From an uncultured bacterium (GTDB lineage: Bacteria > Zixibacteria > MSB-5A5 > JAABVY01 > JAHJOQ01): a stretch of DNA of 64,000 bases. Each line of letters opens with the position of its first letter. Positions within the stretch are counted from its first letter, which is position 1. The stretch covers positions 128,001 through 192,000 of the forward strand of contig CBDUQR010000001.1 in the NCBI GenBank assembly GCA_965369655.1, given 5' to 3'. The notes under the pieces are model-generated. The model saw nothing but the letters and a program-made list of their open reading frames with translations. It had not been told where the DNA came from and searched no databases. Shown one piece after another: positions 1-64,000 of this stretch. The position numbers were made by a program, and so were the translations under genes.

Positions 1-84
1 CTTCCGGGCGGCCGAGCCGACAACCGGGAAAGGTACTGCTTGTGAGTCGGAAGCTTTGATTTCTTTCTTCTGCGAGGCAAGAAA

Positions 85-579
85 TCACCATATCACGTTA
101 TTGAATGGACGAGTGCCATACGGACGGTAATATCTCCCCTGCCCGCCATAGACACCCGGAACAGTCTCATAGCTTATCAACAGATGGAACTTTTCGGATG
201 GCTGATAGAGCAACCTGACGTTGGGAAGTATCGAACCGTAGTCTTTCGTTCCGCGGCTGTCTCCCCAGAGCACCTGAGACGGCTGATGCAACCAACCGAG
301 AGTCACATCCACGCTCAGAGAATTCGACAGGCTGTATCGCATCGAGTTCATGTAGAGACCAATTGTTTCGCCATGGCCACCGTACGAAAAATAACTGACT
401 GAGTAGGAATGGTTCATCGAGAACCGGTTAGGATCGAGCAGGGAAAACCTGCTGTCGAAGCTACCCGCACCGATACCCATCGCCGAATTCTCATTCGCAT
501 CCCTGTTCAGCATAGTATCAGCACTGAGCGTTGCAGCCATTGCCATAACGCATACAATCACTGTCAAAAAACGTCTCAT
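85..579 (-). CDS. Hypothetical exported protein
   Basis: 164-aa ORF with signal-peptide-like N-terminus (MRRFLTVIVCVMAMAATLSA), preceded by GGAGG; beta-strand-like, aromatic-rich mature part. Confidence 0.75.
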   Translation of the reverse strand: MRRFLTVIVCVMAMAATLSADTMLNRDANENSAMGIGAGSFDSRFSLLDPNRFSMNHSYSVSYFSYGGHGETIGLYMNSMRYSLSNSLSVDVTLGWLHQPSQVLWGDSRGTKDYGSILPNVRLLYQPSEKFHLLISYETVPGVYGGQGRYYRPYGTRPFNNVIW

Positions 580-637
580 ATCGTGCCTAACCTCCGGAGA
601 TTTGCCGGATAAAAGGAACCGTATTGTTCATGTCGTG

Positions 638-1393
638 TCAAGATAAAACCCTTTGTCCCATAATGGACTCGGCCTGCGCTAACTCATCAGGTGAGTTCAC
701 ACCGACAGTTTCACGATAGTCCTCGGCGCAATAAGCGGCTGTCGGAAGTCCCTGCTGCATGAAGACCTGCATGACATCCGTCAGATAATACTCTCCCTGG
801 CTGTTATCATTATCGACACTGCGCAATGCCTCAAACAGCGGCTTCGTCCGAAATATAAACGTTCCAGTGTTGATTTCGTCAATTTTCCGCTCGTCGTCAG
901 AGGCATCTTTATGTTCTACGATTTTCCGAACCATCGAGTTCCCATCCCGGATGATTCTGCCATAGCCTGTCGGATCCGGGAGTTTCGCGGTCAGCACGGT
1001 CGCGGTGGCGCCGGTTTCTCTGTGTACGTCGATCATCTTCGCGACAGTCGAACTGCGGAGAAGCGGAACATCTCCCGCCAGGACGATCGTGTCGCCCTCA
1101 AATCCAGTCAGTTCCCGCTCTGCTATCTGAACAGCATGGCCGGTTCCAAGCTGCTTTTCCTGGAGAACGAATGTCACTCCGGGGCGAGCGATCGCTTTTT
1201 CCACCTTCCCGGCCTTGTATCCGACGACGACGACAGTTTTCGAGACCGACAGTTCGGACAGCGTATCCAGCACATGCTCCACCAGCGGCTTGCCGGCAAG
1301 CACATGCAGGACCTTGGGGAGGTCTGATTTCATTCGCTCGCCTTTGCCCGCAGCGAGGACAATGGCAGCCAGTTTTTCGGGATTATCAGTCAT
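638..1393 (-). CDS. Sugar-phosphate nucleotidyltransferase (GlmU N-terminal uridyltransferase domain only)
   Basis: LAAGKGERMKSDLPKVLH, QLGTGHAV, GDVPLL, GYGRIIR, EINTG, EYYLTD motifs; 251 aa, no C-terminal hexapeptide acetyltransferase domain. Confidence 0.9.
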   Translation of the reverse strand: MTDNPEKLAAIVLAAGKGERMKSDLPKVLHVLAGKPLVEHVLDTLSELSVSKTVVVVGYKAGKVEKAIARPGVTFVLQEKQLGTGHAVQIAERELTGFEGDTIVLAGDVPLLRSSTVAKMIDVHRETGATATVLTAKLPDPTGYGRIIRDGNSMVRKIVEHKDASDDERKIDEINTGTFIFRTKPLFEALRSVDNDNSQGEYYLTDVMQVFMQQGLPTAAYCAEDYRETVGVNSPDELAQAESIMGQRVLS

Positions 1394-1751
1394 CTATGAT
1401 CTTGTTATTGCTATCGACATGAACGATTCGAGGCTTGAAGCCTTTCGCTTCGTCATGCGGCATTATAGAATATGCTATAATGATAACTTTGTCGCCGATG
1501 GAGCCAAGTCTCGCTGCCGCTCCGTTGAGGCATATTGTGCCGGAGTCACGTTCACCTCGAATCACGTAAGTCTCTATCCTGCTGCCTGTACTAAGATTGA
1601 GCACCTGAACCTTTTCGTACTCCAAAAGTCCGGAAGCATCTACAAGGGTCCCGTCGATTGTGATCGAGCCCTCGTATTCGAGATTCGCCTCGGTTACGGT
1701 GGCGCGATGAATCTTCGCGCGACACATGTGCAGGAAATTCGATTCGTTCAT
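1386..1751 (-). CDS. panD: Aspartate 1-decarboxylase
   Basis: KIHRATVT, YEGSITID self-cleavage site, ICLNGAAAR; in pan operon. Confidence 0.97.
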   Translation of the reverse strand: MNESNFLHMCRAKIHRATVTEANLEYEGSITIDGTLVDASGLLEYEKVQVLNLSTGSRIETYVIRGERDSGTICLNGAAARLGSIGDKVIIIAYSIMPHDEAKGFKPRIVHVDSNNKIIDD

Positions 1752-1755
1752 ATTC

Positions 1756-2616
1756 TCAGCCTCGCGATTTACTCGCGGCTACCACAATATTGTCAATCAA
1801 TCTGACGCCGTCAAGCCTCACAGCCAAAGAAATCAGCGCTTTGCCGATAATTCTGTCGAGATCATCCAGAGTCGCGGCGTCATTGATCGATATGTACTCT
1901 ATCTCAATGCCTTTCGTACGCCTTATCGGTTCTCTAACCGCCGCAGCTACTTTCCTTGCGTCCAACTCGCCAGACTGGACAAGTTCTCGCCCATTCCTGA
2001 GCCCACGATAAATACATGATGCACGGTCGAGTTGTTCCGTGTTAAAATAGCGATTTCTCGATGACATGGCCAAGCCCGATTTCTCCCGCATGGTTAGAGC
2101 TACAGCAATCTTTACGGGTATATTCAGATCCCGCACCATCCGTTTAATCACAACCGCTTGCTGGGCATCCTTTTGCCCGAAAACTGCCACATCAGGCGTG
2201 ACAGCATTCAGCAGTTTTGCCACGATTGTCGTCACACCCCTGAAATGCGTCGGCCTGAACCTGCCATCGAGCTTCCGAGTGATTCCCTCAGTCTCGACCC
2301 AGGTCATGTAGCCGGGCGGATACATCTCGTCACCAGAAGGCATAAACAAGTATTCGACATCGAGGTTCCTGAGCATCCTTCTGTCGGCACTCAGCGGTCG
2401 CGGATAATTCGCAAGGTCTTCCGATGGTCCGAACTGAGTCGGATTGACGAATATCGAGACTACGACAATATCGGTCAGATTCCTCGCTTTGCGCACGAGC
2501 GACAGATGGCCCTCATGAAGCGCGCCCATTGTCGGGACGAGACCAATCCTGCGTCCCAGCCGCTTTTCAGCCCTGGCCGTCTTCTGCATCGATTTCACTG
2601 TCTTGATTGTCTTCAT
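1756..2616 (-). CDS. panC: Pantoate--beta-alanine ligase
   Basis: VPTMGALHEGH, FVNPTQF, FGQKDAQQ, GLAMSSRN, RLIDN. Confidence 0.97.
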   Translation of the reverse strand: MKTIKTVKSMQKTARAEKRLGRRIGLVPTMGALHEGHLSLVRKARNLTDIVVVSIFVNPTQFGPSEDLANYPRPLSADRRMLRNLDVEYLFMPSGDEMYPPGYMTWVETEGITRKLDGRFRPTHFRGVTTIVAKLLNAVTPDVAVFGQKDAQQAVVIKRMVRDLNIPVKIAVALTMREKSGLAMSSRNRYFNTEQLDRASCIYRGLRNGRELVQSGELDARKVAAAVREPIRRTKGIEIEYISINDAATLDDLDRIIGKALISLAVRLDGVRLIDNIVVAASKSRG

Positions 2617-2688
2617 CAGTCTGCGGCGTAATGGTTTTTTCCTGAGTGGATCAATCCGCCCCGTCAGTGCGACTCAATCGCGTCATGC

Positions 2689-3498
2689 TCAATATGTTTC
2701 GTCTTTCGACGGGTAGTCCCCGGACACGACATCAGAGATGAATTTCTCGCCGACCTCCCTGATCTTTCCGGCAAGGTCGAAGTACTTGCGAACAAACTTT
2801 GCGTCGAACGTCTCGTCGAGACCCATGATGTCGTTTATCACCATGATCTGGCCGTCGACGTTCTTTCCGGCGCCAATGCCGATCGTGGGGATCGTCAGGA
2901 GTTTTGTAATCTCCTCGGCGACATCCGGTTTCATCGCTTCGAGGACGATAGCGAACGAGCCGGAATCCTGCAAAGCCTGCGCGGAATCCATCAGGTATTC
3001 TCGCGACACGTCATCGCAGCCCTGCACCCGATACCCTCCGAATCTGTGTATCGACTGTGGCGTCAGGCCAATGTGACCCATGACCGGAATACCGACTTCC
3101 ACGAGCCGCCTGACCGTAGCCGCCATCTCGATGCCGCCCTCCAGCTTCACACCCTGCGCTCCCGCCTCCTTCAGATATCTGCCGGCATTGGCGATCGCTT
3201 CGGATGTCGACTGCTGGTAAGTAAGAAACGGCATGTCGCCGATGACGACCGCTCTCCGGGCAGCCCTTGCCACAGCTTCAGTGTGATAGAGACTCTGCTC
3301 CAGGGTCAGCGACAGCGTATCTTTCCTGCCGTAAAACACCATGTTCAAGCTGTCGCCGACGAGCAGCCCATCGACTCCGGAAGCATCGAGGTGCATGGCG
3401 GTGAAATAATCGTAAGCCGTCAGCCAGACCTGCTTCTTGCCATCTCGCTTCTTCTTGCCGATGTCTCTTATCGAGCATTTTTTCGTACGCATCATCAT
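2689..3498 (-). CDS. panB: 3-methyl-2-oxobutanoate hydroxymethyltransferase
   Basis: LTAYD, LLVGDSL, DMPF, VKLEGG, GHIGLTPQ, IGIGAG, DGQ. Confidence 0.97.
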   Translation of the reverse strand: MMMRTKKCSIRDIGKKKRDGKKQVWLTAYDYFTAMHLDASGVDGLLVGDSLNMVFYGRKDTLSLTLEQSLYHTEAVARAARRAVVIGDMPFLTYQQSTSEAIANAGRYLKEAGAQGVKLEGGIEMAATVRRLVEVGIPVMGHIGLTPQSIHRFGGYRVQGCDDVSREYLMDSAQALQDSGSFAIVLEAMKPDVAEEITKLLTIPTIGIGAGKNVDGQIMVINDIMGLDETFDAKFVRKYFDLAGKIREVGEKFISDVVSGDYPSKDETY

Positions 3499-3500
3499 GA

Positions 3501-4145
3501 CTACAAAAACGATCTCCCCGGCGGAACGTAATAGTGCGTGCCCTTAATCGGTTTCTGAATCTGAGCCAGAAGATCCTCAAAATCCTCTTTGTTCTCGACA
3601 AAGTCAATCTCATCGGTCTTGACGACCAGCAGCGGTCCTTTGTCGTAGTTGAAAAAATAGAAATTGTATGCCTCGTTCAGTTCATCGAGATATCTGACAT
3701 CGATATTCCTCTCGTACGGGACGCCTCTCTTCCGAATGCGAGCGAGCAGGTTTTCCGTCGATGCCTGCAAATATATCACCAGATCGGGTTTCGGCAGCGT
3801 ACGCGAAATCAACTCGGCAATCTTGTCGTACAGATACATTTCATTCTCATCGAGATTGATCTGCGCAAACAGCCTGTCCTTGTCGAATGTGTAATCCGTC
3901 ACGATTCTCTGCATGAAAAGGTCGTGCGACACGAGTTTCATCTGCTGCTGATATCGCGCCACCAGGAAATAGAGCTGCGTTTGCAGGGCGTATTTCGAAC
4001 GATTCTTATAGAAGTCAGAAAGGAATGGATTCTCATCCGACTTCTCCAGGACAAGGTGCGCTGACAGATTCTCTGCCAGAATCCTGGAGAAACTGGTCTT
4101 CCCGACGCCGATCGGACCATCTACAGCCAGATACCGGTGATCCAC
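3501..4145 (-). CDS. Deoxynucleoside kinase
   Basis: P-loop DGPIGVGKT, PKPDLVIYLQA, RIRKRG lid; start moved to GTG at 4145 just after the folK stop. Confidence 0.9.
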   Translation of the reverse strand: MDHRYLAVDGPIGVGKTSFSRILAENLSAHLVLEKSDENPFLSDFYKNRSKYALQTQLYFLVARYQQQMKLVSHDLFMQRIVTDYTFDKDRLFAQINLDENEMYLYDKIAELISRTLPKPDLVIYLQASTENLLARIRKRGVPYERNIDVRYLDELNEAYNFYFFNYDKGPLLVVKTDEIDFVENKEDFEDLLAQIQKPIKGTHYYVPPGRSFL

Positions 4146-4147
4146 AG

Positions 4148-4675
4148 TCAGACGACCTCGTCGAGCTCGATCTTTTCCTCGAGCTTCAACACCCTCTTCG
4201 CTCCGGTTACTTTTTCGAGCGCCTCTCGGATCGAAACGCAGGCCGTCTCGACACACAATTCCGGCGCAATGTCGTACAGGGGTCGAAGGGCGAATTCCCT
4301 GTCGAGCAGCCGGGGATGGGGAATCTGGAGCCTGTACTCGTTTACGAAGCGATCGCCATAGAGCAGGATGTCTATGTCGATAATGCGAGGTCCTCTGTGA
4401 ACACTCTCGGACCGGCCCATCTCACGCTCAATCTTCATGCAAGCTTCCAGCAAACGCATCGGAGAAAGATCCGTCGCGATTCCTACAACCATGTTGTAGA
4501 AATCCTCCTGAGCGACATAACCGACCGGCTCTGTCTGGTAGATGGGTGAAATCTCTTCGATCTCGATCTGTTCGGTACCGGACAGCTTTCCTACAGCTTT
4601 GCGAAGATAAGCCATCCTGTCACCGATATTGGAACCGAGACCAAGGTAGGCCTTAATCTCTTTCATGTTTGACAA
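4148..4675 (-). CDS. folK: 2-amino-4-hydroxy-6-hydroxymethyldihydropteridine diphosphokinase
   Basis: AYLGLGSNIGD, GPRIIDIDIL, IPHPRL, REFALRPL. Confidence 0.96.
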   Translation of the reverse strand: MSNMKEIKAYLGLGSNIGDRMAYLRKAVGKLSGTEQIEIEEISPIYQTEPVGYVAQEDFYNMVVGIATDLSPMRLLEACMKIEREMGRSESVHRGPRIIDIDILLYGDRFVNEYRLQIPHPRLLDREFALRPLYDIAPELCVETACVSIREALEKVTGAKRVLKLEEKIELDEVV

Positions 4676-4708
4676 TAAACGTCCTTTGATCCGAATGTCA
4701 AGGAGTTG

Positions 4709-5065
4709 TCAGGGGCGATGAATCTCGACTTCGATGTGATCGAGATTCCCCGGAATCGGCGGAATCTTCTTTCTCACCCTTATGACGACAGTCTCTACGT
4801 GGAACCTGGCAAGGATAGCCTTTGCTAGTCTCTCCGATATGGTTTCGAGCAGCGAAAAATGCTCTCTGGAGAGTATCTCTTCGACAGTCTGATAGACCTG
4901 TGTATAATTGACCGTATCAGTCAGGCGGTCGCTGTTGGCGGCCGGGCGCACATCGACATGCAGCTCCACATCGACCTCGAATCGTCTGCCGGTCTCCTTC
5001 TCGGCCGGTGAGACGCCGTGGTAGCCGTAGAACATCATGTTGTGAAGCCGGATTACGTCACTCAT
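4709..5065 (-). CDS. folB: Dihydroneopterin aldolase
   Basis: MSDVIRLHNMMFYGYHGV..EKETG, DTVNY, LLET; start moved to ATG at 5065 overlapping the upstream stop. Confidence 0.95.
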   Translation of the reverse strand: MSDVIRLHNMMFYGYHGVSPAEKETGRRFEVDVELHVDVRPAANSDRLTDTVNYTQVYQTVEEILSREHFSLLETISERLAKAILARFHVETVVIRVRKKIPPIPGNLDHIEVEIHRP

Positions 5066-6278
5066 CTTGCTGTTCCTGCTTCCTCCGGTATCGCTTCTGG
5101 TAGAACTTCGAATGATCCATGATACGCCCCGCGGCTTTGTCGATCTGCCTTGATTCCGCCGCAAGCGAAATCCGCATATAACCCTCGCCTTTTTCTCCGA
5201 ACGCTATTCCGGGAAGAGTCACAACGCCGGTGCGCTTCAGGAGCATCCTGCAGAAATTCAGCGACAGCCTCCTGCGGGGGAGGCGAATCCATGCAAACGG
5301 GGTAGCATGAGATGGCTGTATCTCCCACCCGAGAGGTCCGATGGCGGTCTCGAATCGACGCCTGCTGTCACCGAGGAATTCAGATACCGAATCGGTGATA
5401 TCGTCGGTGTGATCCATGAGCCTGTTGGCGACCTGCAGATCGTAACCTGACGGGCGGCTGTTGAATGTCTCCAGCATCTTGCGCAACGGTGAAATGAATT
5501 CCTTGCAGCCGACAGCGAATCCAAGCTTCAACATCGGCACGTTGAAAATAAACGAGAAAGTGAAAAGCTCAATGGCGGTGTACCGCGCTCCGGGGAGCGC
5601 CACCAGAGATGGGTGAGTGTGCCGCTGCCATGTATGGGTGTTGTATACCGCGTCGGATATTATCAAAATATTGTTTTTCCTGGCAAACCGAATCAGCCTG
5701 CCGTAAAACGCCTCATCCGCCACCGCCGATGTCGGGTTGTGAGGATAGTTGATCAGGATCGCCTTGCTCAGTTTTCGGCGTGTGCCACCGATCATGTCGA
5801 GATTGGGAAGAAAGTCGGTCCTTGCCGACAATTCATAGGTCTCAATCTCCGCCCCCGCTGAATATGCCGATGATCTGTAGAGCGAATAGGCCGGATCGGG
5901 GAGGAACACCTTGTCGCCTCGGTTGACTAACGCCTGGAATACATAGTAAACACCGGGAGTATTCCCGGTCGTCAGTATTACCTCCTTATCCGGATCGAGT
6001 TTGACGTCAAATCTCGATTGCATCCACGCCGCGATTTTCTCCCGAAGCCTGCTATCGATGGATTTCCCGGTTGCGCTGTCGATCGGCCTCAGCGCATCAA
6101 TATCTCCGGCGAGTCTCGCAACAACTTCCGGTATGGGTGGAGCGATCTTTCCCAGATCGATCACCTCGATGCCTCTTTGCGCCAGTCTTTTCTTGATGCC
6201 GTCAAATTCCGAACCTATCGGCGCGGGCAATTGGCCGACAATATCAGATGATTCAATTATGATCTTCTTGAGAGGCAA
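5058..6278 (-). CDS. Class I/II aminotransferase-fold protein (LL-DAP aminotransferase-like), PLP lysine apparently replaced
   Basis: PDPAY, NYPHNPT, ISDAVY, PGIAFG..GEGYMRIS motifs; the usual SxSK motif reads TFSF; GAGGAG RBS before TTG start. Confidence 0.85.
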   Translation of the reverse strand: MPLKKIIIESSDIVGQLPAPIGSEFDGIKKRLAQRGIEVIDLGKIAPPIPEVVARLAGDIDALRPIDSATGKSIDSRLREKIAAWMQSRFDVKLDPDKEVILTTGNTPGVYYVFQALVNRGDKVFLPDPAYSLYRSSAYSAGAEIETYELSARTDFLPNLDMIGGTRRKLSKAILINYPHNPTSAVADEAFYGRLIRFARKNNILIISDAVYNTHTWQRHTHPSLVALPGARYTAIELFTFSFIFNVPMLKLGFAVGCKEFISPLRKMLETFNSRPSGYDLQVANRLMDHTDDITDSVSEFLGDSRRRFETAIGPLGWEIQPSHATPFAWIRLPRRRLSLNFCRMLLKRTGVVTLPGIAFGEKGEGYMRISLAAESRQIDKAAGRIMDHSKFYQKRYRRKQEQQDE

Positions 6279-6622
6279 TCAACTACTCCTCTTTGCAAGA
6301 CTTGCAAAATATAGGTTGTTTCGACAGGTCTTGGCGACGACGGAGTCGTCGGTGTGACCTGGCGATCTTCTGCATTCTGTTGATTGACATAGGTTCTATC
6401 TATCGGCAGTTCACACGCTCGCCTTCGGCGAACGCAAGAACTGCCGAAACAGGTACTTATGAGACAATCTTTTTTCTTCTACCATACTCTTGCGTAATAC
6501 GAACGGTGATTCCACGCGCACAATCAAACCGGCACGCCGACCTTTGTCAAGCTGTTTGCCCCGATTGCCCGCAATCAGATTTGGCTTGCGAAGCGGAAAG
6601 CTATTCGCATCTTTCTGATAAC

Positions 6623-7636
6623 ATGTTGCATTTCACAAGAATGATCACAGCGCTCGCTCTCTTGACAGTTGCGGCAGTCTGCATCAACACAGCCTGCTCG
6701 AATGAGCAGGATGTCATCAGGGACCGTCCCAGACAGACCCAGATATGGAATTACCCCGATGATTTCAAGCCGTCTCACATCACTACTGACGATGACGGGA
6801 ATCTCTGGGGACTGTTCGTCTCACGGAGGTTCTCAGGCAAGGAGAGCTTCTGGGCGGTGCGATCTATAGCGGATAGTGAATGGAGCGACCCGATACTACT
6901 GATGAACGCGTATCACTTCACTGAGTTGAAGTTTGAAATTGCCAAAGGTCTGCTTCGCCTGACATTTATCGAGATCGACGAGGATTACTTCTACGACTAC
7001 GATAGCTATCTCGATAGAGCGCCGGAATTCCCCGATACTGTCGTCGTCGAGTTGCGCCTTGACGATCTTACGAGAGACAGAGACAGGGACGGCCTTCCCG
7101 ACTTGCTGGAACGCGAGATGCTGCTGTCGAGCAGGCTGCCGGACAGCGATGCCGACGGCAAGCGGGACGATGTCGATTTCTGTCCGCTTGGCGTTCCAAC
7201 ATCAGGAAACAACAGACTCGATATTTACAGGACTGCTCTGGTTCACCTGATGCAGCTTGATGACATCAGCAACCTCAGCCCGGTAAAAGACACAGCCTGG
7301 ACCAGGTTCTACGGCACTTACTATATCGATGAGCCAACAATCGTCTACGTGGCATTTCCCGGAGAACCGGTGCTCCCGGAATTGATCGATCTGCCAATCG
7401 TTCTCATTCAGGTCAGAACGCCGATGTATTTCGGCAGCAAGCCACAATACGGATCATTCACGGGAGGAATCGTGCCGCACCTGATCTTCTACAGGCCGGA
7501 AACAGACATCTTCGGGAAAAGCGCGACGATGAAGCTGGAACTTATCAAGCGTGTGCACAGGCGCGAATCGGCTACGATGCACTTCGCGAAAAGTGGCGAA
7601 CAATGGGTCGTGACACAGGTAACACAGGATGACTGA
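6623..7636 (+). CDS. Hypothetical lipoprotein with Ca-binding DxDxDG repeats
   Basis: Hydrophobic signal ending INTAC (lipobox-like) from ATG 6623; DRDRDGLPD and DSDADGKRD motifs. Confidence 0.7.
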   Translation: MLHFTRMITALALLTVAAVCINTACSNEQDVIRDRPRQTQIWNYPDDFKPSHITTDDDGNLWGLFVSRRFSGKESFWAVRSIADSEWSDPILLMNAYHFTELKFEIAKGLLRLTFIEIDEDYFYDYDSYLDRAPEFPDTVVVELRLDDLTRDRDRDGLPDLLEREMLLSSRLPDSDADGKRDDVDFCPLGVPTSGNNRLDIYRTALVHLMQLDDISNLSPVKDTAWTRFYGTYYIDEPTIVYVAFPGEPVLPELIDLPIVLIQVRTPMYFGSKPQYGSFTGGIVPHLIFYRPETDIFGKSATMKLELIKRVHRRESATMHFAKSGEQWVVTQVTQDD

Positions 7637-7680
7637 CCGAACATCGATATCCGGACGACAACACAGGAGTTGACAAGACT

Positions 7681-8208
7681 ATGACGTGCAAAGCATTCAG
7701 ATATTGCCCGATGTGCCGCTCTGAGTTGACAGTTCGCGACGAGAACGGGACTAAGCGACCGATGTGCCCGGAATGCGGGTTTGTGCATTACAGGAATCCG
7801 TCACCTGCCGCAGGAGCTGTCATTTTCGACAGCGGCAGGATACTCCTTGTCAGGCGAGCACACGAGCCGTATGTCGGGAAATGGACAATCCCTGCGGGAT
7901 TCATGGAGTGGGGTGAATCGCCGGAAGAGACCACCATTCGCGAAATACTCGAGGAAACGAATCTCAGGATAGAATTGGACGGGCTTTTCCATGTCTACGC
8001 GGGTGATGACGATCCGCGCACAAAGGCAATTCTGATTCTCTATTTCGCGAGATGCACCGGAGGCAGGCTCGAGGCAGGCGATGATGCAGCCGAAGCCCGA
8101 TGGTTCTCTGAGAATGAGTTACCACCCGACGATGAGATCGCTTTCGAATCGCACCGACTCGCACTCCGCAAATTAAGGACTGAGCACGCAAAGCGTTTCA
8201 AAATATGA
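7681..8208 (+). CDS. NUDIX hydrolase with N-terminal zinc ribbon
   Basis: CPMC...CPEC; Nudix box GFMEWGESPEETTIREILEETNL. Confidence 0.92.
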   Translation: MTCKAFRYCPMCRSELTVRDENGTKRPMCPECGFVHYRNPSPAAGAVIFDSGRILLVRRAHEPYVGKWTIPAGFMEWGESPEETTIREILEETNLRIELDGLFHVYAGDDDPRTKAILILYFARCTGGRLEAGDDAAEARWFSENELPPDDEIAFESHRLALRKLRTEHAKRFKI

Positions 8209-9665
8209 AGCTCAAGAACCGGCTGTTCACAGCGCTTCTCCTGCTGGCATTCCTGCCGGTGGCGCTGATCTCCTTCATCACTCTCGAACTGGCATCCGGA
8301 AGTCTGGACCGCCTCGCCTCGCCCGGAATCGCAAATGCACTCGAGGCGGCAGATTCCATCGTCACACTGACTTTCGAGTCTATCGAATCGATGTGCGCGG
8401 ACGGCGCATCCAGAATGGCAAAGCTGCCTCATATTGATAGTGCGCTACTCGGAGATTTCGACTTTGCAATCGTAACAGACAGGGACATGACAGCATGGAT
8501 CGGCGAGGCTCCTGACTCGATAACACGGGAAAAGATATTGGATTTTCACCGGGACAGTTCTGATATCCGGCTCACCGACAGGATAATGTCTGGCGATACA
8601 TTTATCATCGTTGGAAAAGCATCGGCATACGGCGATGATCGACACCTGACGATCACCGTCGGACGAAACATGGGCAATGAGATCGCGCCTCTTTATGAAC
8701 GCCTCGGCAGGAATACTCGTAGCTTCGAGCGACTCGGTCAACTCAAGCATCCCGGAAAGAACACCCTGAGAGTATTATGGGCGGCGTTCGTCGCACTCTA
8801 CCTGCTGCTGATCCTTCTCATTTCGAGAATCACCGCGCGAAAGCTCACAATGCCGTTAGCCCGACTCGGCGAGTTAGCCGAAACAGTGGGGCGTGGTCAG
8901 TGGGATGTCCGGCTCGAATACAATCGCAACGATGAAATCGGCGCACTGACATCCGGATTCAACCGAATGTCGCAGCAACTCGGAGAGACTACGAGAAAAC
9001 TGATCGAGACGGAGAAAATTGCCGCGTGGCAGCAGACGGCTCGCGTGATCGCTCATGGGCTGAAGAACATGCTCGCTCCCATAAGGCTTGCTGTCGCGCG
9101 TCTGCCCGAATCATCTGATAAGAATGAGAGTGCCGACCTGTCACCGATGACAACTATCAATGCCGAACTGAGTCGGCTCGAAAAGGCGGCCGGAGATTTT
9201 TCCCGCTACGGCAAGCCGGTCGAGCCAAATGCCGCGATAATCGATCCGAACGTAGTCGTGAGGCAGGCGATCTCGGTAGCCGAGGGGTGCGACGTCAAGC
9301 TGGAAGTCGATCTGGATAGCAATCTTCCTTACATCAAATGCGATGGCGCACTCCTGAGAGATGCGCTGATAAACCTCGTGAAGAATGCATGCGAGGCAGT
9401 CGATCAGGATGGCTCCGTTGCGATTCAAACCCGAAGCCGCAACGACCGGGTCGAAATCGCCGTATCAGACACGGGCACGGGGATAGATCCGGAGATACGC
9501 GATCGCATCTTCGAACCGTATGTCACGACAAAATCATCCGGAACAGGACTGGGTCTGGCCATCGTAAGGAAGATAGTAGAGTCATCGGGAGGCGCCATCG
9601 AGTTGGAGACAGGCGACAGCGGAACGACTTTCACGCTCAAATTCGAGGCCGCTAATGAGAGATGA
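8205..9665 (+). CDS. Membrane sensor histidine kinase with HAMP domain (NtrY-like)
   Basis: Two TM segments, HAMP (DEIGALTSGFNRM), AWQQTARVIAHGLKN H-box, NLVKNA, DTGTGI, GTGLGL. Confidence 0.92.
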   Translation: MKLKNRLFTALLLLAFLPVALISFITLELASGSLDRLASPGIANALEAADSIVTLTFESIESMCADGASRMAKLPHIDSALLGDFDFAIVTDRDMTAWIGEAPDSITREKILDFHRDSSDIRLTDRIMSGDTFIIVGKASAYGDDRHLTITVGRNMGNEIAPLYERLGRNTRSFERLGQLKHPGKNTLRVLWAAFVALYLLLILLISRITARKLTMPLARLGELAETVGRGQWDVRLEYNRNDEIGALTSGFNRMSQQLGETTRKLIETEKIAAWQQTARVIAHGLKNMLAPIRLAVARLPESSDKNESADLSPMTTINAELSRLEKAAGDFSRYGKPVEPNAAIIDPNVVVRQAISVAEGCDVKLEVDLDSNLPYIKCDGALLRDALINLVKNACEAVDQDGSVAIQTRSRNDRVEIAVSDTGTGIDPEIRDRIFEPYVTTKSSGTGLGLAIVRKIVESSGGAIELETGDSGTTFTLKFEAANER

Positions 9666-11019
9666 ACCTTGTGACATTTTCGTGGTCGATGACGACCGCT
9701 ATCTCAGGGATGAGCTGACCATACTCTTGAGACAGGCGGACTACCACGTTTCATCTCACGAAACGATCTCGTCGTGCAAAAGTGAACTTGCGCGGCGCGT
9801 ACCCCTGTTGATCCTGCTCGATATCCAGTTGCCGGATGGCAACGGCGTCGACTTCCTCAAAGAACTCATGAACAGGGACAATCCCCCTGAGGTCGTGATG
9901 GTCTCCGGTGCGGCATCTCTTCAGGAAGCCGCAGATTCAGTTAAACTTGGCGCCGCCGATTTTCTGGAGAAACCATTCGCGCCGCAGCGACTGCTCTCAA
10001 TCGTCAGGAATTGTATCGAGATTGCCCGACTGAAACAGGCACATGCAAGACTCATCCGGGACAGGCTGGCGGAATTCGAGATCATCGGCGAGTCTGCCGC
10101 TACTGTCGAGACAATTGAACAGATCAGGCAGATCGCCGATACCAACGCTCGCGTTCTGATAACTGGAGAGAGCGGCACGGGAAAAGAACTCGTGGCCGGT
10201 CAGATACACCTTCGCAGCAAGCGCGCCCTGGGACCATTCGTGAAGATCAATTGCTCAGCGATGCCGCCGGATCTCGTCGAGAGTGAACTCTTCGGACATG
10301 AAAGAGGAGCATTCACCGGCGCGGTCGATAAGAGACAGGGCAAATTCGCAGCAGCCGACGGCGGGTCGCTGCTACTCGATGAAATCGGAGATATGCCAAT
10401 CGCGGCGCAGCCGAAACTCCTGAGAACTCTCGAAACAGGCGTGATCGAGCCGATTGGCAGCACAGATGCAATCTCGGTCGATGTTCGGTTGATCAGTTCG
10501 AGCAACCGGGACCTCGACGAGCTTTCAGGTCGTGGTGAGTTCAGATCTGATCTCCTGTACAGAATCAACACTGTACCGATTCATTTGTCTCCTCTTCGCG
10601 ACCGACGCGAAGACATTCCAATTCTCGCGGAGCACTTTCTGACACGGCTTGCATCGCAGAATATGGACACGCGGGCGGAATTTGATGACGGCGTGATGGA
10701 ACTACTGATCGCGCACGACTGGCCCGGAAATGTGAGAGAGCTGCGGAATCTAATCGAACGCGCATTCTACACGTCAACTGACCGCAGAATCACACCGGAG
10801 CATATTAGAATCTGCCTTGGCGAGAAGGGCGACATTACGAAACCCGACATTGAAGCGGGCAATCGCAACAGGCTGTCGGCGGCTGTTACACAATTTGAAA
10901 AAGGTTTTCTGAGGTCTGAACTTCGGGCGGTGGATGGCAATATCAACCAGTTAGCTGGAAAGCTGCGAATGGATCGGGGCAATCTCTACAGGAAGCTGAA
11001 GAAACTTGGACTGCTGTAA
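9655..11019 (+). CDS. Sigma-54-dependent response regulator (NtrC/NtrX family)
   Basis: Receiver (VVDDD, LLDIQLP), GESGTGKE, GAFTGA, LLDEIG, WPGNVREL, C-terminal HTH. Confidence 0.95.
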   Translation: MRDEPCDIFVVDDDRYLRDELTILLRQADYHVSSHETISSCKSELARRVPLLILLDIQLPDGNGVDFLKELMNRDNPPEVVMVSGAASLQEAADSVKLGAADFLEKPFAPQRLLSIVRNCIEIARLKQAHARLIRDRLAEFEIIGESAATVETIEQIRQIADTNARVLITGESGTGKELVAGQIHLRSKRALGPFVKINCSAMPPDLVESELFGHERGAFTGAVDKRQGKFAAADGGSLLLDEIGDMPIAAQPKLLRTLETGVIEPIGSTDAISVDVRLISSSNRDLDELSGRGEFRSDLLYRINTVPIHLSPLRDRREDIPILAEHFLTRLASQNMDTRAEFDDGVMELLIAHDWPGNVRELRNLIERAFYTSTDRRITPEHIRICLGEKGDITKPDIEAGNRNRLSAAVTQFEKGFLRSELRAVDGNINQLAGKLRMDRGNLYRKLKKLGLL

Positions 11020-11126
11020 ACTCTACATCGATGCTGAAAGAATCCGATGTCAATAGTACAACATGTTTTCAACCATGCAACAACCCAACGGATCACAACA
11101 GGCGAGAATGCAGTCACTTATGAATT

Positions 11127-11143
11127 CCGGCATGAATCTTGAT
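11127..11143 (+). promoter_or_regulatory. Possible sigma-54 (-24/-12) promoter
   Basis: CCGGCATGAATCTTGAT versus consensus YTGGCACG-N4-TTGCW; correct spacing but GA instead of GC at -12; directly downstream of a sigma-54 activator gene. Confidence 0.45.
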
Positions 11144-11190
11144 GCAACTTCCGGCAGAGATGACCATATTGCTGGAAGGAAGGTTACAGG

Positions 11191-12993
11191 ATGAATAAGA
11201 GTAGTATCAAATACGGACTGATAGTGGCAGCGTCAGTATCCGCGCTGATTATCATAGCGCTGCTTCTGTCCGGCAGCGCACGAGCAGCAGAGATCACACC
11301 CCCCGAGACGTTTCAACTCACTATCGAACTCAATGACGAGCAGGGCACGATCGTTGTCGAATATGGCGACATGAGGAAACGGTATCGATTCCGTGCCGAC
11401 GAGGTCAGTATTGCAGAGGGTGCAGTGACGATCACGCCCGATTTCGCGTTCACCGTCGACGGCATCCTGGCTGACGGCATACTCTATCCGATAGAGAACC
11501 TCCGAGTCGACGAAATATACCATGAGAAAGAGTTGATCAGTGTTGTCCTCAAGCATCGCAAGCAGACAGCAGCGGCAAAACGCCGACAGATCAAGCGCAA
11601 CCGAGTCGCGGTCACAGGAAGGCTCGTCGTGGATCACGATGATTTCGTCAGAGGAGATATTATCTGTTTCGGAGGAAATATCGAGGTTCGAGGAGAGGTG
11701 AATCGGAATGTAGTGGCAATCTTCGGTGATGTCTTCATCGTGGATGAGGGCATTGTGCGAGGTAATGTCGTGGCCATTGACGGCAAAGTCAACATGCGCG
11801 GCGAGGCGTCGGTCTACGGCGAGATCGCCGCTCACAGAGGACTCAGGAAGAGTGGCGGGGTCCGCGTCAGATTCGACTCCGAGGGATGGGGACCGAAAGA
11901 ATCTGATCTGATCGCATCATACAATCGCGTCGATGGGCTGCTGCTCGGCGGAAGAGGAGCGCTCGCCGATCCGGACTCGCTGCTGCCGACAATCCATGCG
12001 AGCTTAGGTTATGCTTTCGAGTCTGAACGGATGCATTACGAAGTCGGCGTTCACCAGAAACTGTTCGACAAATACTCGTTCACAGCCGGCGGGAGTTTCT
12101 TCAGGCAGACATCGACCGACGACGGCTGGCTTTCGCCTAGAAGAGAAAACTCGCTTCTGGCGATTCTTGCCGCCGAAGATTTCCGTGACTATTATGAGGA
12201 AGAGGGTGGAAAGGCATACCTGACATTCTGCCCCGGATACTACAATGAAATCGGCATCGGCTACAGGTTCACCGACCTGAAATGGATGGATCATCATCCG
12301 CTCTTATGGTCGCTCTTCGGGTGGGAGAAAGAATTCCGTTCCAATTTCTCATCGATCCCAGCTGACAAGAGGCGTGATGCCGGCGATCAATTCGACTCAA
12401 AGCTCGGCGAATTGAGCGCTTGGTACACACTCGACACACGCGATGACGATGAAGAACCATATTCTGGATGGTGGGCGCACGTGGAATACCTGACCGCTGG
12501 CGACAGACTCAAGGGTGACATAGCCTATGACAGACTCACCGCCGAGATCAGACGTTACCAGCCGATCACACACCGTCAGAACATCAATGTCAGGGCGAAA
12601 TACGGCATCGCCGGCAGAGATGTGCCGTTGTTCAGACAGTTCTATCTCGGTGGCATGAGGACAATCCGCGGACTCGATCATAAGAGTCTGATCAAAGTGC
12701 ATGAGCATGTTGTAGCAGGCGACACCGTAACCGTGATAGAGGGCGAACAGATGATCCTCGGGAATCTCGAATATGTCATCAACTTCCCGAAGGCATCTTT
12801 TGAGACCTCGCTGCTGTTCGACGTCGGGAAGGTCGTATCGAGAAAAGATAATATATTCTCCGACGGAGATTTCCATTCATCGGTCGGGATACGGCTCGGC
12901 TTCGAGGATGGCTTCAGCCTCGAGGTAGCCAAATCGCTTGATGACTCTGACGAACCGGTGAAACTGTGGGTACTCTTTCAACAATCATTCTGA
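11191..12993 (+). CDS. Omp85/BamA-TamA family outer-membrane protein with N-terminal bactofilin-like beta-helix repeats
   Basis: Signal peptide; repeats VRGDIICFGGNIEVRGEVNRNVVAIFGDV; barrel motif FYLGGMRTIRG; C-terminal Phe. Confidence 0.8.
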   Translation: MNKSSIKYGLIVAASVSALIIIALLLSGSARAAEITPPETFQLTIELNDEQGTIVVEYGDMRKRYRFRADEVSIAEGAVTITPDFAFTVDGILADGILYPIENLRVDEIYHEKELISVVLKHRKQTAAAKRRQIKRNRVAVTGRLVVDHDDFVRGDIICFGGNIEVRGEVNRNVVAIFGDVFIVDEGIVRGNVVAIDGKVNMRGEASVYGEIAAHRGLRKSGGVRVRFDSEGWGPKESDLIASYNRVDGLLLGGRGALADPDSLLPTIHASLGYAFESERMHYEVGVHQKLFDKYSFTAGGSFFRQTSTDDGWLSPRRENSLLAILAAEDFRDYYEEEGGKAYLTFCPGYYNEIGIGYRFTDLKWMDHHPLLWSLFGWEKEFRSNFSSIPADKRRDAGDQFDSKLGELSAWYTLDTRDDDEEPYSGWWAHVEYLTAGDRLKGDIAYDRLTAEIRRYQPITHRQNINVRAKYGIAGRDVPLFRQFYLGGMRTIRGLDHKSLIKVHEHVVAGDTVTVIEGEQMILGNLEYVINFPKASFETSLLFDVGKVVSRKDNIFSDGDFHSSVGIRLGFEDGFSLEVAKSLDDSDEPVKLWVLFQQSF

Positions 12994-13649
12994 GCAGGGT
13001 CAGCATAACAATCCTGACGCTGCAGATCGTGGTGATCTCAGTTGCTGCTGCGCAGACCACACCCAGAATCACTCCTCTTATCTATCGCGACAGCCTCGCG
13101 GTTGCGATCGACTGCGAGGAATTGTTTGATGACAGCAGGATCAGAGAGCTTCACGATGGTTATCCGCTCTCATTCGAACTGAAACTTTCACTCCGCAAGA
13201 GAGTGCCCCTGTGGACCGACTCAAAAATTGGAGCAGTTAAATCGCGTTTCAGAGTCACATTCAGGCGGTGGGATTCCCGGTACGATCTCGAGCTTGTCGA
13301 CTTTGGTCGTTCGCACTTCTCAGCGCACTTTGAAACGCCCGATGAAATCTTGCTTGAACTGGAAGAGCGGCTTTTTGCTACGATAGAACATGTCTCCCGG
13401 CTCGACAGCACAAGCCACTACTACATCGAAGTCGAAGTCAAATACCGCAACCTGACATTCGACGATGTAAAATCGACTGAGGACTGGCTGACGAACGGCG
13501 ACAACCGAGGCGATTTCGACACCAGCGAAACCATCGACTTCGGCGAGCATCTCGTGAAATTCCTGTGGGATATCGCCGGGCCGGGCGCAGATTCCCGGAA
13601 ATCGACCACGAGGGAGTTCAAACTGGGCGATCTTCGTATTTCCCGATAA
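12966..13649 (+). CDS. DUF4390-like exported protein
   Basis: Signal-like N-terminus; 'ELHDGYPLSFELKLSLRKRVPLWTD' resembles DUF4390, a family usually near NtrY/NtrX genes; start uncertain. Confidence 0.6.
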   Translation: MGTLSTIILSRVSITILTLQIVVISVAAAQTTPRITPLIYRDSLAVAIDCEELFDDSRIRELHDGYPLSFELKLSLRKRVPLWTDSKIGAVKSRFRVTFRRWDSRYDLELVDFGRSHFSAHFETPDEILLELEERLFATIEHVSRLDSTSHYYIEVEVKYRNLTFDDVKSTEDWLTNGDNRGDFDTSETIDFGEHLVKFLWDIAGPGADSRKSTTREFKLGDLRISR

Positions 13650-13821
13650 GCCGCATTCTCAGGACCCAAACCGCCTGTTCCGTGCGATTCCCCAGCCTAC
13701 TAATCACAATCACGACATAAGGTTGCAGCTATTGAGCTTAATTTTACGCTCATGGCTCCGATATATATATAGTTGAAGGGACTTGGGCATCTATAATCCT
13801 AAGAACTCTCGAGGAGTACGT

Positions 13822-15624
13822 ATGCCATACGAAAAACAACATCAAGACGACAGCGATTCGACATCGAAAGTCTACATCCCGAATCTGGGAGGCCAGAACA
13901 AGACCGTAGAGAATGCCACAAAGGCTGAGCAACCAGACCCTCTCGCTGATCTCGAATTGAGTCTTGACATCATAGCACGGAAAAATCCACGACTGACCAG
14001 CAGGACGGACAGATCAGAAGCCCGCAGCACAGACTTGAAGGCGCTCCTGGAAATATCCAACGCAGTCAACTCCACGCTCGTCTTAGATGAGATACTGCGG
14101 ATAGTCATGGGAAAAGCCATCGAGCTGCTGCAGGCGGAACGGGGCTTCCTGATGCTGCTCGATGATAATGGAAAGCTGGCAATCAGGACAGCTCACAATA
14201 TCCAGAAGGACAGGATGCCGGAGGATGATGTCAGGTTGTCTACCTCGATTTCCAACAAAGTTGTCCGGACAGGCAAGCCGGTCTTCTCATCCGATGCACA
14301 GGCTGACGAGCGTTTTGCCAAACAGGAGAGCATTCTCGAACTGCATCTGCGATCAATTATGTGCGTTCCGCTGAAAGTCAAGGACAGGATCATCGGGGTA
14401 GCATACCTCGATAACAGCTCCAACACAAAGATATTCCTGCAGAGCGATCTCTATCTCTTCGAGCTTTTCGCGGAGCAGGCAGCCACAGCGATAGAGAACG
14501 CTAAACTCTACGAGAGTCTTCTCGACCTGAAGCATTACAACGAAAACGTAGTAGATAAGACGCCGGTTGGAATCATCGCCACAGACAACGAGTTGAAGGT
14601 TACATCCCTGAATTCCGCGGCAGCGAAAATACTGAGCACATCGGGCGTCGAACCGGTCCGGTACGATCCGCAATCGGCGCCGGTGCCGTTCGTGTCACTC
14701 TGGCCCGGGAAAAGTGCGGAGCATTGGGACAAAATCGCCAGCGAAGTGCTCAGGACCGGCGATTCGTTCCAGGACAACAAGTACTATCTCCAGGTGGGCG
14801 AAGAGCAGAAAGTCCTCTCCATAAAGATCAGCCTCCTGGACGAGGGCACCAGAGAGAACAGCGGACTCATCGTCGTGATTGAGGATATCACCGACAAGGC
14901 CTTGCTGGAGAATTACGTGCTCATGTCGGAGAGACTGGTTGCGAAAGGTGAGATGGCAGCTGCTATCGGCCACGAACTCAACAACTATCTCACCATCATC
15001 TCGAACAACGCAGAGCTCATGAAGCTCAATGTGCGCCGGAACATACTCGATAAGCTTGAGAAGAACACGAGCGCGATCCTCGACAACATTGCCAAAATCA
15101 AGAGGTTCACAGACAGCCTGATGGATTACTCCAGGCTGGAAGCGGAGATTATCGATTATCAGGTCAGTGAACTCATCGAGGAGTTGCTATTCTCGATCAG
15201 ACCGCAGAAGGAAATCAGGCATGCATCGATCGAGGTCGATATTCCGACCGACCTGCCAATAGTAGAGATGGATGTGGGACAGATGCACCAGGTGCTTCTC
15301 AACCTCATCAACAATGCCGTAGAAGCCGTTCGAGATAAGAAGGATGTGAAGGCCGAAATCCTGATAACTGCATCGCACGATCGAACGACGGATGAGATTT
15401 CGATTGAAGTAGCCGACAACGGTCCCGGGATAAAGCCGAAAAATATCAAGAAGATTTTCGAACCAAGATTCACGACCAGGCAAGAAGGACACGGACTCGG
15501 TCTGTCGAACTGTAAGCGTATCATGGACAGCCATCACGGGAGCATAACCGCAATATCCGATGGCTGCGACGGCGCTACTTTCAGAATAACCATGCCCGTC
15601 AGACAGCCGGTCGACGCAAAATAG
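13822..15624 (+). CDS. Cytoplasmic GAF-PAS histidine kinase
   Basis: GAF (LRSIMCVPLK..IIGVAYLD), PAS, IGHELNNYL H-box, NLINNA, DNGPGI, GHGLGL; GAGGAG RBS before ATG 13822; no TM segment. Confidence 0.92.
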   Translation: MPYEKQHQDDSDSTSKVYIPNLGGQNKTVENATKAEQPDPLADLELSLDIIARKNPRLTSRTDRSEARSTDLKALLEISNAVNSTLVLDEILRIVMGKAIELLQAERGFLMLLDDNGKLAIRTAHNIQKDRMPEDDVRLSTSISNKVVRTGKPVFSSDAQADERFAKQESILELHLRSIMCVPLKVKDRIIGVAYLDNSSNTKIFLQSDLYLFELFAEQAATAIENAKLYESLLDLKHYNENVVDKTPVGIIATDNELKVTSLNSAAAKILSTSGVEPVRYDPQSAPVPFVSLWPGKSAEHWDKIASEVLRTGDSFQDNKYYLQVGEEQKVLSIKISLLDEGTRENSGLIVVIEDITDKALLENYVLMSERLVAKGEMAAAIGHELNNYLTIISNNAELMKLNVRRNILDKLEKNTSAILDNIAKIKRFTDSLMDYSRLEAEIIDYQVSELIEELLFSIRPQKEIRHASIEVDIPTDLPIVEMDVGQMHQVLLNLINNAVEAVRDKKDVKAEILITASHDRTTDEISIEVADNGPGIKPKNIKKIFEPRFTTRQEGHGLGLSNCKRIMDSHHGSITAISDGCDGATFRITMPVRQPVDAK

Positions 15625-15626
15625 AA

Positions 15627-18600
15627 ATGCAGCAGTCCAGGATCGATCTCCCAGAGAGATACGCGATTCTCGACTCCCTCGGAGAGGGCGGCGGCGGGAG
15701 TGTGTTCAGGGTGAAGGACAAGTTCACGGACCGGACTGTTGCTCTCAAGCTGTTCAGCCCGGCCGGGGATGTGCCGACCGACGAAGATGCGTTTCGGAAC
15801 GAGTTCCTTCTCACCGTATCGCTGAATCACCCGAATTTGATGGCTGCATATGATTACGGCTATGATGCCGGCAATCATCCCTTCTTTACTGCGGAACTGG
15901 TCGACGGATCGCGGATCGATTCCGAAGTCGCCTTGAGAGACAAGAACACATTCCTCGATCTCCTCGGACAGATATGCGCAGGGCTCAGGCACCTGCACAT
16001 CTTCGGGTACTCACACAACGACCTAAAGCCCGAGAACATCCTTATTGACCTGCATGAGAGAAAGCCGGTAGCAAAGATTCTCGACTTTGGACTCGCCCGG
16101 CGATACGATCCGACTCACGCAAAAAAGATGTCAGGCACTGTCGAATACATGGCGCCGGAAATCTTCAAGTCTGAAGCTCCGACATCAGGGAGCGACATCT
16201 ACACACTCGGAGTAATCCTCTATGAACTGGTCACAGGCCACAAGCCATACGAGAGCGATGATCCGCTCGAAGTCATCTCCGGGCACATCGAAGGGCGCCT
16301 TCCTCCAATCGAACCGCGAGTGGGATTCTTCGGCGAAGATTGCATTCGGATATTATCAGGCATGCTCGCCAAGACTCCATCGGAAAGGCCGGAGAACATC
16401 TCCAGAGTCTTCAATTCCTTTGCTCGCGCCCTTGGTGCTGAGACGAGTCGGGTCGGAGATGATCAACTCATCTGCGCGTTTGAGTCATCGATCAATTTGC
16501 TAATATCTCGCTCTGAATATCTCGATGATATTCTCTCCAATAGAGAGACAGAATTTCGCGTTTTATGTACCGATAGTGTCATAGCTGACTCGACCGCGAG
16601 ATTCCTGATGGCGCGGCTCCAGACCATGTTTGTCAACGTGCGCATCGACGGAAATGATCTCAGCATGACGTCGGTTCACGCGAAAGAAACCGTTGACATC
16701 GCAACAGTCGACTGTCGAGACAGCTTCGATACATGCGGCTCACGCATCGTGAACATCCATAACTACGGGAGAATCCCTGACGATCTTACAGGCGCAACGA
16801 TCCTCGAAGGCGACAGACTGATCCCGGCTGCGCTCGAAACGATACTCCGGACCGACAAGGAATCTGTCAGGCACAGGGATGCAGTAGTGGAATTGTGCGG
16901 TGGTGACTGCGCTCTTGCGAAGGCAACACTCGCGCAGTTGTGGCGCGACGGAGTTATCACCGACGACGATATCGGATTCAGAATTACATCCGACCCTGCA
17001 AATAATCTGCCACAGAGCATTAGCAGCATCGTCACTGAGGATCTGTCGTTCCTGAACAATGACGAGTTGACCGCATTGACAGGCCTGTCTCTGTTCACGC
17101 ATGATTTCTCGGAGCAACTGGCGACAGCGATCCTGACCGAACTGCACTGCGACGCGCCAAACATGCTCACGAATCTTGTGTCTTACAGAACACTGATCGA
17201 GCAGGGCGACAGGTACAGCTTCAGACATCCGGTAATGCAGAAAGTCCTGAATGCCAGACTTGAATCGGAAATCAGACGTTCGCTGCATCTCATCGCCGCC
17301 CGACAGATCGAAAGCGACAATGACCTCGAAGATACAGTACGTACCGGTCGTGTCGGCTATCATCTGCTGTGCGCAGGCGAATTGCAGAAGTCTATCGGAT
17401 ACGTTGTCGAATACCAGAAGATGCTTGCCGACAAAGGGGAATTCGTGGAGCCGGAGGCGCTGCTCGCGTCGTGTGAGCAAGCCGCAATGACTGATAGTTC
17501 GATCGACGACGGTTCAAGAAGCGAGCTCCTTATGGCGTTCGGCGATCTCCTGAAGAATCAGGGAAGATTCGATGAGGCCGCAGACAGGTATAGACAAATT
17601 ACAGAACTTCCCGGAGTGGAGCCTCGTCTCCTGGCCGAGACTTACAAGGATCTCGGTGATATTTACAAGTCGCAGGTTGATTTCACGTCCGGCCTCAGAG
17701 TCCTCGAAAAAGCGCTCAAGATTTACGGGGAACTGGACGACCGCCTCGAGGTTTCTCATACCCTGAACAACATGGGCAACATGTACTGGATCAACTCGCA
17801 GTATGATTTCGCCCTGGATAAATATCAGCAGGCTCTCGAGATTCAGGAAGAACTGGATGCTGTCAAAGACATCGCCTCGACATTGTCGAATATCGGCACA
17901 ACTTACTACATCAAAGGCGCCCACCATACGGCGATTGAGTACTACGAACGCTCTATTGAACTCAAAAAGATCATCAATGATGAACCGGAAATCGCCAGAA
18001 CATACAACAACATGGCGGCCGCCTATCTCCGCATACAGCAAGCTGGGCGCGCTCTCAACTACCTGAACCGATCAATGGCCATCAACAGAAGGATCGGCGC
18101 ACAGAAAGAGCTGATGTTCAACCTCGAGAACACGGTCGAGGTATGTATGGGACTCGGCGAGTTCAAGAGATCTGAAGAGCTTGCCGCAGAGGGGCTTGCT
18201 TCGGCGCGACGACTCGACGACTCGCCGCACGTCGGAATATTCAGCTATTGGCTCGGCCTGCTCTACGGAGAGCGCGGACTGCTCGGTCAATCACTGAGAT
18301 ACCTCGAGAAATCTGAGGAGATCGGCGACAGCATCTCAGACAAATCATTTTCCGCCAGAACGCAGTTAGCGCTCGCACACAATTACATCCAGATGAACTC
18401 TCTCGACAGGGTTGGATCATGCATCGCAAAAGCCCGGAAGGTCATCTCTCCTGTCGACCCAAGCCATGAACTTACGTATCTGAAAGTGATCAGTGCCCGC
18501 GAAGACTTCATCTCGGGCAAAGACACAGGCGCAATCCTCGCGAAGCTTGATATTGCTGAGAAGGAAGCCGAAAAGCACGACCATTATGTCGAGCTGTGTG

Positions 18601-19037
18601 AGGCATTGTTGGTGCGGCTCGACGTGACGCTCGCAGGAGGCAGGATACAGGCGGAAGATCTCGAGAAACTCGACAAGATGACCGAGGTGGATCAACACAC
18701 CATCTACCGCAGCCATCTCTACTTCTACCTTGCCGTATCAAGCATGCGTGACACGCTGTTCAATGAAGCTCTAAGCTATTTCGAGCAGGCTCAGGTCATG
18801 GCAACAGCGTTTGAACAGCGAGAACTCCTCGCGAGAATAAATCTCTACAGCGGCAAGGTCTGTATCAGGCAACTGGAATACGAAGATGCGTTCTTCAGAT
18901 TGAAGCAGGCCGGTGAGATTGTGAAGGGAATCGTTGCCGATATCGGCGATATTGGGCTCGTTAGATCCTATATGAGTAGTCCTGAAAAACTCGAACTGGT
19001 GGAGGCGGTCAGACACCTGGCTGTGAAGCTCGGTTGA
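15627..19037 (+). CDS. Hanks-type Ser/Thr protein kinase fused to a degenerate central domain and a long TPR array
   Basis: LGEGGGGSV, VALK, HNDLKPEN, DFGLA, GTVEYMAPE; repeats such as HTLNNMGNMY, STLSNIGTTY, RTYNNMAAAY. Confidence 0.92.
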   Translation: MQQSRIDLPERYAILDSLGEGGGGSVFRVKDKFTDRTVALKLFSPAGDVPTDEDAFRNEFLLTVSLNHPNLMAAYDYGYDAGNHPFFTAELVDGSRIDSEVALRDKNTFLDLLGQICAGLRHLHIFGYSHNDLKPENILIDLHERKPVAKILDFGLARRYDPTHAKKMSGTVEYMAPEIFKSEAPTSGSDIYTLGVILYELVTGHKPYESDDPLEVISGHIEGRLPPIEPRVGFFGEDCIRILSGMLAKTPSERPENISRVFNSFARALGAETSRVGDDQLICAFESSINLLISRSEYLDDILSNRETEFRVLCTDSVIADSTARFLMARLQTMFVNVRIDGNDLSMTSVHAKETVDIATVDCRDSFDTCGSRIVNIHNYGRIPDDLTGATILEGDRLIPAALETILRTDKESVRHRDAVVELCGGDCALAKATLAQLWRDGVITDDDIGFRITSDPANNLPQSISSIVTEDLSFLNNDELTALTGLSLFTHDFSEQLATAILTELHCDAPNMLTNLVSYRTLIEQGDRYSFRHPVMQKVLNARLESEIRRSLHLIAARQIESDNDLEDTVRTGRVGYHLLCAGELQKSIGYVVEYQKMLADKGEFVEPEALLASCEQAAMTDSSIDDGSRSELLMAFGDLLKNQGRFDEAADRYRQITELPGVEPRLLAETYKDLGDIYKSQVDFTSGLRVLEKALKIYGELDDRLEVSHTLNNMGNMYWINSQYDFALDKYQQALEIQEELDAVKDIASTLSNIGTTYYIKGAHHTAIEYYERSIELKKIINDEPEIARTYNNMAAAYLRIQQAGRALNYLNRSMAINRRIGAQKELMFNLENTVEVCMGLGEFKRSEELAAEGLASARRLDDSPHVGIFSYWLGLLYGERGLLGQSLRYLEKSEEIGDSISDKSFSARTQLALAHNYIQMNSLDRVGSCIAKARKVISPVDPSHELTYLKVISAREDFISGKDTGAILAKLDIAEKEAEKHDHYVELCEALLVRLDVTLAGGRIQAEDLEKLDKMTEVDQHTIYRSHLYFYLAVSSMRDTLFNEALSYFEQAQVMATAFEQRELLARINLYSGKVCIRQLEYEDAFFRLKQAGEIVKGIVADIGDIGLVRSYMSSPEKLELVEAVRHLAVKLG

Positions 19038-19050
19038 TGTATATAGGGAA

Positions 19051-19074
19051 AGAGGCCGCCAAAAGGCGGCCTCT
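19051..19074. terminator. Intrinsic terminator hairpin between convergent genes
   Basis: Perfect 10-bp stem AGAGGCCGCC-AAAA-GGCGGCCTCT. Confidence 0.85.
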
Positions 19075-19107
19075 AATTCCGGTCATCATCACCTTTGGGG
19101 CATAGGG

Positions 19108-19182
19108 TTATTGACCACCCAGACTGATTCCCGCAGGTGCGACTTTCTCTTCCAGTTCTTCAATCAAGAGATCATAGGTCAT
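19108..19182 (-). CDS. 24-aa small peptide MTYDLLIEELEEKVAPAGISLGGQ (not in ORF track)
   Basis: ATG..TAA ORF with AGGAGGTG Shine-Dalgarno at normal spacing, its own sigma-70-type promoter and a downstream terminator. Confidence 0.8.
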   Translation of the reverse strand: MTYDLLIEELEEKVAPAGISLGGQ

Positions 19183-19284
19183 AGTCACACCTCCTATGTT
19201 GACGTGGACGACCGATCCCCCGCTCTCGCGGGTTACCCGAGATTGTCATCTTCATCTCTGAAGATGAGTTAGCTAACTGGATAA

Positions 19285-19313
19285 ATATTAGCGATCTGAT
19301 CGACAGATGTCAA
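19285..19313 (-). promoter_or_regulatory. Sigma-70-type promoter of the small peptide gene
   Basis: TTGACA-N17-TAATAT on the minus strand. Confidence 0.7.
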
Positions 19314-19375
19314 GCTAATTCTGACAAAAAACCGCGTAATTGACAGAAACCCAAATAGTTGGATGGGCTTCAGGC

Positions 19376-21202
19376 CTACAGAGTTTCCATCTCCTTCAGC
19401 CTTTTTCTGGCATGCTCCTGAAGGATCAGATTATCGAACTCGGTGAGAAGCCTGCGGTAGGCGCTTTCAGATACGGCAAGATCGCCGCTCTCGAACTGAA
19501 TGTCCGCTATGTATCTTAGAGATTCCGCTCTATAGAAGCTGTCCGTGAAGTCATCGAGAATCCTCTTAAATGTCTCTACCGCGACCAGGGAATCGCCCAG
19601 CAGCAACTGCAACTCGCCAAGCCTGAAAGTGGATATATCGGCCAGCAAAGCTCCCTCTTTCGACGAGATGCCCGTCAGCAGCACCGCAGCGGAGTCGTAT
19701 CTCCCGGTCAGAATCATGTGTTCGGAATCGGCATAGGAATCAAGATCGATTCTGTCGAAACCGACAATTTCGTCGATCATCAGTATCTTGCGCAGGCAAT
19801 CGTTGACATAAAGCCCCTTGCGAAACCTGACAGTCAACTGTGCATACAGTCTCTTCGCCTCATCGTAGTTGTGTGAAAAAAACTTCGATTGAGCTTTTCT
19901 CCAGATCAGCCTTTCCTGACCTTCCTCAGAGAGTTTGTCCATCTGAACCAGATCGTATAGACTGTCGGCTGTTTCAAAATCGTCCAGAGCTATGTAGCAG
20001 TCACCCATCCAGAGCATCGCCAAGTGATGCCATATCAAAGTCCTTGGATCGTCGGTAACACTGCCAAAATACACAAGTGCGGAATCAGGCTCATTCATGC
20101 TCTCGAGATACAGCCTTCCGATAGCGAAACGTGCTTCGATGATCTCTCGGCCATCAGGAGAGTTCTCCGCGATCTGGTGCAGGACCGAGATCGCCGAGTC
20201 GCCATGTCCCATATTGGAGTATGCCGCCGAAAGAACATAGCGGGCTTGAATCACGCCCGGTTTGCCAGGATACTGGTCGAGCACGAACCTGCACGTTTCC
20301 ACGGCCAGAGGATAGTCTTCGCGCTCAAGGCATCTCCTTGCGAAAAAAACCAGGTATCTGCCTTCTTCATGCCGAAGTTCATCGACCTCTCTGTATACCT
20401 GATAAGCCTCGCGGAGGTCGTTCTGCCTGATAAGCAAGTCAGCGTAATATTTCCTCGGGATATGATCCGATGGGTGAGCCTTCGACAATGCGACAAACTC
20501 AGCCTTCAGAAGCTCCATGTCCTCGTCGTCATCAACAGAATCGACCAGCCGCCTGAGGAGCCGGTGCCCGCGTTCCATATTGAGCGTGTCGGAAACGGTG
20601 AACATGTAGTATTCTCGCGCGGCAGCCGGGTAATCTCTCCGAACCTCATACAGCCTGCCGAGTTGCTCGGCAAAGAGATACTTGTCGCCCTGTCTCTCTC
20701 TCCCCTTCAGGTAGGTTCCAATCGCCTCATCATAAAGTCCGTTGGCGCGGTAGACGCCCGATATCCGATGAGTGACGCTCTCTTTCCTCGGTGAATTCTT
20801 GAGACACATATCGAACTGTTTCGCCGCGTCTGAAAGCTCGCCCATCCGGAGATAAAGATGACCGTATTGGAGAAGGACATCGACAGTCCTGCCAGAGAGC
20901 TTCTCCATCTTCTCTATCGCGCTGGCAGCCTTCTCAAAATCCTTCGAGTAGATGTAGACCTTGCTTGTCAGCGACAGCACCGAGAGATCGTCAGGGTACT
21001 CCCTGTCGAGTTCGGTCAGCAGAATCAGAGCCTTGTCGTACCTGCCGTTCGCAACATGGCTTGACACCTTCTGAAGCGCGAGCTTTAGCCTTGCTTCGTT
21101 CTCATCCTGACCAAGCGCGATCTCGCTCGACATCCACAGCAGTACGAACATGAATGCGGTAAGGACGGAAATCGTCGCGTGAGATCGGTCGAACGAAAGC
21201 AC
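19376..21202 (-). CDS. Exported tetratricopeptide repeat protein
   Basis: Signal-like N-terminus followed by many TPR-like helical repeats; translationally coupled to the upstream gene. Confidence 0.85.
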   Translation of the reverse strand: MLSFDRSHATISVLTAFMFVLLWMSSEIALGQDENEARLKLALQKVSSHVANGRYDKALILLTELDREYPDDLSVLSLTSKVYIYSKDFEKAASAIEKMEKLSGRTVDVLLQYGHLYLRMGELSDAAKQFDMCLKNSPRKESVTHRISGVYRANGLYDEAIGTYLKGRERQGDKYLFAEQLGRLYEVRRDYPAAAREYYMFTVSDTLNMERGHRLLRRLVDSVDDDEDMELLKAEFVALSKAHPSDHIPRKYYADLLIRQNDLREAYQVYREVDELRHEEGRYLVFFARRCLEREDYPLAVETCRFVLDQYPGKPGVIQARYVLSAAYSNMGHGDSAISVLHQIAENSPDGREIIEARFAIGRLYLESMNEPDSALVYFGSVTDDPRTLIWHHLAMLWMGDCYIALDDFETADSLYDLVQMDKLSEEGQERLIWRKAQSKFFSHNYDEAKRLYAQLTVRFRKGLYVNDCLRKILMIDEIVGFDRIDLDSYADSEHMILTGRYDSAAVLLTGISSKEGALLADISTFRLGELQLLLGDSLVAVETFKRILDDFTDSFYRAESLRYIADIQFESGDLAVSESAYRRLLTEFDNLILQEHARKRLKEMETL

Positions 21203-24200
21203 TATCGGTCGACCTCCATGATCGCCTTGAAGTAGTCTTTGATGATCTCTTCGTACTCCGGAGGGTAGCCCTCTTCGAGGAATTTCTGGAGACGCCTCTC
21301 ATACGATTCAGATCCGACCTGAGCCGCCTCGTCGAGCGGATCGGGTCCCATGCGAAGAATCTGCTCAGCTCTGCTGGCTCGCCGTGTCTCGCTGTAGTCC
21401 TGTCGTTCCATAGAGAGTTGGAAATCGAGCATTCTCTGATATATCTTATTCTGCCGTTCGAGAGTCTCGTCTGTCACGCCTCCCTGTTCGAGGGCTTCGA
21501 CAACTCTTCGCATTTCTTCGGCCATGTTTTCCAGACGACCCTTTATCTGTTTCCTGTCGCCCAATTCTTCCTGAAGCTGCTGAACAGACTTGCGGACCGC
21601 GGACTGCTCTGCCGACAGTCGCTCCAACATGCTCTTGTCGCCCTGACCACGCTGATTGGGGTTGTTACACATGTTCTGCGACTGCTGGTTGATGCGCTTT
21701 TGTTGTTTGCATGTCTTGTTCATCTTCTGGAACATGCTCTGATTCGGCTTATTGCAGGATGAATTGCATTGTTGTTGGTTGTTGAGCGACTCCATTATTA
21801 CTCTCGAAGCCTGATTCAGAGACCCGATAGTATTCTTCTGCGACCCTATCGCCTGCGAGGCCTGCATTTCAGTCAGTGAAGAGGTCGATCTGCTCATTCC
21901 CGACATGCACTGCTTCATCAATTTGTCAATCTGACTCTGCATGAAGACTGATTCTTTCGCAATGTCGATAAGTTTCTGCCTGAGTGCCGAGGCCTGTGAC
22001 TGGAGAACCTGCTGTTCCTCGGCCAGCTTTCTGAGTTCCGATGACTGCATTTCATATCTGCCGACATCGCCCAATATCTCTTCCTGCTTGTCCGTGAGAT
22101 AGAATACGTCATCGAGCGCCTTCCTCATTTCCTTAGCCATCTGCTGCCCCATCTGCTGACTGAGAGCCATCTGCGCATCCTGCATCTGCTCCAGCATTTC
22201 CATAAGCTTCTGTTCCGCAGAATCACCCGACATCATGGCGTCGAGCTTCTCACTATCCGAGAGACTTGCAGTCATCTCCTCCATATCCTTCTCGGCGCCC
22301 GATTCCCTTGTCGCCCGGCAGAAACTCTTCGAGTGGGGGCTGCTGTCCATTTTGGCTTCTTTGAAGAGCTTCTCAAGCTCATCAGATTTCCGTTTCAGAT
22401 CTTCGAGTGAATTCCTGACCTGCTGTTCCTTCGGTGATAGATCAGGAAGTTTCTCCCTGTCGGATTTCTCGGTCCGTTCGTTGACCTTCTGCTGGTTCCG
22501 AAGGATTTCTTCGGCCTGACGGATCATATCCTGCATCATCTGGTCGGCCTGAAGTTGCTTGAGCTGGGCGATCGCACGTTCGATATTCTGGAGCACATCT
22601 TCGAGAGACATATCGAAGTTCTCCATCGCTTTTTCGACAGCCTCCTTGTCCATTTTCGCCAGCGCTTCCTGGAGTTTCTTCATCGCTTCTTTCATTTCAG
22701 GAGTGGCGACCTCCTCGAACAACTTCTGAAGCTCCTCGATCTTCTGGATCATCTGGAGAGTCAGAAGCTGATTCTTCTTAGCTTCCTGATTCGTCTCCTC
22801 GAACTGCTTCGCAAGTTCCTCGTACTCGTTGAGAAGCTGTTCCTGTCTCTCCGCAACCGATTCAAATGCTTTCTTGTCTTCCCAGTCGAGTTCTTTTTCG
22901 AGCCTGAGAGCCTGAGTCATCTCCCTGAACTCTTCGCCGATCCGCTCCTGCTGCTTGAGAGCCTCGACATATTCATTCATTTGATCCTCTCTGGAGCTTT
23001 CGATCTCCGAGAAAATCTCGCCGAGAGTCGGCAGCCTGACCGCCATCACCGGTCCGGTCGTCGATTTGGGACCGATCACGAAATCATTGTCGAATACTTC
23101 GAGATAGTACTCGATCCAGCTTCCCGGCAGCAGCCCGACATTCGCCAGATCCCAGAAATAATCAATCTGCTGCTCTGGTTTATATCCGGATATCTCGATC
23201 TTTTCAGATTGCTTCCATTCTTCGGTCGCCGTCAGATGAACAGTGTAGTTGAGCAAAAGCTTCGTGAATCCAAAATCATCGACCAGGTTAGCTATGAGTC
23301 GAACAGCCATGTCTTCGTCGAGGTCAACATTGCCACTCGGACTGACCATGTATATCTCAGGAAAGGCATCATCGAGAACTGTCACGCGATATTCGATCGG
23401 ATTGGGATTGCCGTACCCCGATCGGTCGGTAACCTCAGCATGATACGACAAGTCTGTCTCGACCTTTATCGTCGCGGTCGACACCTCGTGATCGCATTCC
23501 AGGTCTATTCTGCTTCCATCGGAGAACAGGAGCGCGCCCTGCTCGACAGGCTTATTGGCGGTCAGTTCGACATTGACTTTGGTTCCGCGAAGAGCCTGGA
23601 TATTGCCGTCGTTCTCATCGATAACAAGCGGTTTCAGCCTGGTGTATTTCGGATACATATATGTGAGCTTCAGGCCGGTGATCCTCGGCTTGTCGACCAC
23701 AGTTACATTGAACTGAATCGATTCTTCTCGTCCCGCCATGACAAAGTAGACGAAGTCGTGTCTTACTTCTTTGAACTTGTAGGTGAATACGTTTGAGTCC
23801 GGGCTTATGCCGAGAGCATTGACTATCCCCGGTGATGCTCCCGGAATGATCTTCTTCTCAAGCTCGTCGGATCGCCATTTGCCTTCACCGGAATTATCCC
23901 AGAATATCTCCGCCCGGTCCGGAAGCTTCTCGCCCCTGACTATGACTGTCAGTTCCAGAGGATCATATTTCAGGAGTTCCTTGTCTCCCGGCGCGACCGT
24001 CAACTCGTATGTTCTCGGCAGTTCGATCTCTTCCAGCGGATGCGAGAAAACATAAAATGAAGACCAGAACAGCCCCGGTGTCAGGATCGCAAGCAGAAGC
24101 GTCACGGCAGCCGCAGCCCCGAAGTACTTGAGCAGTGCAGTGAGTTTGCGGTTCGAATAGCTCGATTTGAGATTGAGACTGTCGATCATGCCACTGGTCC

Positions 24201-24597
24201 GGGATATAAGCGCTCTGATCATATCCGTCGAATAGTTCTCACGATTCTCGTGCAAATTCTGTTCGAGCTGCAATGATGCGATCACGCGGTTTTCCAACTG
24301 CGGGTACTTGCGCTCGACCCGGCGCGACATCGTTTCAAGCGATGGTCTGAACATAACCGGCACGATCAGACACCTGGCAATCAGGAATACCAGAAACAAT
24401 ACCACAATGCCGACAAAGACCGATCTGACGGTAACATCAAGGTAGAACAGGGCATGCATCAGGTTGGCGACAGCGAACGCGATCAGCAGGGCTGTCGCGA
24501 TGAGAACTATAGCGTACACCGACCGACAGAGAACGACATATCGCCTGAGACCTTTGAGTCTCCGCGTCAGCGAGATCATGTCATCGCGGATCGACAT
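21202..24597 (-). CDS. DUF4175-like membrane-anchored coiled-coil protein
   Basis: Three N-terminal TM helices, Ig-like middle (DDFGFTKL), long Q/E/M-rich coiled coil, C-terminal YPPEYEEIIKDYFK. Confidence 0.8.
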   Translation of the reverse strand: MSIRDDMISLTRRLKGLRRYVVLCRSVYAIVLIATALLIAFAVANLMHALFYLDVTVRSVFVGIVVLFLVFLIARCLIVPVMFRPSLETMSRRVERKYPQLENRVIASLQLEQNLHENRENYSTDMIRALISRTSGMIDSLNLKSSYSNRKLTALLKYFGAAAAVTLLLAILTPGLFWSSFYVFSHPLEEIELPRTYELTVAPGDKELLKYDPLELTVIVRGEKLPDRAEIFWDNSGEGKWRSDELEKKIIPGASPGIVNALGISPDSNVFTYKFKEVRHDFVYFVMAGREESIQFNVTVVDKPRITGLKLTYMYPKYTRLKPLVIDENDGNIQALRGTKVNVELTANKPVEQGALLFSDGSRIDLECDHEVSTATIKVETDLSYHAEVTDRSGYGNPNPIEYRVTVLDDAFPEIYMVSPSGNVDLDEDMAVRLIANLVDDFGFTKLLLNYTVHLTATEEWKQSEKIEISGYKPEQQIDYFWDLANVGLLPGSWIEYYLEVFDNDFVIGPKSTTGPVMAVRLPTLGEIFSEIESSREDQMNEYVEALKQQERIGEEFREMTQALRLEKELDWEDKKAFESVAERQEQLLNEYEELAKQFEETNQEAKKNQLLTLQMIQKIEELQKLFEEVATPEMKEAMKKLQEALAKMDKEAVEKAMENFDMSLEDVLQNIERAIAQLKQLQADQMMQDMIRQAEEILRNQQKVNERTEKSDREKLPDLSPKEQQVRNSLEDLKRKSDELEKLFKEAKMDSSPHSKSFCRATRESGAEKDMEEMTASLSDSEKLDAMMSGDSAEQKLMEMLEQMQDAQMALSQQMGQQMAKEMRKALDDVFYLTDKQEEILGDVGRYEMQSSELRKLAEEQQVLQSQASALRQKLIDIAKESVFMQSQIDKLMKQCMSGMSRSTSSLTEMQASQAIGSQKNTIGSLNQASRVIMESLNNQQQCNSSCNKPNQSMFQKMNKTCKQQKRINQQSQNMCNNPNQRGQGDKSMLERLSAEQSAVRKSVQQLQEELGDRKQIKGRLENMAEEMRRVVEALEQGGVTDETLERQNKIYQRMLDFQLSMERQDYSETRRASRAEQILRMGPDPLDEAAQVGSESYERRLQKFLEEGYPPEYEEIIKDYFKAIMEVDR

Positions 24598-24610
24598 AAC
24601 TACATACCTT

Positions 24611-25306
24611 TCAATTCATTAAAGCCCACGTCAATATGTTAACGCCCATTCTCAGAGCCAGTTCCCTCAACTCCGGCGGGTCGTTGTGCACCTGCGGATC
24701 CTCCCAGCCATCACCGATGTCCGACTCATACACTAACAGCGCAACAAGTCGTCCTTCTGAATACCAGCCGAACGCCTGCGGAGCCTTGCCGTCATGCTCA
24801 TGTATTTTCGGCAATCCGTTCGGAAAAGTGTAGTAGCAGGTGAAAATGCCGTGATCGAACGGCAGTTCGACAGGTTCGACATCGGGAAAAACTTTTCTCA
24901 TCGAGACAAAGAACGACTCCCTGAGACCATACGAATCGTTCGCCAGAAGGAATCCCCCCGCACTCAGGTACCGATTGAGTCTGAGAGCCTCGTCATCCGA
25001 CAGCCTTATCGGTCCGTGGCCAGTCAGATACAGGAAAGGATAGTTGAACAGTCTCTCATCGCCCAATGTAACCCGCACTTCATCATTGGAGATCGGAATC
25101 CTGGTGTTCTGCTGAATGAAGTCAATCAGATTCGGAAGCGACGAATTCCCCCAGTACCAATCACCACCACCGAAATACTTCAAGCGTGCGATGGTAACCC
25201 GACTCGGATTCGTCTCCTTCTTCGCATGCAACTCTGAAAATGGAATCACAAAGACTATGGCAGCCATGATTCCTGCGATCCAGGCAGTGTTATTGCGATA
25301 ATTCAT
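24611..25306 (-). CDS. DUF4159 domain protein
   Basis: IARLKYFGGGDWY, YPFLYLTGHG, GGFLLANDSY, GLPKIHEHD, DIGDGWED, ALRMGVNI. Confidence 0.88.
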   Translation of the reverse strand: MNYRNNTAWIAGIMAAIVFVIPFSELHAKKETNPSRVTIARLKYFGGGDWYWGNSSLPNLIDFIQQNTRIPISNDEVRVTLGDERLFNYPFLYLTGHGPIRLSDDEALRLNRYLSAGGFLLANDSYGLRESFFVSMRKVFPDVEPVELPFDHGIFTCYYTFPNGLPKIHEHDGKAPQAFGWYSEGRLVALLVYESDIGDGWEDPQVHNDPPELRELALRMGVNILTWALMN

Positions 25307-25437
25307 ATTTGGTTATACGTCTCCCGACATGAAAAGATCAGTATATCAGCCGTGCGAATCCGACGCTTCACGCATTCGACGACTCCCACAAGGTACCCTG
25401 ATTTCAACCAATGTCAACAGGTAGTTAAGAATGACTT

Positions 25438-25526
25438 GTAGGTCAATCGGCCTGCTAAGTCCTGAGCCTTGAAGGGTCCGATTGACATCTTCTCTCAATT
25501 GTCAAGCGCGAGCGCGCTTGACCTAC
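25438..25526. repeat. Inverted pair of GTAG-type REP-like palindromes (REPIN/BIME-like)
   Basis: GTAGGTCAATCGG...CCGATTGAC on + and GTAGGTCAAGCGCGCTCGCGCTTGAC on - facing each other. Confidence 0.6.
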
Positions 25527-25609
25527 TTTCCGTGCTCGTCGGGGCTGTGCCCCGACGCAATACGCAGGAGCACAGCTCCTGCGCGCACACCGAGAGGGGC
25601 AAGTCGGTA

Positions 25610-25661
25610 TTGTCGTCATCACGAGGAGCGACAGCGACGTGGTGATCTCAGTTCATGCAAT
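25610..25661 (-). repeat. Palindromic element A, single arm (inverted copy of 27636-27687)
   Basis: Reverse complement matches 27636-27687 at 50 of 52 nt. Confidence 0.9.
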
Positions 25662-25701
25662 AGATATCCACCCGACGCTACGCTCTGGGTGGGTTACCGG
25701 T

Positions 25702-27396
25702 TTAGTACTGTACCGACCAGACTTTAATCGCAGAATTTGCAAATGCCTCTTGCCTATTGGCAATTTCTGATACAGTCCAAGAATCAAGACCCATGAGATT
25801 ATTTGTTATCACTATATCTGATTCAGCGAAGATCTTCTTCTTATCTGAGAAAGATGCGTTGCCGATACCCCTGTTTTTCGTCTTTTCCAGAAGCGCCATA
25901 TTGCCGAGCCGATTTACATAGTCGCTGTACTCGTCCTCCGATTCAGCAGCATCCAACCAATGCTCTGATCTAGTCTTTGGCATAATATGTTCAAGAGTGA
26001 CTTTAGTTTCATCATCCAGCACTTCTAGCTCTCCACTACCTTGAATGTCGTTGGCAATAGCAGTAATAATAAATCGAGCCAGCTTTGAATTCCCTATACT
26101 CTTCTCGGTGAAGTCATCGTAAAACCTGTTACTATCGGGGTAGATTCCACTGAGCATTTCAAATACCTGCTTTGCAGATCGAGCCTTATTATTACTTATG
26201 GAGATAGCTGCATCCGAATACGCTTTCTCAATATTACCTGTGCCAAGTGAACCTATGATGCTGTATCGCATTGAAACAACGACTATTATTCTGAGTAGCT
26301 TGACAATCTCTTTGGTGGCCAACATGTCGAGTGCAGTCATCAACAAAGGTCGGAACTGCTTCAACCCAAAGAGCTGCAGAGTTTCAAGGTCCTTCCGGGC
26401 TTGACTTGGATAACCTGACCAGATATCATGGTCAACATTGGAAATCGCAGCATAGTTATTGGCCGCACCCCCTAGTTCTGACATCAATGTTAACACAGAG
26501 TTCTTGTTTGTGAATTTCGATTTCATCTCTTTGAAAAGATCACGTTCTCTTACTACCCCGTACCTTGACAGCCAATAGTGACGAAGAAATTGAGTTTCAC
26601 TCTGACTGCTGAGTATGGTGACAATCTGAATCCACTTGATCCTGACTGCTTCCAAATCAGAACCTGCCTTGCCAAAGATGTAGTTTTTCAATAGGTCACT
26701 CATCGATAGTTCAAGCCCTCTATCGTTCAGAGTCTCGAATATTAGGTACGCGTCAGCTTCATCGTCAACCAATACAACAATCATCATTACCGAATCTCTA
26801 ATAAACTCCTCAAGAGCAATGAGATAATTCTCGAAACTCTTTTGTGGTTTGCATCTATTTGAAACACTTTCGCGCAAGTATTTAGCAGCTTTACTGAGCA
26901 ATTGATTCGACCGCAGTTCTGTCTTGTCACCTGCGGCTTTCTTCAGTTCATCATCAGTTGCTTCATTGATTACAAGTTTTTGAAATGAAGCTTCATTCAC
27001 TTCGTTTAGAGTAAGCCGGGATTCGAACGTGCGAGAGCGCCTATCACGCGATCCAAGGAACTCTTGGTACACTTCATCGCTTCTGTCATCTTCATAATCC
27101 TTGTAAACAGATCTGATACCCGAGAGAATCATGGTTAATGTCACCAATCTCTGCTGACCATCAATAATGGTTCTCGTCTTGTCATCTCTATTCTCTTGAA
27201 CCACAATTGTGCCGAGGAAATACTCCCCTCTGCCTTCGTCCATTGCCTCATTGATGTCTACCCAAAGCTGCTCAACTTCATCATGAGTCCACGAGAAGTT
27301 GCGCTGATGGGGTGGAACTTTGTATTTGAAGTCAGTCTTGAATATCTGACCCGCTGCCCACAAATCGCTTTTTATCTGAACCTTCTTCGCGCTCAT
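25702..27396 (-). CDS. DUF262 + C-terminal HNH (DUF1524) protein, GmrSD/SspE-like putative restriction enzyme
   Basis: VPPHQRNFSW, IIDGQQRL, IFETLNDRG, TLEHIMP, RLGNMALL; visibly AT-richer than its flanks. Confidence 0.9.
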   Translation of the reverse strand: MSAKKVQIKSDLWAAGQIFKTDFKYKVPPHQRNFSWTHDEVEQLWVDINEAMDEGRGEYFLGTIVVQENRDDKTRTIIDGQQRLVTLTMILSGIRSVYKDYEDDRSDEVYQEFLGSRDRRSRTFESRLTLNEVNEASFQKLVINEATDDELKKAAGDKTELRSNQLLSKAAKYLRESVSNRCKPQKSFENYLIALEEFIRDSVMMIVVLVDDEADAYLIFETLNDRGLELSMSDLLKNYIFGKAGSDLEAVRIKWIQIVTILSSQSETQFLRHYWLSRYGVVRERDLFKEMKSKFTNKNSVLTLMSELGGAANNYAAISNVDHDIWSGYPSQARKDLETLQLFGLKQFRPLLMTALDMLATKEIVKLLRIIVVVSMRYSIIGSLGTGNIEKAYSDAAISISNNKARSAKQVFEMLSGIYPDSNRFYDDFTEKSIGNSKLARFIITAIANDIQGSGELEVLDDETKVTLEHIMPKTRSEHWLDAAESEDEYSDYVNRLGNMALLEKTKNRGIGNASFSDKKKIFAESDIVITNNLMGLDSWTVSEIANRQEAFANSAIKVWSVQY

Positions 27397-27580
27397 GCCA
27401 TTACTCCCATTCTATTAATCGAGTAAGTCAAAACTCTTATGCTTTCAGCATCCCCGATTCCCCGGTCCCTACATATCGTTGTCGATTCAATGATGCTAAT
27501 ACAGATCAATAATAATCAATCGCTTTGCATGGATCAAGCTAATTGCAGCAAATCAACAGCCCACACGCACCTTATGTATC

Positions 27581-27686
27581 TCGCCGTCATTGCGAGCGAC
27601 CGAAGGGAACGTGGCAATCTCATGTTGGGTATCACATTGCATGAACTGAGATCACCACGTCGCTTCCGCTCCTCGTGATGACGACA
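27581..27686 (+). repeat. Palindromic element A, full copy (~105 bp)
   Basis: GTCATTGCGAGCGACCGAAGGGAACGTGGCAATCTC...GAGATCACCACGTCGC..CTCGTGATGAC; near-identical copy at 56599-56703. Confidence 0.9.
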
Positions 27687-27809
27687 ACACAGACACGCGT
27701 CCAAATGCGTCTTTCAACAAGCCCGCAAGCCGGGATGACATAGACGTAGCGCTTGTCTTCGCGAGAAGCGGAAGCGATGTATTGATCTCACTAGTCACCC
27801 TTACATGTA

Positions 27810-27923
27810 ACATCGCGTTCGTCACCCCTGCGTAGGCAGGGGTCCAGACAAGTCTGTCGAGTTCGTAGCGCTTTCTCATTCTGAATCTGGTTCTGGATTC
27901 CCGCCTTCGCGGGAATGACGAGG
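27810..27923 (+). repeat. Palindromic element B (114 bp)
   Basis: GTCACCCCTGCGTAGGCAGGGGTCCAG...CTGGATTCCCGCCTTCGCGGGAATGAC; same-length related copy at 37937-38050. Confidence 0.88.
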
Positions 27924-27941
27924 GCTGGAAATCGACCTGTA

Positions 27942-28499
27942 TTACAACGATTTCCACTCCTGCCGCAGGAGACTGAAATGCAGCCGGTCGATCCAGCGAT
28001 CCTGCCAGCGGATTATCTCGCGATCCTTGCCCTCCAGAGCAAAACCCAGCTTCTCGGCTATGCGAATCACTCGGTGATTGAACGAGTAGGCAGCAAAGGC
28101 AAGGCGGTGGATTTCGGAATTGTCGAACAGATAATCGATCCACAGATGCAATGCCTCAGTGCCGTAACCGCAATTGAGTTTGTCGTCCTCGCAAATGTCG
28201 ATGCCAATGTTCCAGGATTGCGGAAATCGCTTCTCTTCGTAGCGGTTGACCCAGCCAATGGGAATGCTATCATCAAGTGCGACAATCATACGGTGGCGAG
28301 GCTTGGTAGGTTCACCGAGGAAACCGTCGCGAAAACGACTTTCAATCTTGTCAGGATCTTTGGGCATCATTGCCCTCTCCCAGGGCGCGTCAAATTCACG
28401 CCATGTACCTTGCTGCATCCAACAGCGATAGGCGTGAAGATCAGAAGGAATGGCATCACGAAGGATGACAGAGTTACCCTTCAGGATAAGCGATGGCAT
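27942..28499 (-). CDS. GNAT family N-acetyltransferase (RimJ/RimL-like)
   Basis: NCGYGTEAL, NHRVIRIAEKLGFALEG; start moved to ATG 28499. Confidence 0.88.
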   Translation of the reverse strand: MPSLILKGNSVILRDAIPSDLHAYRCWMQQGTWREFDAPWERAMMPKDPDKIESRFRDGFLGEPTKPRHRMIVALDDSIPIGWVNRYEEKRFPQSWNIGIDICEDDKLNCGYGTEALHLWIDYLFDNSEIHRLAFAAYSFNHRVIRIAEKLGFALEGKDREIIRWQDRWIDRLHFSLLRQEWKSL

Positions 28500-28506
28500 G
28501 CAGGCT

Positions 28507-29124
28507 CTATATCCCCCACGGATAGTAGTGCCGTTCGACACAATAGATGCCTGAAGTCGCAGTCGTCAAATCAGCTTCGAACTGTAGCGTGTCCTCGCTC
28601 GGCTCCATATACGGTTCGATAACTTTGATCGTATACACAGCCGGAGGAAGATTCGATATCTGGTAGTCGATGTCGAACAGGCAATTGCAGTCGCATCCGC
28701 CATTATCGAGCGAGTCGATTTCCTCAATGATGATGAGATTATCCTCGACTGAGAACTCAGCGACAAACACCGGACAACAGTTCAGACCGGCGTTGATATG
28801 TGTGATGTCGAGGACCGACTCACCGTCGTAGGTGTAATCAATGCAGTCGAGAGTGGTCGGAAAAGTGTCGGGCTCCGCGCCTTTCATCATATACTTGCAC
28901 TCACCGCCGCCGATAACTACACCTGACGGTTGCGACGGATCACACGGCGCAGGTCCGCCACCGAATATGTACGCGATCAGGTACACGACATCATCGATAT
29001 CAACACTACCTGAGCAGTTTGGATCGCCCGTCGAGTAGACATCTCCGCTGGCTGAAACAGCCAGCACAGCGAACATCGCAACAAGACAGACGGCAACCCG
29101 ACACAGTCTTTCTATCTGGATCAT
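28507..29124 (-). CDS. Secreted Cys-rich protein with a single dockerin-like repeat (copy 1)
   Basis: Signal peptide; GDPNCSGSVDIDDVVYLIAYIFGGGPAP; NCC and CDCNC motifs; GGAGG RBS. Confidence 0.85.
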   Translation of the reverse strand: MIQIERLCRVAVCLVAMFAVLAVSASGDVYSTGDPNCSGSVDIDDVVYLIAYIFGGGPAPCDPSQPSGVVIGGGECKYMMKGAEPDTFPTTLDCIDYTYDGESVLDITHINAGLNCCPVFVAEFSVEDNLIIIEEIDSLDNGGCDCNCLFDIDYQISNLPPAVYTIKVIEPYMEPSEDTLQFEADLTTATSGIYCVERHYYPWGI

Positions 29125-29220
29125 ATCAGACCTCCATGTTTTTGGGACTACAGCACACTCCGTCGGATTCGTAACATCCGACCGGAATCGTATTCGTCAG
29201 AATGAGAAACCGCGCAGGCT

Positions 29221-29835
29221 CTACGTCCCCCACGGATAGTAGTACCGCTCGATGCAATGGATGCCCGATGTTGCGGTCGTCAGGTCGACTTCAAACTGTA
29301 GCGTGTCTTCGTCCGGCCAGATATACGGCTCGATCACTTTGATCGTATACACAGCCGGAGGAAGATTCGATATCTGGTAGACGATGTCAAACAGGCAATT
29401 GCAATAACATCCGCCCATGTAGAGAGAGTCGATCTCCTCAATGATGATAAGATTCTCCTCGACCGTGAACTCAGCAACGAACACCGGGCAACAGTTCAGA
29501 CCGGCGTTGATGTGTGTGATGTCGAGGACCGACTCACCGTCGTAGGTATAATCGATGCAATCGAGAGTGGTCGGAAAAGTGTCGGGCTCCACGCCTTTCA
29601 TGTACTTGCACTCACCGCCGCCGATAACTACACCTGACGGTTGCGACGGATCACACGGCGCAGGACCGCCACCGAATATGTACGTGATCAGGTACACGAC
29701 ATCATCGATGTCGACAATACCCGAGCAATCCGGATCGCCAGTCGAATAGCTGTCTCCACTGGCCGTAACGGCCAGCACAGCGAATACAGTAACAAGACAA
29801 ACCGCAACTCGACACAGTCTTTCTATCTGGATCAT
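29221..29835 (-). CDS. Secreted Cys-rich protein with a single dockerin-like repeat (copy 2, tandem paralogue)
   Basis: Collinear and highly similar to 28507-29124; start moved to ATG 29835 (MIQIERL) with GGAGG RBS. Confidence 0.85.
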   Translation of the reverse strand: MIQIERLCRVAVCLVTVFAVLAVTASGDSYSTGDPDCSGIVDIDDVVYLITYIFGGGPAPCDPSQPSGVVIGGGECKYMKGVEPDTFPTTLDCIDYTYDGESVLDITHINAGLNCCPVFVAEFTVEENLIIIEEIDSLYMGGCYCNCLFDIVYQISNLPPAVYTIKVIEPYIWPDEDTLQFEVDLTTATSGIHCIERYYYPWGT

Positions 29836-29940
29836 CTCAGACCTCCATGTTTCTGGAACTGCAATTAAGCTACAATAAATGGATCGATTTGTCAATATGA
29901 AAAATGTGTGCTGAGATCAGATTGAAAGGCGTAATCTCAC

Positions 29941-30807
29941 TTATGCAGTAATGAACAAATCGGCGAATGACTGACCGACATCTCCGAACGCCATGAGAAC
30001 TGCACCCACTATCAGCAGCAGGACAATCGCTAACTTTATCAGGTCCTGTCCTTTGAGACTTCCGAGAAGGAGCGGTTCGCGCGAGAGGTATGCTGATGCG
30101 GCGTAAAGCTCTTCCCCCATGATCGTGTAGTCACAGGAAGCTATGAAGAACGGGAGTTGCTCCGGGTTCGCGGTGCCGGCGATCTGGATTGCACCGGTGG
30201 CGTTGCCGGTTTCCGCAAGCAGTAACGATTCAGCAAAGAACGATCCCATAAAGATATTCGCGGCAGGCCTGTCCCGCATCATAATGCCGCTGATCGCAGC
30301 GGCGAATGCAAACTGTTCGCCCGCTATGTAGCGGACCATATCCTCTTTGTAGGAGTCGGACTTGCCCGCATTTATGTATGCCTGCTTGACGATTTCCTGC
30401 CCTGCCGCAAACGCCAGCGGATAAAGAATCGGCACAAGCAACGGCGTGTCATATTCAGCCGTAACTGTCGCAACTCGGTCCAGGATCGACAGACCGGCTA
30501 TCGTCTGAATGTCATCAAGGTCCTGAATCCCCGGCACGAAGAGAATCGATCTGCCCATCTCGGTCGCCCTGCCGACAGCCTCATCGACAGCGTCGAGCCC
30601 CGGCAGTTTTCGGATGAACAAGTTCGAGTCTTTCCTCGCCCGACTGATATAAAAGAGCACCGACGCGGAAAAAACGAGTACCAGGACAAGAGCATTTGTC
30701 CTATCCAGCCTGAAAATACTCGCGCTGTCGCCGAGAGCAACCTGCGCTGCAGCCGCGACAATGGCCAGAACCGCAAAGAGAATCGCTACAAGACGAGAGA
30801 CTGTCAC
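29941..30807 (-). CDS. Conserved membrane protein (DUF6754-like)
   Basis: IRKLPGLDAVDEAVGRATEMGR, FFAESLLLAETG, GAIQIAGT, IMGEELYAASAYL. Confidence 0.7.
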   Translation of the reverse strand: MTVSRLVAILFAVLAIVAAAAQVALGDSASIFRLDRTNALVLVLVFSASVLFYISRARKDSNLFIRKLPGLDAVDEAVGRATEMGRSILFVPGIQDLDDIQTIAGLSILDRVATVTAEYDTPLLVPILYPLAFAAGQEIVKQAYINAGKSDSYKEDMVRYIAGEQFAFAAAISGIMMRDRPAANIFMGSFFAESLLLAETGNATGAIQIAGTANPEQLPFFIASCDYTIMGEELYAASAYLSREPLLLGSLKGQDLIKLAIVLLLIVGAVLMAFGDVGQSFADLFITA

Positions 30808-31865
30808 GCTTTCTCCAGTTCGCTCTTGAGATAGTCGATAACTTTCACCGGCGACGGGTCGGTTTCGTTGAGCATCGCAAGATAGAAACTCGCAAAATCT
30901 CCGAGCTGGATCAGCGAGATCATTCTGGAAAGCAGGTTGCCTCCGTCTGAGACAAGCTCGGCGACTTCGATATTTCTATCCTTCAGCCATCGCGCAACGA
31001 TCGTCATCCTCGCCGACACACGCGGATGGTCGTCGCCGTCACTCAAGATCACCACAGCGAGCCGATCCGCAAAGGGCTTGTATATCTCCCAGCCTACGAG
31101 TTCGTTATGATTGAACTCGGGAAACACGTTGGCAAAAGCGAGTTGTTTTGAATTTTCGCAGATTTGTCCTTTGAACCTGACCGCCACGGCATCAAAATGA
31201 TCCGGTCCTGCATAAATGATCGGTATCCTGCCGTGCATTGCCTGAGCCAGCCTGGCAGCCGCGTTGCCTGGTGAATCGATCGAATAAGATTCGGTCCGCT
31301 GGCGAGCGGAATCAGCCGCATCATCGAGATCATCGGCGCTGCCGGGGACGAAGCCGAGCCGGGACATCAGCACAAGAAGCGGGACGAAAGAATACGCGAG
31401 CGCCGCCCGGGGCATCATCCCTCCCGGAATCTTGATAATGGTCCAGTCATTCTCCGCAGCCATCTCCGCGAGCCTGCCGCCTGTTGTAATGCAGATGACT
31501 TTCGCGCCGAGCCGGGCAGCGTGAGACATCGCCGAAAGCGTCTCTTCTGTATTGCCCGAATAGCTTGATCCGATTATGAGGCTCTTGTCGGATACTAAAG
31601 ACGGAAGCGTGTAGTGGCGGCATATCGTAAACGATACCGTCAGTTTGTCGGCAACATAGCTTCTGACCAGGTCCGCACCGATGGCTGACCCGCCCATGCC
31701 GCATACGACAATATCCGAAACATCGTCGGCTGACAAGTCCGGCAGCAAAGCCGAAGTCGCTATCTTCTTTGCATCGATAAGATGACCCGGAAAACCCGTG
31801 ATATCTTCATACATCCCATCCGGATCGAACTGCTTCTGCTTCTCTTTCCAGAACTCGATATCCAT
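30804..31865 (-). CDS. Bifunctional phosphoglucose/phosphomannose isomerase
   Basis: CGMGGSAIG, SSYSGNTEET, PRAAL, QICENSK, FPEFNHNE. Confidence 0.93.
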   Translation of the reverse strand: MDIEFWKEKQKQFDPDGMYEDITGFPGHLIDAKKIATSALLPDLSADDVSDIVVCGMGGSAIGADLVRSYVADKLTVSFTICRHYTLPSLVSDKSLIIGSSYSGNTEETLSAMSHAARLGAKVICITTGGRLAEMAAENDWTIIKIPGGMMPRAALAYSFVPLLVLMSRLGFVPGSADDLDDAADSARQRTESYSIDSPGNAAARLAQAMHGRIPIIYAGPDHFDAVAVRFKGQICENSKQLAFANVFPEFNHNELVGWEIYKPFADRLAVVILSDGDDHPRVSARMTIVARWLKDRNIEVAELVSDGGNLLSRMISLIQLGDFASFYLAMLNETDPSPVKVIDYLKSELEKA

Positions 31866-31866
31866 T

Positions 31867-33651
31867 CTATCTACCTTTCACCGGCTTTTTGAATTGCCTG
31901 TGGTAATCATCGGCAAGTAGTTGCTCAATGCTCGCGGAACTCTGCATGTACAACACCTCTTGCGCGAACCTTTTCGCTTCACTGTAATCGATTTGAGAAA
32001 TGATCTCCTTTATTGCGTGGATCGATCTCGGACTGGTCGAAAGAGAATCGACACCAAGCCCGACCAGCAACTTCGCGGCTCTCGCATCACTGGCCAGCTC
32101 TCCGCAGATGTTGACGGGGATATTGCTTTCATGCCCCGCTTCGATTGTCTGCGCGATGAAACGCAAAACGGCGGGATGGTACTGCCTGTACCATTTGGCG
32201 ACCCTCGCATTTCCCCTGTCTACGGCAAGCGTGTATTGAATCAGATCGTTTGTGCCGATTGAAAAGAAATCAACTTCGAGCGCAAGCCTGTGTGCAATCA
32301 TCACCGCAGACGGTATCTCGATCATGATGCCGAGCGGGACATCTTCATCGAAGGGAATCCTGTCTTTTCGCAGGTTGCGCTTGACGTTGGCAAATATCCG
32401 CTTCGCTCTTACTATCTGCTCAACACAGCAAATCATGGGGAACATTATCTGTACTTTGCCGAACGCGGAGGCGCGCAGCATCGCCCGCAATTGCGTCCTG
32501 AATATCTTCGGAACATCGAGAGAGAATCTTATCGCGCGCCACCCTAATGCTGGGTTTGCCTCTCCCTCGTTCTTGAAATGCTCGGTGAATTTATCTCCGC
32601 CGAGATCGAAAGTACGCAGAGTCACTGTCAGGGGGCTGAACTGTTTGGCGATACTTGAGTAAACCTCGAATTGTTCCTCTTCGTCCGGAAAGTCGGAGGA
32701 TTTCAGGTAGAGAAATTCGGTCCGGTACAGCCCGACACCGATGCCCTCGTCGACCAGTTTCTGATCGAAGGGCGTCGGCATCTCGAGATTCGCGGAGACT
32801 TCGACGAAATGCCCATCGAGTGTTTTGGACGGAAGCTTTCCGATCGCTTCGAATTGCCTCTTATCTCTTCTCTTCTGGGCTGCGACACGCTTCCTGAACT
32901 TTTTCCATTCCTCCGGAGTGGGCGCAACAACAACTTCTCCCGCACGCCCATCGATAGTGACATTCTGAGCAGCTTTGACTCTGTTGAGGCAGTCTTTGAC
33001 TCCGACGACCGCGGGGATGCCGAGCGCTTTGGCAATCAGCACCATGTGTGATGTCGGTCCGCCGTTCTCCGTGACGAAACCAACCATGTTGGACTTGCGC
33101 ATGTTCATGATCTCGTCGGGCGAAAAGATCGATGCGAAGCCAATCAGCGGGGTTCTGCTGCGATGCTGACCGCTGTCATCGATACCAGACAGATTATGCA
33201 GCAGGCGCGCAGCAACCGAGTTTACATCGGAGACCATCTCCCGTATATACTCGTCCTTCGAGCGAGACAGTGCTCTGATCGTTTTGCTGGCTTCCTGCTG
33301 GAAAGCATATTCGACATTCTGGAGATTTGCGATGACCGATTGTCTTACGCTCGATATGAAATCCTCATCCTCAAGGATCATCATCTGCGCATCGAAAATC
33401 CTTGACAGATCGGCGCCGACAGACTTGCGCGCTTCCCTGCGCAAAGCTTCAAGCCCCTTCTTACTCCTGGCGATAGCCGTGTCGAGTCGAGCGGTCTCGC
33501 TCTTGACCTGTCTACTCTGTATGCGCTGGGAAGTGACCCGCCCCAGCTTCTCATAGTGGACAAGAGCTGCGCCGCATGTCAGCCCCGGCGACGCGCCGAT
33601 CCCGCGGAGAACAAAAGTGTCGAATTCCTCCTTCAAATCAGTCTTCTCCAA
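31867..33651 (-). CDS. ptsI: Phosphoenolpyruvate--protein phosphotransferase (PTS enzyme I)
   Basis: GGPTSH phospho-His, GLYRTEF, RTFDLGGDK, NPALGWRAIR, SIGTNDLIQY, ICGE; start approximate. Confidence 0.95.
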   Translation of the reverse strand: MEKTDLKEEFDTFVLRGIGASPGLTCGAALVHYEKLGRVTSQRIQSRQVKSETARLDTAIARSKKGLEALRREARKSVGADLSRIFDAQMMILEDEDFISSVRQSVIANLQNVEYAFQQEASKTIRALSRSKDEYIREMVSDVNSVAARLLHNLSGIDDSGQHRSRTPLIGFASIFSPDEIMNMRKSNMVGFVTENGGPTSHMVLIAKALGIPAVVGVKDCLNRVKAAQNVTIDGRAGEVVVAPTPEEWKKFRKRVAAQKRRDKRQFEAIGKLPSKTLDGHFVEVSANLEMPTPFDQKLVDEGIGVGLYRTEFLYLKSSDFPDEEEQFEVYSSIAKQFSPLTVTLRTFDLGGDKFTEHFKNEGEANPALGWRAIRFSLDVPKIFRTQLRAMLRASAFGKVQIMFPMICCVEQIVRAKRIFANVKRNLRKDRIPFDEDVPLGIMIEIPSAVMIAHRLALEVDFFSIGTNDLIQYTLAVDRGNARVAKWYRQYHPAVLRFIAQTIEAGHESNIPVNICGELASDARAAKLLVGLGVDSLSTSPRSIHAIKEIISQIDYSEAKRFAQEVLYMQSSASIEQLLADDYHRQFKKPVKGR

Positions 33652-33904
33652 ACTTGCTTGCGAACACTTTCTCGATTGCGTCGATGGCTTCCTTTTCATC
33701 CGGACCATCGGCTCTGACCAGAAGCTCGGCGCCCCTCTCGGCCGCCAGCATCATCACTCCCATGATACTCTTGGCGTTGATTGTGAGTTCATTCCGTGAA
33801 ATCAGGACCTCCGATTCAAACATCGAGATCGTCTGAACGAGCTGAGCCGATGGGCGAGCGTGCAAGCCGAGCTCATTTATGACCCTTATCTTTTTCTCTA
33901 CCAA
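33638..33904 (-). CDS. ptsH: Phosphocarrier protein HPr
   Basis: GLHARP and NAKSIMGVM. Confidence 0.97.
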   Translation of the reverse strand: MVEKKIRVINELGLHARPSAQLVQTISMFESEVLISRNELTINAKSIMGVMMLAAERGAELLVRADGPDEKEAIDAIEKVFASKFGED

Positions 33905-33909
33905 ACTAT

Positions 33910-35028
33910 CTATCCATTATAAGGCGTGATGTTGAGTTTCACAAACTTTTTTCCCGGGACCTGCCTGACAGCACCCTTCAGTTCCATATCGAGAAGTATC
34001 CCAAGCAGTTCAGGCACTCCAATCGATGTCATTCGGGCCAACTGGTCAACATGAAGCGGATCGTCACTCATAACCTCAAAGACCTGAATCTGCCTTGAAT
34101 TCATGGAGACCCTCAGAGGCTCCACAGCATGCCTTTCGCCCGGCAGCAGAAACTCCAACTCCGAGAGCACATCATCGGCAGAAGTCACCAGGCGCGCACC
34201 CTGTTTGATCAGGCTGTTTGTCCCGGAACTCGTAATCGACGTCGTATTCCCCGGTACTGCAAAGACCTCCCTGTTCTGATCGAGCGCGTGACGAGCTGTC
34301 AGCAGTGCTCCTGATTTCCTGCCGGCTTCCACTATCACGACTCCGAGCGACAGCCCGGAAATGATCCTGTTCCTTCGGGGGAAGTTCGGGCCATCGGGCG
34401 GCGTGCCGCACGGCAGTTCCGTGATCACCGCGCCGTGATCCGGGATATCCCTGTACAGAGTCGTGTTCTCGGGCGGGTATACGATGTCGAGTCCGCAGCC
34501 GAGAACCGCAATTGTCCTTCCCGAAGCCCCCAGCGCAGCCTTGTGCGCTATCGAGTCGATTCCTCGTGCCATGCCGGATACGACTGTGACTCCCGACGAT
34601 GCCAGCCCGCAGGCGACCTGCTCCGCCATTCTCCTTCCGTAATGCGACGCAGCCCGAGAGCCTACAACGGCGACCGCGGGTTTGTCCGGGTCGGAAAGCT
34701 TTCCTCTCACAAAAAGCAGGTGCGGCGGATCATAGATGTGTCTCAGTATCGAAGGGTATTCCGGACAATTGATCGAGACAAGATTGAATTTCTTCTTGCG
34801 ACATATCTCCAGTTGTTCGTTCGCAAACTCCAGATCGGGACCGCCAAGAATTGATCTGGCAACCTTTGGTCCGACATCATCGACAGACCTCAACTCAGAC
34901 TCGCGCGCAGCGAACACCCCGTTCGGACTGCCGAACTTCTCCAGAAGCCTCTTGATGAGTACCGGCCCGATATGCTTCACCCTGCCGAGAGCGATCCAGA
35001 TCAGGCTGTCGTCGTTCAGTTCAATCAT
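33910..35028 (-). CDS. dprA: DNA-processing protein DprA
   Basis: AVVGSR, VSGMARGID, FPRRNRIISG, EAGRKSGALLT, C-terminal wHTH. Confidence 0.96.
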   Translation of the reverse strand: MIELNDDSLIWIALGRVKHIGPVLIKRLLEKFGSPNGVFAARESELRSVDDVGPKVARSILGGPDLEFANEQLEICRKKKFNLVSINCPEYPSILRHIYDPPHLLFVRGKLSDPDKPAVAVVGSRAASHYGRRMAEQVACGLASSGVTVVSGMARGIDSIAHKAALGASGRTIAVLGCGLDIVYPPENTTLYRDIPDHGAVITELPCGTPPDGPNFPRRNRIISGLSLGVVIVEAGRKSGALLTARHALDQNREVFAVPGNTTSITSSGTNSLIKQGARLVTSADDVLSELEFLLPGERHAVEPLRVSMNSRQIQVFEVMSDDPLHVDQLARMTSIGVPELLGILLDMELKGAVRQVPGKKFVKLNITPYNG

Positions 35029-36004
35029 TGAGATTGAGTTTCTCTCCGAGTACCTGTTTCAATCTGTCGATGCCATCGCCGGTCACACCGCTCGTCGGCA
35101 CACATTCAGCTCCGAGAGCATCAATGAGTTGATCTATTCTCTCTGCGTCCATCAGATCAATCTTGTTCAGCGCAATCACGTAAGTGCGTTCGTTGAGCGT
35201 CCAGTCGAATTCGGCCAGCTCCTTTTGCAGAAGGCCGAGACTGTCTACCGGATTATCATCGGTACCATCTATCACAAACAACAGCACTCTGGTTCGCATT
35301 ATATGCCTGAGGAAATCCAACCCGAGTCCCTTGCCGTGACTCGCACCCTCGATAATCCCGGGTATATCCGCCATCCTGAACTGATCGAAATTATCGAGGT
35401 TGACCACCCCGATGTTCGGTGTCAGCGTCGTGAACGGATAATCGGCGATCTTGGGCCTTGCGTCGGATACCGCGGCGAGTATCGTCGATTTCCCGGCGTT
35501 GGGATACCCGACAAGTCCGACATCGCCGATCAGCCTGAGTTCGAGAAGCAGCTTCCGTCTCTCGCCCGGCTTGCCGGATGTAGCTTTTCTCGGAGTCTGG
35601 TTCGTAGCCGATTTGAAATGCACATTCCCGAGTCCGCCCCGTCCGCCCTGTACGGCAACAAACTGCTGCCCGTGAGTGACCATGTCGCAGAGAAGAGTGT
35701 CCCGATCATCGGTGTCGAAAATCGCAGTGCCCGGGGGCACCCTCACGACCACAGACTCGCCACCCTTGCCGGATTTCTGGCCGCCCGAACCGTCGGCTCC
35801 GCGCTCTGCCTTGTACTTTCGACGATATTTCAGGTCCATCAGCGTCATCAGATTCTCATCGACCTTGAATATAACATCTCCGCCCCTGCCGCCGTCGCCG
35901 CCATTCGGTCCGCCCTTGGCGATATTCTTCTGACGATGGAATGAGACGATGCCATTGCCGCCGTTTCCGGCCTGAACTTCGATTTCGACCAGGTCAACAA
36001 ACAT
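35021..36004 (-). CDS. obgE: GTPase ObgE
   Basis: MFVD, Gly-rich Obg domain, GYPNAGKST, YPFTT, DIPG, NKID. Confidence 0.97.
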   Translation of the reverse strand: MFVDLVEIEVQAGNGGNGIVSFHRQKNIAKGGPNGGDGGRGGDVIFKVDENLMTLMDLKYRRKYKAERGADGSGGQKSGKGGESVVVRVPPGTAIFDTDDRDTLLCDMVTHGQQFVAVQGGRGGLGNVHFKSATNQTPRKATSGKPGERRKLLLELRLIGDVGLVGYPNAGKSTILAAVSDARPKIADYPFTTLTPNIGVVNLDNFDQFRMADIPGIIEGASHGKGLGLDFLRHIMRTRVLLFVIDGTDDNPVDSLGLLQKELAEFDWTLNERTYVIALNKIDLMDAERIDQLIDALGAECVPTSGVTGDGIDRLKQVLGEKLNLND

Positions 36005-36013
36005 CTATTGAGA

Positions 36014-36775
36014 TCACTTCTGGAGGATTTTCAGAAGAGTTTCCTTGAGGTTGAGCTTTTCGAGATCCCTCTTGAGAATGCCGCGCGACGCGCATGAAAT
36101 CGCACCGCTTTCTTCAGACACCACAAGGCAGATTGCATCGGATTCCTCCGTTATGCCGATAGCCGCCTTATGTCTCATGCCGAACAACTGGTCATACCTC
36201 GGATTTTGCGTCAGAGGGAGCACGCATGCCGCTGCGATGACTTCGTCCCCGCTTACGACGACCGCGCCATCGTGAAGCGGAGTGTACGGGGTGAATATGG
36301 TTGTCAACAGGTCCGCTGAAAGCTTAGCATCTATCGATCTCCCTGTCTCGATTATGTTTCTCAATCCAACTCCTCGCTGAATCACCACAAGCGCTCCGTA
36401 TCGCAGTTCGGCTAAGCGAATCACGCCTTTTACCAGTTCGTCGAGAGCCTTGTGTGTCTCGTAGCGAAACATGTGCCTGACGAAACGCGAGTGACCGATC
36501 TGCGCGAGGGCGCCCCGTATCTCCGGCTGAAACACGATCACGAGCACGATAAATCCGACTGTGGCAAGATTAGTAAAGAGCCATTTGATCCCTTCGAGCT
36601 GGAACCAGTACGAGAGAAACGCGATGATAAGCAGGAATGTCAGGCCCGACACTATCTGAGCCGATCGTGTACCACGTAGCAACATCAGTATCTTGTAAAT
36701 GATGTAGCTGACCAAGGCGACATCTATGACATCGAGCAGAGTAAACCTGAGAAATTCGTAGTGAAAGAGTTCCAT
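36014..36775 (-). CDS. cdaA: Diadenylate cyclase CdaA
   Basis: Three TM helices, FQPEIR, PLHDGA, GMRHKAA, VVSEESG. Confidence 0.93.
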   Translation of the reverse strand: MELFHYEFLRFTLLDVIDVALVSYIIYKILMLLRGTRSAQIVSGLTFLLIIAFLSYWFQLEGIKWLFTNLATVGFIVLVIVFQPEIRGALAQIGHSRFVRHMFRYETHKALDELVKGVIRLAELRYGALVVIQRGVGLRNIIETGRSIDAKLSADLLTTIFTPYTPLHDGAVVVSGDEVIAAACVLPLTQNPRYDQLFGMRHKAAIGITEESDAICLVVSEESGAISCASRGILKRDLEKLNLKETLLKILQK

Positions 36776-36855
36776 GACAACCTTTCAGTAGTGACCAATA
36801 ATAAGACCTTTAATTGCTATTCGCAAGAACAATGGACTCTGCCGGTCTCAGATCG

Positions 36856-37833
36856 CTACCGACCGAGCAAAGACCGCAGAATATAGCGAGGTTTCCAGCG
36901 AGCTGCGCCGGAACTGTAAGGAAGATCGCACTTCGCGCAGGCGACATTCAGATCCGGATGACCATCCAGCAGGTTTTGCCTGAACCGGCGGTAAGTATCA
37001 CCATTCCAAACCTCCATGACAGTCTGCTTGAACAGATTACCGAACACACTCCGGGCCGCCGTGTCGCGACAGCATGCAACGCAGTCACCACTATGTGTTA
37101 CTGCCATTTGCGTCCAGGGATACGGACATAGGCGATAATCGCTATCGTGGATAACTTCGCCGAGATGGCCGCAGAAATTGTGGAACTCGCGCGAGGAAAA
37201 CCTGATACGTTTCGGCAGATCATCCGGGAACATCTCTCTCAGCGCCTGAAGAGACTCCTCCGGATCGCCGCCCGCAAACGGTGTCACATCGTGGATGTCG
37301 AGATGAACATGCCTGTTGTTGCGCGAAAGCTCGGCGATATAGCTGAGGTTTCGATAGACAGTCTCGAAGTCGCCATTTTCTCCTCGAATCTGTTTGAATA
37401 TTCTCGCATCTGATGCGAAATCTATCGAAGCGCGAAATGGTCCGGCCTCAACCAGTCGGTCTGCCATATCCAAGTCGATCAGCGTGCCATTCGAAGCGAA
37501 CACCGGAAAGCGTCCTGATTGGATCGTCAGTTCCACCAGATCGAGAAACTTGTTATTCATGAATGGTTCGCCATCGAGCGTAAGATTCAGGTTCCGATTG
37601 CTCGATCCGCTCTCGTCGATACGTTTGAGAATGATTCTGAAATCATCGGGAGACATTCGCCCGACTGGTCGCAATGCCCTGTGCTTCGGATCACTCTGAG
37701 GACAGAAGACACACCTGAGATTGCAGGCATTAGTCGGCTCGACCGTGAACTGGTACGGCGGGTATGACAGCCTCTTCGATCGAGCGATCTTGTAAGACCA
37801 GGCGAGTCGTATAAGATGAATCGGTTTCAGCAC
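36856..37833 (-). CDS. Radical SAM protein with SPASM/twitch domain
   Basis: CNLRCVFC; C-terminal CPYPW..CVACC..CAKC. Confidence 0.9.
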   Translation of the reverse strand: MLKPIHLIRLAWSYKIARSKRLSYPPYQFTVEPTNACNLRCVFCPQSDPKHRALRPVGRMSPDDFRIILKRIDESGSSNRNLNLTLDGEPFMNNKFLDLVELTIQSGRFPVFASNGTLIDLDMADRLVEAGPFRASIDFASDARIFKQIRGENGDFETVYRNLSYIAELSRNNRHVHLDIHDVTPFAGGDPEESLQALREMFPDDLPKRIRFSSREFHNFCGHLGEVIHDSDYRLCPYPWTQMAVTHSGDCVACCRDTAARSVFGNLFKQTVMEVWNGDTYRRFRQNLLDGHPDLNVACAKCDLPYSSGAARWKPRYILRSLLGR

Positions 37834-37880
37834 TTGAACCTTACACCATATAGCATGTTGAGAAACTCTTTAGTAGTAAC

Positions 37881-38106
37881 CGTCGTCATCCCGCGTCCCG
37901 CGGGACGCTGTGATCTCAATTCGTCATCCTGCACGCACATCGCGTTCGTCACCCCTGCGGAGGCAGGGGTCTAGGCAAGTTTTTCAAGTCCGTAACCTCT
38001 ACGCATTCTGAATCTGGTTCTGGATTCCTGCCTGCGCAGGAATGACGAGGACTGCTGGCTCGCATATGCGAGATTGCCGCGCTCCCTTCGGTCACTCGCA
38101 ATGACA
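37881..38106. repeat. Composite repeat: element B (37937-38050) between reversed arms of element A
   Basis: 38070-38106 is the reverse complement of the element A left arm; 37882-37918 is a degenerate second arm; element B lies between them. Confidence 0.75.
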
Positions 38107-38229
38107 GCGATTTGCGCTAGCTGCATGATATTCCGCCTTAGTGATTATTGTCAACATGCCTCATAGGTGTTATCATACTCAACATGTAAGCAGATAAGCA
38201 ATGAAGATTCAACTATTATTACACAAAGC

Positions 38230-38261
38230 AAAACCCCCACCGCATTCGGCAGGGGCTTTTT
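38230..38261 (-). terminator. Probable terminator downstream of groEL
   Basis: Imperfect GC stem (CCCC...GGGG) flanked by A and T runs. Confidence 0.55.
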
Positions 38262-38285
38262 CTGCATAGGAGAGATGCAAAGAAA

Positions 38286-39941
<1,656 letters not shown>

Positions 39942-40229
39942 CTACTTCAGGATAGCCAGGACATCGCTCTCGCGCATGATCAAATAGTCCTGATCGTCGA
40001 TTGTTACCTCGGTACCGGAATACTTACCGTAAAGAATCTTGTCGCCGATCTTGACTTCGAGATCGACCCTCTTGCCGGCATCATCGAGCCGGCCCGGACC
40101 GGCCGCCATGATTTCACCCTGCACCGGCTTTTCCTTTGCCGTGTCGGGGATAATGATACCGCTCTTCTTGACTTCTTCCTGCTCAAGCGGCTTCACCACA
40201 ACGCGATCTGCCAACGGCTTAATGTTCAT
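39942..40229 (-). CDS. groS: Co-chaperonin GroES
   Basis: [27 protein letters not shown]. Confidence 0.99.
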
Positions 40230-40284
40230 CCGAACATCCTCCTTATGATAAAAAATCCCTGCTTCAATGAGCTTATTACTCGTA

Positions 40285-40311
40285 TTAGCACTCGACTCTG
40301 ATGAGTGCTAA
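40285..40311. promoter_or_regulatory. CIRCE element (HrcA operator)
   Basis: Exact TTAGCACTC-N9-GAGTGCTAA upstream of groES; TTGACA-N16-TATATT on the minus strand at 40321-40348. Confidence 0.97.
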
Positions 40312-40434
40312 CAGCGCGCGAATATAAGTGTTCCACGTTTTTTGTCAAGTGGATTCTAAGAAAAATATCGAGTTCAGCGATAGATTTTCTGGCAACAATC
40401 GCGTTCTCGGCCTAATCCATTGCCTCAAAAGGCA

Positions 40435-41568
40435 TTACAGGAGCGCCGACTGGACATACTCGGCTGCCTTCGTATATGCCCCGCCCTCCCCCAACAACTC
40501 CGAGACTGCGGCGATTCTGGAGCGCATTCGAGACGCAAGATCGTGATCGGAGAGAATCTGCATGATGATCTCTGACAGTCGACGGGCATTTGCTTCAGCC
40601 TGAATCAACTCCGGATACACGGTCTCTCCCGCAATGATATTGGCCATTGCGATGTTGGGCACCCTGACCAGTCTCCTCGCGATCAGGCAGGTTAACGGAT
40701 TCGTCCTGTAGAGCACAATCGCGGGACATCTGCATATGGCTGTCTCGACAGTAGCGGTCCCGGATGCCACCAGCGTAAGATCGGCTGCGCTCAGGAGATC
40801 ATAGATATTGCCGTTGTACGTCGTCAGTTCGATGGCTGAACTCCTTGCCGCGAGAGCCACCAGTCGATTCTGAGATTCGTCCGACGGTCTGATGACAACA
40901 TTCAATTTGTTTCCCTGAATCATCGCGAGTTCGAGACCATCCAGCATCACAGGCAATATCCTCTCAATTTCCTGTCTGCGTGATCCGGGCAGGACAGCAA
41001 TCAGCCGTTCATCGGCATTGATCCGGATCGATTCTCTGAATTCATCGCGGGTGAGTTCTGGCTTCGCCTTGTCGATCAGCGGATGACCGAAATACTCCAC
41101 ATGCAGACCGTGTCGTGCAAAGAATTCCGGTTCAAACGGGAGAATCGAAATGAACTTCGCGTTCCAGCGTTTCATCTTCTCGATACGGCTTGCATGCCAC
41201 GCCCAAACCTGCGGGAGAATGTAGTACACGAACGGGATTTCAAGCTCATTCAGTCTCTGCGCGAACTTGAAATTCATGCCGGGATAATCGATAAGAATCG
41301 CGGCATCGGGAGGATTGTTCTCGAGACTCTTCGAGATCGTACGAAAGACATGCCTGAAGAATGGGAGCTTGCTGATAACCTCGGCGAAACCCATCGTCGA
41401 GATATCTGACACATGGAATTGAATATCCGCACCGAGTGATTTCAGATTGTCGCCGCCCAGCCCTCGGAATTCGCAGTCGGGACACAGTTTGATCAACTCT
41501 GTGGCCAGCCCGGCTCCGTGAAGATCGCCCGATGCCTCACCGGCGGATATGAAGATGCTCTTTTTCAC
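40435..41568 (-). CDS. lpxB: Lipid-A-disaccharide synthase
   Basis: AGEASGDLHG, IDYPGMN, PQVWAW, LPFE, GHPL, LPGSRRQE, ASGTATVE. Confidence 0.96.
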   Translation of the reverse strand: MKKSIFISAGEASGDLHGAGLATELIKLCPDCEFRGLGGDNLKSLGADIQFHVSDISTMGFAEVISKLPFFRHVFRTISKSLENNPPDAAILIDYPGMNFKFAQRLNELEIPFVYYILPQVWAWHASRIEKMKRWNAKFISILPFEPEFFARHGLHVEYFGHPLIDKAKPELTRDEFRESIRINADERLIAVLPGSRRQEIERILPVMLDGLELAMIQGNKLNVVIRPSDESQNRLVALAARSSAIELTTYNGNIYDLLSAADLTLVASGTATVETAICRCPAIVLYRTNPLTCLIARRLVRVPNIAMANIIAGETVYPELIQAEANARRLSEIIMQILSDHDLASRMRSRIAAVSELLGEGGAYTKAAEYVQSALL

Positions 41569-42575
41569 CTGAGACGGGAACGGAGGTTCGCGATACCGGC
41601 CTCGGCAATCCGCTCGATATCGGTCGCTACCTGAAGCGCTTCTGATGCTTCCTCGCCCGACACCGCCACGGGCGTATCATGCTGAACCGAATCAATAAAC
41701 GATAACAACTCGGCGGTCAGCATATCGTAGGAATCGATTGGTGGCTTATTGAATGCGATCTTCTTTCCGGTCTCGCCAAAATCGACCGTAGTCGAGAAGC
41801 CGTTCGTCTCGTCCATAGTCTCGCCCTGTTTGAGAAGACGATAGACTTCAGCCGACGGCCGGCCCAGATCGATAGAGATATATCCCCTCGGCTGAAATAT
41901 GCGAATCTTGCGCATCGCCTTCGGAGATATCCGCGACGCTGTCAGGTTCGCGACACACCCCGACTCGAACGACAGCCGCGCATTCGCGATATCCATGTGT
42001 TCGGAGACGACTGCGGCAGCCGATGCCTGTATATCGATCACTTTCGATCCCGTGAGATGCAGGCAGAGATCGATATCGTGAATCATCAGGTCAAATATCA
42101 CGGCGACATCGAGGCCGCGAAAGTTGAACGATGCAAGTCGGTGCGCCTCGATGAATGACGGATACTCGATCTTGTCCGCGAGCGCTTTCACTGCCGGATT
42201 GAATCTCTCAATATGCCCGACCATCAGTTTGAGATTCTTGCGCTTCGCTAGGTCGATCATCTCTCGCGCTTGATCGACCGTTGTGGCGATCGGTTTCTCG
42301 ACAAACAGATGCTTGCCTGCATCGAGAATTTCGAGCGCGCATCTGTGATGTTCCGATGTCGGAGTGACGAGAGATATCGCATCGCATTCATCTATTAACT
42401 CTGATACGTCGTCAAACGACTTCGTGCCGAATTCTGTTGCTGCGGCTTCCGCCTTCTCCGTGATAATATCGTGACACCCGACCAACTCGCATGATTCGAT
42501 CTGCGACAGAATCTTCACATGCGCCCGTCCAAGATGCCCAACACCGATAACGCCGATTCTAAGTTTATCAGACAA
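41565..42575 (-). CDS. Gfo/Idh/MocA oxidoreductase (GnnA-like UDP-GlcNAc 3-dehydrogenase)
   Basis: GVGHLG, VEKP, GHIERFNP, DLMIHDID, NLTASRIS; coupled to lpxB; start moved to TTG 42575 with GGGAGG RBS. Confidence 0.85.
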   Translation of the reverse strand: MSDKLRIGVIGVGHLGRAHVKILSQIESCELVGCHDIITEKAEAAATEFGTKSFDDVSELIDECDAISLVTPTSEHHRCALEILDAGKHLFVEKPIATTVDQAREMIDLAKRKNLKLMVGHIERFNPAVKALADKIEYPSFIEAHRLASFNFRGLDVAVIFDLMIHDIDLCLHLTGSKVIDIQASAAAVVSEHMDIANARLSFESGCVANLTASRISPKAMRKIRIFQPRGYISIDLGRPSAEVYRLLKQGETMDETNGFSTTVDFGETGKKIAFNKPPIDSYDMLTAELLSFIDSVQHDTPVAVSGEEASEALQVATDIERIAEAGIANLRSRLR

Positions 42576-42596
42576 CGTCCCTCCCTGATTGAGGGA

Positions 42597-42625
42597 AGGA
42601 TACGCGAGGAGATACAGATTGTCAA
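42597..42625 (-). promoter_or_regulatory. Sigma-70-type promoter for the oxidoreductase-lpxB pair
   Basis: TTGACA-N17-TATCCT. Confidence 0.55.
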
Positions 42626-43089
42626 TCCCGTAGATGTAGCTCACGCTCACTCGCCTGTCCTGAGTTTGACGAAGGGGAGCGTGAGGATCGAGATTGTCCT
42701 AATAGTGCCAATCAACTCAAGCAGGAAGCCGGCTCTGTCAGACCAAACGGCGTTCGAGAACGTTTATTTCACTTTTGTGATTCGCCCTTTCTTCCGCTAC
42801 TTGGAGATTGTGGATTTTGTATGCAATAAAGGAAAACAGAAGTACGAAAGATTAGCGCAATGGATGGGCTTCGAGAGTGAGTTCGCGTTTTAAGAAACTC
42901 TAGCGCGCGGTGTTCAACAAGAACTCAAAAAAACTATGAGAAGCAGCTGGCTGATCGCGTCGCATCTCAAGAAGAACAGCTTAGGCAATTGATTGATGGC
43001 CAAGTGCCAATTGATACCGAAGTATTCAACTTCTGTAACGATATACTTAAGGATAATAAAATAACCGAATGTAAGAATGTATCTGACAT

Positions 43090-43585
43090 CATTAGTGTCC
43101 GGTAAAAATTAGGAAATGGTCTGACTATCCTCGTTTTTGTGGATAGATTATCCCCTGAATTGACAGAATTTCAGAGGAGAACCAGACCATGAGACAAGTT
43201 AGTACGCTATTGTCAGAATTGCTCAGGATTTTTCCGAAATATGAATTTGAAAAGCTCGAAAAGCAGCATAAGGGGAACTACTACACCAAGTATTTTACCG
43301 GCTGGCAGCAGTTGATTGTGTTGTTATTTGCTCAGGTTGGCGGCAAAGACAGCCTTCGAAAAATTGAGACCTCGTTACATGTTCACCAGGCGAAATGATA
43401 TCATCTGGGGTTGAAGGGTGTCAAGCGGAGCACTCTCTCAGATGCCATGAGTAACCGTTCGTATGAGATTTTTGAGGGAGTTTTTTACAAGCTTCTTGAG
43501 AAATGCAGATCGGTTACTCCGAGACACAAATTTCGTTTTAAGAATCCGCTTTTTTCATTGAACTCGACTGTCATCGATTTAACCA
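43090..43585 (+). mobile_element. Truncated IS4-family element (left end plus 5' part of transposase)
   Basis: IS4-like end CATTAGTGTCC at 43090, followed by a DUF4372-type transposase N-terminus; AT-rich. Confidence 0.75.
43189..43585 (+). pseudogene. IS4-family transposase fragment (DUF4372 domain)
   Basis: FTGWQQLIVLLFAQ..KDSLRKIE..HQAK*YHLG..RSTLSDA..KFRFKNPLFSLNSTVIDL; in-frame TGA at 43396-43398 and loss of most of the DDE domain. Confidence 0.85.
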
Positions 43586-43633
43586 ATATTCAGTGCCACT
43601 TTCTGTGGTTCTACCGGGCTATCTCAGCAGTCC

Positions 43634-44596
43634 TCATACCACTTTCCGTCTCAGAATATCATGCAGATGGATCAGGCCGGTTGGTTTGCCGTCGGAATCG
43701 ACTACGGCCAATGATGTGATACTGTGAGTCTCCATGATCGAGAGGGCTTTCTCGACCAGTTCATCAGCGGGGATGGTCTTGGGGTTCTGGGTCATATACT
43801 TCGAGACCGGTTTCACCAGAAAATCGTTGCCCTGTTCGACCGTTCGCCTGAGATCGCCGTCGGTGAAGATGCCGACCAATCTGCCGGAATCGTCGACCAC
43901 AATCGTGACGCCGAGTCTCTTCGTGGTGATCTCAAGAATCGCGTCTTTAGTCAACGCCGATATTTTCACAATCGGCATCTCGTCACCGGTGTGCATCAGA
44001 TCGGAGACGTGCAGGAGCAGCCGTCGTCCCAGCGCGCCGCCCGGATGACGAAGCGCAAAATCCTCAGGGGAGAATCCGCGCATCTCGAGCAGCACAATCG
44101 CGAGAGCATCGCCGAGAACAAGCGCGGCTGTCGATGACGTCGTCGGCACCAGATTGAATTCGTCGGCTTCGGAATCGACACCCGCATCGAGCACAGCATC
44201 GCACTTCTTAGCCAATGGCGAGTCCGTATTTCCCACGATCCCGATGATCGGTACGGCGAGCCGCTTGAACGGCGGTATGAGTTGCGAAAGCTCGTCGGTA
44301 TCGCCTGATTTGGAGAAAATCAGCACGACATCATCAGGCGTGACGATCCCCAAATCGCCGTGCATTCCCTCGGATGGATGCAGGAACATCGAGGGCGTTC
44401 CGGTGGAATTGAACGTGCCTGTGATCTTGCGCGCGATGATTCCCGATTTGCCGATGCCGGTCACTATCACGCGGCCCTTGCAGGAATACAGCAGGTCCAG
44501 CGCGCGATCGAAATTCTCGTCGAGCTTCTCGGCCAGCTTTCCAACCTGTTCCGCCTGGCTGCGGATTACACGTATTGCGCGTTCACGTCTGTTCAT
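43634..44596 (-). CDS. kdsD: Arabinose-5-phosphate isomerase (KpsF/GutQ family)
   Basis: TGIGKSG, HGDLG, PTTSST, HPGGALG, paired CBS domains. Confidence 0.95.
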   Translation of the reverse strand: MNRRERAIRVIRSQAEQVGKLAEKLDENFDRALDLLYSCKGRVIVTGIGKSGIIARKITGTFNSTGTPSMFLHPSEGMHGDLGIVTPDDVVLIFSKSGDTDELSQLIPPFKRLAVPIIGIVGNTDSPLAKKCDAVLDAGVDSEADEFNLVPTTSSTAALVLGDALAIVLLEMRGFSPEDFALRHPGGALGRRLLLHVSDLMHTGDEMPIVKISALTKDAILEITTKRLGVTIVVDDSGRLVGIFTDGDLRRTVEQGNDFLVKPVSKYMTQNPKTIPADELVEKALSIMETHSITSLAVVDSDGKPTGLIHLHDILRRKVV

Positions 44597-45117
44597 ATCA
44601 GGTCTGTCAGTTTCTTACCCTTCGCCAAAGCAACAAGTTCATACAGGTCGCGCACAGCGCCATGTCCACCGGCTCTTTTCGTTTTGTGATGTGATACACG
44701 AACAACCTCTCGAACGGCATCAGCAGGGCAGGCGGCGGTTCCGGCCGCTTCCATGACTTCGATATCGAGAATGTCGTTGCCCATGAAGATCGTCTCCTCA
44801 GGGGTGACGCCGGCGCGTTTCAGCATGTCGTTAAAGCATCCGATCTTGTCCATCTCCTGATAGACGTATGGAATCTGCAGTTCCGACATTCTGGCATCTG
44901 TGGCGGCTGAGTGGCGAGCAGATACTATTCCCGTCTCGATACCGATTCTGGTGATAAGCCTGATCGCGAGCCCATCCGATACGAAAAACCTTTTCAACTC
45001 GTAGCCGTCAGGACCAACGTATATCGTGTCATCGGTCAGGACGCCGTCAACATCGAGGACAATCAGTTTGACCAGTTTGATTCTCTTAAGGAATTTCTCA
45101 CGAGTCAGAAGCGGCAT
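44593..45117 (-). CDS. kdsC: KDO-8-phosphate phosphatase
   Basis: LDVDGVLTD, GGHGAVRD; start moved to ATG 45117. Confidence 0.93.
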   Translation of the reverse strand: MPLLTREKFLKRIKLVKLIVLDVDGVLTDDTIYVGPDGYELKRFFVSDGLAIRLITRIGIETGIVSARHSAATDARMSELQIPYVYQEMDKIGCFNDMLKRAGVTPEETIFMGNDILDIEVMEAAGTAACPADAVREVVRVSHHKTKRAGGHGAVRDLYELVALAKGKKLTDLI

Positions 45118-45118
45118 G

Positions 45119-48319
<3,201 letters not shown>

Positions 48320-48323
<4 letters not shown>

Positions 48324-48610
48324 TTCTCGATCACTTTCGGGACCGAGAACATGTTTCTCTCTGTTACACTGGCATTCCCGATGGCTTCTGTCACAGGTAG
48401 CGACGGCCTGACTTTGTCGTCGCGAAGAGCATCGTGCAACATGTCAGTTACGAGCTGCGGTTCGACCCCCTGTGCGTCGATCTGCTTGAGAATATCGAGA
48501 TAGCCGAGAATCTTGCTCAAATCAGCACGGAATCGCTCCAGCTCAACCGGTGTCAACTTCAGCTTTGCCAAAGCCGCAATATGTTCGACTTCGTTTCTCA
48601 ATACAGACAT
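48320..48610 (-). CDS. gatC: Asp/Glu-tRNA amidotransferase subunit C
   Basis: VEHIAALAKL, LRDD, FSVPKVIE. Confidence 0.92.
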
Positions 48611-48673
48611 ATTCTATTCACCTCACACACTGAGAGATATTATGTGGCTGAGAGGGTATTGTCAAGGAACAGA

Positions 48674-48700
48674 AAAGCGGGCGGCTGAGCCGCCCGCTTT
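48674..48700. terminator. Intrinsic terminator after the histone-like gene
   Basis: AAAGCGGGCGGC-TGA-GCCGCCCGCTTT perfect inverted repeat. Confidence 0.88.
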
Positions 48701-48735
48701 CACCACGAACTTCATCTGAAACAGCAGTCAGACGA

Positions 48736-48954
48736 TTATCTCTTTTTTGCTGTTTTCTTCTTAGCTACTTTCTTCTTGGTGACTTTCTTCTTGGCGACTT
48801 TTTTCTTCGCCACTTTCTTTCTCCCTGTCTTCTTCGTTACTTTCTTCTTAGCGACCTTTTTCTTCGCTACTTTCTTCCTGGCCGTTTTCTTAGTCGTTTT
48901 CTTTCTTGTTGTCTTCTTGGTCGCTTTCTTCCTCGCTGTCTTCTTAACCGGCAT
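48736..48954 (-). CDS. Histone H1-like Lys-rich protein (72 aa)
   Basis: MPVKKTARKKATKK...; tandem KKVAK/KKVTK/KKTAR pentapeptides; GAGGAG RBS before ATG 48954; terminator downstream. Confidence 0.85.
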   Translation of the reverse strand: MPVKKTARKKATKKTTRKKTTKKTARKKVAKKKVAKKKVTKKTGRKKVAKKKVAKKKVTKKKVAKKKTAKKR

Positions 48955-49203
48955 GGCCTCACTCCTCGGTAAGGGTTTGGTTTCTTTTCCTTTGAGCGGA
49001 ATTTTAACTTTGTTCAAACATCAGTCAACAAAAAATCTTTCATAAGGTATTCTTTTCATCGGCGATTTCGAATACAGACGTTAGTGTCGTGTGCAACATT
49101 TCAATCAACGACATGAATGCGGTGACGGTGACAACATCAATTTCACCATAACTTCCGTTGAGTGAGGTAAGCTCTCTGCGTTTTCAAAGATGTTATCCAT
49201 GTC

Positions 49204-50193
49204 TTAACGCGACTTGATTCGTCGTCTCGCGTTGTTGTGTTCGCGAAGAGTCTTCGAAAATATATGCCCGCCGTTTCCATCGGCGACGAAGTAGAGGTAG
49301 TCGGTGTCCGATGGATAGAGCGCAGCGACCAATGATGCCGCACCGGGCGAACAGATCGGTCCGGGCGGCAGACCGGAATACTTGTAGGTGTTATACGGTG
49401 AATCCACTTCGAGATCCTTATAGAGCAACGGTCTGTCGAGCCCGCCGAGCGCATAGATGACTGTTGGATCACACTGAAGAAGCATTCCCTTGTCGAGACG
49501 GTTGTGGTAGACCGAAGATATGAGCGCCCGTTCCTCACCATTCTTCGCTTCGGCTTCAATCAGTGAGGCGAATGTTACGAGTTCATGGAATGTAAACTGC
49601 ATTCGCTCCATCTGATTCTGAAGCGAATCAGACATGAACTTCGTTAGTTGTCCAACGATAGTCGCCAGCACATGATCGGGAGGCGAGCCCCAGGGAATCA
49701 GATACGTCTCGGGAAACAGATAACCTTCGAGGGAATCTGCGTCTATGCCGAACGATTCGATAAAGCTTCTGTCGGTCGCCAACGCCTCAAACTCGGCGAT
49801 ATCGATATCGGCGGCGCTGGAAAGAATGCGCAGAATCCGATTCAACGTCAGTCCTTCGGGAATAGTGATTTTGAGTTCGGATGATTTACCTTCACTCAGG
49901 ATTTCGAGAATGTCCCACCGAGTATGATCCCTGGTGAAGTCATATCTGCCGACCTTAAGATTTTTATCGAGCCCGGACACGGAACAGAGCAGACGGAAGC
50001 TCCGGTCGGATGGAAACAGTTTCAGGCTGTCGACACGTATCGAGACCCGTCGCGCAGTCTCCCCGGAGTAGATGTAGAGCGAAATCCCTTCAGGCACGGT
50101 CACCGGCTTAACTGCGAACCATGAGTACGACAGCAACACCGCGACAACAACGAGCAGGAGTGCAACAACAACGATCAAGCGGATTGACTTCAT
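49204..50193 (-). CDS. mltG: Endolytic transglycosylase MltG
   Basis: ITIPEG, LEGYLFPETY, ASLIEAE, LQCDPTVIY, SPYNTY, GLPPGPI, YLYFVA. Confidence 0.96.
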   Translation of the reverse strand: MKSIRLIVVVALLLVVVAVLLSYSWFAVKPVTVPEGISLYIYSGETARRVSIRVDSLKLFPSDRSFRLLCSVSGLDKNLKVGRYDFTRDHTRWDILEILSEGKSSELKITIPEGLTLNRILRILSSAADIDIAEFEALATDRSFIESFGIDADSLEGYLFPETYLIPWGSPPDHVLATIVGQLTKFMSDSLQNQMERMQFTFHELVTFASLIEAEAKNGEERALISSVYHNRLDKGMLLQCDPTVIYALGGLDRPLLYKDLEVDSPYNTYKYSGLPPGPICSPGAASLVAALYPSDTDYLYFVADGNGGHIFSKTLREHNNARRRIKSR

Positions 50194-50196
50194 CGG

Positions 50197-50325
50197 TTAC
50201 AGCTTCTTGAACAGCCGCACAGGATACGACATGAGTTTGAGTGGTACATACAGAATCGCCGATGCCAGAATGAGAGTCGTGAAGAAAAGCCACGAGAAAA
50301 TATCTGTGATCGAAGATCGTGACAT
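50197..50325 (-). CDS. 42-aa hydrophobic small protein (not in ORF track)
   Basis: MSRSSITDIFSWLFFTTLILASAILYVPLKLMSYPVRLFKKL; fills the ruvX-mltG gap with 3-nt spacers on each side. Confidence 0.6.
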   Translation of the reverse strand: MSRSSITDIFSWLFFTTLILASAILYVPLKLMSYPVRLFKKL

Positions 50326-50328
50326 TCT

Positions 50329-50751
50329 CTACAGCCCTTTCCCTCTGTCGAGATATTCGTTTAAGATCACCTCGGCTGCCCCGGCGTCGACACGACCCTT
50401 GTCATCGCCGATCCTTCCGCCTGCAGCGTGGATGTGACCGAGCGCGATCACCGATGTGTATCGCTCATCAAGAGTATCAAACGCGACTGTCGGGAGACCG
50501 GCCTTAAGACCCGCACAGATTTCGTCGATCTCTTCGCAGAGTTCACCACGCTCTCCATCCTCGCGGATCGGATAACCGAGGACGACCTCGTCGATATCAT
50601 GTGAGCGAATATACGACATGAGCTTCTTGACAGCATCTTTCTTTCCGCTGACCTGAATAGCCTCTGAATGAGACACGATAATCCTGTCGGGATCGGAGTA
50701 GGCCACTCCAATTCGTCTTCTTCCATAATCGATCGCAAGGATTCTTCCCAT
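50329..50751 (-). CDS. ruvX: YqgF/RuvX family pre-16S rRNA nuclease
   Basis: MGRILAIDYGRRRIGVAYSD, VLGYP, DERYTS, VDAGAAEVIL; start moved to ATG 50751. Confidence 0.94.
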   Translation of the reverse strand: MGRILAIDYGRRRIGVAYSDPDRIIVSHSEAIQVSGKKDAVKKLMSYIRSHDIDEVVLGYPIREDGERGELCEEIDEICAGLKAGLPTVAFDTLDERYTSVIALGHIHAAGGRIGDDKGRVDAGAAEVILNEYLDRGKGL

Positions 50752-50959
50752 ATTATTGTATATACGCCCATGTTCATTCCAAGTCAACCGTGATGCAACC
50801 TGTTTCACAAAAAGCGATACAAATGTGCAGACACTTGCCGTACGCAAGTCGCTGCATGATGGTGTTCAATTTCTGAACAGCCTGCCTAAATCATGCTGCG
50901 CCAATGTGTAATATGCCTCAGCACCCGATCGGCTGACAAGCCGACGCCATGCTGTCGGT

Positions 50960-50976
50960 ACGGCACGCGCGTTGCG
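50960..50976 (+). promoter_or_regulatory. Sigma-54 (-24/-12) promoter
   Basis: ACGGCACGCGCGTTGCG matches the GGCACG-N4-TTGC core exactly, about 40 nt upstream of ATG 51019. Confidence 0.7.
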
Positions 50977-51018
50977 TCATCAGCAGACAGAGAAGAGAAT
51001 AGAGATGAAGGAGGCCGC

Positions 51019-51639
51019 ATGTTAGCAACAAGATATGAGAGAGGTTTCCCGAGAGAAAGGCTCGATAAATTCTCGGAGCCGAAAGTGAAGCGCGACGACA
51101 AGGGTTTCTATATAATGACGCTGAGCGAAAACGTCAAGGTCTACATCGAGGACTACTACTCATTCCTTGAGGAACTGTGGGAACGCGCGGAGGCAAAATA
51201 CCGCAAGTATGACGCCAAGCTCGCAGACGTCGACCCGTCGCAGCAGGAAACGATTTCATTTTACAGATCGCAGAAGATCATCTTCACAATACTGCTCAAG
51301 AACATTCGATCATTCTATACCGACGCCAACAACCTCAGTATCATAATGACGCCCTGGTGTTTTGGTACTGTGGTTCTCGAAAAAGTCGAGGCGTTCAGAG
51401 ACAAGCTGAGGAAGGGCGAGATCGAAGGCGAGGACGTCGGGGACTACCCGTACTATGTTGTTCGCTACATAGACGAGACCTACAAGAAGACCCTCCTCGA
51501 CATATTCGCCTTTCCGCCTAAGGCGTTCTCTATGCGATGGCAGTATTCGGAACTGTTGAAAAGATACAGCAAGTCGTTGACGAATATTTCTTCCTCCCTC
51601 CAGAGCGTACTTCTCATGATCAAGAACTACACTTCTTGA
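51019..51639 (+). CDS. Hypothetical cytoplasmic protein
   Basis: AAGGAGG RBS before ATG 51019; genome-typical codon usage; no motif I recognise. Confidence 0.8.
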   Translation: MLATRYERGFPRERLDKFSEPKVKRDDKGFYIMTLSENVKVYIEDYYSFLEELWERAEAKYRKYDAKLADVDPSQQETISFYRSQKIIFTILLKNIRSFYTDANNLSIIMTPWCFGTVVLEKVEAFRDKLRKGEIEGEDVGDYPYYVVRYIDETYKKTLLDIFAFPPKAFSMRWQYSELLKRYSKSLTNISSSLQSVLLMIKNYTS

Positions 51640-51739
51640 TCTCTATTCTCTCCCGTGCGTGATAGAAATCCTGTCTCTCGGCAGGATTTCTTTGTTTCGT
51701 GTTTAATGTGAAACAGCTCCCGACCGATAATTCATACAA

Positions 51740-52732
51740 ATGGTTAACTCGGCAGTAAAGCAGACCGGGGAATCGGTTTTTCCATATCTCCCCATATACC
51801 TCGATAGTCTGGTAGTGGATACCGTGCTCGACTTCGACCTGTTCCTCAAATTCGGACGAGAGTTGGTTCTCTACAGATCGAGCCGTCTTCCATTCACCGA
51901 ACGCAGCCGAACGAAACTTGTCGAAAACAATGTCACCAGACTGTTCGTGCCCGTTACTGCAAAACAGGAATACCGTAAGTACCTCGAGAACAATCTGACG
52001 AGAATTGTGGAGGATACTGCGATTCAAGAGGAGACAAAAGCTGCGATAGTATATGATTCGTCAAAGGCGCTCGTCAAAGACATCCTGGACAACCCGTCTC
52101 TGTCGGAAAACATCGAACGATCAAAAAACATGGTGGGCAACCATATCCTATACATAATGCGCGGCAGGGAGGCATTTCTCAACCTGCTGAAAATTGCTTC
52201 GTTCGACTACTACCTGTACACTCATTCAGTCAATGTCTGCTCATTCTCGATCGCCCTTGCCATGCACTTAGGTATTAAAGACAAGGAATCACTCTGGCTG
52301 CTCGGTCTTGGCGCGCTCCTGCATGATGTCGGCAAATCGAGGATTTCGGGCCGCATACTCAACAAGAGCGCCCCGCTCAATCGCGCCGAGTTCGAGATCG
52401 TGAAGAAGCATCCCTCATGGGGCAAAGAGATCTTGAGCGAAACGGATATCATCCCTGACGAAGCATACTACCCCATCATGCAGCATCACGAGCGTCTCGA
52501 TGGCTCAGGTTACCCGCGAGGAATCTCCGGTAGCGAGATTCACCACTACGGGAGAATAATCGCCGTCTGCGATGTATTTGATGCCCTGACCACACAAAGA
52601 GCCTATCAGGACGCGATGGGCACCTACCCTGCTCTGAGGGAGATGTACAATCAACGACAAGCCTATGATAGCAAGATTCTCGAAGCATTCACGATGCTAA
52701 TGGGGCCGAATGAACCCATCCTGCAGCCATAG
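51740..52732 (+). CDS. HD-GYP domain phosphodiesterase
   Basis: YTHSVNV, LLHDVGK, HHERLDGSGYP, DVFDALT. Confidence 0.93.
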   Translation: MVNSAVKQTGESVFPYLPIYLDSLVVDTVLDFDLFLKFGRELVLYRSSRLPFTERSRTKLVENNVTRLFVPVTAKQEYRKYLENNLTRIVEDTAIQEETKAAIVYDSSKALVKDILDNPSLSENIERSKNMVGNHILYIMRGREAFLNLLKIASFDYYLYTHSVNVCSFSIALAMHLGIKDKESLWLLGLGALLHDVGKSRISGRILNKSAPLNRAEFEIVKKHPSWGKEILSETDIIPDEAYYPIMQHHERLDGSGYPRGISGSEIHHYGRIIAVCDVFDALTTQRAYQDAMGTYPALREMYNQRQAYDSKILEAFTMLMGPNEPILQP

Positions 52733-52815
52733 CACACCAATCGAGCCCCAGGGCACAACCCTGATTGACATTCCCGACCGGTACTCCTATTTTGTCTGCT
52801 GGAAAGGAGAATGTA

Positions 52816-53202
52816 GTGGGAAAGAGAATCATCTCTACCGACAAAGCGCCGCAGATGACAGGCGCGTACTCCCAGGCGATTACCTCTGATAACCTGCGAA
52901 TGGTATTCTGCTCCGGACAGATAGCCATCGATCCCGAATCGAATAACATGATCACGGGCGGAATCCGTGAGCAGACAGAACGAGTCATCAGGAATGTCGG
53001 GGCTGTCCTCGACGCGGCGGGGTCCGACCTAAGCAGAGTGTTGAAAGTAACGGTCTTTCTGAAGAGCATGAATGACTTCCCTGTTTTCAACGAGGTCTAC
53101 GCCGGATTCTTCGGGTCATCGCCTCCGGCGAGAGCCACTGTAGAAGTGTCGGGACTTCCAAAAGGCGCGCTTATCGAAATGGACGCGATTGCAGAAATAT
53201 GA
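52816..53202 (+). CDS. RidA family enamine/imine deaminase
   Basis: GAYSQA, FCSGQI, KVTVFL, PPARATVEVSGLP, IEMDAIA; GTG start after AAGGAG. Confidence 0.93.
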   Translation: MGKRIISTDKAPQMTGAYSQAITSDNLRMVFCSGQIAIDPESNNMITGGIREQTERVIRNVGAVLDAAGSDLSRVLKVTVFLKSMNDFPVFNEVYAGFFGSSPPARATVEVSGLPKGALIEMDAIAEI

Positions 53203-53283
53203 TCACATTTGAGAAAGGAGAGGGTCTATGCACCGGACCGAGACGTATAACCTCAGGACAAACACTTAACAGGAGGATAAATC

Positions 53284-53952
53284 ATCCAAGCCAAAACGAG
53301 TAAGCTCATACGTATAGGGATATTCTATGACGGCGGCTATTTCTTCAAAGTAAGTAACTACTATAAGTTCGGGCATCCGCGTGGTGCACGATTATCATTT
53401 GGTGGAATCCATGATTTCGTTCGTGCGAAAATCGCCGAGTTGGAGAATGTCGATGTGCAATACTGTCATATCATAGAGGCTCACTATTTCCGTGGGAGAC
53501 TTTCAGCCCAGACCGCTTCCGCGACAGATCAACTCGGGAAGGAGAGAGCATTTGACGATGTTCTAATCAGATCCGGCATTCTAACGCACTACCTTCCACT
53601 CGATGAGACTAATTATTCGCACCCTGTCGAAAAGGGTATCGACGTGATGCTCTCTGTCGAGGCGCTCGATCTGACGTATCACAAACAATTCGATGTTGTT
53701 GTCCTTGTGGTCTGTGACGGCGACTATGTCTCCCTTGTCCGGAAAGTGAACGGTCTCGGGACGAGGGTCATGTTGCTGGCCTGGGATTTCAGTTACGAAT
53801 ATGAAACCGAATCGAAATCGATAAGAAAAGAGCACACAAGAGTATCCCAGTCTCTGATCAATACAGTGACATATCCAATCATGATGTCGAGACTGATCGA
53901 CGACCGGACGTCCTCACGCGACGCGATCGTGAACGGTCTATTCGTCGGTTGA
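53284..53952 (+). CDS. NYN (LabA/DUF88-like) domain nuclease; apparent non-canonical start
   Basis: Frame stays open upstream of 53440 back to a TAA at 53278 and encodes RIGIFYDGGYF; EKGIDV and DGDY motifs downstream; AGGAGG at 53271 precedes ATC. Confidence 0.8.
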   Translation: MQAKTSKLIRIGIFYDGGYFFKVSNYYKFGHPRGARLSFGGIHDFVRAKIAELENVDVQYCHIIEAHYFRGRLSAQTASATDQLGKERAFDDVLIRSGILTHYLPLDETNYSHPVEKGIDVMLSVEALDLTYHKQFDVVVLVVCDGDYVSLVRKVNGLGTRVMLLAWDFSYEYETESKSIRKEHTRVSQSLINTVTYPIMMSRLIDDRTSSRDAIVNGLFVG

Positions 53953-53975
53953 ATTCAAACATACGATCCATAGGA

Positions 53976-54001
53976 AAAGGGCCGCAGATAAGCGGCCCTT
54001 T
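53976..54001. terminator. Bidirectional intrinsic terminator
   Basis: AAAGGGCCGC-AGATAA-GCGGCCCTTT between convergent genes. Confidence 0.88.
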
Positions 54002-54023
54002 CTCGTGTTGTCTTTCGAGATGA

Positions 54024-54590
54024 TCAGTTGCCGTCATTGTCCCACGGCCAATCTCCGAAACGAAATCCCCGTGGAGCCTCGCCGAACATCATACAATCAT
54101 CGTTCATCATGCCCATGCCGATTCCATGTCCGCGTGGATGACGCCCGCCTTGTCCGCGGCCACCGAAGGGCATCGTTTCGAGTTTCGCCTTTTGCTCATC
54201 GGTAAGCATGTTGCGGAAAGCGAGTCGCTGATGCACATTGATCTTCTGGATATTGGTTCTGATCGCCGACATCTGATCGATCTTTTTGTCGATCTCGGCC
54301 TTGCCAGCGCCACTCCGCATCAGTTCATGCAGTTCGAGACGAGCAAGCTTAAGATCAGACTTGATCGGGATCAGTTTCTTCTGTGTCTCAAGGCGCATTG
54401 CCCTGGCCTGCTTGATCTGATCAGTTGTCAGCTCGAGCATTTCGATCATGCTCTTGCCCTGACTGAATCCTTTGTGGAAATTACCACCGCCAGGACCTCC
54501 GCGCCCCATGCCTCTCTGTGCATTTGCAGTGACACCTCCGAATACGAATAGCGTAATTACCAGAAGTGTCAGGATTCCTGTCTTTTTCAT
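54024..54590 (-). CDS. Spy/CpxP family periplasmic chaperone-like protein
   Basis: Signal peptide, Gly/Met-rich linkers, LELTTDQ and MLTDEQK (LTxxQ) motifs. Confidence 0.88.
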   Translation of the reverse strand: MKKTGILTLLVITLFVFGGVTANAQRGMGRGGPGGGNFHKGFSQGKSMIEMLELTTDQIKQARAMRLETQKKLIPIKSDLKLARLELHELMRSGAGKAEIDKKIDQMSAIRTNIQKINVHQRLAFRNMLTDEQKAKLETMPFGGRGQGGRHPRGHGIGMGMMNDDCMMFGEAPRGFRFGDWPWDNDGN

Positions 54591-54591
54591 T

Positions 54592-55296
54592 TCAGATACC
54601 TCCTTCAGGAGACTTGTAGCCTCCGATTTCGATTTTGTTACACTCTTGTCTTATTCTCTCTCTATGCAATCCGTCGCAGGGGAATTGGGTACTTGATCGA
54701 TTTCCGATATCGTATACGACGCACCCATGATCGGGTGGGAAATCAGGCACCATGCAGGGTGGCGAGTCGATGAAGCCGATCATGCCGATCGGCAGCCTCG
54801 GTCCTCTTCCGACGCCACGGTGTTTTCTCCAGTGACCTTGCTTTTCCCTGTACCTGCCGATCTGACCTTCCAGCATGCCGAGGAGTTTGCGCTTCTGACG
54901 TGGAGTGAGCATCTCCCCTTCACTCATTATGTATCCGATCGCATCTCTATGGAGTCGGTTCTGGACGTTTCCTATAGAATCGACCAGTCCGAATACCAGC
55001 GCAGTGTCGGGCGATTCAGCGTGCATGGCAGCGAAGAGGTTCGACTGGAGTCTGTGCAGATCATCAGCCAGATGTCGTGTGCCTTCAAAAAACTCTCTGC
55101 GGGAATCTCTCACATGTTGCATCTGCTCTTTATCGAGCCCGATCCTGTTGAAGAATCTCAATTCGCGCTCAGCCGGATCACCCGGAGGCATCGGGAGTCC
55201 GCCGTGTGACCATCTCATATAAGCGACTGTGGAAATCGCGGTCAGATTGAATATGGTCAGCAGAACGATGGCAAATATGAACAACTTCTTTTTCAT
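54592..55296 (-). CDS. Periplasmic heavy-metal-sensor/Spy-like protein
   Basis: N-terminal TM (LLTIFNLTAI), GLDKEQ and LTPRQK motifs; downstream of an anti-sigma factor. Confidence 0.8.
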   Translation of the reverse strand: MKKKLFIFAIVLLTIFNLTAISTVAYMRWSHGGLPMPPGDPAERELRFFNRIGLDKEQMQHVRDSRREFFEGTRHLADDLHRLQSNLFAAMHAESPDTALVFGLVDSIGNVQNRLHRDAIGYIMSEGEMLTPRQKRKLLGMLEGQIGRYREKQGHWRKHRGVGRGPRLPIGMIGFIDSPPCMVPDFPPDHGCVVYDIGNRSSTQFPCDGLHRERIRQECNKIEIGGYKSPEGGI

Positions 55297-55784
55297 GATT
55301 CGTCACCTCCTGCGGCATCGTTGCTTGCAGTCAGATCGAAGTAGAGATCGGCGAGTGAACCACCCGGAAGATCCTCGAAACTGTCGAGGCCATAGTCAAC
55401 GAGAAGGTCAGATGACTCGTCAACGGACTCACCGGCTGTGGCTGGGACTACAGCGAATTTGTATCCTGAAAAGACAGCCAGAAGAAGAGCCACAGCAATT
55501 GCCGCTGGCTGGAGCGTCGGGAAAATCCTCTTCCAGATCGGGTCCGGCGATTTTCCGACGATCTCGTCATCGAGCCGCGCTTCGAGTCTGGTCCGGAAGA
55601 ACGGCGATGGTTCGAGTTCCTCAATCTCATCGACACTCGTCCATATCGCCCTGAATTGCTCGACCAGCTCGCGGCAGGAAGCGCACGACTCGATGTGCTG
55701 CCTGATCCGCTCGGTCAACTCATCGTCCAATTGCTGTTCGATGAAGTCTACGAGCTTTTCCTCTATGAGCCTGCAATTTTTCAC
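55293..55784 (-). CDS. Zinc-binding (zf-HC2) anti-sigma factor
   Basis: HIESCASC motif, single TM helix; follows an ECF sigma gene. Confidence 0.9.
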   Translation of the reverse strand: MKNCRLIEEKLVDFIEQQLDDELTERIRQHIESCASCRELVEQFRAIWTSVDEIEELEPSPFFRTRLEARLDDEIVGKSPDPIWKRIFPTLQPAAIAVALLLAVFSGYKFAVVPATAGESVDESSDLLVDYGLDSFEDLPGGSLADLYFDLTASNDAAGGDES

Positions 55785-55841
55785 ATCAACCTCCGTCTAT
55801 CTCAGAGACACTTGCATTCGATAATACTTGCATGCTTTTTC

Positions 55842-56468
55842 TCACTTCCCGAGCTTCCTGACGAGCGATTTCCGAAGACGTAATTTCGCCCTGTGGATTC
55901 GGGATTCGACAGCCGAGAGCGATATTCCGAGGAATCGGGCGATCTCGACATAGGGCATGCCATCGAGCTTGTGCAGGGAAAACGGCTTCCCGAGTCTCTC
56001 CGGCAACTCGGCGATCGCGTCATAGAGAATCGCAGCGTTCCGCTCGATCTCGAAGCTCCTGTCCGGCCTGTCCGAGTCCCTGCCGGGGATCGATTCTTCG
56101 ATATTGCGGTCTGAATCGGAGGATTCCATCGGGATCAGACCTGGCTTTCTGTTGTCGCGAATATAATTGAGAGACTTGTAATGTGCGATTCGCAGTATCC
56201 ATGTCGAAAGCGATGATTCGCCCCTGAACTTGTGGATATTTCGATAGACCTCGACGAAGACGTCCTGAGCGATGTCCTCAGCGTCCATCTTGTTGCCTGT
56301 CAAGCGATAGCAGAGATTCAGTACTCGACGGGAGAGACGGTCAACAAGAGTGTTGAACGCAGCCTTGTCACCCGACCTGATCTTCTCGATCAGCTCCCAT
56401 TCGTCTAAACGCTTTTCTATCATAAGCCGGATAGACATTACTACAGATTCGACACGAATAAAAGGCAA
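55842..56468 (-). CDS. ECF RNA polymerase sigma factor
   Basis: DAEDIAQDVF, FRGESSLSTWILRI, YVEIARFLG, VESRIHRAK; true start may be ATG 56423. Confidence 0.93.
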   Translation of the reverse strand: MPFIRVESVVMSIRLMIEKRLDEWELIEKIRSGDKAAFNTLVDRLSRRVLNLCYRLTGNKMDAEDIAQDVFVEVYRNIHKFRGESSLSTWILRIAHYKSLNYIRDNRKPGLIPMESSDSDRNIEESIPGRDSDRPDRSFEIERNAAILYDAIAELPERLGKPFSLHKLDGMPYVEIARFLGISLSAVESRIHRAKLRLRKSLVRKLGK

Positions 56469-56598
56469 AACTTGCGGAAATCTCGACAGTCCCGTATATA
56501 AATAATGAAGCTCGTTCGCGGGCGTGATTCAATACCCAATGCGAGAGAGGTATGTTGAATAAGGTAGTTAGTATGGTATATAGAGTGGTCGTTGGAAT

Positions 56599-56703
56599 TC
56601 GCCGTCATTGCGAGCGACCGAAGGGAGCGTGGCAATCTCATATTGGGCATCATATTGCATGAACTGAGATCACCACGTCGCTTCACTCCTCGTGATGACG
56701 ACA
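56599..56703 (+). repeat. Palindromic element A, full copy
   Basis: Near-identical to 27581-27686. Confidence 0.9.
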
Positions 56704-56748
56704 GTTGGCTCTGTAGGTTTTTCAACAAGCCCTAAGAGGGAAGACATC

Positions 56749-57921
56749 ATGCGTATAACAGCATTTATCCTTCTGCAGATCATTTTCACCGTCATGGCTG
56801 CGGCGGGAACTTCAGCCACATTCGAGGAGTCAAAAGCGCTCTCAGCAAAGAGCGGGAAACCGATACTCTTGGAATTCGTGCGCGAGGACTGAGAGTATTG
56901 TGAACTCGCCGCTCGTGAAGCGGAAAGTGAAAAAGATGTCAGGAGTGCCCTAACATATGTTGTACATCAGCCTGTCAATGTTCTTGATGAAACAGGCTCA
57001 CTTCTGGCGGAAGAATACGATGTCGGTACAACATATCCTGTATTCATCCTGACTAATTCACAGGGTGAGATTATCACTCGCTGGACCGGGTACACCGGCG
57101 GAGCACAGGGATTCATCAGGAATCTGCTGAATGCTCTCAAAGATCAGCGGACAATAGCAGAGCGCGTTGAGCAATTCAAGGCTCAGCCGATACTGCTCGA
57201 AGCGGCCGCACTGGCAGGGTTTTTCGCCGAAATCGGCGAGCATCATAAGGCTGTCGAGTATTTCAGACAGGCTGAGTATCTCAGAACCGGATCAGGTGCG
57301 GGATTTTCGTACGACATTTTCAAAAACACAGCCAATGCCGTCTGGAACGAGAAGGCTGAGTATGAGACTGTCTTCCCTGTCGCTGACACTGCGTTGGTTC
57401 TGGGGAAGCGAAATGCTACAAATGTGATCGGTGTTGCAAGGATCATGAGCAGGATGTCGAGGAAATTCGAGCGGACCGACTCTCTGGAAAAATACTTACA
57501 GGTTGGAATCGCTGCCGCGAAAAGCAGTACCGATCCCAAGTTGAACAGATCGCAGTACAGCCTGAGCGCTGATATGGCGCTTCAGATCGACAGCGACACG
57601 GCGCAGGCAATAAGCACAAGAAAGCAGGGTATGGGAGCGAACTGGTCTGACAATCGCGACAAGGCGTTTTCGTTTGCTAAATGGTGTCTCGAGCGGAAGA
57701 TCAACCTTGACGAGTCGGAATCGATTGCGCGCAGGACTGTCAATCTTGTTCACCCAGGTGTGTACAGGGCAAGGGTATTGAGTACGCTTGCGCATATTCT
57801 TGACGCTCGCGGCAAGATCGACGAAGCCATTACGACAGTCGAGCAGGCGATTGAACAAAACCCCGATGATCCATACTATTCCAAACAGTTGAAACGCCTG
57901 AAAGGTGAGACAGATGAATAA
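56749..57921 (+). CDS. Exported thioredoxin-fold/TPR protein with in-frame TGA (probable selenocysteine, UEYC motif)
   Basis: Signal peptide, AKSGKPILLEFVRED-TGA-EYC; same frame runs without further stops into the 57394-57921 ORF; YPVFILTNSQGE cis-Pro strand; C-terminal TPR. Confidence 0.8.
56893..56928 (+). promoter_or_regulatory. Candidate bacterial SECIS hairpin
   Basis: CCGCT-CGTGA-AGCGG stem-loop (56909-56923); loop begins 21 nt after the UGA and has G in position 2. Confidence 0.5.
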
Positions 57922-58076
57922 TGGCCGAGCAGGTCGGTGACCCGACACGGACCAAACATCACGCAACTTTGTGCTTTTCTGTCCAGTATTACATATATTA
58001 TAGATACTGCTGCAAGTTTGCAGGCATGGTTCGTGTCTTGTATGTGGATTCGTGTAACCTGACGGAGGAGTACACA

Positions 58077-59333
58077 TTGAAGAAACCGATATACGCAGTC
58101 ATCGTAGTCGTTGTCATTCTGGTGGGATACTACGGGGTCAATGCCGTTTTCACGGTCTCGACAGAGATCCCGACCGCTCTCGTAACCAGGGGAGAATTCG
58201 TCATCTCGCAGTCTGCGAATGGAAGCGTCGACGCCAAGCGTGCCTACATCATCTCCACGCCACGAGCTCGCGGACTCCAGATCACCTGGCTCGCTCCCGA
58301 AGGATCGATGGTAAACGCGGGCGATCCGGTGGTCAAGTTCGATGCTACCCAGCAGTTGGCCGACCTTGCCGAGAATGAGTCGTCGCTGAAGATCGCCAAT
58401 ACGACGTTAGAGCGCGCCAACCGCGAGTATACTATTCAGGAGAAGCAGCTCAAGCTTGAGTTGAAGAAGGCTCAACGGAACTATGATGAGAAGAAGCATG
58501 AAGCTCCCAAGGTCGCGGAAGAAGCCAGGCTTGAACTTGAACTGGCTGAACTGAATTTCGACGCAAAACTCCAGCAGATCAAGGCGGATGTCGAGAAAGC
58601 CGAACTCCAGGTCCAGCGTGCGCAGGATCGGTTGAATCAGTCGCAGCGAGAAGTCGATCAGACGTCAATCAACGCTCCGATACCCGGTATGGTGGTCTAT
58701 CTCGAAATCTGGAAAGGTGGCACTATGAGCAAAGTCCAGGAAGGAGACTCTCCATGGCCCGGACAGGGGCTTGTCAATCTTCCCGACCTCTCGGAGATGA
58801 TCGTCGATGCCGCAGTGTCGGAAGTTGACGCAAGCATAATTGATTCCGGGCAGCATGTTGTCATCACACTCGACGCATTTCCCGATCAGATATACAGAGG
58901 CGTTGTCGACAAGAAAAGCATTCTTGCTCGACGCAAGGAGCCCGGCTCCAAAATCAATGTCTTCGATGTCGAAATCGACATACTCAATCATGACGAGAGC
59001 GTAAAGCCGGGCATGTCGGCCTCCTGCAAAGTGATTATCGATCGCATCCCTGATGTAATCCAGGTCCCGCTCGAAGCGGTTTTTCAGAAGGAGGGCGAAG
59101 TTGTCGTTTTCCTGAAGAACAATGAAATGCGAGCGGTGCAGGTCGGCAGACGCAACGATATGCTCGTCGAGATTCTGTCTGGCCTCGATGGCGGTGAGCG
59201 CGTATGCTTAGTCGATCCGACTCTCGAGGAGCTTCCCGGGGACAAAGCCACCGAGCCTGAACTGAACAAGGGAAGGCAACTCAACGGCCCCCCGAATAAG
59301 AGACCTCAGGGGGCCAAAGGACGCGGGAAGTAA
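58077..59333 (+). CDS. Efflux periplasmic adaptor subunit (MacA/HlyD family)
   Basis: N-terminal TM, APEGSMVNAGD, coiled coil, INAPIPGMV, KPGMSA; TTG start after GGAGGAG. Confidence 0.9.
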   Translation: MKKPIYAVIVVVVILVGYYGVNAVFTVSTEIPTALVTRGEFVISQSANGSVDAKRAYIISTPRARGLQITWLAPEGSMVNAGDPVVKFDATQQLADLAENESSLKIANTTLERANREYTIQEKQLKLELKKAQRNYDEKKHEAPKVAEEARLELELAELNFDAKLQQIKADVEKAELQVQRAQDRLNQSQREVDQTSINAPIPGMVVYLEIWKGGTMSKVQEGDSPWPGQGLVNLPDLSEMIVDAAVSEVDASIIDSGQHVVITLDAFPDQIYRGVVDKKSILARRKEPGSKINVFDVEIDILNHDESVKPGMSASCKVIIDRIPDVIQVPLEAVFQKEGEVVVFLKNNEMRAVQVGRRNDMLVEILSGLDGGERVCLVDPTLEELPGDKATEPELNKGRQLNGPPNKRPQGAKGRGK

Positions 59334-59342
59334 TAGCGCGCC

Positions 59343-60644
59343 ATGGATTTTAGCTTTCTTTTCAGCATATCCATCGAGTCGCTCGGCGCTCACAAGCTCA
59401 GGACATTCCTGACAATGCTCGGGGTGATTATCGGCGTAGCCGCTGTGATAGCGATGTTGTCTATCGGCGAGGGCGCGAAACGGGAGGCGCTTGAGCAAAT
59501 AGAGATTCTCGGAATAAACAATGTTATCATAAATGCCAAAGTACCCGAAGAAGACCCGGCATCAGGTATCTCTCTCCAGAGATCGCCTGGCCTCTGTCTT
59601 GCCGACGGAGAGAACATCTCTGAGTTCAGCGAGCTTGTGGCGAATGTTGTTCCGCAAAGATTCGAGCAGATTACAGCAATTAGCTATCGAGGCGCTGAAG
59701 CTCCGGTCCGCGTCGTCTCGACCACTCCGGAATTCGTATTCTCATCATCTATAGGCGTCGAGTACGGACGTTTTATCACGGAGCTCGACTTGACCGATTT
59801 CAGCCAAATATGTGTCCTCGGCTCAAAAGCCAAGCGTGCGCTTTTTGCGTTCGATGATCCGATCGGCGAGTACGTCCGCATTGGAGACCTCGATTTCAGA
59901 GTCGTCGGAGTGATGATGGACAAATACATTGGCCGAGGCAAGGTCGAGGGACTTGAGTTAAAGAATTTCAATGAGGATGTGTATATTCCGCTAACTACAG
60001 CGCAGAAGAAAATCGATCGTGTAGAGAGCACAGGAGGACAGGCCTCATGGCGATTCGTTATAACAACCTCGGAAACGGAAAAGGCATACAACACGCCCGA
60101 GATTGACCAGTTGACAATTACAGTATCTGACCTGAAGTTCGTGCCGACGGTGACGAAGCTGGTCGAGAGGATTATCGAGCGGAGACATGCAGGCGTTGGC
60201 GATTATGAAATCGTCGTGCCGGAGTCTCTGCTAAGGCAATCTCAGAAGACACAGCAGATTTTCAACATTGTCATGGGCGCCATCGCCGGACTGTCGCTCC
60301 TCGTCGGGGGCATCGGCATAATGAATATCATGCTTGCGTCGGTGCTCGAACGAACGCGCGAGATCGGAGTCAGGCGAGCGGTCGGAGCAAAGCGGAATGA
60401 CATCATGAGACAATTCCTGATCGAAGCGGTGACGATATGTCTCCTCGGTTGCACCGTCGGACTCGTGCTTGGTCTTGTAATATCTAAAGCAATTGCATTC
60501 TATGCTGGCTGGCCGACCATAGTTTCAATCTTCTCCATCGTGCTGTCGATTGGAGTCTCATCCACTGTCGGCATAGTATTCGGTCTCTTCCCAGCTCACA
60601 AGGCATCAACGATCAATGTGATAGAGGCGCTCAGGTATGAGTAG
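59343..60644 (+). CDS. MacB-like ABC transporter permease
   Basis: RTFLTMLGVIIGVAAV, LLVGGIGIMNIMLASVLERTREIGVRRAVGA, EALRYE. Confidence 0.95.
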   Translation: MDFSFLFSISIESLGAHKLRTFLTMLGVIIGVAAVIAMLSIGEGAKREALEQIEILGINNVIINAKVPEEDPASGISLQRSPGLCLADGENISEFSELVANVVPQRFEQITAISYRGAEAPVRVVSTTPEFVFSSSIGVEYGRFITELDLTDFSQICVLGSKAKRALFAFDDPIGEYVRIGDLDFRVVGVMMDKYIGRGKVEGLELKNFNEDVYIPLTTAQKKIDRVESTGGQASWRFVITTSETEKAYNTPEIDQLTITVSDLKFVPTVTKLVERIIERRHAGVGDYEIVVPESLLRQSQKTQQIFNIVMGAIAGLSLLVGGIGIMNIMLASVLERTREIGVRRAVGAKRNDIMRQFLIEAVTICLLGCTVGLVLGLVISKAIAFYAGWPTIVSIFSIVLSIGVSSTVGIVFGLFPAHKASTINVIEALRYE

Positions 60645-60672
60645 CATCTTTTTTTGAAAAGGAACCGTTGCG

Positions 60673-62145
60673 ATGAAAGCACTGCTCGCATTAACCCTGT
60701 GTGGCATGATGTCATTATGTACCAGTGTTCATGCTACGAAACTGACTCTCGAAAACGCGATAGACATCGCACTAAACCGGACATCCCGGGGTGAGATGAT
60801 CCGCGGGAATCTTGAAGTTGCAGAGCAGAACTACTTCGCCCGGAAAATCAATTTCTATCTGCCGGAGATATCGATCAACGGAGCACTGCCTCAGTACACT
60901 GTCGATGAATCATACAGGTTCTTCGGAGGCGCCACAAAGAAGGGTTTGCGAACGACTCGTGAATTGAATTACAGGTCATTCATTCGGCTCAAGCAAAGTC
61001 TCTTGACGGGAGGGGACGTCAGCCTTACGGCTAATCTTGTATCAGGCGACGAGAGATATCCCGATCTGCAGCTCAATCCCGCAACTGGCGAAGTGACAAG
61101 CAGGGGAACTATCGTCGAGGAGAGTCGGCTCGGGGATTTCGAACTTGTTTACACTCAGCCGATCCTCAAACCATCGGAATCGAAGAACAATCTCTACAAT
61201 GCAAGAGACGATTTGTCGACAGCCCGGCTGGAGAGATTGGAGGATGAAGCTGATCTTAAGCGAGAGACAATCGAGACTTATGTCGATCTGCTCCAGTTGG
61301 GAATACAATCGGAGATCATCGCCGACAAGTTCGAATCTGCAAGGCTGGCGGCGGAGATTGACTCGATGAAGCTCTCCGATGGAGTGGTCTCCGACGAGGA
61401 CTGGCTGATTTCGGCTTCTAACAGGCTGGATGCCGAGCTTGAATTCTTCGATATCGAGAATTCGACGTCAGAAAAACGTCGCGAACTGGCTATACTGATG
61501 GATTTCGATCCGGAAACAGAGATGGAGCTTGTCGAACCTGCAGTCGGTGATCGCCTTAGCGAACAAAACAAGAATCGGATGCTCGTATCCTCGGGTAATA
61601 CCGTACAGGTCAGGAAAGCCGAGATTCAATACGCCAGTGCCGAACGACAGGCCGATCATGCTGCGTCGGGACTCGGAATAAACGCCGATCTTGAAGCTAA
61701 GTACAAGACAGGCAAAGGATGGTACGAAACGAATGGCGACCGTCTCGATGTGGACCTCGAAGGCTGGGGAGTCGCGCTCAATTTCTCTTTCCCGCTTTGG
61801 GATGGCGGCGCTGCGGGCGCTGCGGTCATGTCGGCTCGTCTGGAAGCCGAGCAGGCAAAACTTGATCTGTCCAGACAGAGAAAAACCGAAAAAGCTGAGA
61901 TCATCAACCTCGTTAACAAGATCGACGTCAGTTTCAAGCGACTCGAAATTATCAGACAACAGATTGAGCTTGCCCGGAACAAACTCGATATCGCTCAGTC
62001 ACGTTACGACGATGGCCAGATTTCCCGCATCACGTTTCTCGAAAGCAGAGTCTTCTACCTCGAGACCAGGGACAAGTATCTTGAGGAATTGAAGAGCTAC
62101 CTGCTCGACAGGATTCAACTCGACAGCAAATTCCTCGAAGAATAG
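60673..62145 (+). CDS. TolC family outer-membrane channel
   Basis: Signal peptide, LTLENAIDIAL, FSFPLWDGG, SRYDDGQIS; follows adaptor and permease. Confidence 0.88.
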   Translation: MKALLALTLCGMMSLCTSVHATKLTLENAIDIALNRTSRGEMIRGNLEVAEQNYFARKINFYLPEISINGALPQYTVDESYRFFGGATKKGLRTTRELNYRSFIRLKQSLLTGGDVSLTANLVSGDERYPDLQLNPATGEVTSRGTIVEESRLGDFELVYTQPILKPSESKNNLYNARDDLSTARLERLEDEADLKRETIETYVDLLQLGIQSEIIADKFESARLAAEIDSMKLSDGVVSDEDWLISASNRLDAELEFFDIENSTSEKRRELAILMDFDPETEMELVEPAVGDRLSEQNKNRMLVSSGNTVQVRKAEIQYASAERQADHAASGLGINADLEAKYKTGKGWYETNGDRLDVDLEGWGVALNFSFPLWDGGAAGAAVMSARLEAEQAKLDLSRQRKTEKAEIINLVNKIDVSFKRLEIIRQQIELARNKLDIAQSRYDDGQISRITFLESRVFYLETRDKYLEELKSYLLDRIQLDSKFLEE

Positions 62146-62245
62146 GTATTATCTCAGGTCATATCGCATAAGCGACACGAAAGCCCCGGCGAACATGAAC
62201 ATGCTCCCAGACAGCAACAGAGACAGGTCGATCGGTGACACATAA

Positions 62246-62275
62246 CAGGCGATCGGGATAACCCGACCGCCTGTG
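62246..62275. terminator. Probable bidirectional terminator
   Basis: ACAGGCGATCGGG-ATAA-CCCGACCGCCTGT hairpin between convergent genes. Confidence 0.7.
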
Positions 62276-62300
62276 TCGTGAAGTATCTGGGGGGGATGAT

Positions 62301-64000
62301 CTATTTCATTAGCACCATCTTTCTGGCGTCAGTGTAGTCGCCCGCCGATATCCTGTAGAAGTAGATGCCGGATGATACCGACTCGCCGCCATCGGTCGTG
62401 CCGTACCATGTGACACTGTGGTCTCCTGCCTGCAATACATCATCGATCAGTGTAGAAACACTCTGACCCATGATATTGTAGACCGTGAGAGTCGTTCGAG
62501 AGGTTTTCGGCAGACTAAAGCTGATCTCTGTCATTGGGTTGAATGGGTTAGGATAGTTCTGATTCAGCGTGAAGCTCGTCGGAATCATACCATCAGTAGT
62601 CTGCCTGTCGAACCGTGTTTCGAGCCTTCCTCCGCCCCTCGCGACGGCGATCGAATTGACAAGTTCCAACTTGCCGTCACCTTCGTATGAAATACTAACG
62701 ATGTCGATTCCACCTGCGGGGATCATATTCTGACCGTAGATGTCGATCAGGCCAACCTTGAACACGCCATTCTTCTCACCGAAGAAGACATCCACACCAT
62801 CGACAAGACTCCTTGCCTCCAGTCCGGAGACATCTCCAAAGATCGTGAATTCGAACTGCACAGCCTGGACCTCTCTGTCGGCATCCAGCGACAGCGTGAA
62901 CGAATCTCCGGCGTCGGTATTGTCAATCACTGCCACTGCGGCGCTGCCGACGATCATTTTGGTGGGGGCGGGACCACCGCTGCAGTTTTCCGGCGGTGGT
63001 CCACCGGCGAAGATGTAGTTGATCAGATAGACAGCATCATCGATATCGACCATGCCGGAGCAGTCAGCATCGCCAGCCTCGTAGGGAACCGGCGCCTGGC
63101 CGCCTGCGAAAATGTATTCTATCGAGAAGACGACATCGTCAATGTCTACATTTCCGCTTCCATCGGCATCGCCATCGACATAGCTTCCCTCGTAGTAGAG
63201 ATTCCAGACCGACTGAGTTATGACCGGAAGCGCACATGAAGAACTCTTACTGACAACTCGCGCCGGAGTTTTGCTGGTGGCTGTGACCGGAACGAGAGCG
63301 GGTGCACTTTCGAACAGGTCAAAACTAACTGGTGCGCCCCAATTGAGATCCCAGTCGATTTGCAAATTGCATAAAATGATCGATTCGCCTGGCAGCAAGA
63401 TACCGGGGTCGGGATTGTTACCGTACAGTTCATGCATGAACAAAATACAGTACCGTTTGAGATGATCCGGAGTCCCATTTGTTACCAAATGAATAGAAGT
63501 ATTGCAACCACCCGCTGACAGCTCATTATACCAAGTGTATGATATAGTTCCATGAGATGGCGTCACCTTTGGCAGCTCAATAGGGATCGTGACCATCCAG
63601 AGATACATGTCATCAGGACCGGTGTTAGTAAGACGAATAGTGTATGTGCTTGATCCAATGTTGTTAAGTACGACTTGAGCAGGCAGTGTGACCTGAAGAT
63701 CGGATTGACTGGATGGCCAAATCGGATTCTTGACTGTCAGTAGCGTGTTTTCGTTCCCATTGCTGAAATAGAGGGCAAACTGAAGCAAATCACCGAAAGT
63801 TGGCTGGCAAGGGAATGATGGGTTTTTATAGCCATCGTACTCCCAACTATAGTTGTTCCACGAGATGAACCCTGGATCACTTAACAAGCCGTTGGTCATG
63901 CACACGAGATCAGCAACAGTCAGCAGTATGTTGTCGTAGTTTGGGTCCCACTTATGACCGGTGTAGCCGGAGGGTGCGGGATCGGGATAAAGATTGGTCA
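62301..64000 (-). CDS. Large secreted modular protein with dockerin, cohesin-like and C-terminal FlgD-Ig/secretion-signal domains (5' end outside window)
   Basis: Two dockerin repeats (GDADGSGNVDIDD, GDADCSGMVDIDD), LNQNYPNPFNP..SSGIYFY..KMVLMK; frame is open to the window edge. Confidence 0.88.
   Translation of the reverse strand, partial: TNLYPDPAPSGYTGHKWDPNYDNILLTVADLVCMTNGLLSDPGFISWNNYSWEYDGYKNPSFPCQPTFGDLLQFALYFSNGNENTLLTVKNPIWPSSQSDLQVTLPAQVVLNNIGSSTYTIRLTNTGPDDMYLWMVTIPIELPKVTPSHGTISYTWYNELSAGGCNTSIHLVTNGTPDHLKRYCILFMHELYGNNPDPGILLPGESIILCNLQIDWDLNWGAPVSFDLFESAPALVPVTATSKTPARVVSKSSSCALPVITQSVWNLYYEGSYVDGDADGSGNVDIDDVVFSIEYIFAGGQAPVPYEAGDADCSGMVDIDDAVYLINYIFAGGPPPENCSGGPAPTKMIVGSAAVAVIDNTDAGDSFTLSLDADREVQAVQFEFTIFGDVSGLEARSLVDGVDVFFGEKNGVFKVGLIDIYGQNMIPAGGIDIVSISYEGDGKLELVNSIAVARGGGRLETRFDRQTTDGMIPTSFTLNQNYPNPFNPMTEISFSLPKTSRTTLTVYNIMGQSVSTLIDDVLQAGDHSVTWYGTTDGGESVSSGIYFYRISAGDYTDARKMVLMK

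Follow-up and report, generated by a model that had tools for sequence, protein, structure and literature searches.

We propose that a 24-codon open reading frame (ORF) lying tail to tail with a Ser/Thr kinase-TPR gene encodes the leader-core precursor of an apparently undescribed RiPP-like family, which would be cut by an RRE-bearing site-2 protease and whose core would be tied to the kinase; we place the probability of this reading at roughly 55%. The ORF lies in a 64,000-nucleotide stretch of an uncultured bacterial genome, hereafter the window, and runs on the minus strand from 19182 to 19108, with an ATG at 19182, 24 codons and a TAA at 19110–19108. These coordinates, given in a first-pass annotation made from the DNA letters, hold, and a peptide HMM matched 235 of the 285 genomes of the phylum (Zixibacteria-type MAGs), including 166 of 198 high-quality ones. 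The peptide was present in all 14 loci first examined, and its identity to the window's peptide was 70–88% in nearer families and 50–88% across all 60 homologues. Differences by codon position numbered 392, 224 and 1147, so that third-position changes dominate, and the Ser codon of the peptide alternates between AGY and TCC among homologues. A purine-rich stretch resembling a Shine-Dalgarno (SD) sequence precedes each of the 68 unique homologues, with GGAGG in most, and DNA similarity among relatives is limited to the SD and the ORF, stopping at the stop codon. Such conservation raises the peptide gene far above chance, and on these comparisons the ORF is a real gene under selection, kept across a whole uncultured phylum. 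Pfam and NCBIfam scans of the 24-mer returned no family, and none of five 23–25-aa forms looked up in a collection of 15 billion proteins was present there. The result is a micro-gene conserved phylum-wide yet missed by gene callers.

The ORF is preceded by a strong SD read from the sequence, AGGAGGTG (19195–19188, minus strand). An alternative in-frame start in the ORF listing, a GTG at 19188, would give 26 aa; since this GTG sits within the SD, the ATG at 19182 is the likelier start. Farther upstream are sigma70-like boxes, TTGACA-N17-TAATAT (19285..19313, minus strand; 10/12 matches), which would imply a 5′ UTR of about 95–96 nt (19183..19278, minus strand) containing a GC hairpin, CCCGC/GCGGG (19232–19219), and a CGGTC box that precedes the SD. 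The first-pass annotation had credited the ORF with its own transcription unit, and the boxes and the SD are indeed there; the promoter match alone, however, is within chance, as the window holds 2 such matches against 1.4 ± 1.3 in shuffles. A similar box, with at least 10/12 matches, was found in 43 of 69 homologues, 96–248 nt upstream of the start and mostly at 117–205 nt. None of the 69 homologues has an upstream sigma54 promoter (0/69), which would have connected the peptide gene with the sigma54 regulator close by. Across the same 69, structure between −75 and −15 exceeds that of shuffles (mean z −1.58; 51/69 below −1). RNAalifold on 18 UTRs of the peptide gene found no consensus structure, and an Rfam search of 18800–19600 returned no family; the best match, engA RNA, reached 18.9 bits where the gathering score is 46.

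A hairpin, AGAGGCCGCC-TTTT-GGCGGCCTCT (19051..19074, no strand assigned), separates the stop codons of the two convergent genes, that of the kinase gene being at 19037. It has a perfect 10-bp stem that includes 8 GC pairs; the 76-nt gap has a folding energy of −31.6 kcal/mol. It had been annotated as a terminator shared by both genes. The perfect stem and its placement stand, but a terminator scan of the window did not flag it, the T-tract being weak on either strand. Perfect inverted repeats of at least 6 bp occur in 30 of 55 homologous peptide-kinase gaps. We regard both the terminator and the ~95-nt leader of the peptide gene as putative features.

The peptide divides into an acidic leader (residues 1–16, MTYDLLIEELEEKVAP; 19135..19182, minus strand) and a predicted core (residues 17–24, AGISLGGQ; 19111..19134, minus strand). 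Four leader residues, L10, E11, A15 and P16, are invariant, and L(−7), E(−6), A(−2) and P(−1) were found in 60/60 aligned homologues. The Zixibacterial core follows the 8-residue pattern x-G-hydrophobic-S-[LQ]-G-G-Q, and 50 of the 60 carry a GGQ-type core. As anticipated at first pass, the leader is universal whereas the core differs between deep lineages: deep families and a kinase-less genus, g56, have other cores, with C-termini other than GGQ. The split proposed from the window, KVAP / AGISLGGQ, likewise coincides with the cut position in the homologous daptides. Since the leader motif lies at the daptide cut position, release of the octapeptide AGISLGGQ is predicted, and by this analogy we infer cleavage after A-P (Pro16). 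A conserved leader, a variable core and an RRE, by which RiPPs are generally recognized, are all found here, leader binding being predicted from the RRE fold of the partner protease.

This partner consists of an N-terminal RRE, a site-2 metalloprotease (HExxH) and a HlyD-type adaptor. Its gene is the same-strand upstream neighbour of the peptide gene in 38 of 66 loci and has this upstream place in most families, and judging from this gene order it is the ancestral upstream neighbour. In the genome that holds the window it is kept on another contig (G000:C21:31218-33509), unlinked to the peptide gene. Hence the earlier remark that the peptide gene has no protease, exporter or maturase next to it applies to the window and not to most relatives, and the label of 'orphan' RiPP precursor was wrong, because the RRE-site-2-protease-HlyD gene exists in the genome. 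The NCBIfam model of the daptide RRE-S2P protease, NF041824, was matched at 218 and 235 bits (E 1.7e-64 and 1.1e-69) over model positions 4–365 of 379, below the equivalog cut-off of 300 bits. A weak match to the YydH/LiaK maturation metalloprotease (43–46 bits, cut-off 225) was also seen, and HExxH is invariant across the protease homologues. In the AF2 model (pLDDT 86.7), residues 15–86 form three strands followed by three helices. Foldseek found this part to be like the leader-bound RREs TbiB1 5v1u (TMt 0.70–0.72), PqqD 5sxy and 6jx3, with a probability of 0.99–1.00 and, for this multi-domain query, E-values above 0.001, and the rest of the model to be like S2P 3b4r and SpoIVFB. As modelled, the protease thus unites the folds of an RRE and an S2P.

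The protease also has metagenomic relatives. Among 80 metagenomic protease loci, 39 had a peptide-HMM match beside the protease gene, and many carry one to five tandem precursors that share the leader and have long, hypervariable cores. The leader pattern of this wider family is [VIL]-E-E-L-E-x-[RK]-I-A-P; its members are named only 'hypothetical protein', and nine long precursors scanned with Pfam and NCBIfam matched no family. These long-core relatives have the protease and lack the kinase-TPR gene, and at one metagenomic locus a gene for a TolC-like OEP lies close by. Neither the Zixibacterial nor the metagenomic locus type showed a tailoring enzyme conserved beside the peptide, which may be unmodified and not a RiPP proper; nor was a transporter able to energize export identified. 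Literature searches on Zixibacteria RiPPs, on site-2 protease/RRE/HlyD/precursor and on PqqD + M50 + HlyD returned nothing relevant, the daptide-paper supplements, which may list relatives, being outside their scope; a text search for the leader strings gave chance matches only, and the accessible part of the RRE-Finder paper held nothing relevant.

On the other side of the peptide gene, the convergent neighbour is, as first described, a Ser/Thr kinase-TPR protein (15627..19037, plus strand; 1136 aa; Pfam Pkinase and TPR). It comprises a kinase domain (aa 1–275), an alpha/beta, helical and winged-helix module (aa ~305–545) and a TPR solenoid (aa 547–1135). Upstream lies a plus-strand operon (8205..15624) whose gene order is the same in relatives; by Pfam it encodes a HAMP histidine kinase (8205–9665), a sigma54-dependent response regulator (9655–11019), an Omp85-family protein (11191–12993), a DUF4390 protein (12966–13649) and a GAF-PAS histidine kinase (13783–15624). 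The AF2 model of the kinase-TPR protein (pLDDT 92) has at least 14 TPRs. In a Foldseek search with the whole model the kinase domain was PknB-like, the matches listed being mainly kinase domains. The catalytic residues do not vary among 53 orthologues, and the Asn ladder of the TPR is conserved. TPR residues 628–939 superpose on LGN/Pins TPR-peptide complexes (PDB 4g2v, 5a6c, 3sf4, 6hc2) with Z 26.6 and rmsd 3.9 Å over 312 residues, a shared repeat fold that does not show function. Pfam found no HTH in the protein. In the middle module no Walker-A motif was seen on reading, and a search against PDB sequences gave no match, so that the label STAND-like refers to its secondary-structure order only.

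The middle and TPR parts of the kinase diverge fast, with 31% identity within the family. As a single-sequence probe the middle module was too divergent (10/285 genomes), and orthologues were counted with a full-length HMM, which placed a kinase-NOD-TPR orthologue in 238 of the 285 genomes. Fast divergence on the kinase side facing a conserved peptide is not what one would expect of a simple ligand and its receptor. A complex prediction of kinase aa 280–1136 (53-row alignment) with the peptide (60-row) scored 0.00 against a mark of 0.32; it had no controls, and a partner of <30 aa falls outside the calibration, so that the score weighs on neither side of the question of binding.

The profile search and neighbour tabulation that the first-pass annotation had suggested connect these genes across the phylum. 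In addition to the 235 genomes with the peptide, they showed the peptide and kinase genes to be convergent in 62 of 66 loci. All three of peptide, kinase-NOD-TPR orthologue and RRE-S2P-HlyD protein were present in 220 of 285 genomes and none in 34, counts that are raised by shared ancestry, as related genomes are not independent. By this tally and by gene order, the trio co-occurs nearly all-or-none and is syntenic. In g56 the kinase orthologue is missing (0/5), and the genus has 4–7 tandem peptide copies in which the leader is kept and the core is changed: the G-x-S-x-GGQ core is gone, and Ser is still at P1′. Genomes in which the kinase gene has merely been relocated retain the GGQ core. A partial kinase gene remains in genome G279, and in G015, which retains the GGQ core, the kinase gene is split over three frames; because both keep kinase remnants, g56 is the only clean kinase loss. 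Where pairing of peptide and kinase had been said to rest on proximity alone, the convergence, the all-or-none pattern and the core change at kinase loss now add support. Synteny, co-occurrence and a single loss event are the basis of the kinase link.

In the mechanism that we propose, the N-terminal RRE of the membrane protease would bind the acidic 16-residue leader in the cytoplasm, and the protease would cut after A-P and free the C-terminal octapeptide AGISLGGQ; the periplasmic HlyD part would probably then pass the octapeptide on for export. The conserved Zixibacterial core would be coupled in function to the cytoplasmic kinase-NOD-TPR protein of the convergent gene. Core or precursor would most likely be the ligand of the LGN-like TPR groove, such that the level of the peptide sets kinase output; less likely, core or precursor may be a substrate of the kinase. 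The cut position, the export step and any interaction with the kinase thus stand as predictions. Conservation of the core across the phylum is unlike typical strain-specific pheromones.

The strongest competing explanation, which we nevertheless consider unlikely, is that the uncut 24-mer is an intracellular micro-protein that inhibits or activates the kinase-TPR protein, with the RRE-S2P protein only degrading it, so that envelope signals act through peptide turnover and nothing is exported. This would suit a kinase-TPR protein that has no TM segment and that we read as cytoplasmic, a peptide that is usually single-copy per genome and highly conserved over its whole length beyond the leader, and a neighbouring operon devoted entirely to signal transduction. 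The tight convergent pairing, with a stop-to-stop gap of <81 nt in 42 of 54 pairs, is also in its favour. It does not sit well with the periplasmic HlyD-type adaptor of the protease or with the tandem precursors and hypervariable cores of the metagenomic relatives, which are typical of exported products. Moreover, short Gly/Trp-rich tails follow the GGQ in 11/60 homologues and suit a released core.

Alternatively, the kinase could be a tailoring enzyme whose TPR holds the precursor while core Ser20 is phosphorylated before leader removal, yielding a phospho-octapeptide. Class III/IV lanthipeptide synthetases have kinase domains that act on RiPP cores, and the kinase domain here has weak NCBIfam matches to these synthetases. 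Ser is found at core position 3–4 in 55 of 60 homologues, with Asp there in one, and this explanation would also account for the invariant catalytic residues and for loss of the G-x-S-x-GGQ core where the kinase was lost. Lyase and cyclase domains are absent, however; the architecture, together with an operon containing histidine kinases and a sigma54 regulator, looks regulatory, and the Ser at P1′ persists in the kinase-less genus. We judge a tailoring role improbable.

The link to the kinase could also be positional only, the peptide serving the protease/export system and its place behind the kinase gene being inherited gene order. The long-core metagenomic relatives, which manage with the protease and no kinase-TPR gene, and the inflation of co-occurrence counts by shared ancestry both speak for this. 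Yet where the protease gene has moved off (in this genome's own family, in family f17 and in part of f5), the peptide remains beside the kinase gene; the pairing survives in 18 of 20 families; and the only clean kinase loss coincides with core change and amplification. A purely positional link therefore appears decidedly improbable to us.

Pup carries a C-terminal GGQ after an acidic helical segment, and we dropped as barely credible the idea that the peptide, whose GGQ end resembles this and whose post-GGQ tails in some homologues recall ubiquitin-like precursors, is a Pup/UBact-like modifier that is deamidated and then ligated to target lysines, because the ligase is missing: Pup ligase/Dop PF03136 had 0 matches in the 99.5%-complete genome with a control genome positive, the one proteasome-family match was a 192-aa open frame in a search that 10/14 control genomes (including E. 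coli and B. subtilis) match too, and the C-terminus is not GGQ in deep families or g56.

Returning to the precursor reading, it contains two linked novelties, and that both hold together is a tentative proposal that we consider doubtful as a whole. The first would be an FCB/PVC-wide leader-dependent cut-and-export route through RRE-S2P-HlyD proteins, distinct from daptide maturation and related to it; the second, a narrowing of that route in Zixibacteria to one conserved octapeptide that is the cognate ligand or substrate of a cytoplasmic STAND-like Hanks kinase through an LGN-like TPR groove. If true, the former would represent a new leader-dependent peptide secretion route with a large unannotated ribosomal peptide family, carrying the leader/RRE-protease principle of daptides over to many more peptides, which lack Pfam or NCBIfam models, and the short leader and protease could act as a portable cleavage/export tag. 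To our knowledge, the ligands of TPR-bearing Hanks-type kinases are largely unknown; the locus is a candidate for peptide control of such a kinase in uncultured sediment bacteria and, if this is true, for a type of peptide-to-Ser/Thr-kinase circuit with no described bacterial precedent.

The nearest known systems are the daptides, which we compare here as far as the accessible portions of two reports describe them. Daptide leaders carry the motif ELExMEAP and are cut after ELExxxxx by an RRE-fused site-2 protease, MpaP/DapP (10.1101/2023.03.08.531785; 10.1101/2025.07.11.664356). The acidic leader of the peptide has L-E-x3-A-P at equal spacing, with differences at positions −8, −4 and −3. On the same descriptions, the protease likewise joins an N-terminal RRE to a site-2 protease with HExxH, its homology spanning almost the entire model, and several precursors per locus are shared with the metagenomic relatives. 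The invariant C-terminal Thr that daptides convert to an amine, as those portions have it, is absent here: none of the 60 homologues and none of the 56 metagenomic precursors ends in Thr. C-termini are mostly Gln, else Gly, Ser, Arg, Leu, Glu, Asp or others, and one metagenomic precursor (L218) ends in Thr-Arg. None of the DapB/C/D/M set listed there (RRE protein, alcohol dehydrogenase, aminotransferase, methyltransferase) is among the conserved Zixibacterial neighbours, and none was consistent in eight metagenomic loci. As described, moreover, the daptide protease is without the HlyD fusion, the core here is 8 residues in Zixibacteria, and daptide hosts are Actinomycetota or Bacillota, whereas hosts here are FCB/PVC-type uncultured bacteria. 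With the C-terminal Thr and the tailoring set absent, we rejected identity with daptides.

Maturation of YydH/LiaK epipeptides also employs a RiPP-dedicated HExxH membrane protease, though of different architecture, and the radical-SAM epimerase of those systems is absent here. Colicin V and class II bacteriocins have double-glycine leaders and use a peptidase-containing ABC transporter, a HlyD adaptor and TolC. A membrane machine with a HlyD-type adaptor is linked to leader removal there, as predicted here; the peptides often come in tandem copies, as in the metagenomic relatives, and carry light or no modification, as may hold here too. The double-glycine systems use a C39 cysteine protease, whereas we found an RRE-site-2 metalloprotease, another leader motif and no ABC domain.

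In Rgg/SHP signalling, of the RRNPP type, a ~22-aa peptide is processed by the M50 protease Eep to a C-terminal pheromone of octapeptide size. The likeness extends to a tiny peptide gene next to the gene of a cytoplasmic TPR protein (peptide binding predicted), an M50-family membrane protease and a C-terminal presumed active part of ~8 residues. RRNPP outputs are HTH or Rap-type phosphatase proteins, in contrast to the Hanks Ser/Thr kinase with a NOD-like module found here, and RRNPP leaders are signal-peptide-like, unlike the acidic leader predicted to be recognized by an RRE. RRNPP peptides are exported, processed and taken up again through an oligopeptide permease (Opp); Opp importer genes were not linked among the conserved neighbours. 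The RRNPP-type signalling raised in the first-pass annotation was rejected, as the effector is a Hanks kinase and the lineage a diderm phylum of the FCB group. For the kinase itself, the closest parallel is with STAND-type Ser/Thr kinases and regulators that have TPR sensor arrays, of the PknK, MalT and AfsR type, whose order it matches: kinase, alpha/beta and winged-helix parts, then a long TPR solenoid.

In the window, a gene for a 24-aa peptide on the minus strand converges on a plus-strand gene (15627-19037) whose 1136-aa product has Pfam Pkinase and TPR matches (hereafter the kinase). The promoter-like boxes TTGACA-N17-TAATAT (19313-19285), the Shine-Dalgarno (SD) sequence AGGAGGTG (19195-19188), the 24-codon ORF MTYDLLIEELEEKVAPAGISLGGQ (ATG at 19182, TAA at 19110-19108) and a perfect 10-bp hairpin (19074-19051) between the stop codons of the two genes were all found where the first-pass annotation had read them on the minus strand of 19051-19313. 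That annotation had also called the hairpin a terminator, a reading that calls for caution: the T-tract is poor and a terminator scan left the hairpin unflagged. The promoter boxes had two matches in the window versus 1.4 ± 1.3 in shuffles, so that the match alone is within chance, and an Rfam search around the peptide locus returned no fitting family.

Conservation in relatives had been proposed as a check, and we found that the gene is kept. An HMM built from 13 peptides matched 210 of the 285 genomes of the class (the phylum set comprises the same 285), and one built from 60 peptides matched 235, or 166 of the 198 high-quality genomes, leaving two families empty (f3, 0/3; f4, 0/5). DNA similarity among 40 relatives was limited to the SD and ORF, stopped at the stop codon and reached other families of the class; the peptide was encoded at 14/14 of the first loci. 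Across 15 sequences, codon-position differences were distributed 392/224/1147, codon differences were synonymous in 872 cases versus non-synonymous in 474, and a conserved Ser codon used both AGY and TCC. Among 85 homologues, 68 were unique, and every one was preceded by a purine-rich SD-like stretch, mostly with GGAGG. On this comparative sequence evidence, the ORF is a real, conserved and translated gene. It is mostly single-copy; we also observed two tandem copies with Gly-rich cores at each locus of family f11 (L100, L101, L102, L110), four copies over two contigs in one genome (G020), and two unlinked copies, both distant from the kinase gene, in another (G037; L138, L139). No Pfam or NCBIfam model matched the peptide. 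In a collection of 15 billion proteins, 0/5 of the 23-25-aa forms looked up were present, against 3/5 tail-extended forms (at least 32 aa), for which the sole name was 'hypothetical protein'; the short forms escape annotation.

A TTGAC[AG]-N16-18-TAnnnT box (at least 10/12 matches) was present upstream of the start in 43 of 69 homologues, 96-248 nt away (most 117-205), and most of the remainder had one with 9/12 matches; no sigma54 promoter was found upstream of the gene in these 69. Structure in the 5' UTR exceeded that of shuffles (mean z -1.58), and a search for a consensus fold found none. A short GC hairpin, its stem sequence differing between lineages, lies 25-35 nt before the SD in nearly all 5' UTRs (window 19205-19235; locus L020, about 10075-10095; likewise in other UTRs of the alignment). 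In families f1, f2 and f5 an ACCGGT-containing box follows it, lying within a longer palindrome in L020 and L027. The hairpin or box could serve as an operator or in the control of translation.

We found that L(-7), E(-6), A(-2) and P(-1), counted back from the predicted cut, are invariant in 60/60 aligned Zixibacterial peptides, exactly the spacing of the daptide leader motif ELExMEAP. Position -10 carries a hydrophobic residue, -9 carries Glu in 56/60, and -4 (Lys/Arg) and -3 (Ile/Val/Leu) are each kept in 59/60. As judged from these residues, the leader is of the daptide type, and we infer by homology a cut after Pro16 that would release AGISLGGQ. Most cores read x-G-hydrophobic-S-[LQ]-G-G-Q, with GGQ in 50/60, and 11/60 continue past the core into a Gly/Trp-rich tail (5-9 residues). 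Four deep families (f7, f14, f15 and f19) keep the leader with different, Gly/Ser-rich cores of 7-8 residues. The earlier division into leader and tail is thereby supported, the leader being constant and the core variable between deep families and soil relatives.

At 38 of 66 loci, the gene directly upstream on the same strand as the peptide encodes a ~770-aa protein with Peptidase_M50 and HlyD domains (hereafter the protease). Its top NCBIfam match was 'daptide biosynthesis intramembrane metalloprotease' (218 bits, E 1.7e-64, below the cut-off of 300), spanning model positions 4-364 of 379, and HExxH was invariant among 27 orthologues. The remark that no protease is adjacent thus holds in the window, whose genome carries the gene on another contig (C21:31218-33509; 44% identity; 235 bits against the same model), and not in most relatives. 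The same-strand upstream neighbours in the window (19376-25306, minus strand) encode a 608-aa TPR protein, a 1131-aa DUF4175 membrane protein and a 231-aa ORF, and stand where other families have a ClC channel and protease pair; in the window's genome that pair lies together on C21 (L130: 9216-13449). In an AF2 model of the protease N-terminal 400 aa (pLDDT 86.7), residues 15-86 form three strands followed by three helices. Foldseek matched these to leader-bound RRE structures, with TbiB1 5v1u (TMt 0.70-0.72, rmsd 3.3-3.4 Å) joined by PqqD 5sxy, 6jx3, CteB, TruD and LynD, and the remainder to S2P 3b4r and SpoIVFB 8vjl, all at E-values >0.001 and probabilities of 0.97-1.00.

At 62 of 66 further loci the peptide gene again faces the 3' end of this kinase-TPR orthologue in convergent orientation; the stop-to-stop gap is <81 nt in 42/54 pairs, and the gene upstream of the peptide differs between loci. 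The kinase gene comes last in a conserved operon order (HAMP-HK, sigma54 regulator, Omp85, DUF4390, GAF-PAS-HK, kinase). We found no TM segment in the kinase, and its catalytic residues are invariant across 53 orthologues. A confident AF2 model (pLDDT 92) comprises a PknB-like kinase, a middle module (aa ~305-545; alpha/beta, helical and winged-helix) and ~30 TPR helices. Within the TPR, LGN TPR-peptide complexes could be superposed on residues 628-939 (Z 26.6, rmsd 3.9 Å, 312 residues), a likeness of repeat fold that is no proof of function. The region between kinase domain and TPR (window 16464-17546; kinase aa 280-640) diverges very fast, with 31% identity within the family and a single-sequence probe finding only 10/285 genomes; over the same distances the peptide keeps 70-88%. 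At many loci (L093, L116, L117, L120, L121 and others of f8/f17) the two stops are only 26-45 nt apart and hairpin-free, so the convergent transcripts must overlap, and antisense or transcriptional interference between the genes is therefore possible. At one locus (L220, G015:C152, 2524-6035) the kinase gene, a pseudogene unless the assembly is at fault, is broken over three overlapping frames beside a peptide with a GGQ core. In many genomes of genus g10 (G014, G032, G046, G047, G049 and others) the kinase match contains '1 TAA', which may be no more than the terminal stop, taken in when aligning, or else an in-frame stop that is conserved.

The protease N-terminal domain and the full-length kinase orthologue (E <= 1e-110; checked paralogues <=246 bits, orthologues >=480) were each present in 238/285 genomes. 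All three genes occurred in 220 genomes and none in 34; families f3 and f4 lacked all three. The 31 mixed genomes had peptide and protease (7), peptide and kinase (5), protease and kinase (8), or peptide (3), protease (3) or kinase (5) only, some of them being incomplete genomes or contig ends (e.g. G005). These counts are descriptive and carry no tests because kin are non-independent. In genus g56 the kinase orthologue was absent from 5/5 genomes. Its peptide genes lie downstream of the protease gene in seven (G105) or four (G103) tandem copies, at loci where the kinase gene is missing, and their products combine an intact leader with an S-[RK]-[YWF]-G-x-x core. Searched with the HMM of the full-length kinase, both single-contig genomes (96% and 95% complete) gave nothing beyond kinase-domain paralogues (246 and 233 bits), versus 1107 bits in a control (G098). 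Two genomes with a relocated kinase gene (G141, G089; 1063 and 1040 bits) retained the GGQ core. Other candidate kinase losses were not clean, and so the core change and kinase loss in g56 count as one event.

In a metagenome scan with the protease alignment, we kept 80 of the 457 relatives returned and found a peptide-HMM match beside the protease gene at 39. Seven loci were of the Zixibacterial type, with the peptide downstream of the protease, a GGQ-type core and a convergent kinase gene. About 28, mostly soil contigs, had 1-5 precursors in tandem, placed upstream of the protease gene, with no kinase-TPR orthologue beside them; their leaders end EELE[EQA]RIAP and their cores are hypervariable, 30-59 aa long and G/N/P/S/H-rich. 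Because the 56 metagenomic precursors compared were chosen by motif pattern, the positions which that pattern fixes are bound in part to look invariant; where it permitted alternatives, R, I and A were each still found in 56/56. Core types (Asn/His-rich, 'GYEGQPGNQ'-like and 'ANPEG' repeats) recur between contigs (L177:2121-3765, L176:636-1965, L212:3061-3885, L201:2056-2211 and others), and several adjoin within one locus; the His/Asn-rich cores might bind metal. Scans of nine long precursors against Pfam and NCBIfam gave no curated family. One 60-aa member matched 150 proteins at E <= 0.001, every named one a 'hypothetical protein' and the few labelled MAGs being named as Cyclobacteriaceae, Bacteroidetes or Verrucomicrobiae. 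In the Atlas, clusters combining M50 with HlyD occur in Planctomycetota, Pseudomonadota and Acidobacteriota, one with PqqD on 26% of members. No tailoring enzyme recurred consistently at the eight soil-type loci inspected.

Together, the best-supported model is that a leader-core peptide would be processed by an RRE-S2P-HlyD machine, and that in Zixibacteria a short conserved core would be coupled to a cytoplasmic kinase-NOD-TPR protein, a coupling that may be ligand sensing, phosphorylation or turnover control. A literature search, with supplements of daptide papers outside its scope, returned nothing on this peptide-protease-kinase system. We rejected a daptide identity because the C-terminal Thr is missing and no tailoring set lies among the conserved neighbours, and a Pup-like modifier because the window's genome has no ligase. 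Nor is it an RRNPP system, the parallel drawn in the first-pass annotation, since the output here is a kinase.

Follow-up and report, generated by a model that had tools for sequence, protein, structure and literature searches.

Positions 56749-57921 of the window (the whole 64,000-nt stretch of contig CBDUQR010000001.1, assembly GCA_965369655.1, Zixibacteria, source genome labelled G000) very probably encode one selenoprotein of 390 residues. It would carry selenocysteine (Sec) at residue 48, hold its SECIS element inside the gene and join an exported thioredoxin fold to a TPR domain, with a function deduced from its sequence. Judged across its homologues, this is a real selenoprotein gene for a probably secreted redox protein with Sec at the active site. 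The features of the locus were as follows.

56734..56743, plus strand: Shine-Dalgarno-like AAGAGGGAAG, read from the sequence; GAGG ends 9 nt before the ATG; putative role
56749..57921, plus strand: whole selenoprotein coding sequence, 390 codons and a TAA stop, with one in-frame TGA, translated with TGA as U
56749..56817, plus strand: probable Sec-type signal peptide, residues 1 to ~20-23, with M-R, a hydrophobic run and an AAAG/TSA-like end
56812..57135, plus strand: thioredoxin-fold domain, residues 22-129, from Pfam Thioredoxin_2 and family profile matches
56890..56892, plus strand: selenocysteine codon UGA (residue 48), from the TGA/Cys alignment in homologues; two runs agree
56890..56901, plus strand: redox motif U-E-Y-C (residues 48-51), with Cys51 kept in 115/115 homologues; aligns with the CxxC of the DsbD C-terminal domain, DsbC and thioredoxin-like chains
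56909..56923, plus strand: SECIS hairpin CCGCU-CGUGA-AGCGG, stem 56909-56913/56919-56923 (5 bp), loop 56914-56918 CGUGA
57037..57039, plus strand: Pro97 of T-Y-P-V-F, presumed cis-proline, kept in 115/115 homologues covering the site
57151..57918, plus strand: C-terminal helical TPR-type domain, residues ~135-390, from Pfam TPR and profile matches
~57205-57300, plus strand: TPR motif, residues 153-184, from the profile of residues 130-335
57685..57687, plus strand: Cys313 in a conserved W-C of the helical domain, kept in 107/109 homologues covering the site
57769-57870, plus strand: TPR motif, residues 341-374, from Pfam TPR_1/2/8

When 56749-57921 was translated with TGA as U, the only internal stop was the TGA at codon 48, and there was no further stop or frameshift in the 390 codons. 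The sequence around the codon was ...KSGKPILLEFVRED-U-EYC.... The 66-aa ORF at 56692-56892 and the ORF at 57394-57921 shared one frame. The earlier note had described a single frame broken by one TGA with a product of about 390 aa, a TGA at the first Cys of a thioredoxin CxxC, a hairpin with its loop 21 nt downstream and G as the second loop base, a YP-containing strand, and a thioredoxin and TPR architecture. All of these elements were found in place. Contigs from two sequencing runs, one of which may be the source sample, spanned the TGA with zero differences. The stretch was present in three DNA sequencing runs, all of one study, and no RNA run was among those listed. The promoter/terminator scan gave no sigma-70-like site and terminator-like sites on the minus strand only, and no Rfam match was found over 56400-58200.

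Homologous stretches were compared at codon 48 (n = 116, from 95 of the 285 genomes of the phylum). The codon was TGA in 76, TGC or TGT in 38, GCC in one and unscored in one. At least one copy with TGA at this active-site codon was present in 64 of the 95 genomes, and the other 31 had Cys forms only. The TGA was thus neither a private mutation nor a sequencing error, because the homologues formed Sec/Cys pairs at the same codon. Relaxed selection past the TGA, which the earlier note had named as a sign against its reading, was absent; the region was under purifying selection, with dN/dS of 0.035-0.19 in 15 close pairs with unsaturated dS. A pseudogene or an error, in which the TGA ends a dead or mis-assembled gene, would agree with the 47-aa stub and truncated downstream product given by gene callers, but it has practically no chance against the recurrent TGA, the low dN/dS, the intact frame, the agreement of the two runs' contigs and homologues that were not copies of one sequence (29-52% protein identity). 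The comparative evidence showed the UGA at codon 48 to be a selenocysteine codon, and many exchanges between Sec and Cys have taken place within the family. In addition, the hairpin was still present in some Cys forms, which points to several seemingly recent switches.

The thioredoxin domain ran across the TGA. Pfam Thioredoxin_2 (PF13098) matched residues 33-116 with 28.5 bits, a marginal pass of the cut-off of 27, and Thioredoxin_7 (PF13899) stayed under its cut-off of 27 with 23.9 bits. Among family members, 38/38 matched Thioredoxin_2 and 37/38 matched Thioredoxin_7 at E <= 0.01. The family profile of residues 22-129 matched 2kuc (1.4e-9), 2lst and the DsbD C-terminal domain (5e-8). The YP-containing strand was TTYPVFIL. 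By sequence alignment, the U48/C51 site would open helix 1 of this fold, and P97 would belong to the cis-Pro loop. The profile of residues 130-335 matched consensus TPR proteins with E 3e-26, and its best stretch was at profile positions 24-55. Cys or Sec occurred at positions 48, 51 and 313 only. A hydrophobic N-terminal 10-mer was present in 112/112 homologues (Kyte-Doolittle >= 2.19, median 3.06). The signal peptide was called by this hydrophobicity heuristic rather than by a signal-peptide predictor, and the N-terminal segment alone suggests that the protein is envelope-localised.

In public annotation the locus gives a secreted peptide of 47 residues and, separately, a TPR protein begun downstream. 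However, the TGA falls midway through the thioredoxin fold, with the cis-Pro strand and the remaining strands downstream, and no in-frame ATG, GTG or TTG was found between 56893 and 57394, that is, for 501 nt past the TGA. The Cys forms were single proteins of 388-393 aa at full length, which aligned with the 390-aa protein end to end. A downstream start would lose residues 49-130, but these were well conserved in the aligned full-length family, and G83, P97, R111 and G114 were invariant. Two separate products therefore have almost no probability.

The hairpin behaves as a SECIS in these comparisons. Its loop began 21 nt past the UGA, and this spacing and the register were identical in all 76 Sec forms. 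All five pairs were present, in one common register, in 72 of the 76 TGA forms, compared with 3 of the 38 Cys forms, and the remaining four TGA forms held four of the five pairs. Paired cells made up 98.9%, and two-sided changes were found in 21 cells across four of the five pairs. This level of pairing was reached by 0 of 500 shuffles, while slid controls were paired in only 25-48% of cells. RNAalifold independently predicted the same helix. In TGA forms the entropy at third positions of the hairpin codons was 0.10-0.66 bits, compared with 1.6-2.0 bits in Cys forms, so the hairpin constrained synonymous sites in TGA forms only. Chance is very far from explaining a TGA at this codon in 76 of the 116 stretches together with an in-register hairpin in 72 of these 76.

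The shape of the hairpin was also compared with the bSECIS model (PMC13188914, Fig. 2 legend), which has a loop of 3-9 nt, an upper stem of 4-16 bp, a G within the first two loop positions that is usually followed by G or U, 16-37 nt from the UGA to the apical loop, and an MFE <= -7.5 kcal/mol. The geometry agreed, with a 5-nt loop, a 5-bp stem, a 21-nt spacing and G at loop position 2. This G was present in 76/76 TGA forms, and the next base was U in 70 and G in 6. In the case of the energy, the UGA with 57 nt gave an MFE of -12.6 kcal/mol. A value <= -7.5 was obtained in 72/76 TGA forms, but it did not discriminate, because 32/38 Cys forms reached the threshold too. The MFE fold contained the five pairs in 52/76 TGA forms and 2/38 Cys forms. 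The 5-bp hairpin alone gave -7.0 kcal/mol, slightly short of -7.5, and the threshold was reached only via non-conserved flanking pairs.

The earlier note had proposed looking for selA, selB, selC and selD, and all four were present in G000. selC, selA and selB occurred as selC-selA-selB, with the tRNA-Sec gene (anticodon UCA) adjoining selA. The matches were 424 bits for selA, 329 bits for selB (cut-off 242) and 402 bits for selD. A SelA match was obtained in 271/285 genomes of the phylum, and co-occurrence with SelA cannot discriminate because SelA is nearly universal there. Three genomes with TGA forms had no SelA match (G198, G031 and G148, with completeness of 79, 92 and 93%). A second selenoprotein of G000 was a peroxiredoxin (AhpC-TSA; ..FV-U-PTE) in two copies (C33), with a SECIS whose GGUC loop lies 17 nt past the UGA. 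FdhA and CMD had no TGA form in G000, and SelW/Rdx had no match. A crude scan of G000 for TGA with a hairpin gave 420 candidates that were mostly noise and do not represent a selenoproteome.

The UGA might also be read without selenium, by a near-cognate tRNA for Trp, Cys or Arg, by a lineage-wide reassignment or by a SelB-dependent Cys-tRNA. SelB-dependent tRNAs that carry Cys instead of Sec are known from some bacteria. The inserted residue is not deducible from the sequence alone, and one public homologue translation (P0030, ENA) has W at this position. However, TGA was otherwise an ordinary stop, ending 660 of the 1438 long frames in G000 and some homologues of this same gene; therefore, no reassignment has occurred. 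Where homologues lacked the TGA, the aligned residue was Cys in 38 and Ala in one; Trp and Gly did not occur. In addition, selA and selD were intact and are needed only for Sec (and selenouridine), and plain read-through would not need a conserved hairpin of the SelB type. Selenium-free reading of the codon is very improbable against these data. The Sec machinery, the Sec/Cys pairs and the purifying selection past the TGA supported the selenoprotein reading that the earlier note had called probable.

The family consisted of two paralogous branches, D-U-E-Y-C and W-U-G-x-C. The Cys forms of the paralogue carry W-C-G-P-C-K, which we take to be the classical thioredoxin motif. A profile from an 8-sequence alignment gave 18 related loci, while a search with the single 390-aa protein gave none. 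In these searches the family was found in Zixibacteria only, and it seems confined to this uncultured phylum. Gene callers split the gene at the TGA because the active site carries selenocysteine, and public records of Sec forms were a 47-aa stub and N-truncated 'TPR' or 'hypothetical' proteins of ~305-326 aa. This agreed with the earlier claim that the gene is invisible to standard gene calling. No fused longer forms were found (weak evidence). Only two stand-alone short relatives of the thioredoxin part were obtained, one of which was the window's own stub. NF041046 (UGSC-containing protein) was not listed for the 390-aa protein or for two W-U-G-x-C paralogues.

From the sequence, we propose that the protein functions as a thiol-disulfide reductase of the periplasm whose TPR domain binds clients. 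SelA would make Sec-tRNA(Sec) with selenophosphate from SelD. SelB of G000 would bind the 5-bp hairpin with its CGUGA loop and deliver Sec-tRNA(Sec) at the UGA of codon 48. The N-terminal signal peptide would then export the product. In the periplasm, Sec48 might attack and Cys51 resolve in thiol/selenol-disulfide exchange of the U-x-x-C type, while the TPR-type helical domain of ~250 residues might hold a client protein or partner. The chances are about equal that the direction is reducing, with the protein as a reductase or a protector of oxidised envelope proteins. Recharging by the membrane protein DsbD is likewise an evenly balanced proposal; DsbD was encoded in G000 (591 aa, DsbD_TM 190 bits with Thioredoxin_7).

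A selenoprotein with other chemistry is a possible but less likely reading. It might be a periplasmic oxidase or isomerase (DsbA/DsbC-like), react with peroxide or sulfenic acid, or bind a metal or metalloid via Sec48, Cys51 and Cys313. The E-Y in U-E-Y-C, where thioredoxin has G-P, agrees with such a role, as do the DsbC among the profile matches and the third conserved Cys. The neighbours in the window were an ECF sigma factor, an anti-sigma factor, two 'Metal_resist' (Spy-like) genes and a MacAB-TolC-type efflux set, which also point in this direction. However, no conserved neighbourhood was found: among 80 flanking ORFs of >=150 aa in 29 other loci, taken from 168 listed ORFs of >=100 aa, no family recurred that is also present beside the gene in the window. 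The gene neighbours vary across these 29 loci and thus point to no partner or pathway. In addition, the paralogous branch has W-U/C-G-[SP]-C-K, a reductase-type motif, and the profile matched thioredoxin and the C-terminal domain of DsbD best, rather than DsbA.

Thioredoxin-like proteins with U-x-x-C or C-x-x-U make up the majority of bacterial selenoproteins. The present results add a well-supported selenoprotein family in which a probably exported thioredoxin fold is joined to a TPR domain. As far as checked, this architecture is in no selenoprotein inventory, including the current one of 119 prokaryotic selenoprotein (sub)families, and in no NCBIfam naming model. Where public records of TGA forms exist, their truncated proteins lack the catalytic domain. 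The 76 Sec forms, the 38 Cys forms and the apparent recent switches give a natural data set on the minimal needs of a bacterial SECIS and on the retention of Sec versus its replacement.

The peroxiredoxin selenoprotein of G000 would use the same Sec machinery, and its SECIS is likewise small, a hairpin whose loop contains G-U. It differs as a known selenoprotein family with T-x-x-U and a 12-pair stem in the MFE fold. The Trx7/PDZ selenoprotein (NF041199) is also Thioredoxin_7-like and carries a fused domain that binds proteins. However, it has a CxxU motif and a PDZ partner instead of UxxC and TPR, and the NF041199 model gave 12 to 12.8 bits here against its cut-off of 300. The 'Thiol:disulfide interchange protein' selenoprotein family (PF13098, UxxC) has an entry in the 2026 inventory (PMC13188914, Table 1) and was reported from a few Deltaproteobacteria (PMC1794560). 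Thioredoxin_2, U-x-x-C with Sec first and an in-gene SECIS are common to both, a likeness given by Pfam family and motif alone, with the marginal PF13098 score of the Zixibacteria protein. The latter was found in Zixibacteria only, and it adds the TPR-type domain of ~250 residues and the third conserved Cys.

In the case of residues 22-129, the best matches were the DsbD gamma domain and small periplasmic thioredoxin-like proteins (2fwe, 1uc7, 2kuc, 2lst; E 1.4e-9 to 6e-8), and the paralogue matched DsbD model positions 460-561. A periplasmic location (predicted for the Zixibacteria protein) and a CxxC at the same position are common to these proteins, but all scores were below the family cut-offs and none of them has the TPR domain. 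DsbD gamma is anchored to a membrane domain, with Cys in place of Sec.

The chaperedoxin CnoX/YbbN has a thioredoxin domain followed by a TPR domain (PMC8129009). The two domains follow each other in this order in the Zixibacteria protein too. Unfolded clients are bound by the TPR domain of CnoX, and its thioredoxin domain links to them through mixed disulfides, which might serve as a working model for the Zixibacteria protein. CnoX is cytoplasmic and passes clients to GroEL/ES, whereas the signal-peptide-like N-terminus in 112/112 homologues (heuristic) suggests export. The active site is S-x-x-C or C-x-x-C in CnoX and U-x-x-C here. TPR_20 had no match in the 390-aa protein, and G000's own TPR_20 match lies elsewhere. 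CnoX/YbbN chains were absent from the PDB matches covered (the best 60 of 104, 14 of 14 and the best 60 of 63). The likeness is thus one of architecture, with no homology shown beyond two generic folds. We consider it a speculative idea, rather unlikely as it stands, that the family is a periplasmic selenium-dependent counterpart of CnoX, whose TPR domain would hold unfolded or oxidised envelope proteins while Sec48-Cys51 and Cys313 reduce or shield cysteines with electrons from DsbD. If true, it would be the first selenoprotein holdase-reductase, and the split annotation of every Sec form would have hidden a trait, Sec-dependent since ancient times, of an entire uncultured phylum.

The two ORFs at 56692-56892 and 57394-57921, both in the plain ORF list and with no in-frame start codon between them there, were found to be one reading frame with a single TGA between its parts, as an earlier note had proposed. 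The frame was as follows.

56749, + strand: start codon ATG, with a GAGG-containing purine run just upstream
56749 to the TAA at 57919-57921, + strand: full frame, the sole interruption being the TGA at 56890-56892

A read-through product of about 390 residues had been expected, and 390 residues were obtained with the TGA read as U. The translation ran from M-R and a hydrophobic run through ...GKPILLEFVRED-U-EYC... and T-Y-P-V-F to a long helical part. The gene had also been described as invisible to standard gene calling, and its N-terminal 47-aa stub was indeed recorded as a separate protein. TGA was the commonest stop elsewhere in the host genome, G000, where it ended 660 of the 1438 frames that were 300 codons or longer. 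Two DNA runs, both labelled marine sediment metagenome, had contigs that covered the TGA at 56890-56892 without difference; one of the two may be the source of the G000 assembly. Relaxed selection past the TGA was contradicted by dN/dS values of 0.035-0.19 in 15 close pairs of homologues with TGA at this codon (Nei-Gojobori, computed only on codons after the TGA; one further pair, a distant one, reached saturation).

The selenocysteine machinery was checked in G000 (2.99 Mb, 100 contigs, 99.5% complete; the window is C1:128001-192000), and selA, selB, selC and selD were all present. The genes for tRNA-Sec (anticodon UCA), selA (424 bits) and selB (329 bits, cut-off 242) were consecutive on the same strand of contig 17, and selD (402 bits) was on contig 13. 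The selD gene was one 751-aa frame whose N-terminal part was a class-V aminotransferase (NifS / cysteine-desulfurase-like) domain (L003:1399-3654, - strand, a locus of contig 13), a fusion that would link a selenocysteine-lyase-like domain to selenophosphate synthetase. In addition, G000 carried a second selenoprotein gene, a peroxiredoxin of a known family (..FV-U-PTE) with a hairpin whose GGUC loop was 17 nt after the UGA. It was present in two identical copies, 1083 nt apart.

G000 C33:10346-10744, - strand: peroxiredoxin selenoprotein
G000 C33:11429-11827, - strand: peroxiredoxin selenoprotein, identical copy

Protein search gave 98 relatives of the window protein, named 'candidate division Zixibacteria' where a source was given, with 'hypothetical' or 'tetratricopeptide repeat protein' as products. 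Cys occupied position 48 in more than 90% of the 37 homologues aligned with it (consensus D-C-E-Y-C), most of which were full length (~388-393 aa) with thioredoxin Pfam matches. The remaining ~60 were 283-335 aa long, covered ~64-84% of the query and were without thioredoxin matches. One full-length public homologue (P0030, source ENA) read W-E-Y-C, with W in the place of Sec, which suggests that its source translated TGA as Trp.

Cys/TGA pairs at codon 48 were confirmed at the DNA level. Of the phylum's 285 genomes, 95 carried the gene in a six-frame search, with '1 TGA' inside most matches; in rows with '2 TGA', a TGA stop codon accompanied the Sec codon. We fetched 116 stretches, leaving out two C-terminal fragments unable to cover codon 48, and found TGA in 76, TGC in 30, TGT in 8 and GCC in 1; a TAA-broken copy was unscored. 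TGA forms only were carried by 59 of the 95 genomes, both forms by 5 and Cys forms only by 31. These homologues are kin and non-independent, although the forms still spanned 29-52% protein identity. Two branches were recognized, D-U-E-[YF]-C, which includes the window gene, and a paralogue, W-U-G-x-C-K. The paralogue formed a well-supported clade of 23 rows, was usually a second copy within the same genome and came from two of the phylum's families.

L085, L091, L096, L098-L105, L108-L115 and L121, in other genomes: loci of the W-U-G-x-C-K paralogue

Its hairpin was UCGCU-CGUG[A/C]-[A/G]GCGA, and its Cys forms read W-C-G-P-C-K. Another genome of the phylum, G261, had several copies (L104, L111, L118), of which one was a TGA form, one carried GCC (Ala) as its active-site codon and one was TAA-broken; these are possibly decaying paralogues.

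The hairpin CCGCT / CGTGA / AGCGG was located at 56909-56923, as had been described. Counting from the U of UGA, its stem comprised bases 20-24 and 30-34. Of the 76 TGA forms, 72 had all five pairs and the remaining 4 had four of them; five were formed in 3 of the 38 Cys forms. There were 17 stem variants, including C-G to U-A, U-A to C-G, U-A to A-U and G-C to A-U. In the 76-sequence alignment, 98.9% of cells were paired, with two-sided changes at four of the five pairs (21 cells). None of 500 shuffles reached the observed values, sliding the partner lowered pairing to 25-48%, and RNAalifold, unaided, returned the same helix. The hairpin overlaps the codons for A-A-R-E-A, whose third-position entropy was 0.10-0.66 bits in TGA forms, whereas it was 1.6-2.0 in Cys forms. 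Where the same Ala was kept, Cys forms used all four codons and TGA forms essentially one. Since synonymous freedom was restricted in TGA forms alone, the constraint acts on the RNA, and only where the TGA is present.

The bSECIS consensus in the consulted part of PMC13188914 has a loop of 3-9, a stem of 4-16, G at loop position 1 or 2 with G/U after it, a spacing of 16-37 and MFE <= -7.5. Against it, the window hairpin had a loop of 5, a stem of 5, C-G-U and a spacing of 21. UGA plus 57 nt gave an MFE of -12.6 kcal/mol, and the conserved hairpin alone only -7.0; the MFE threshold was non-discriminating because 32 of 38 Cys forms met it too. The machinery, the Sec/Cys pairs, the SECIS and the selection downstream of the TGA all supported the selenoprotein reading, and on this sequence evidence the window gene is judged a genuine selenoprotein gene with its own SECIS.

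The maximum-likelihood tree, built on 108 near-full-length homologues, required at least 14 changes between Sec and Cys, with well-supported branches forcing at least 5. A tree uniting all 36 Cys forms was rejected (lnL 851 lower, AU p 7e-46), in a test performed after the tree was inspected and with the Cys group defined by trait. The UGA and hairpin were homologous across both paralogues, and the full hairpin persisted in some Cys forms, one of them beside a TGA sister (branch lengths 0.13 and 0.07). We therefore infer an early origin of Sec in this family and its repeated replacement by Cys, a direction that is probable and not fixed by the tree, which has no root.

The domains of the window protein matched by Pfam were as follows.

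Residues 33-116: Thioredoxin_2 (28.5 bits, cut-off 27)
Window protein: Thioredoxin_7, below cut-off
Residues 341-374: one canonical TPR

Over residues 22-129, the family profile matched small periplasmic thioredoxin-like proteins and the DsbD C-terminal domain (E 1e-9 to 6e-8). In the case of the paralogue, the best NCBIfam matches, none of which reached its cut-off, were thioredoxin, PDI domain and DsbD positions 460-561. Where covered, Cys51 and Pro97 were kept in 115/115 homologues and Trp112 in 114/115. In 112/112, a heuristic found a hydrophobic segment at the N-terminus whose end resembled A-x-A. A separate profile of residues 130-335 matched consensus TPR proteins (E 3e-26), most strongly through a motif at ~153-184; this motif and the TPR at 341-374 marked the C-terminal part as a TPR-type solenoid. 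It contains Cys313, the sole other cysteine, whose W-C was kept in 107 of 109 homologues. A distant Cys-type relative of the same layout, a predicted exported thioredoxin plus TPR of 286 aa, was encoded in G000 (L125:1402-2262, + strand, contig C61). It aligned with the selenoprotein at an hhalign probability of 98% and 20% identity over 147 columns (signal peptide, thioredoxin domain, linker). DsbD was also encoded in G000. Our reasoned guess is a periplasmic reductase or protector, to which DsbD would supply electrons and whose TPR domain would bind the client.

The genes beside the selenoprotein gene were as follows.

55842-56468, - strand: ECF sigma factor
55293-55784, - strand: zf-HC2 anti-sigma factor
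54592-55296 and 54024-54590, - strand: two 'Metal_resist' (Spy/CpxP-like) periplasmic proteins
57921/58078-62145, + strand, downstream: HlyD-type adaptor, MacB-like permease and TolC-like outer-membrane protein, consecutive

The upstream, divergent set of four genes (54024-56468) looks like an envelope-stress module. The true start of the adaptor is probably TTG 58078, behind GGAGGAG, and not ATG 57921, which overlaps the selenoprotein stop. At 29 other loci of the family none of these neighbours recurred, and they were given no weight in interpreting the selenoprotein. A large protein at 62301-63905 (- strand) had FlgD-Ig and Por_Secre_tail domains, the latter a type-IX-secretion sorting signal. 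A dispersed intergenic repeat, REP- or MITE-like in appearance, was located at ~56553-56713, just upstream of the selenoprotein gene, and at ~25611-25662, 27581-27686 and 38070-38113; the query 56540-56748 (209 nt) gave 80 blastn matches (E <= 1e-3) on at least 30 contigs of G000.

Among 185,579 species genomes, pattern scanning, which detects close relatives only, returned Zixibacteria-type MAGs only; those labelled Ignavibacteria or FCB group were contigs already known from the phylum search. When the profile was run against 1.84 billion representatives, 306 clusters reached E <= 1e-30. Among the best 150, ~67 (hand count) began at profile positions 43-167 and were thus N-truncated calls. 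No NCBIfam model reached its cut-off for either branch. In its consulted part, a 2026 review (PMC13188914) describes itself as the most comprehensive inventory, with 119 (sub)families; 'tetratricopeptide' and 'Zixibacteria' were absent from its text, as were TPR, tetratricopeptide and Zixibacter from the BSepDB paper. Literature searches on Zixibacteria selenoproteins and on thioredoxin-like, TPR or bacterial-SECIS selenoproteins gave nothing on a Zixibacteria Trx-TPR family, which survey supplementary tables may list; a single paper mentioned both Zixibacteria and selenoprotein, and it named a Zixibacteria MAG only in a table. CnoX/YbbN, as presented in the consulted part of PMC8129009, has the thioredoxin-then-TPR order in common with the window protein, a functional analogy. 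The window protein does not qualify as a CnoX, differing in predicted location (N-terminal heuristic) and showing no specific sequence relationship among the matches listed. The family is a new family-level variant of thioredoxin-fold U-x-x-C, the commonest bacterial selenoprotein kind. What sets it apart is that it is predicted to be exported, carries a large TPR domain and a third conserved cysteine, is restricted to one candidate phylum and is systematically mis-annotated.
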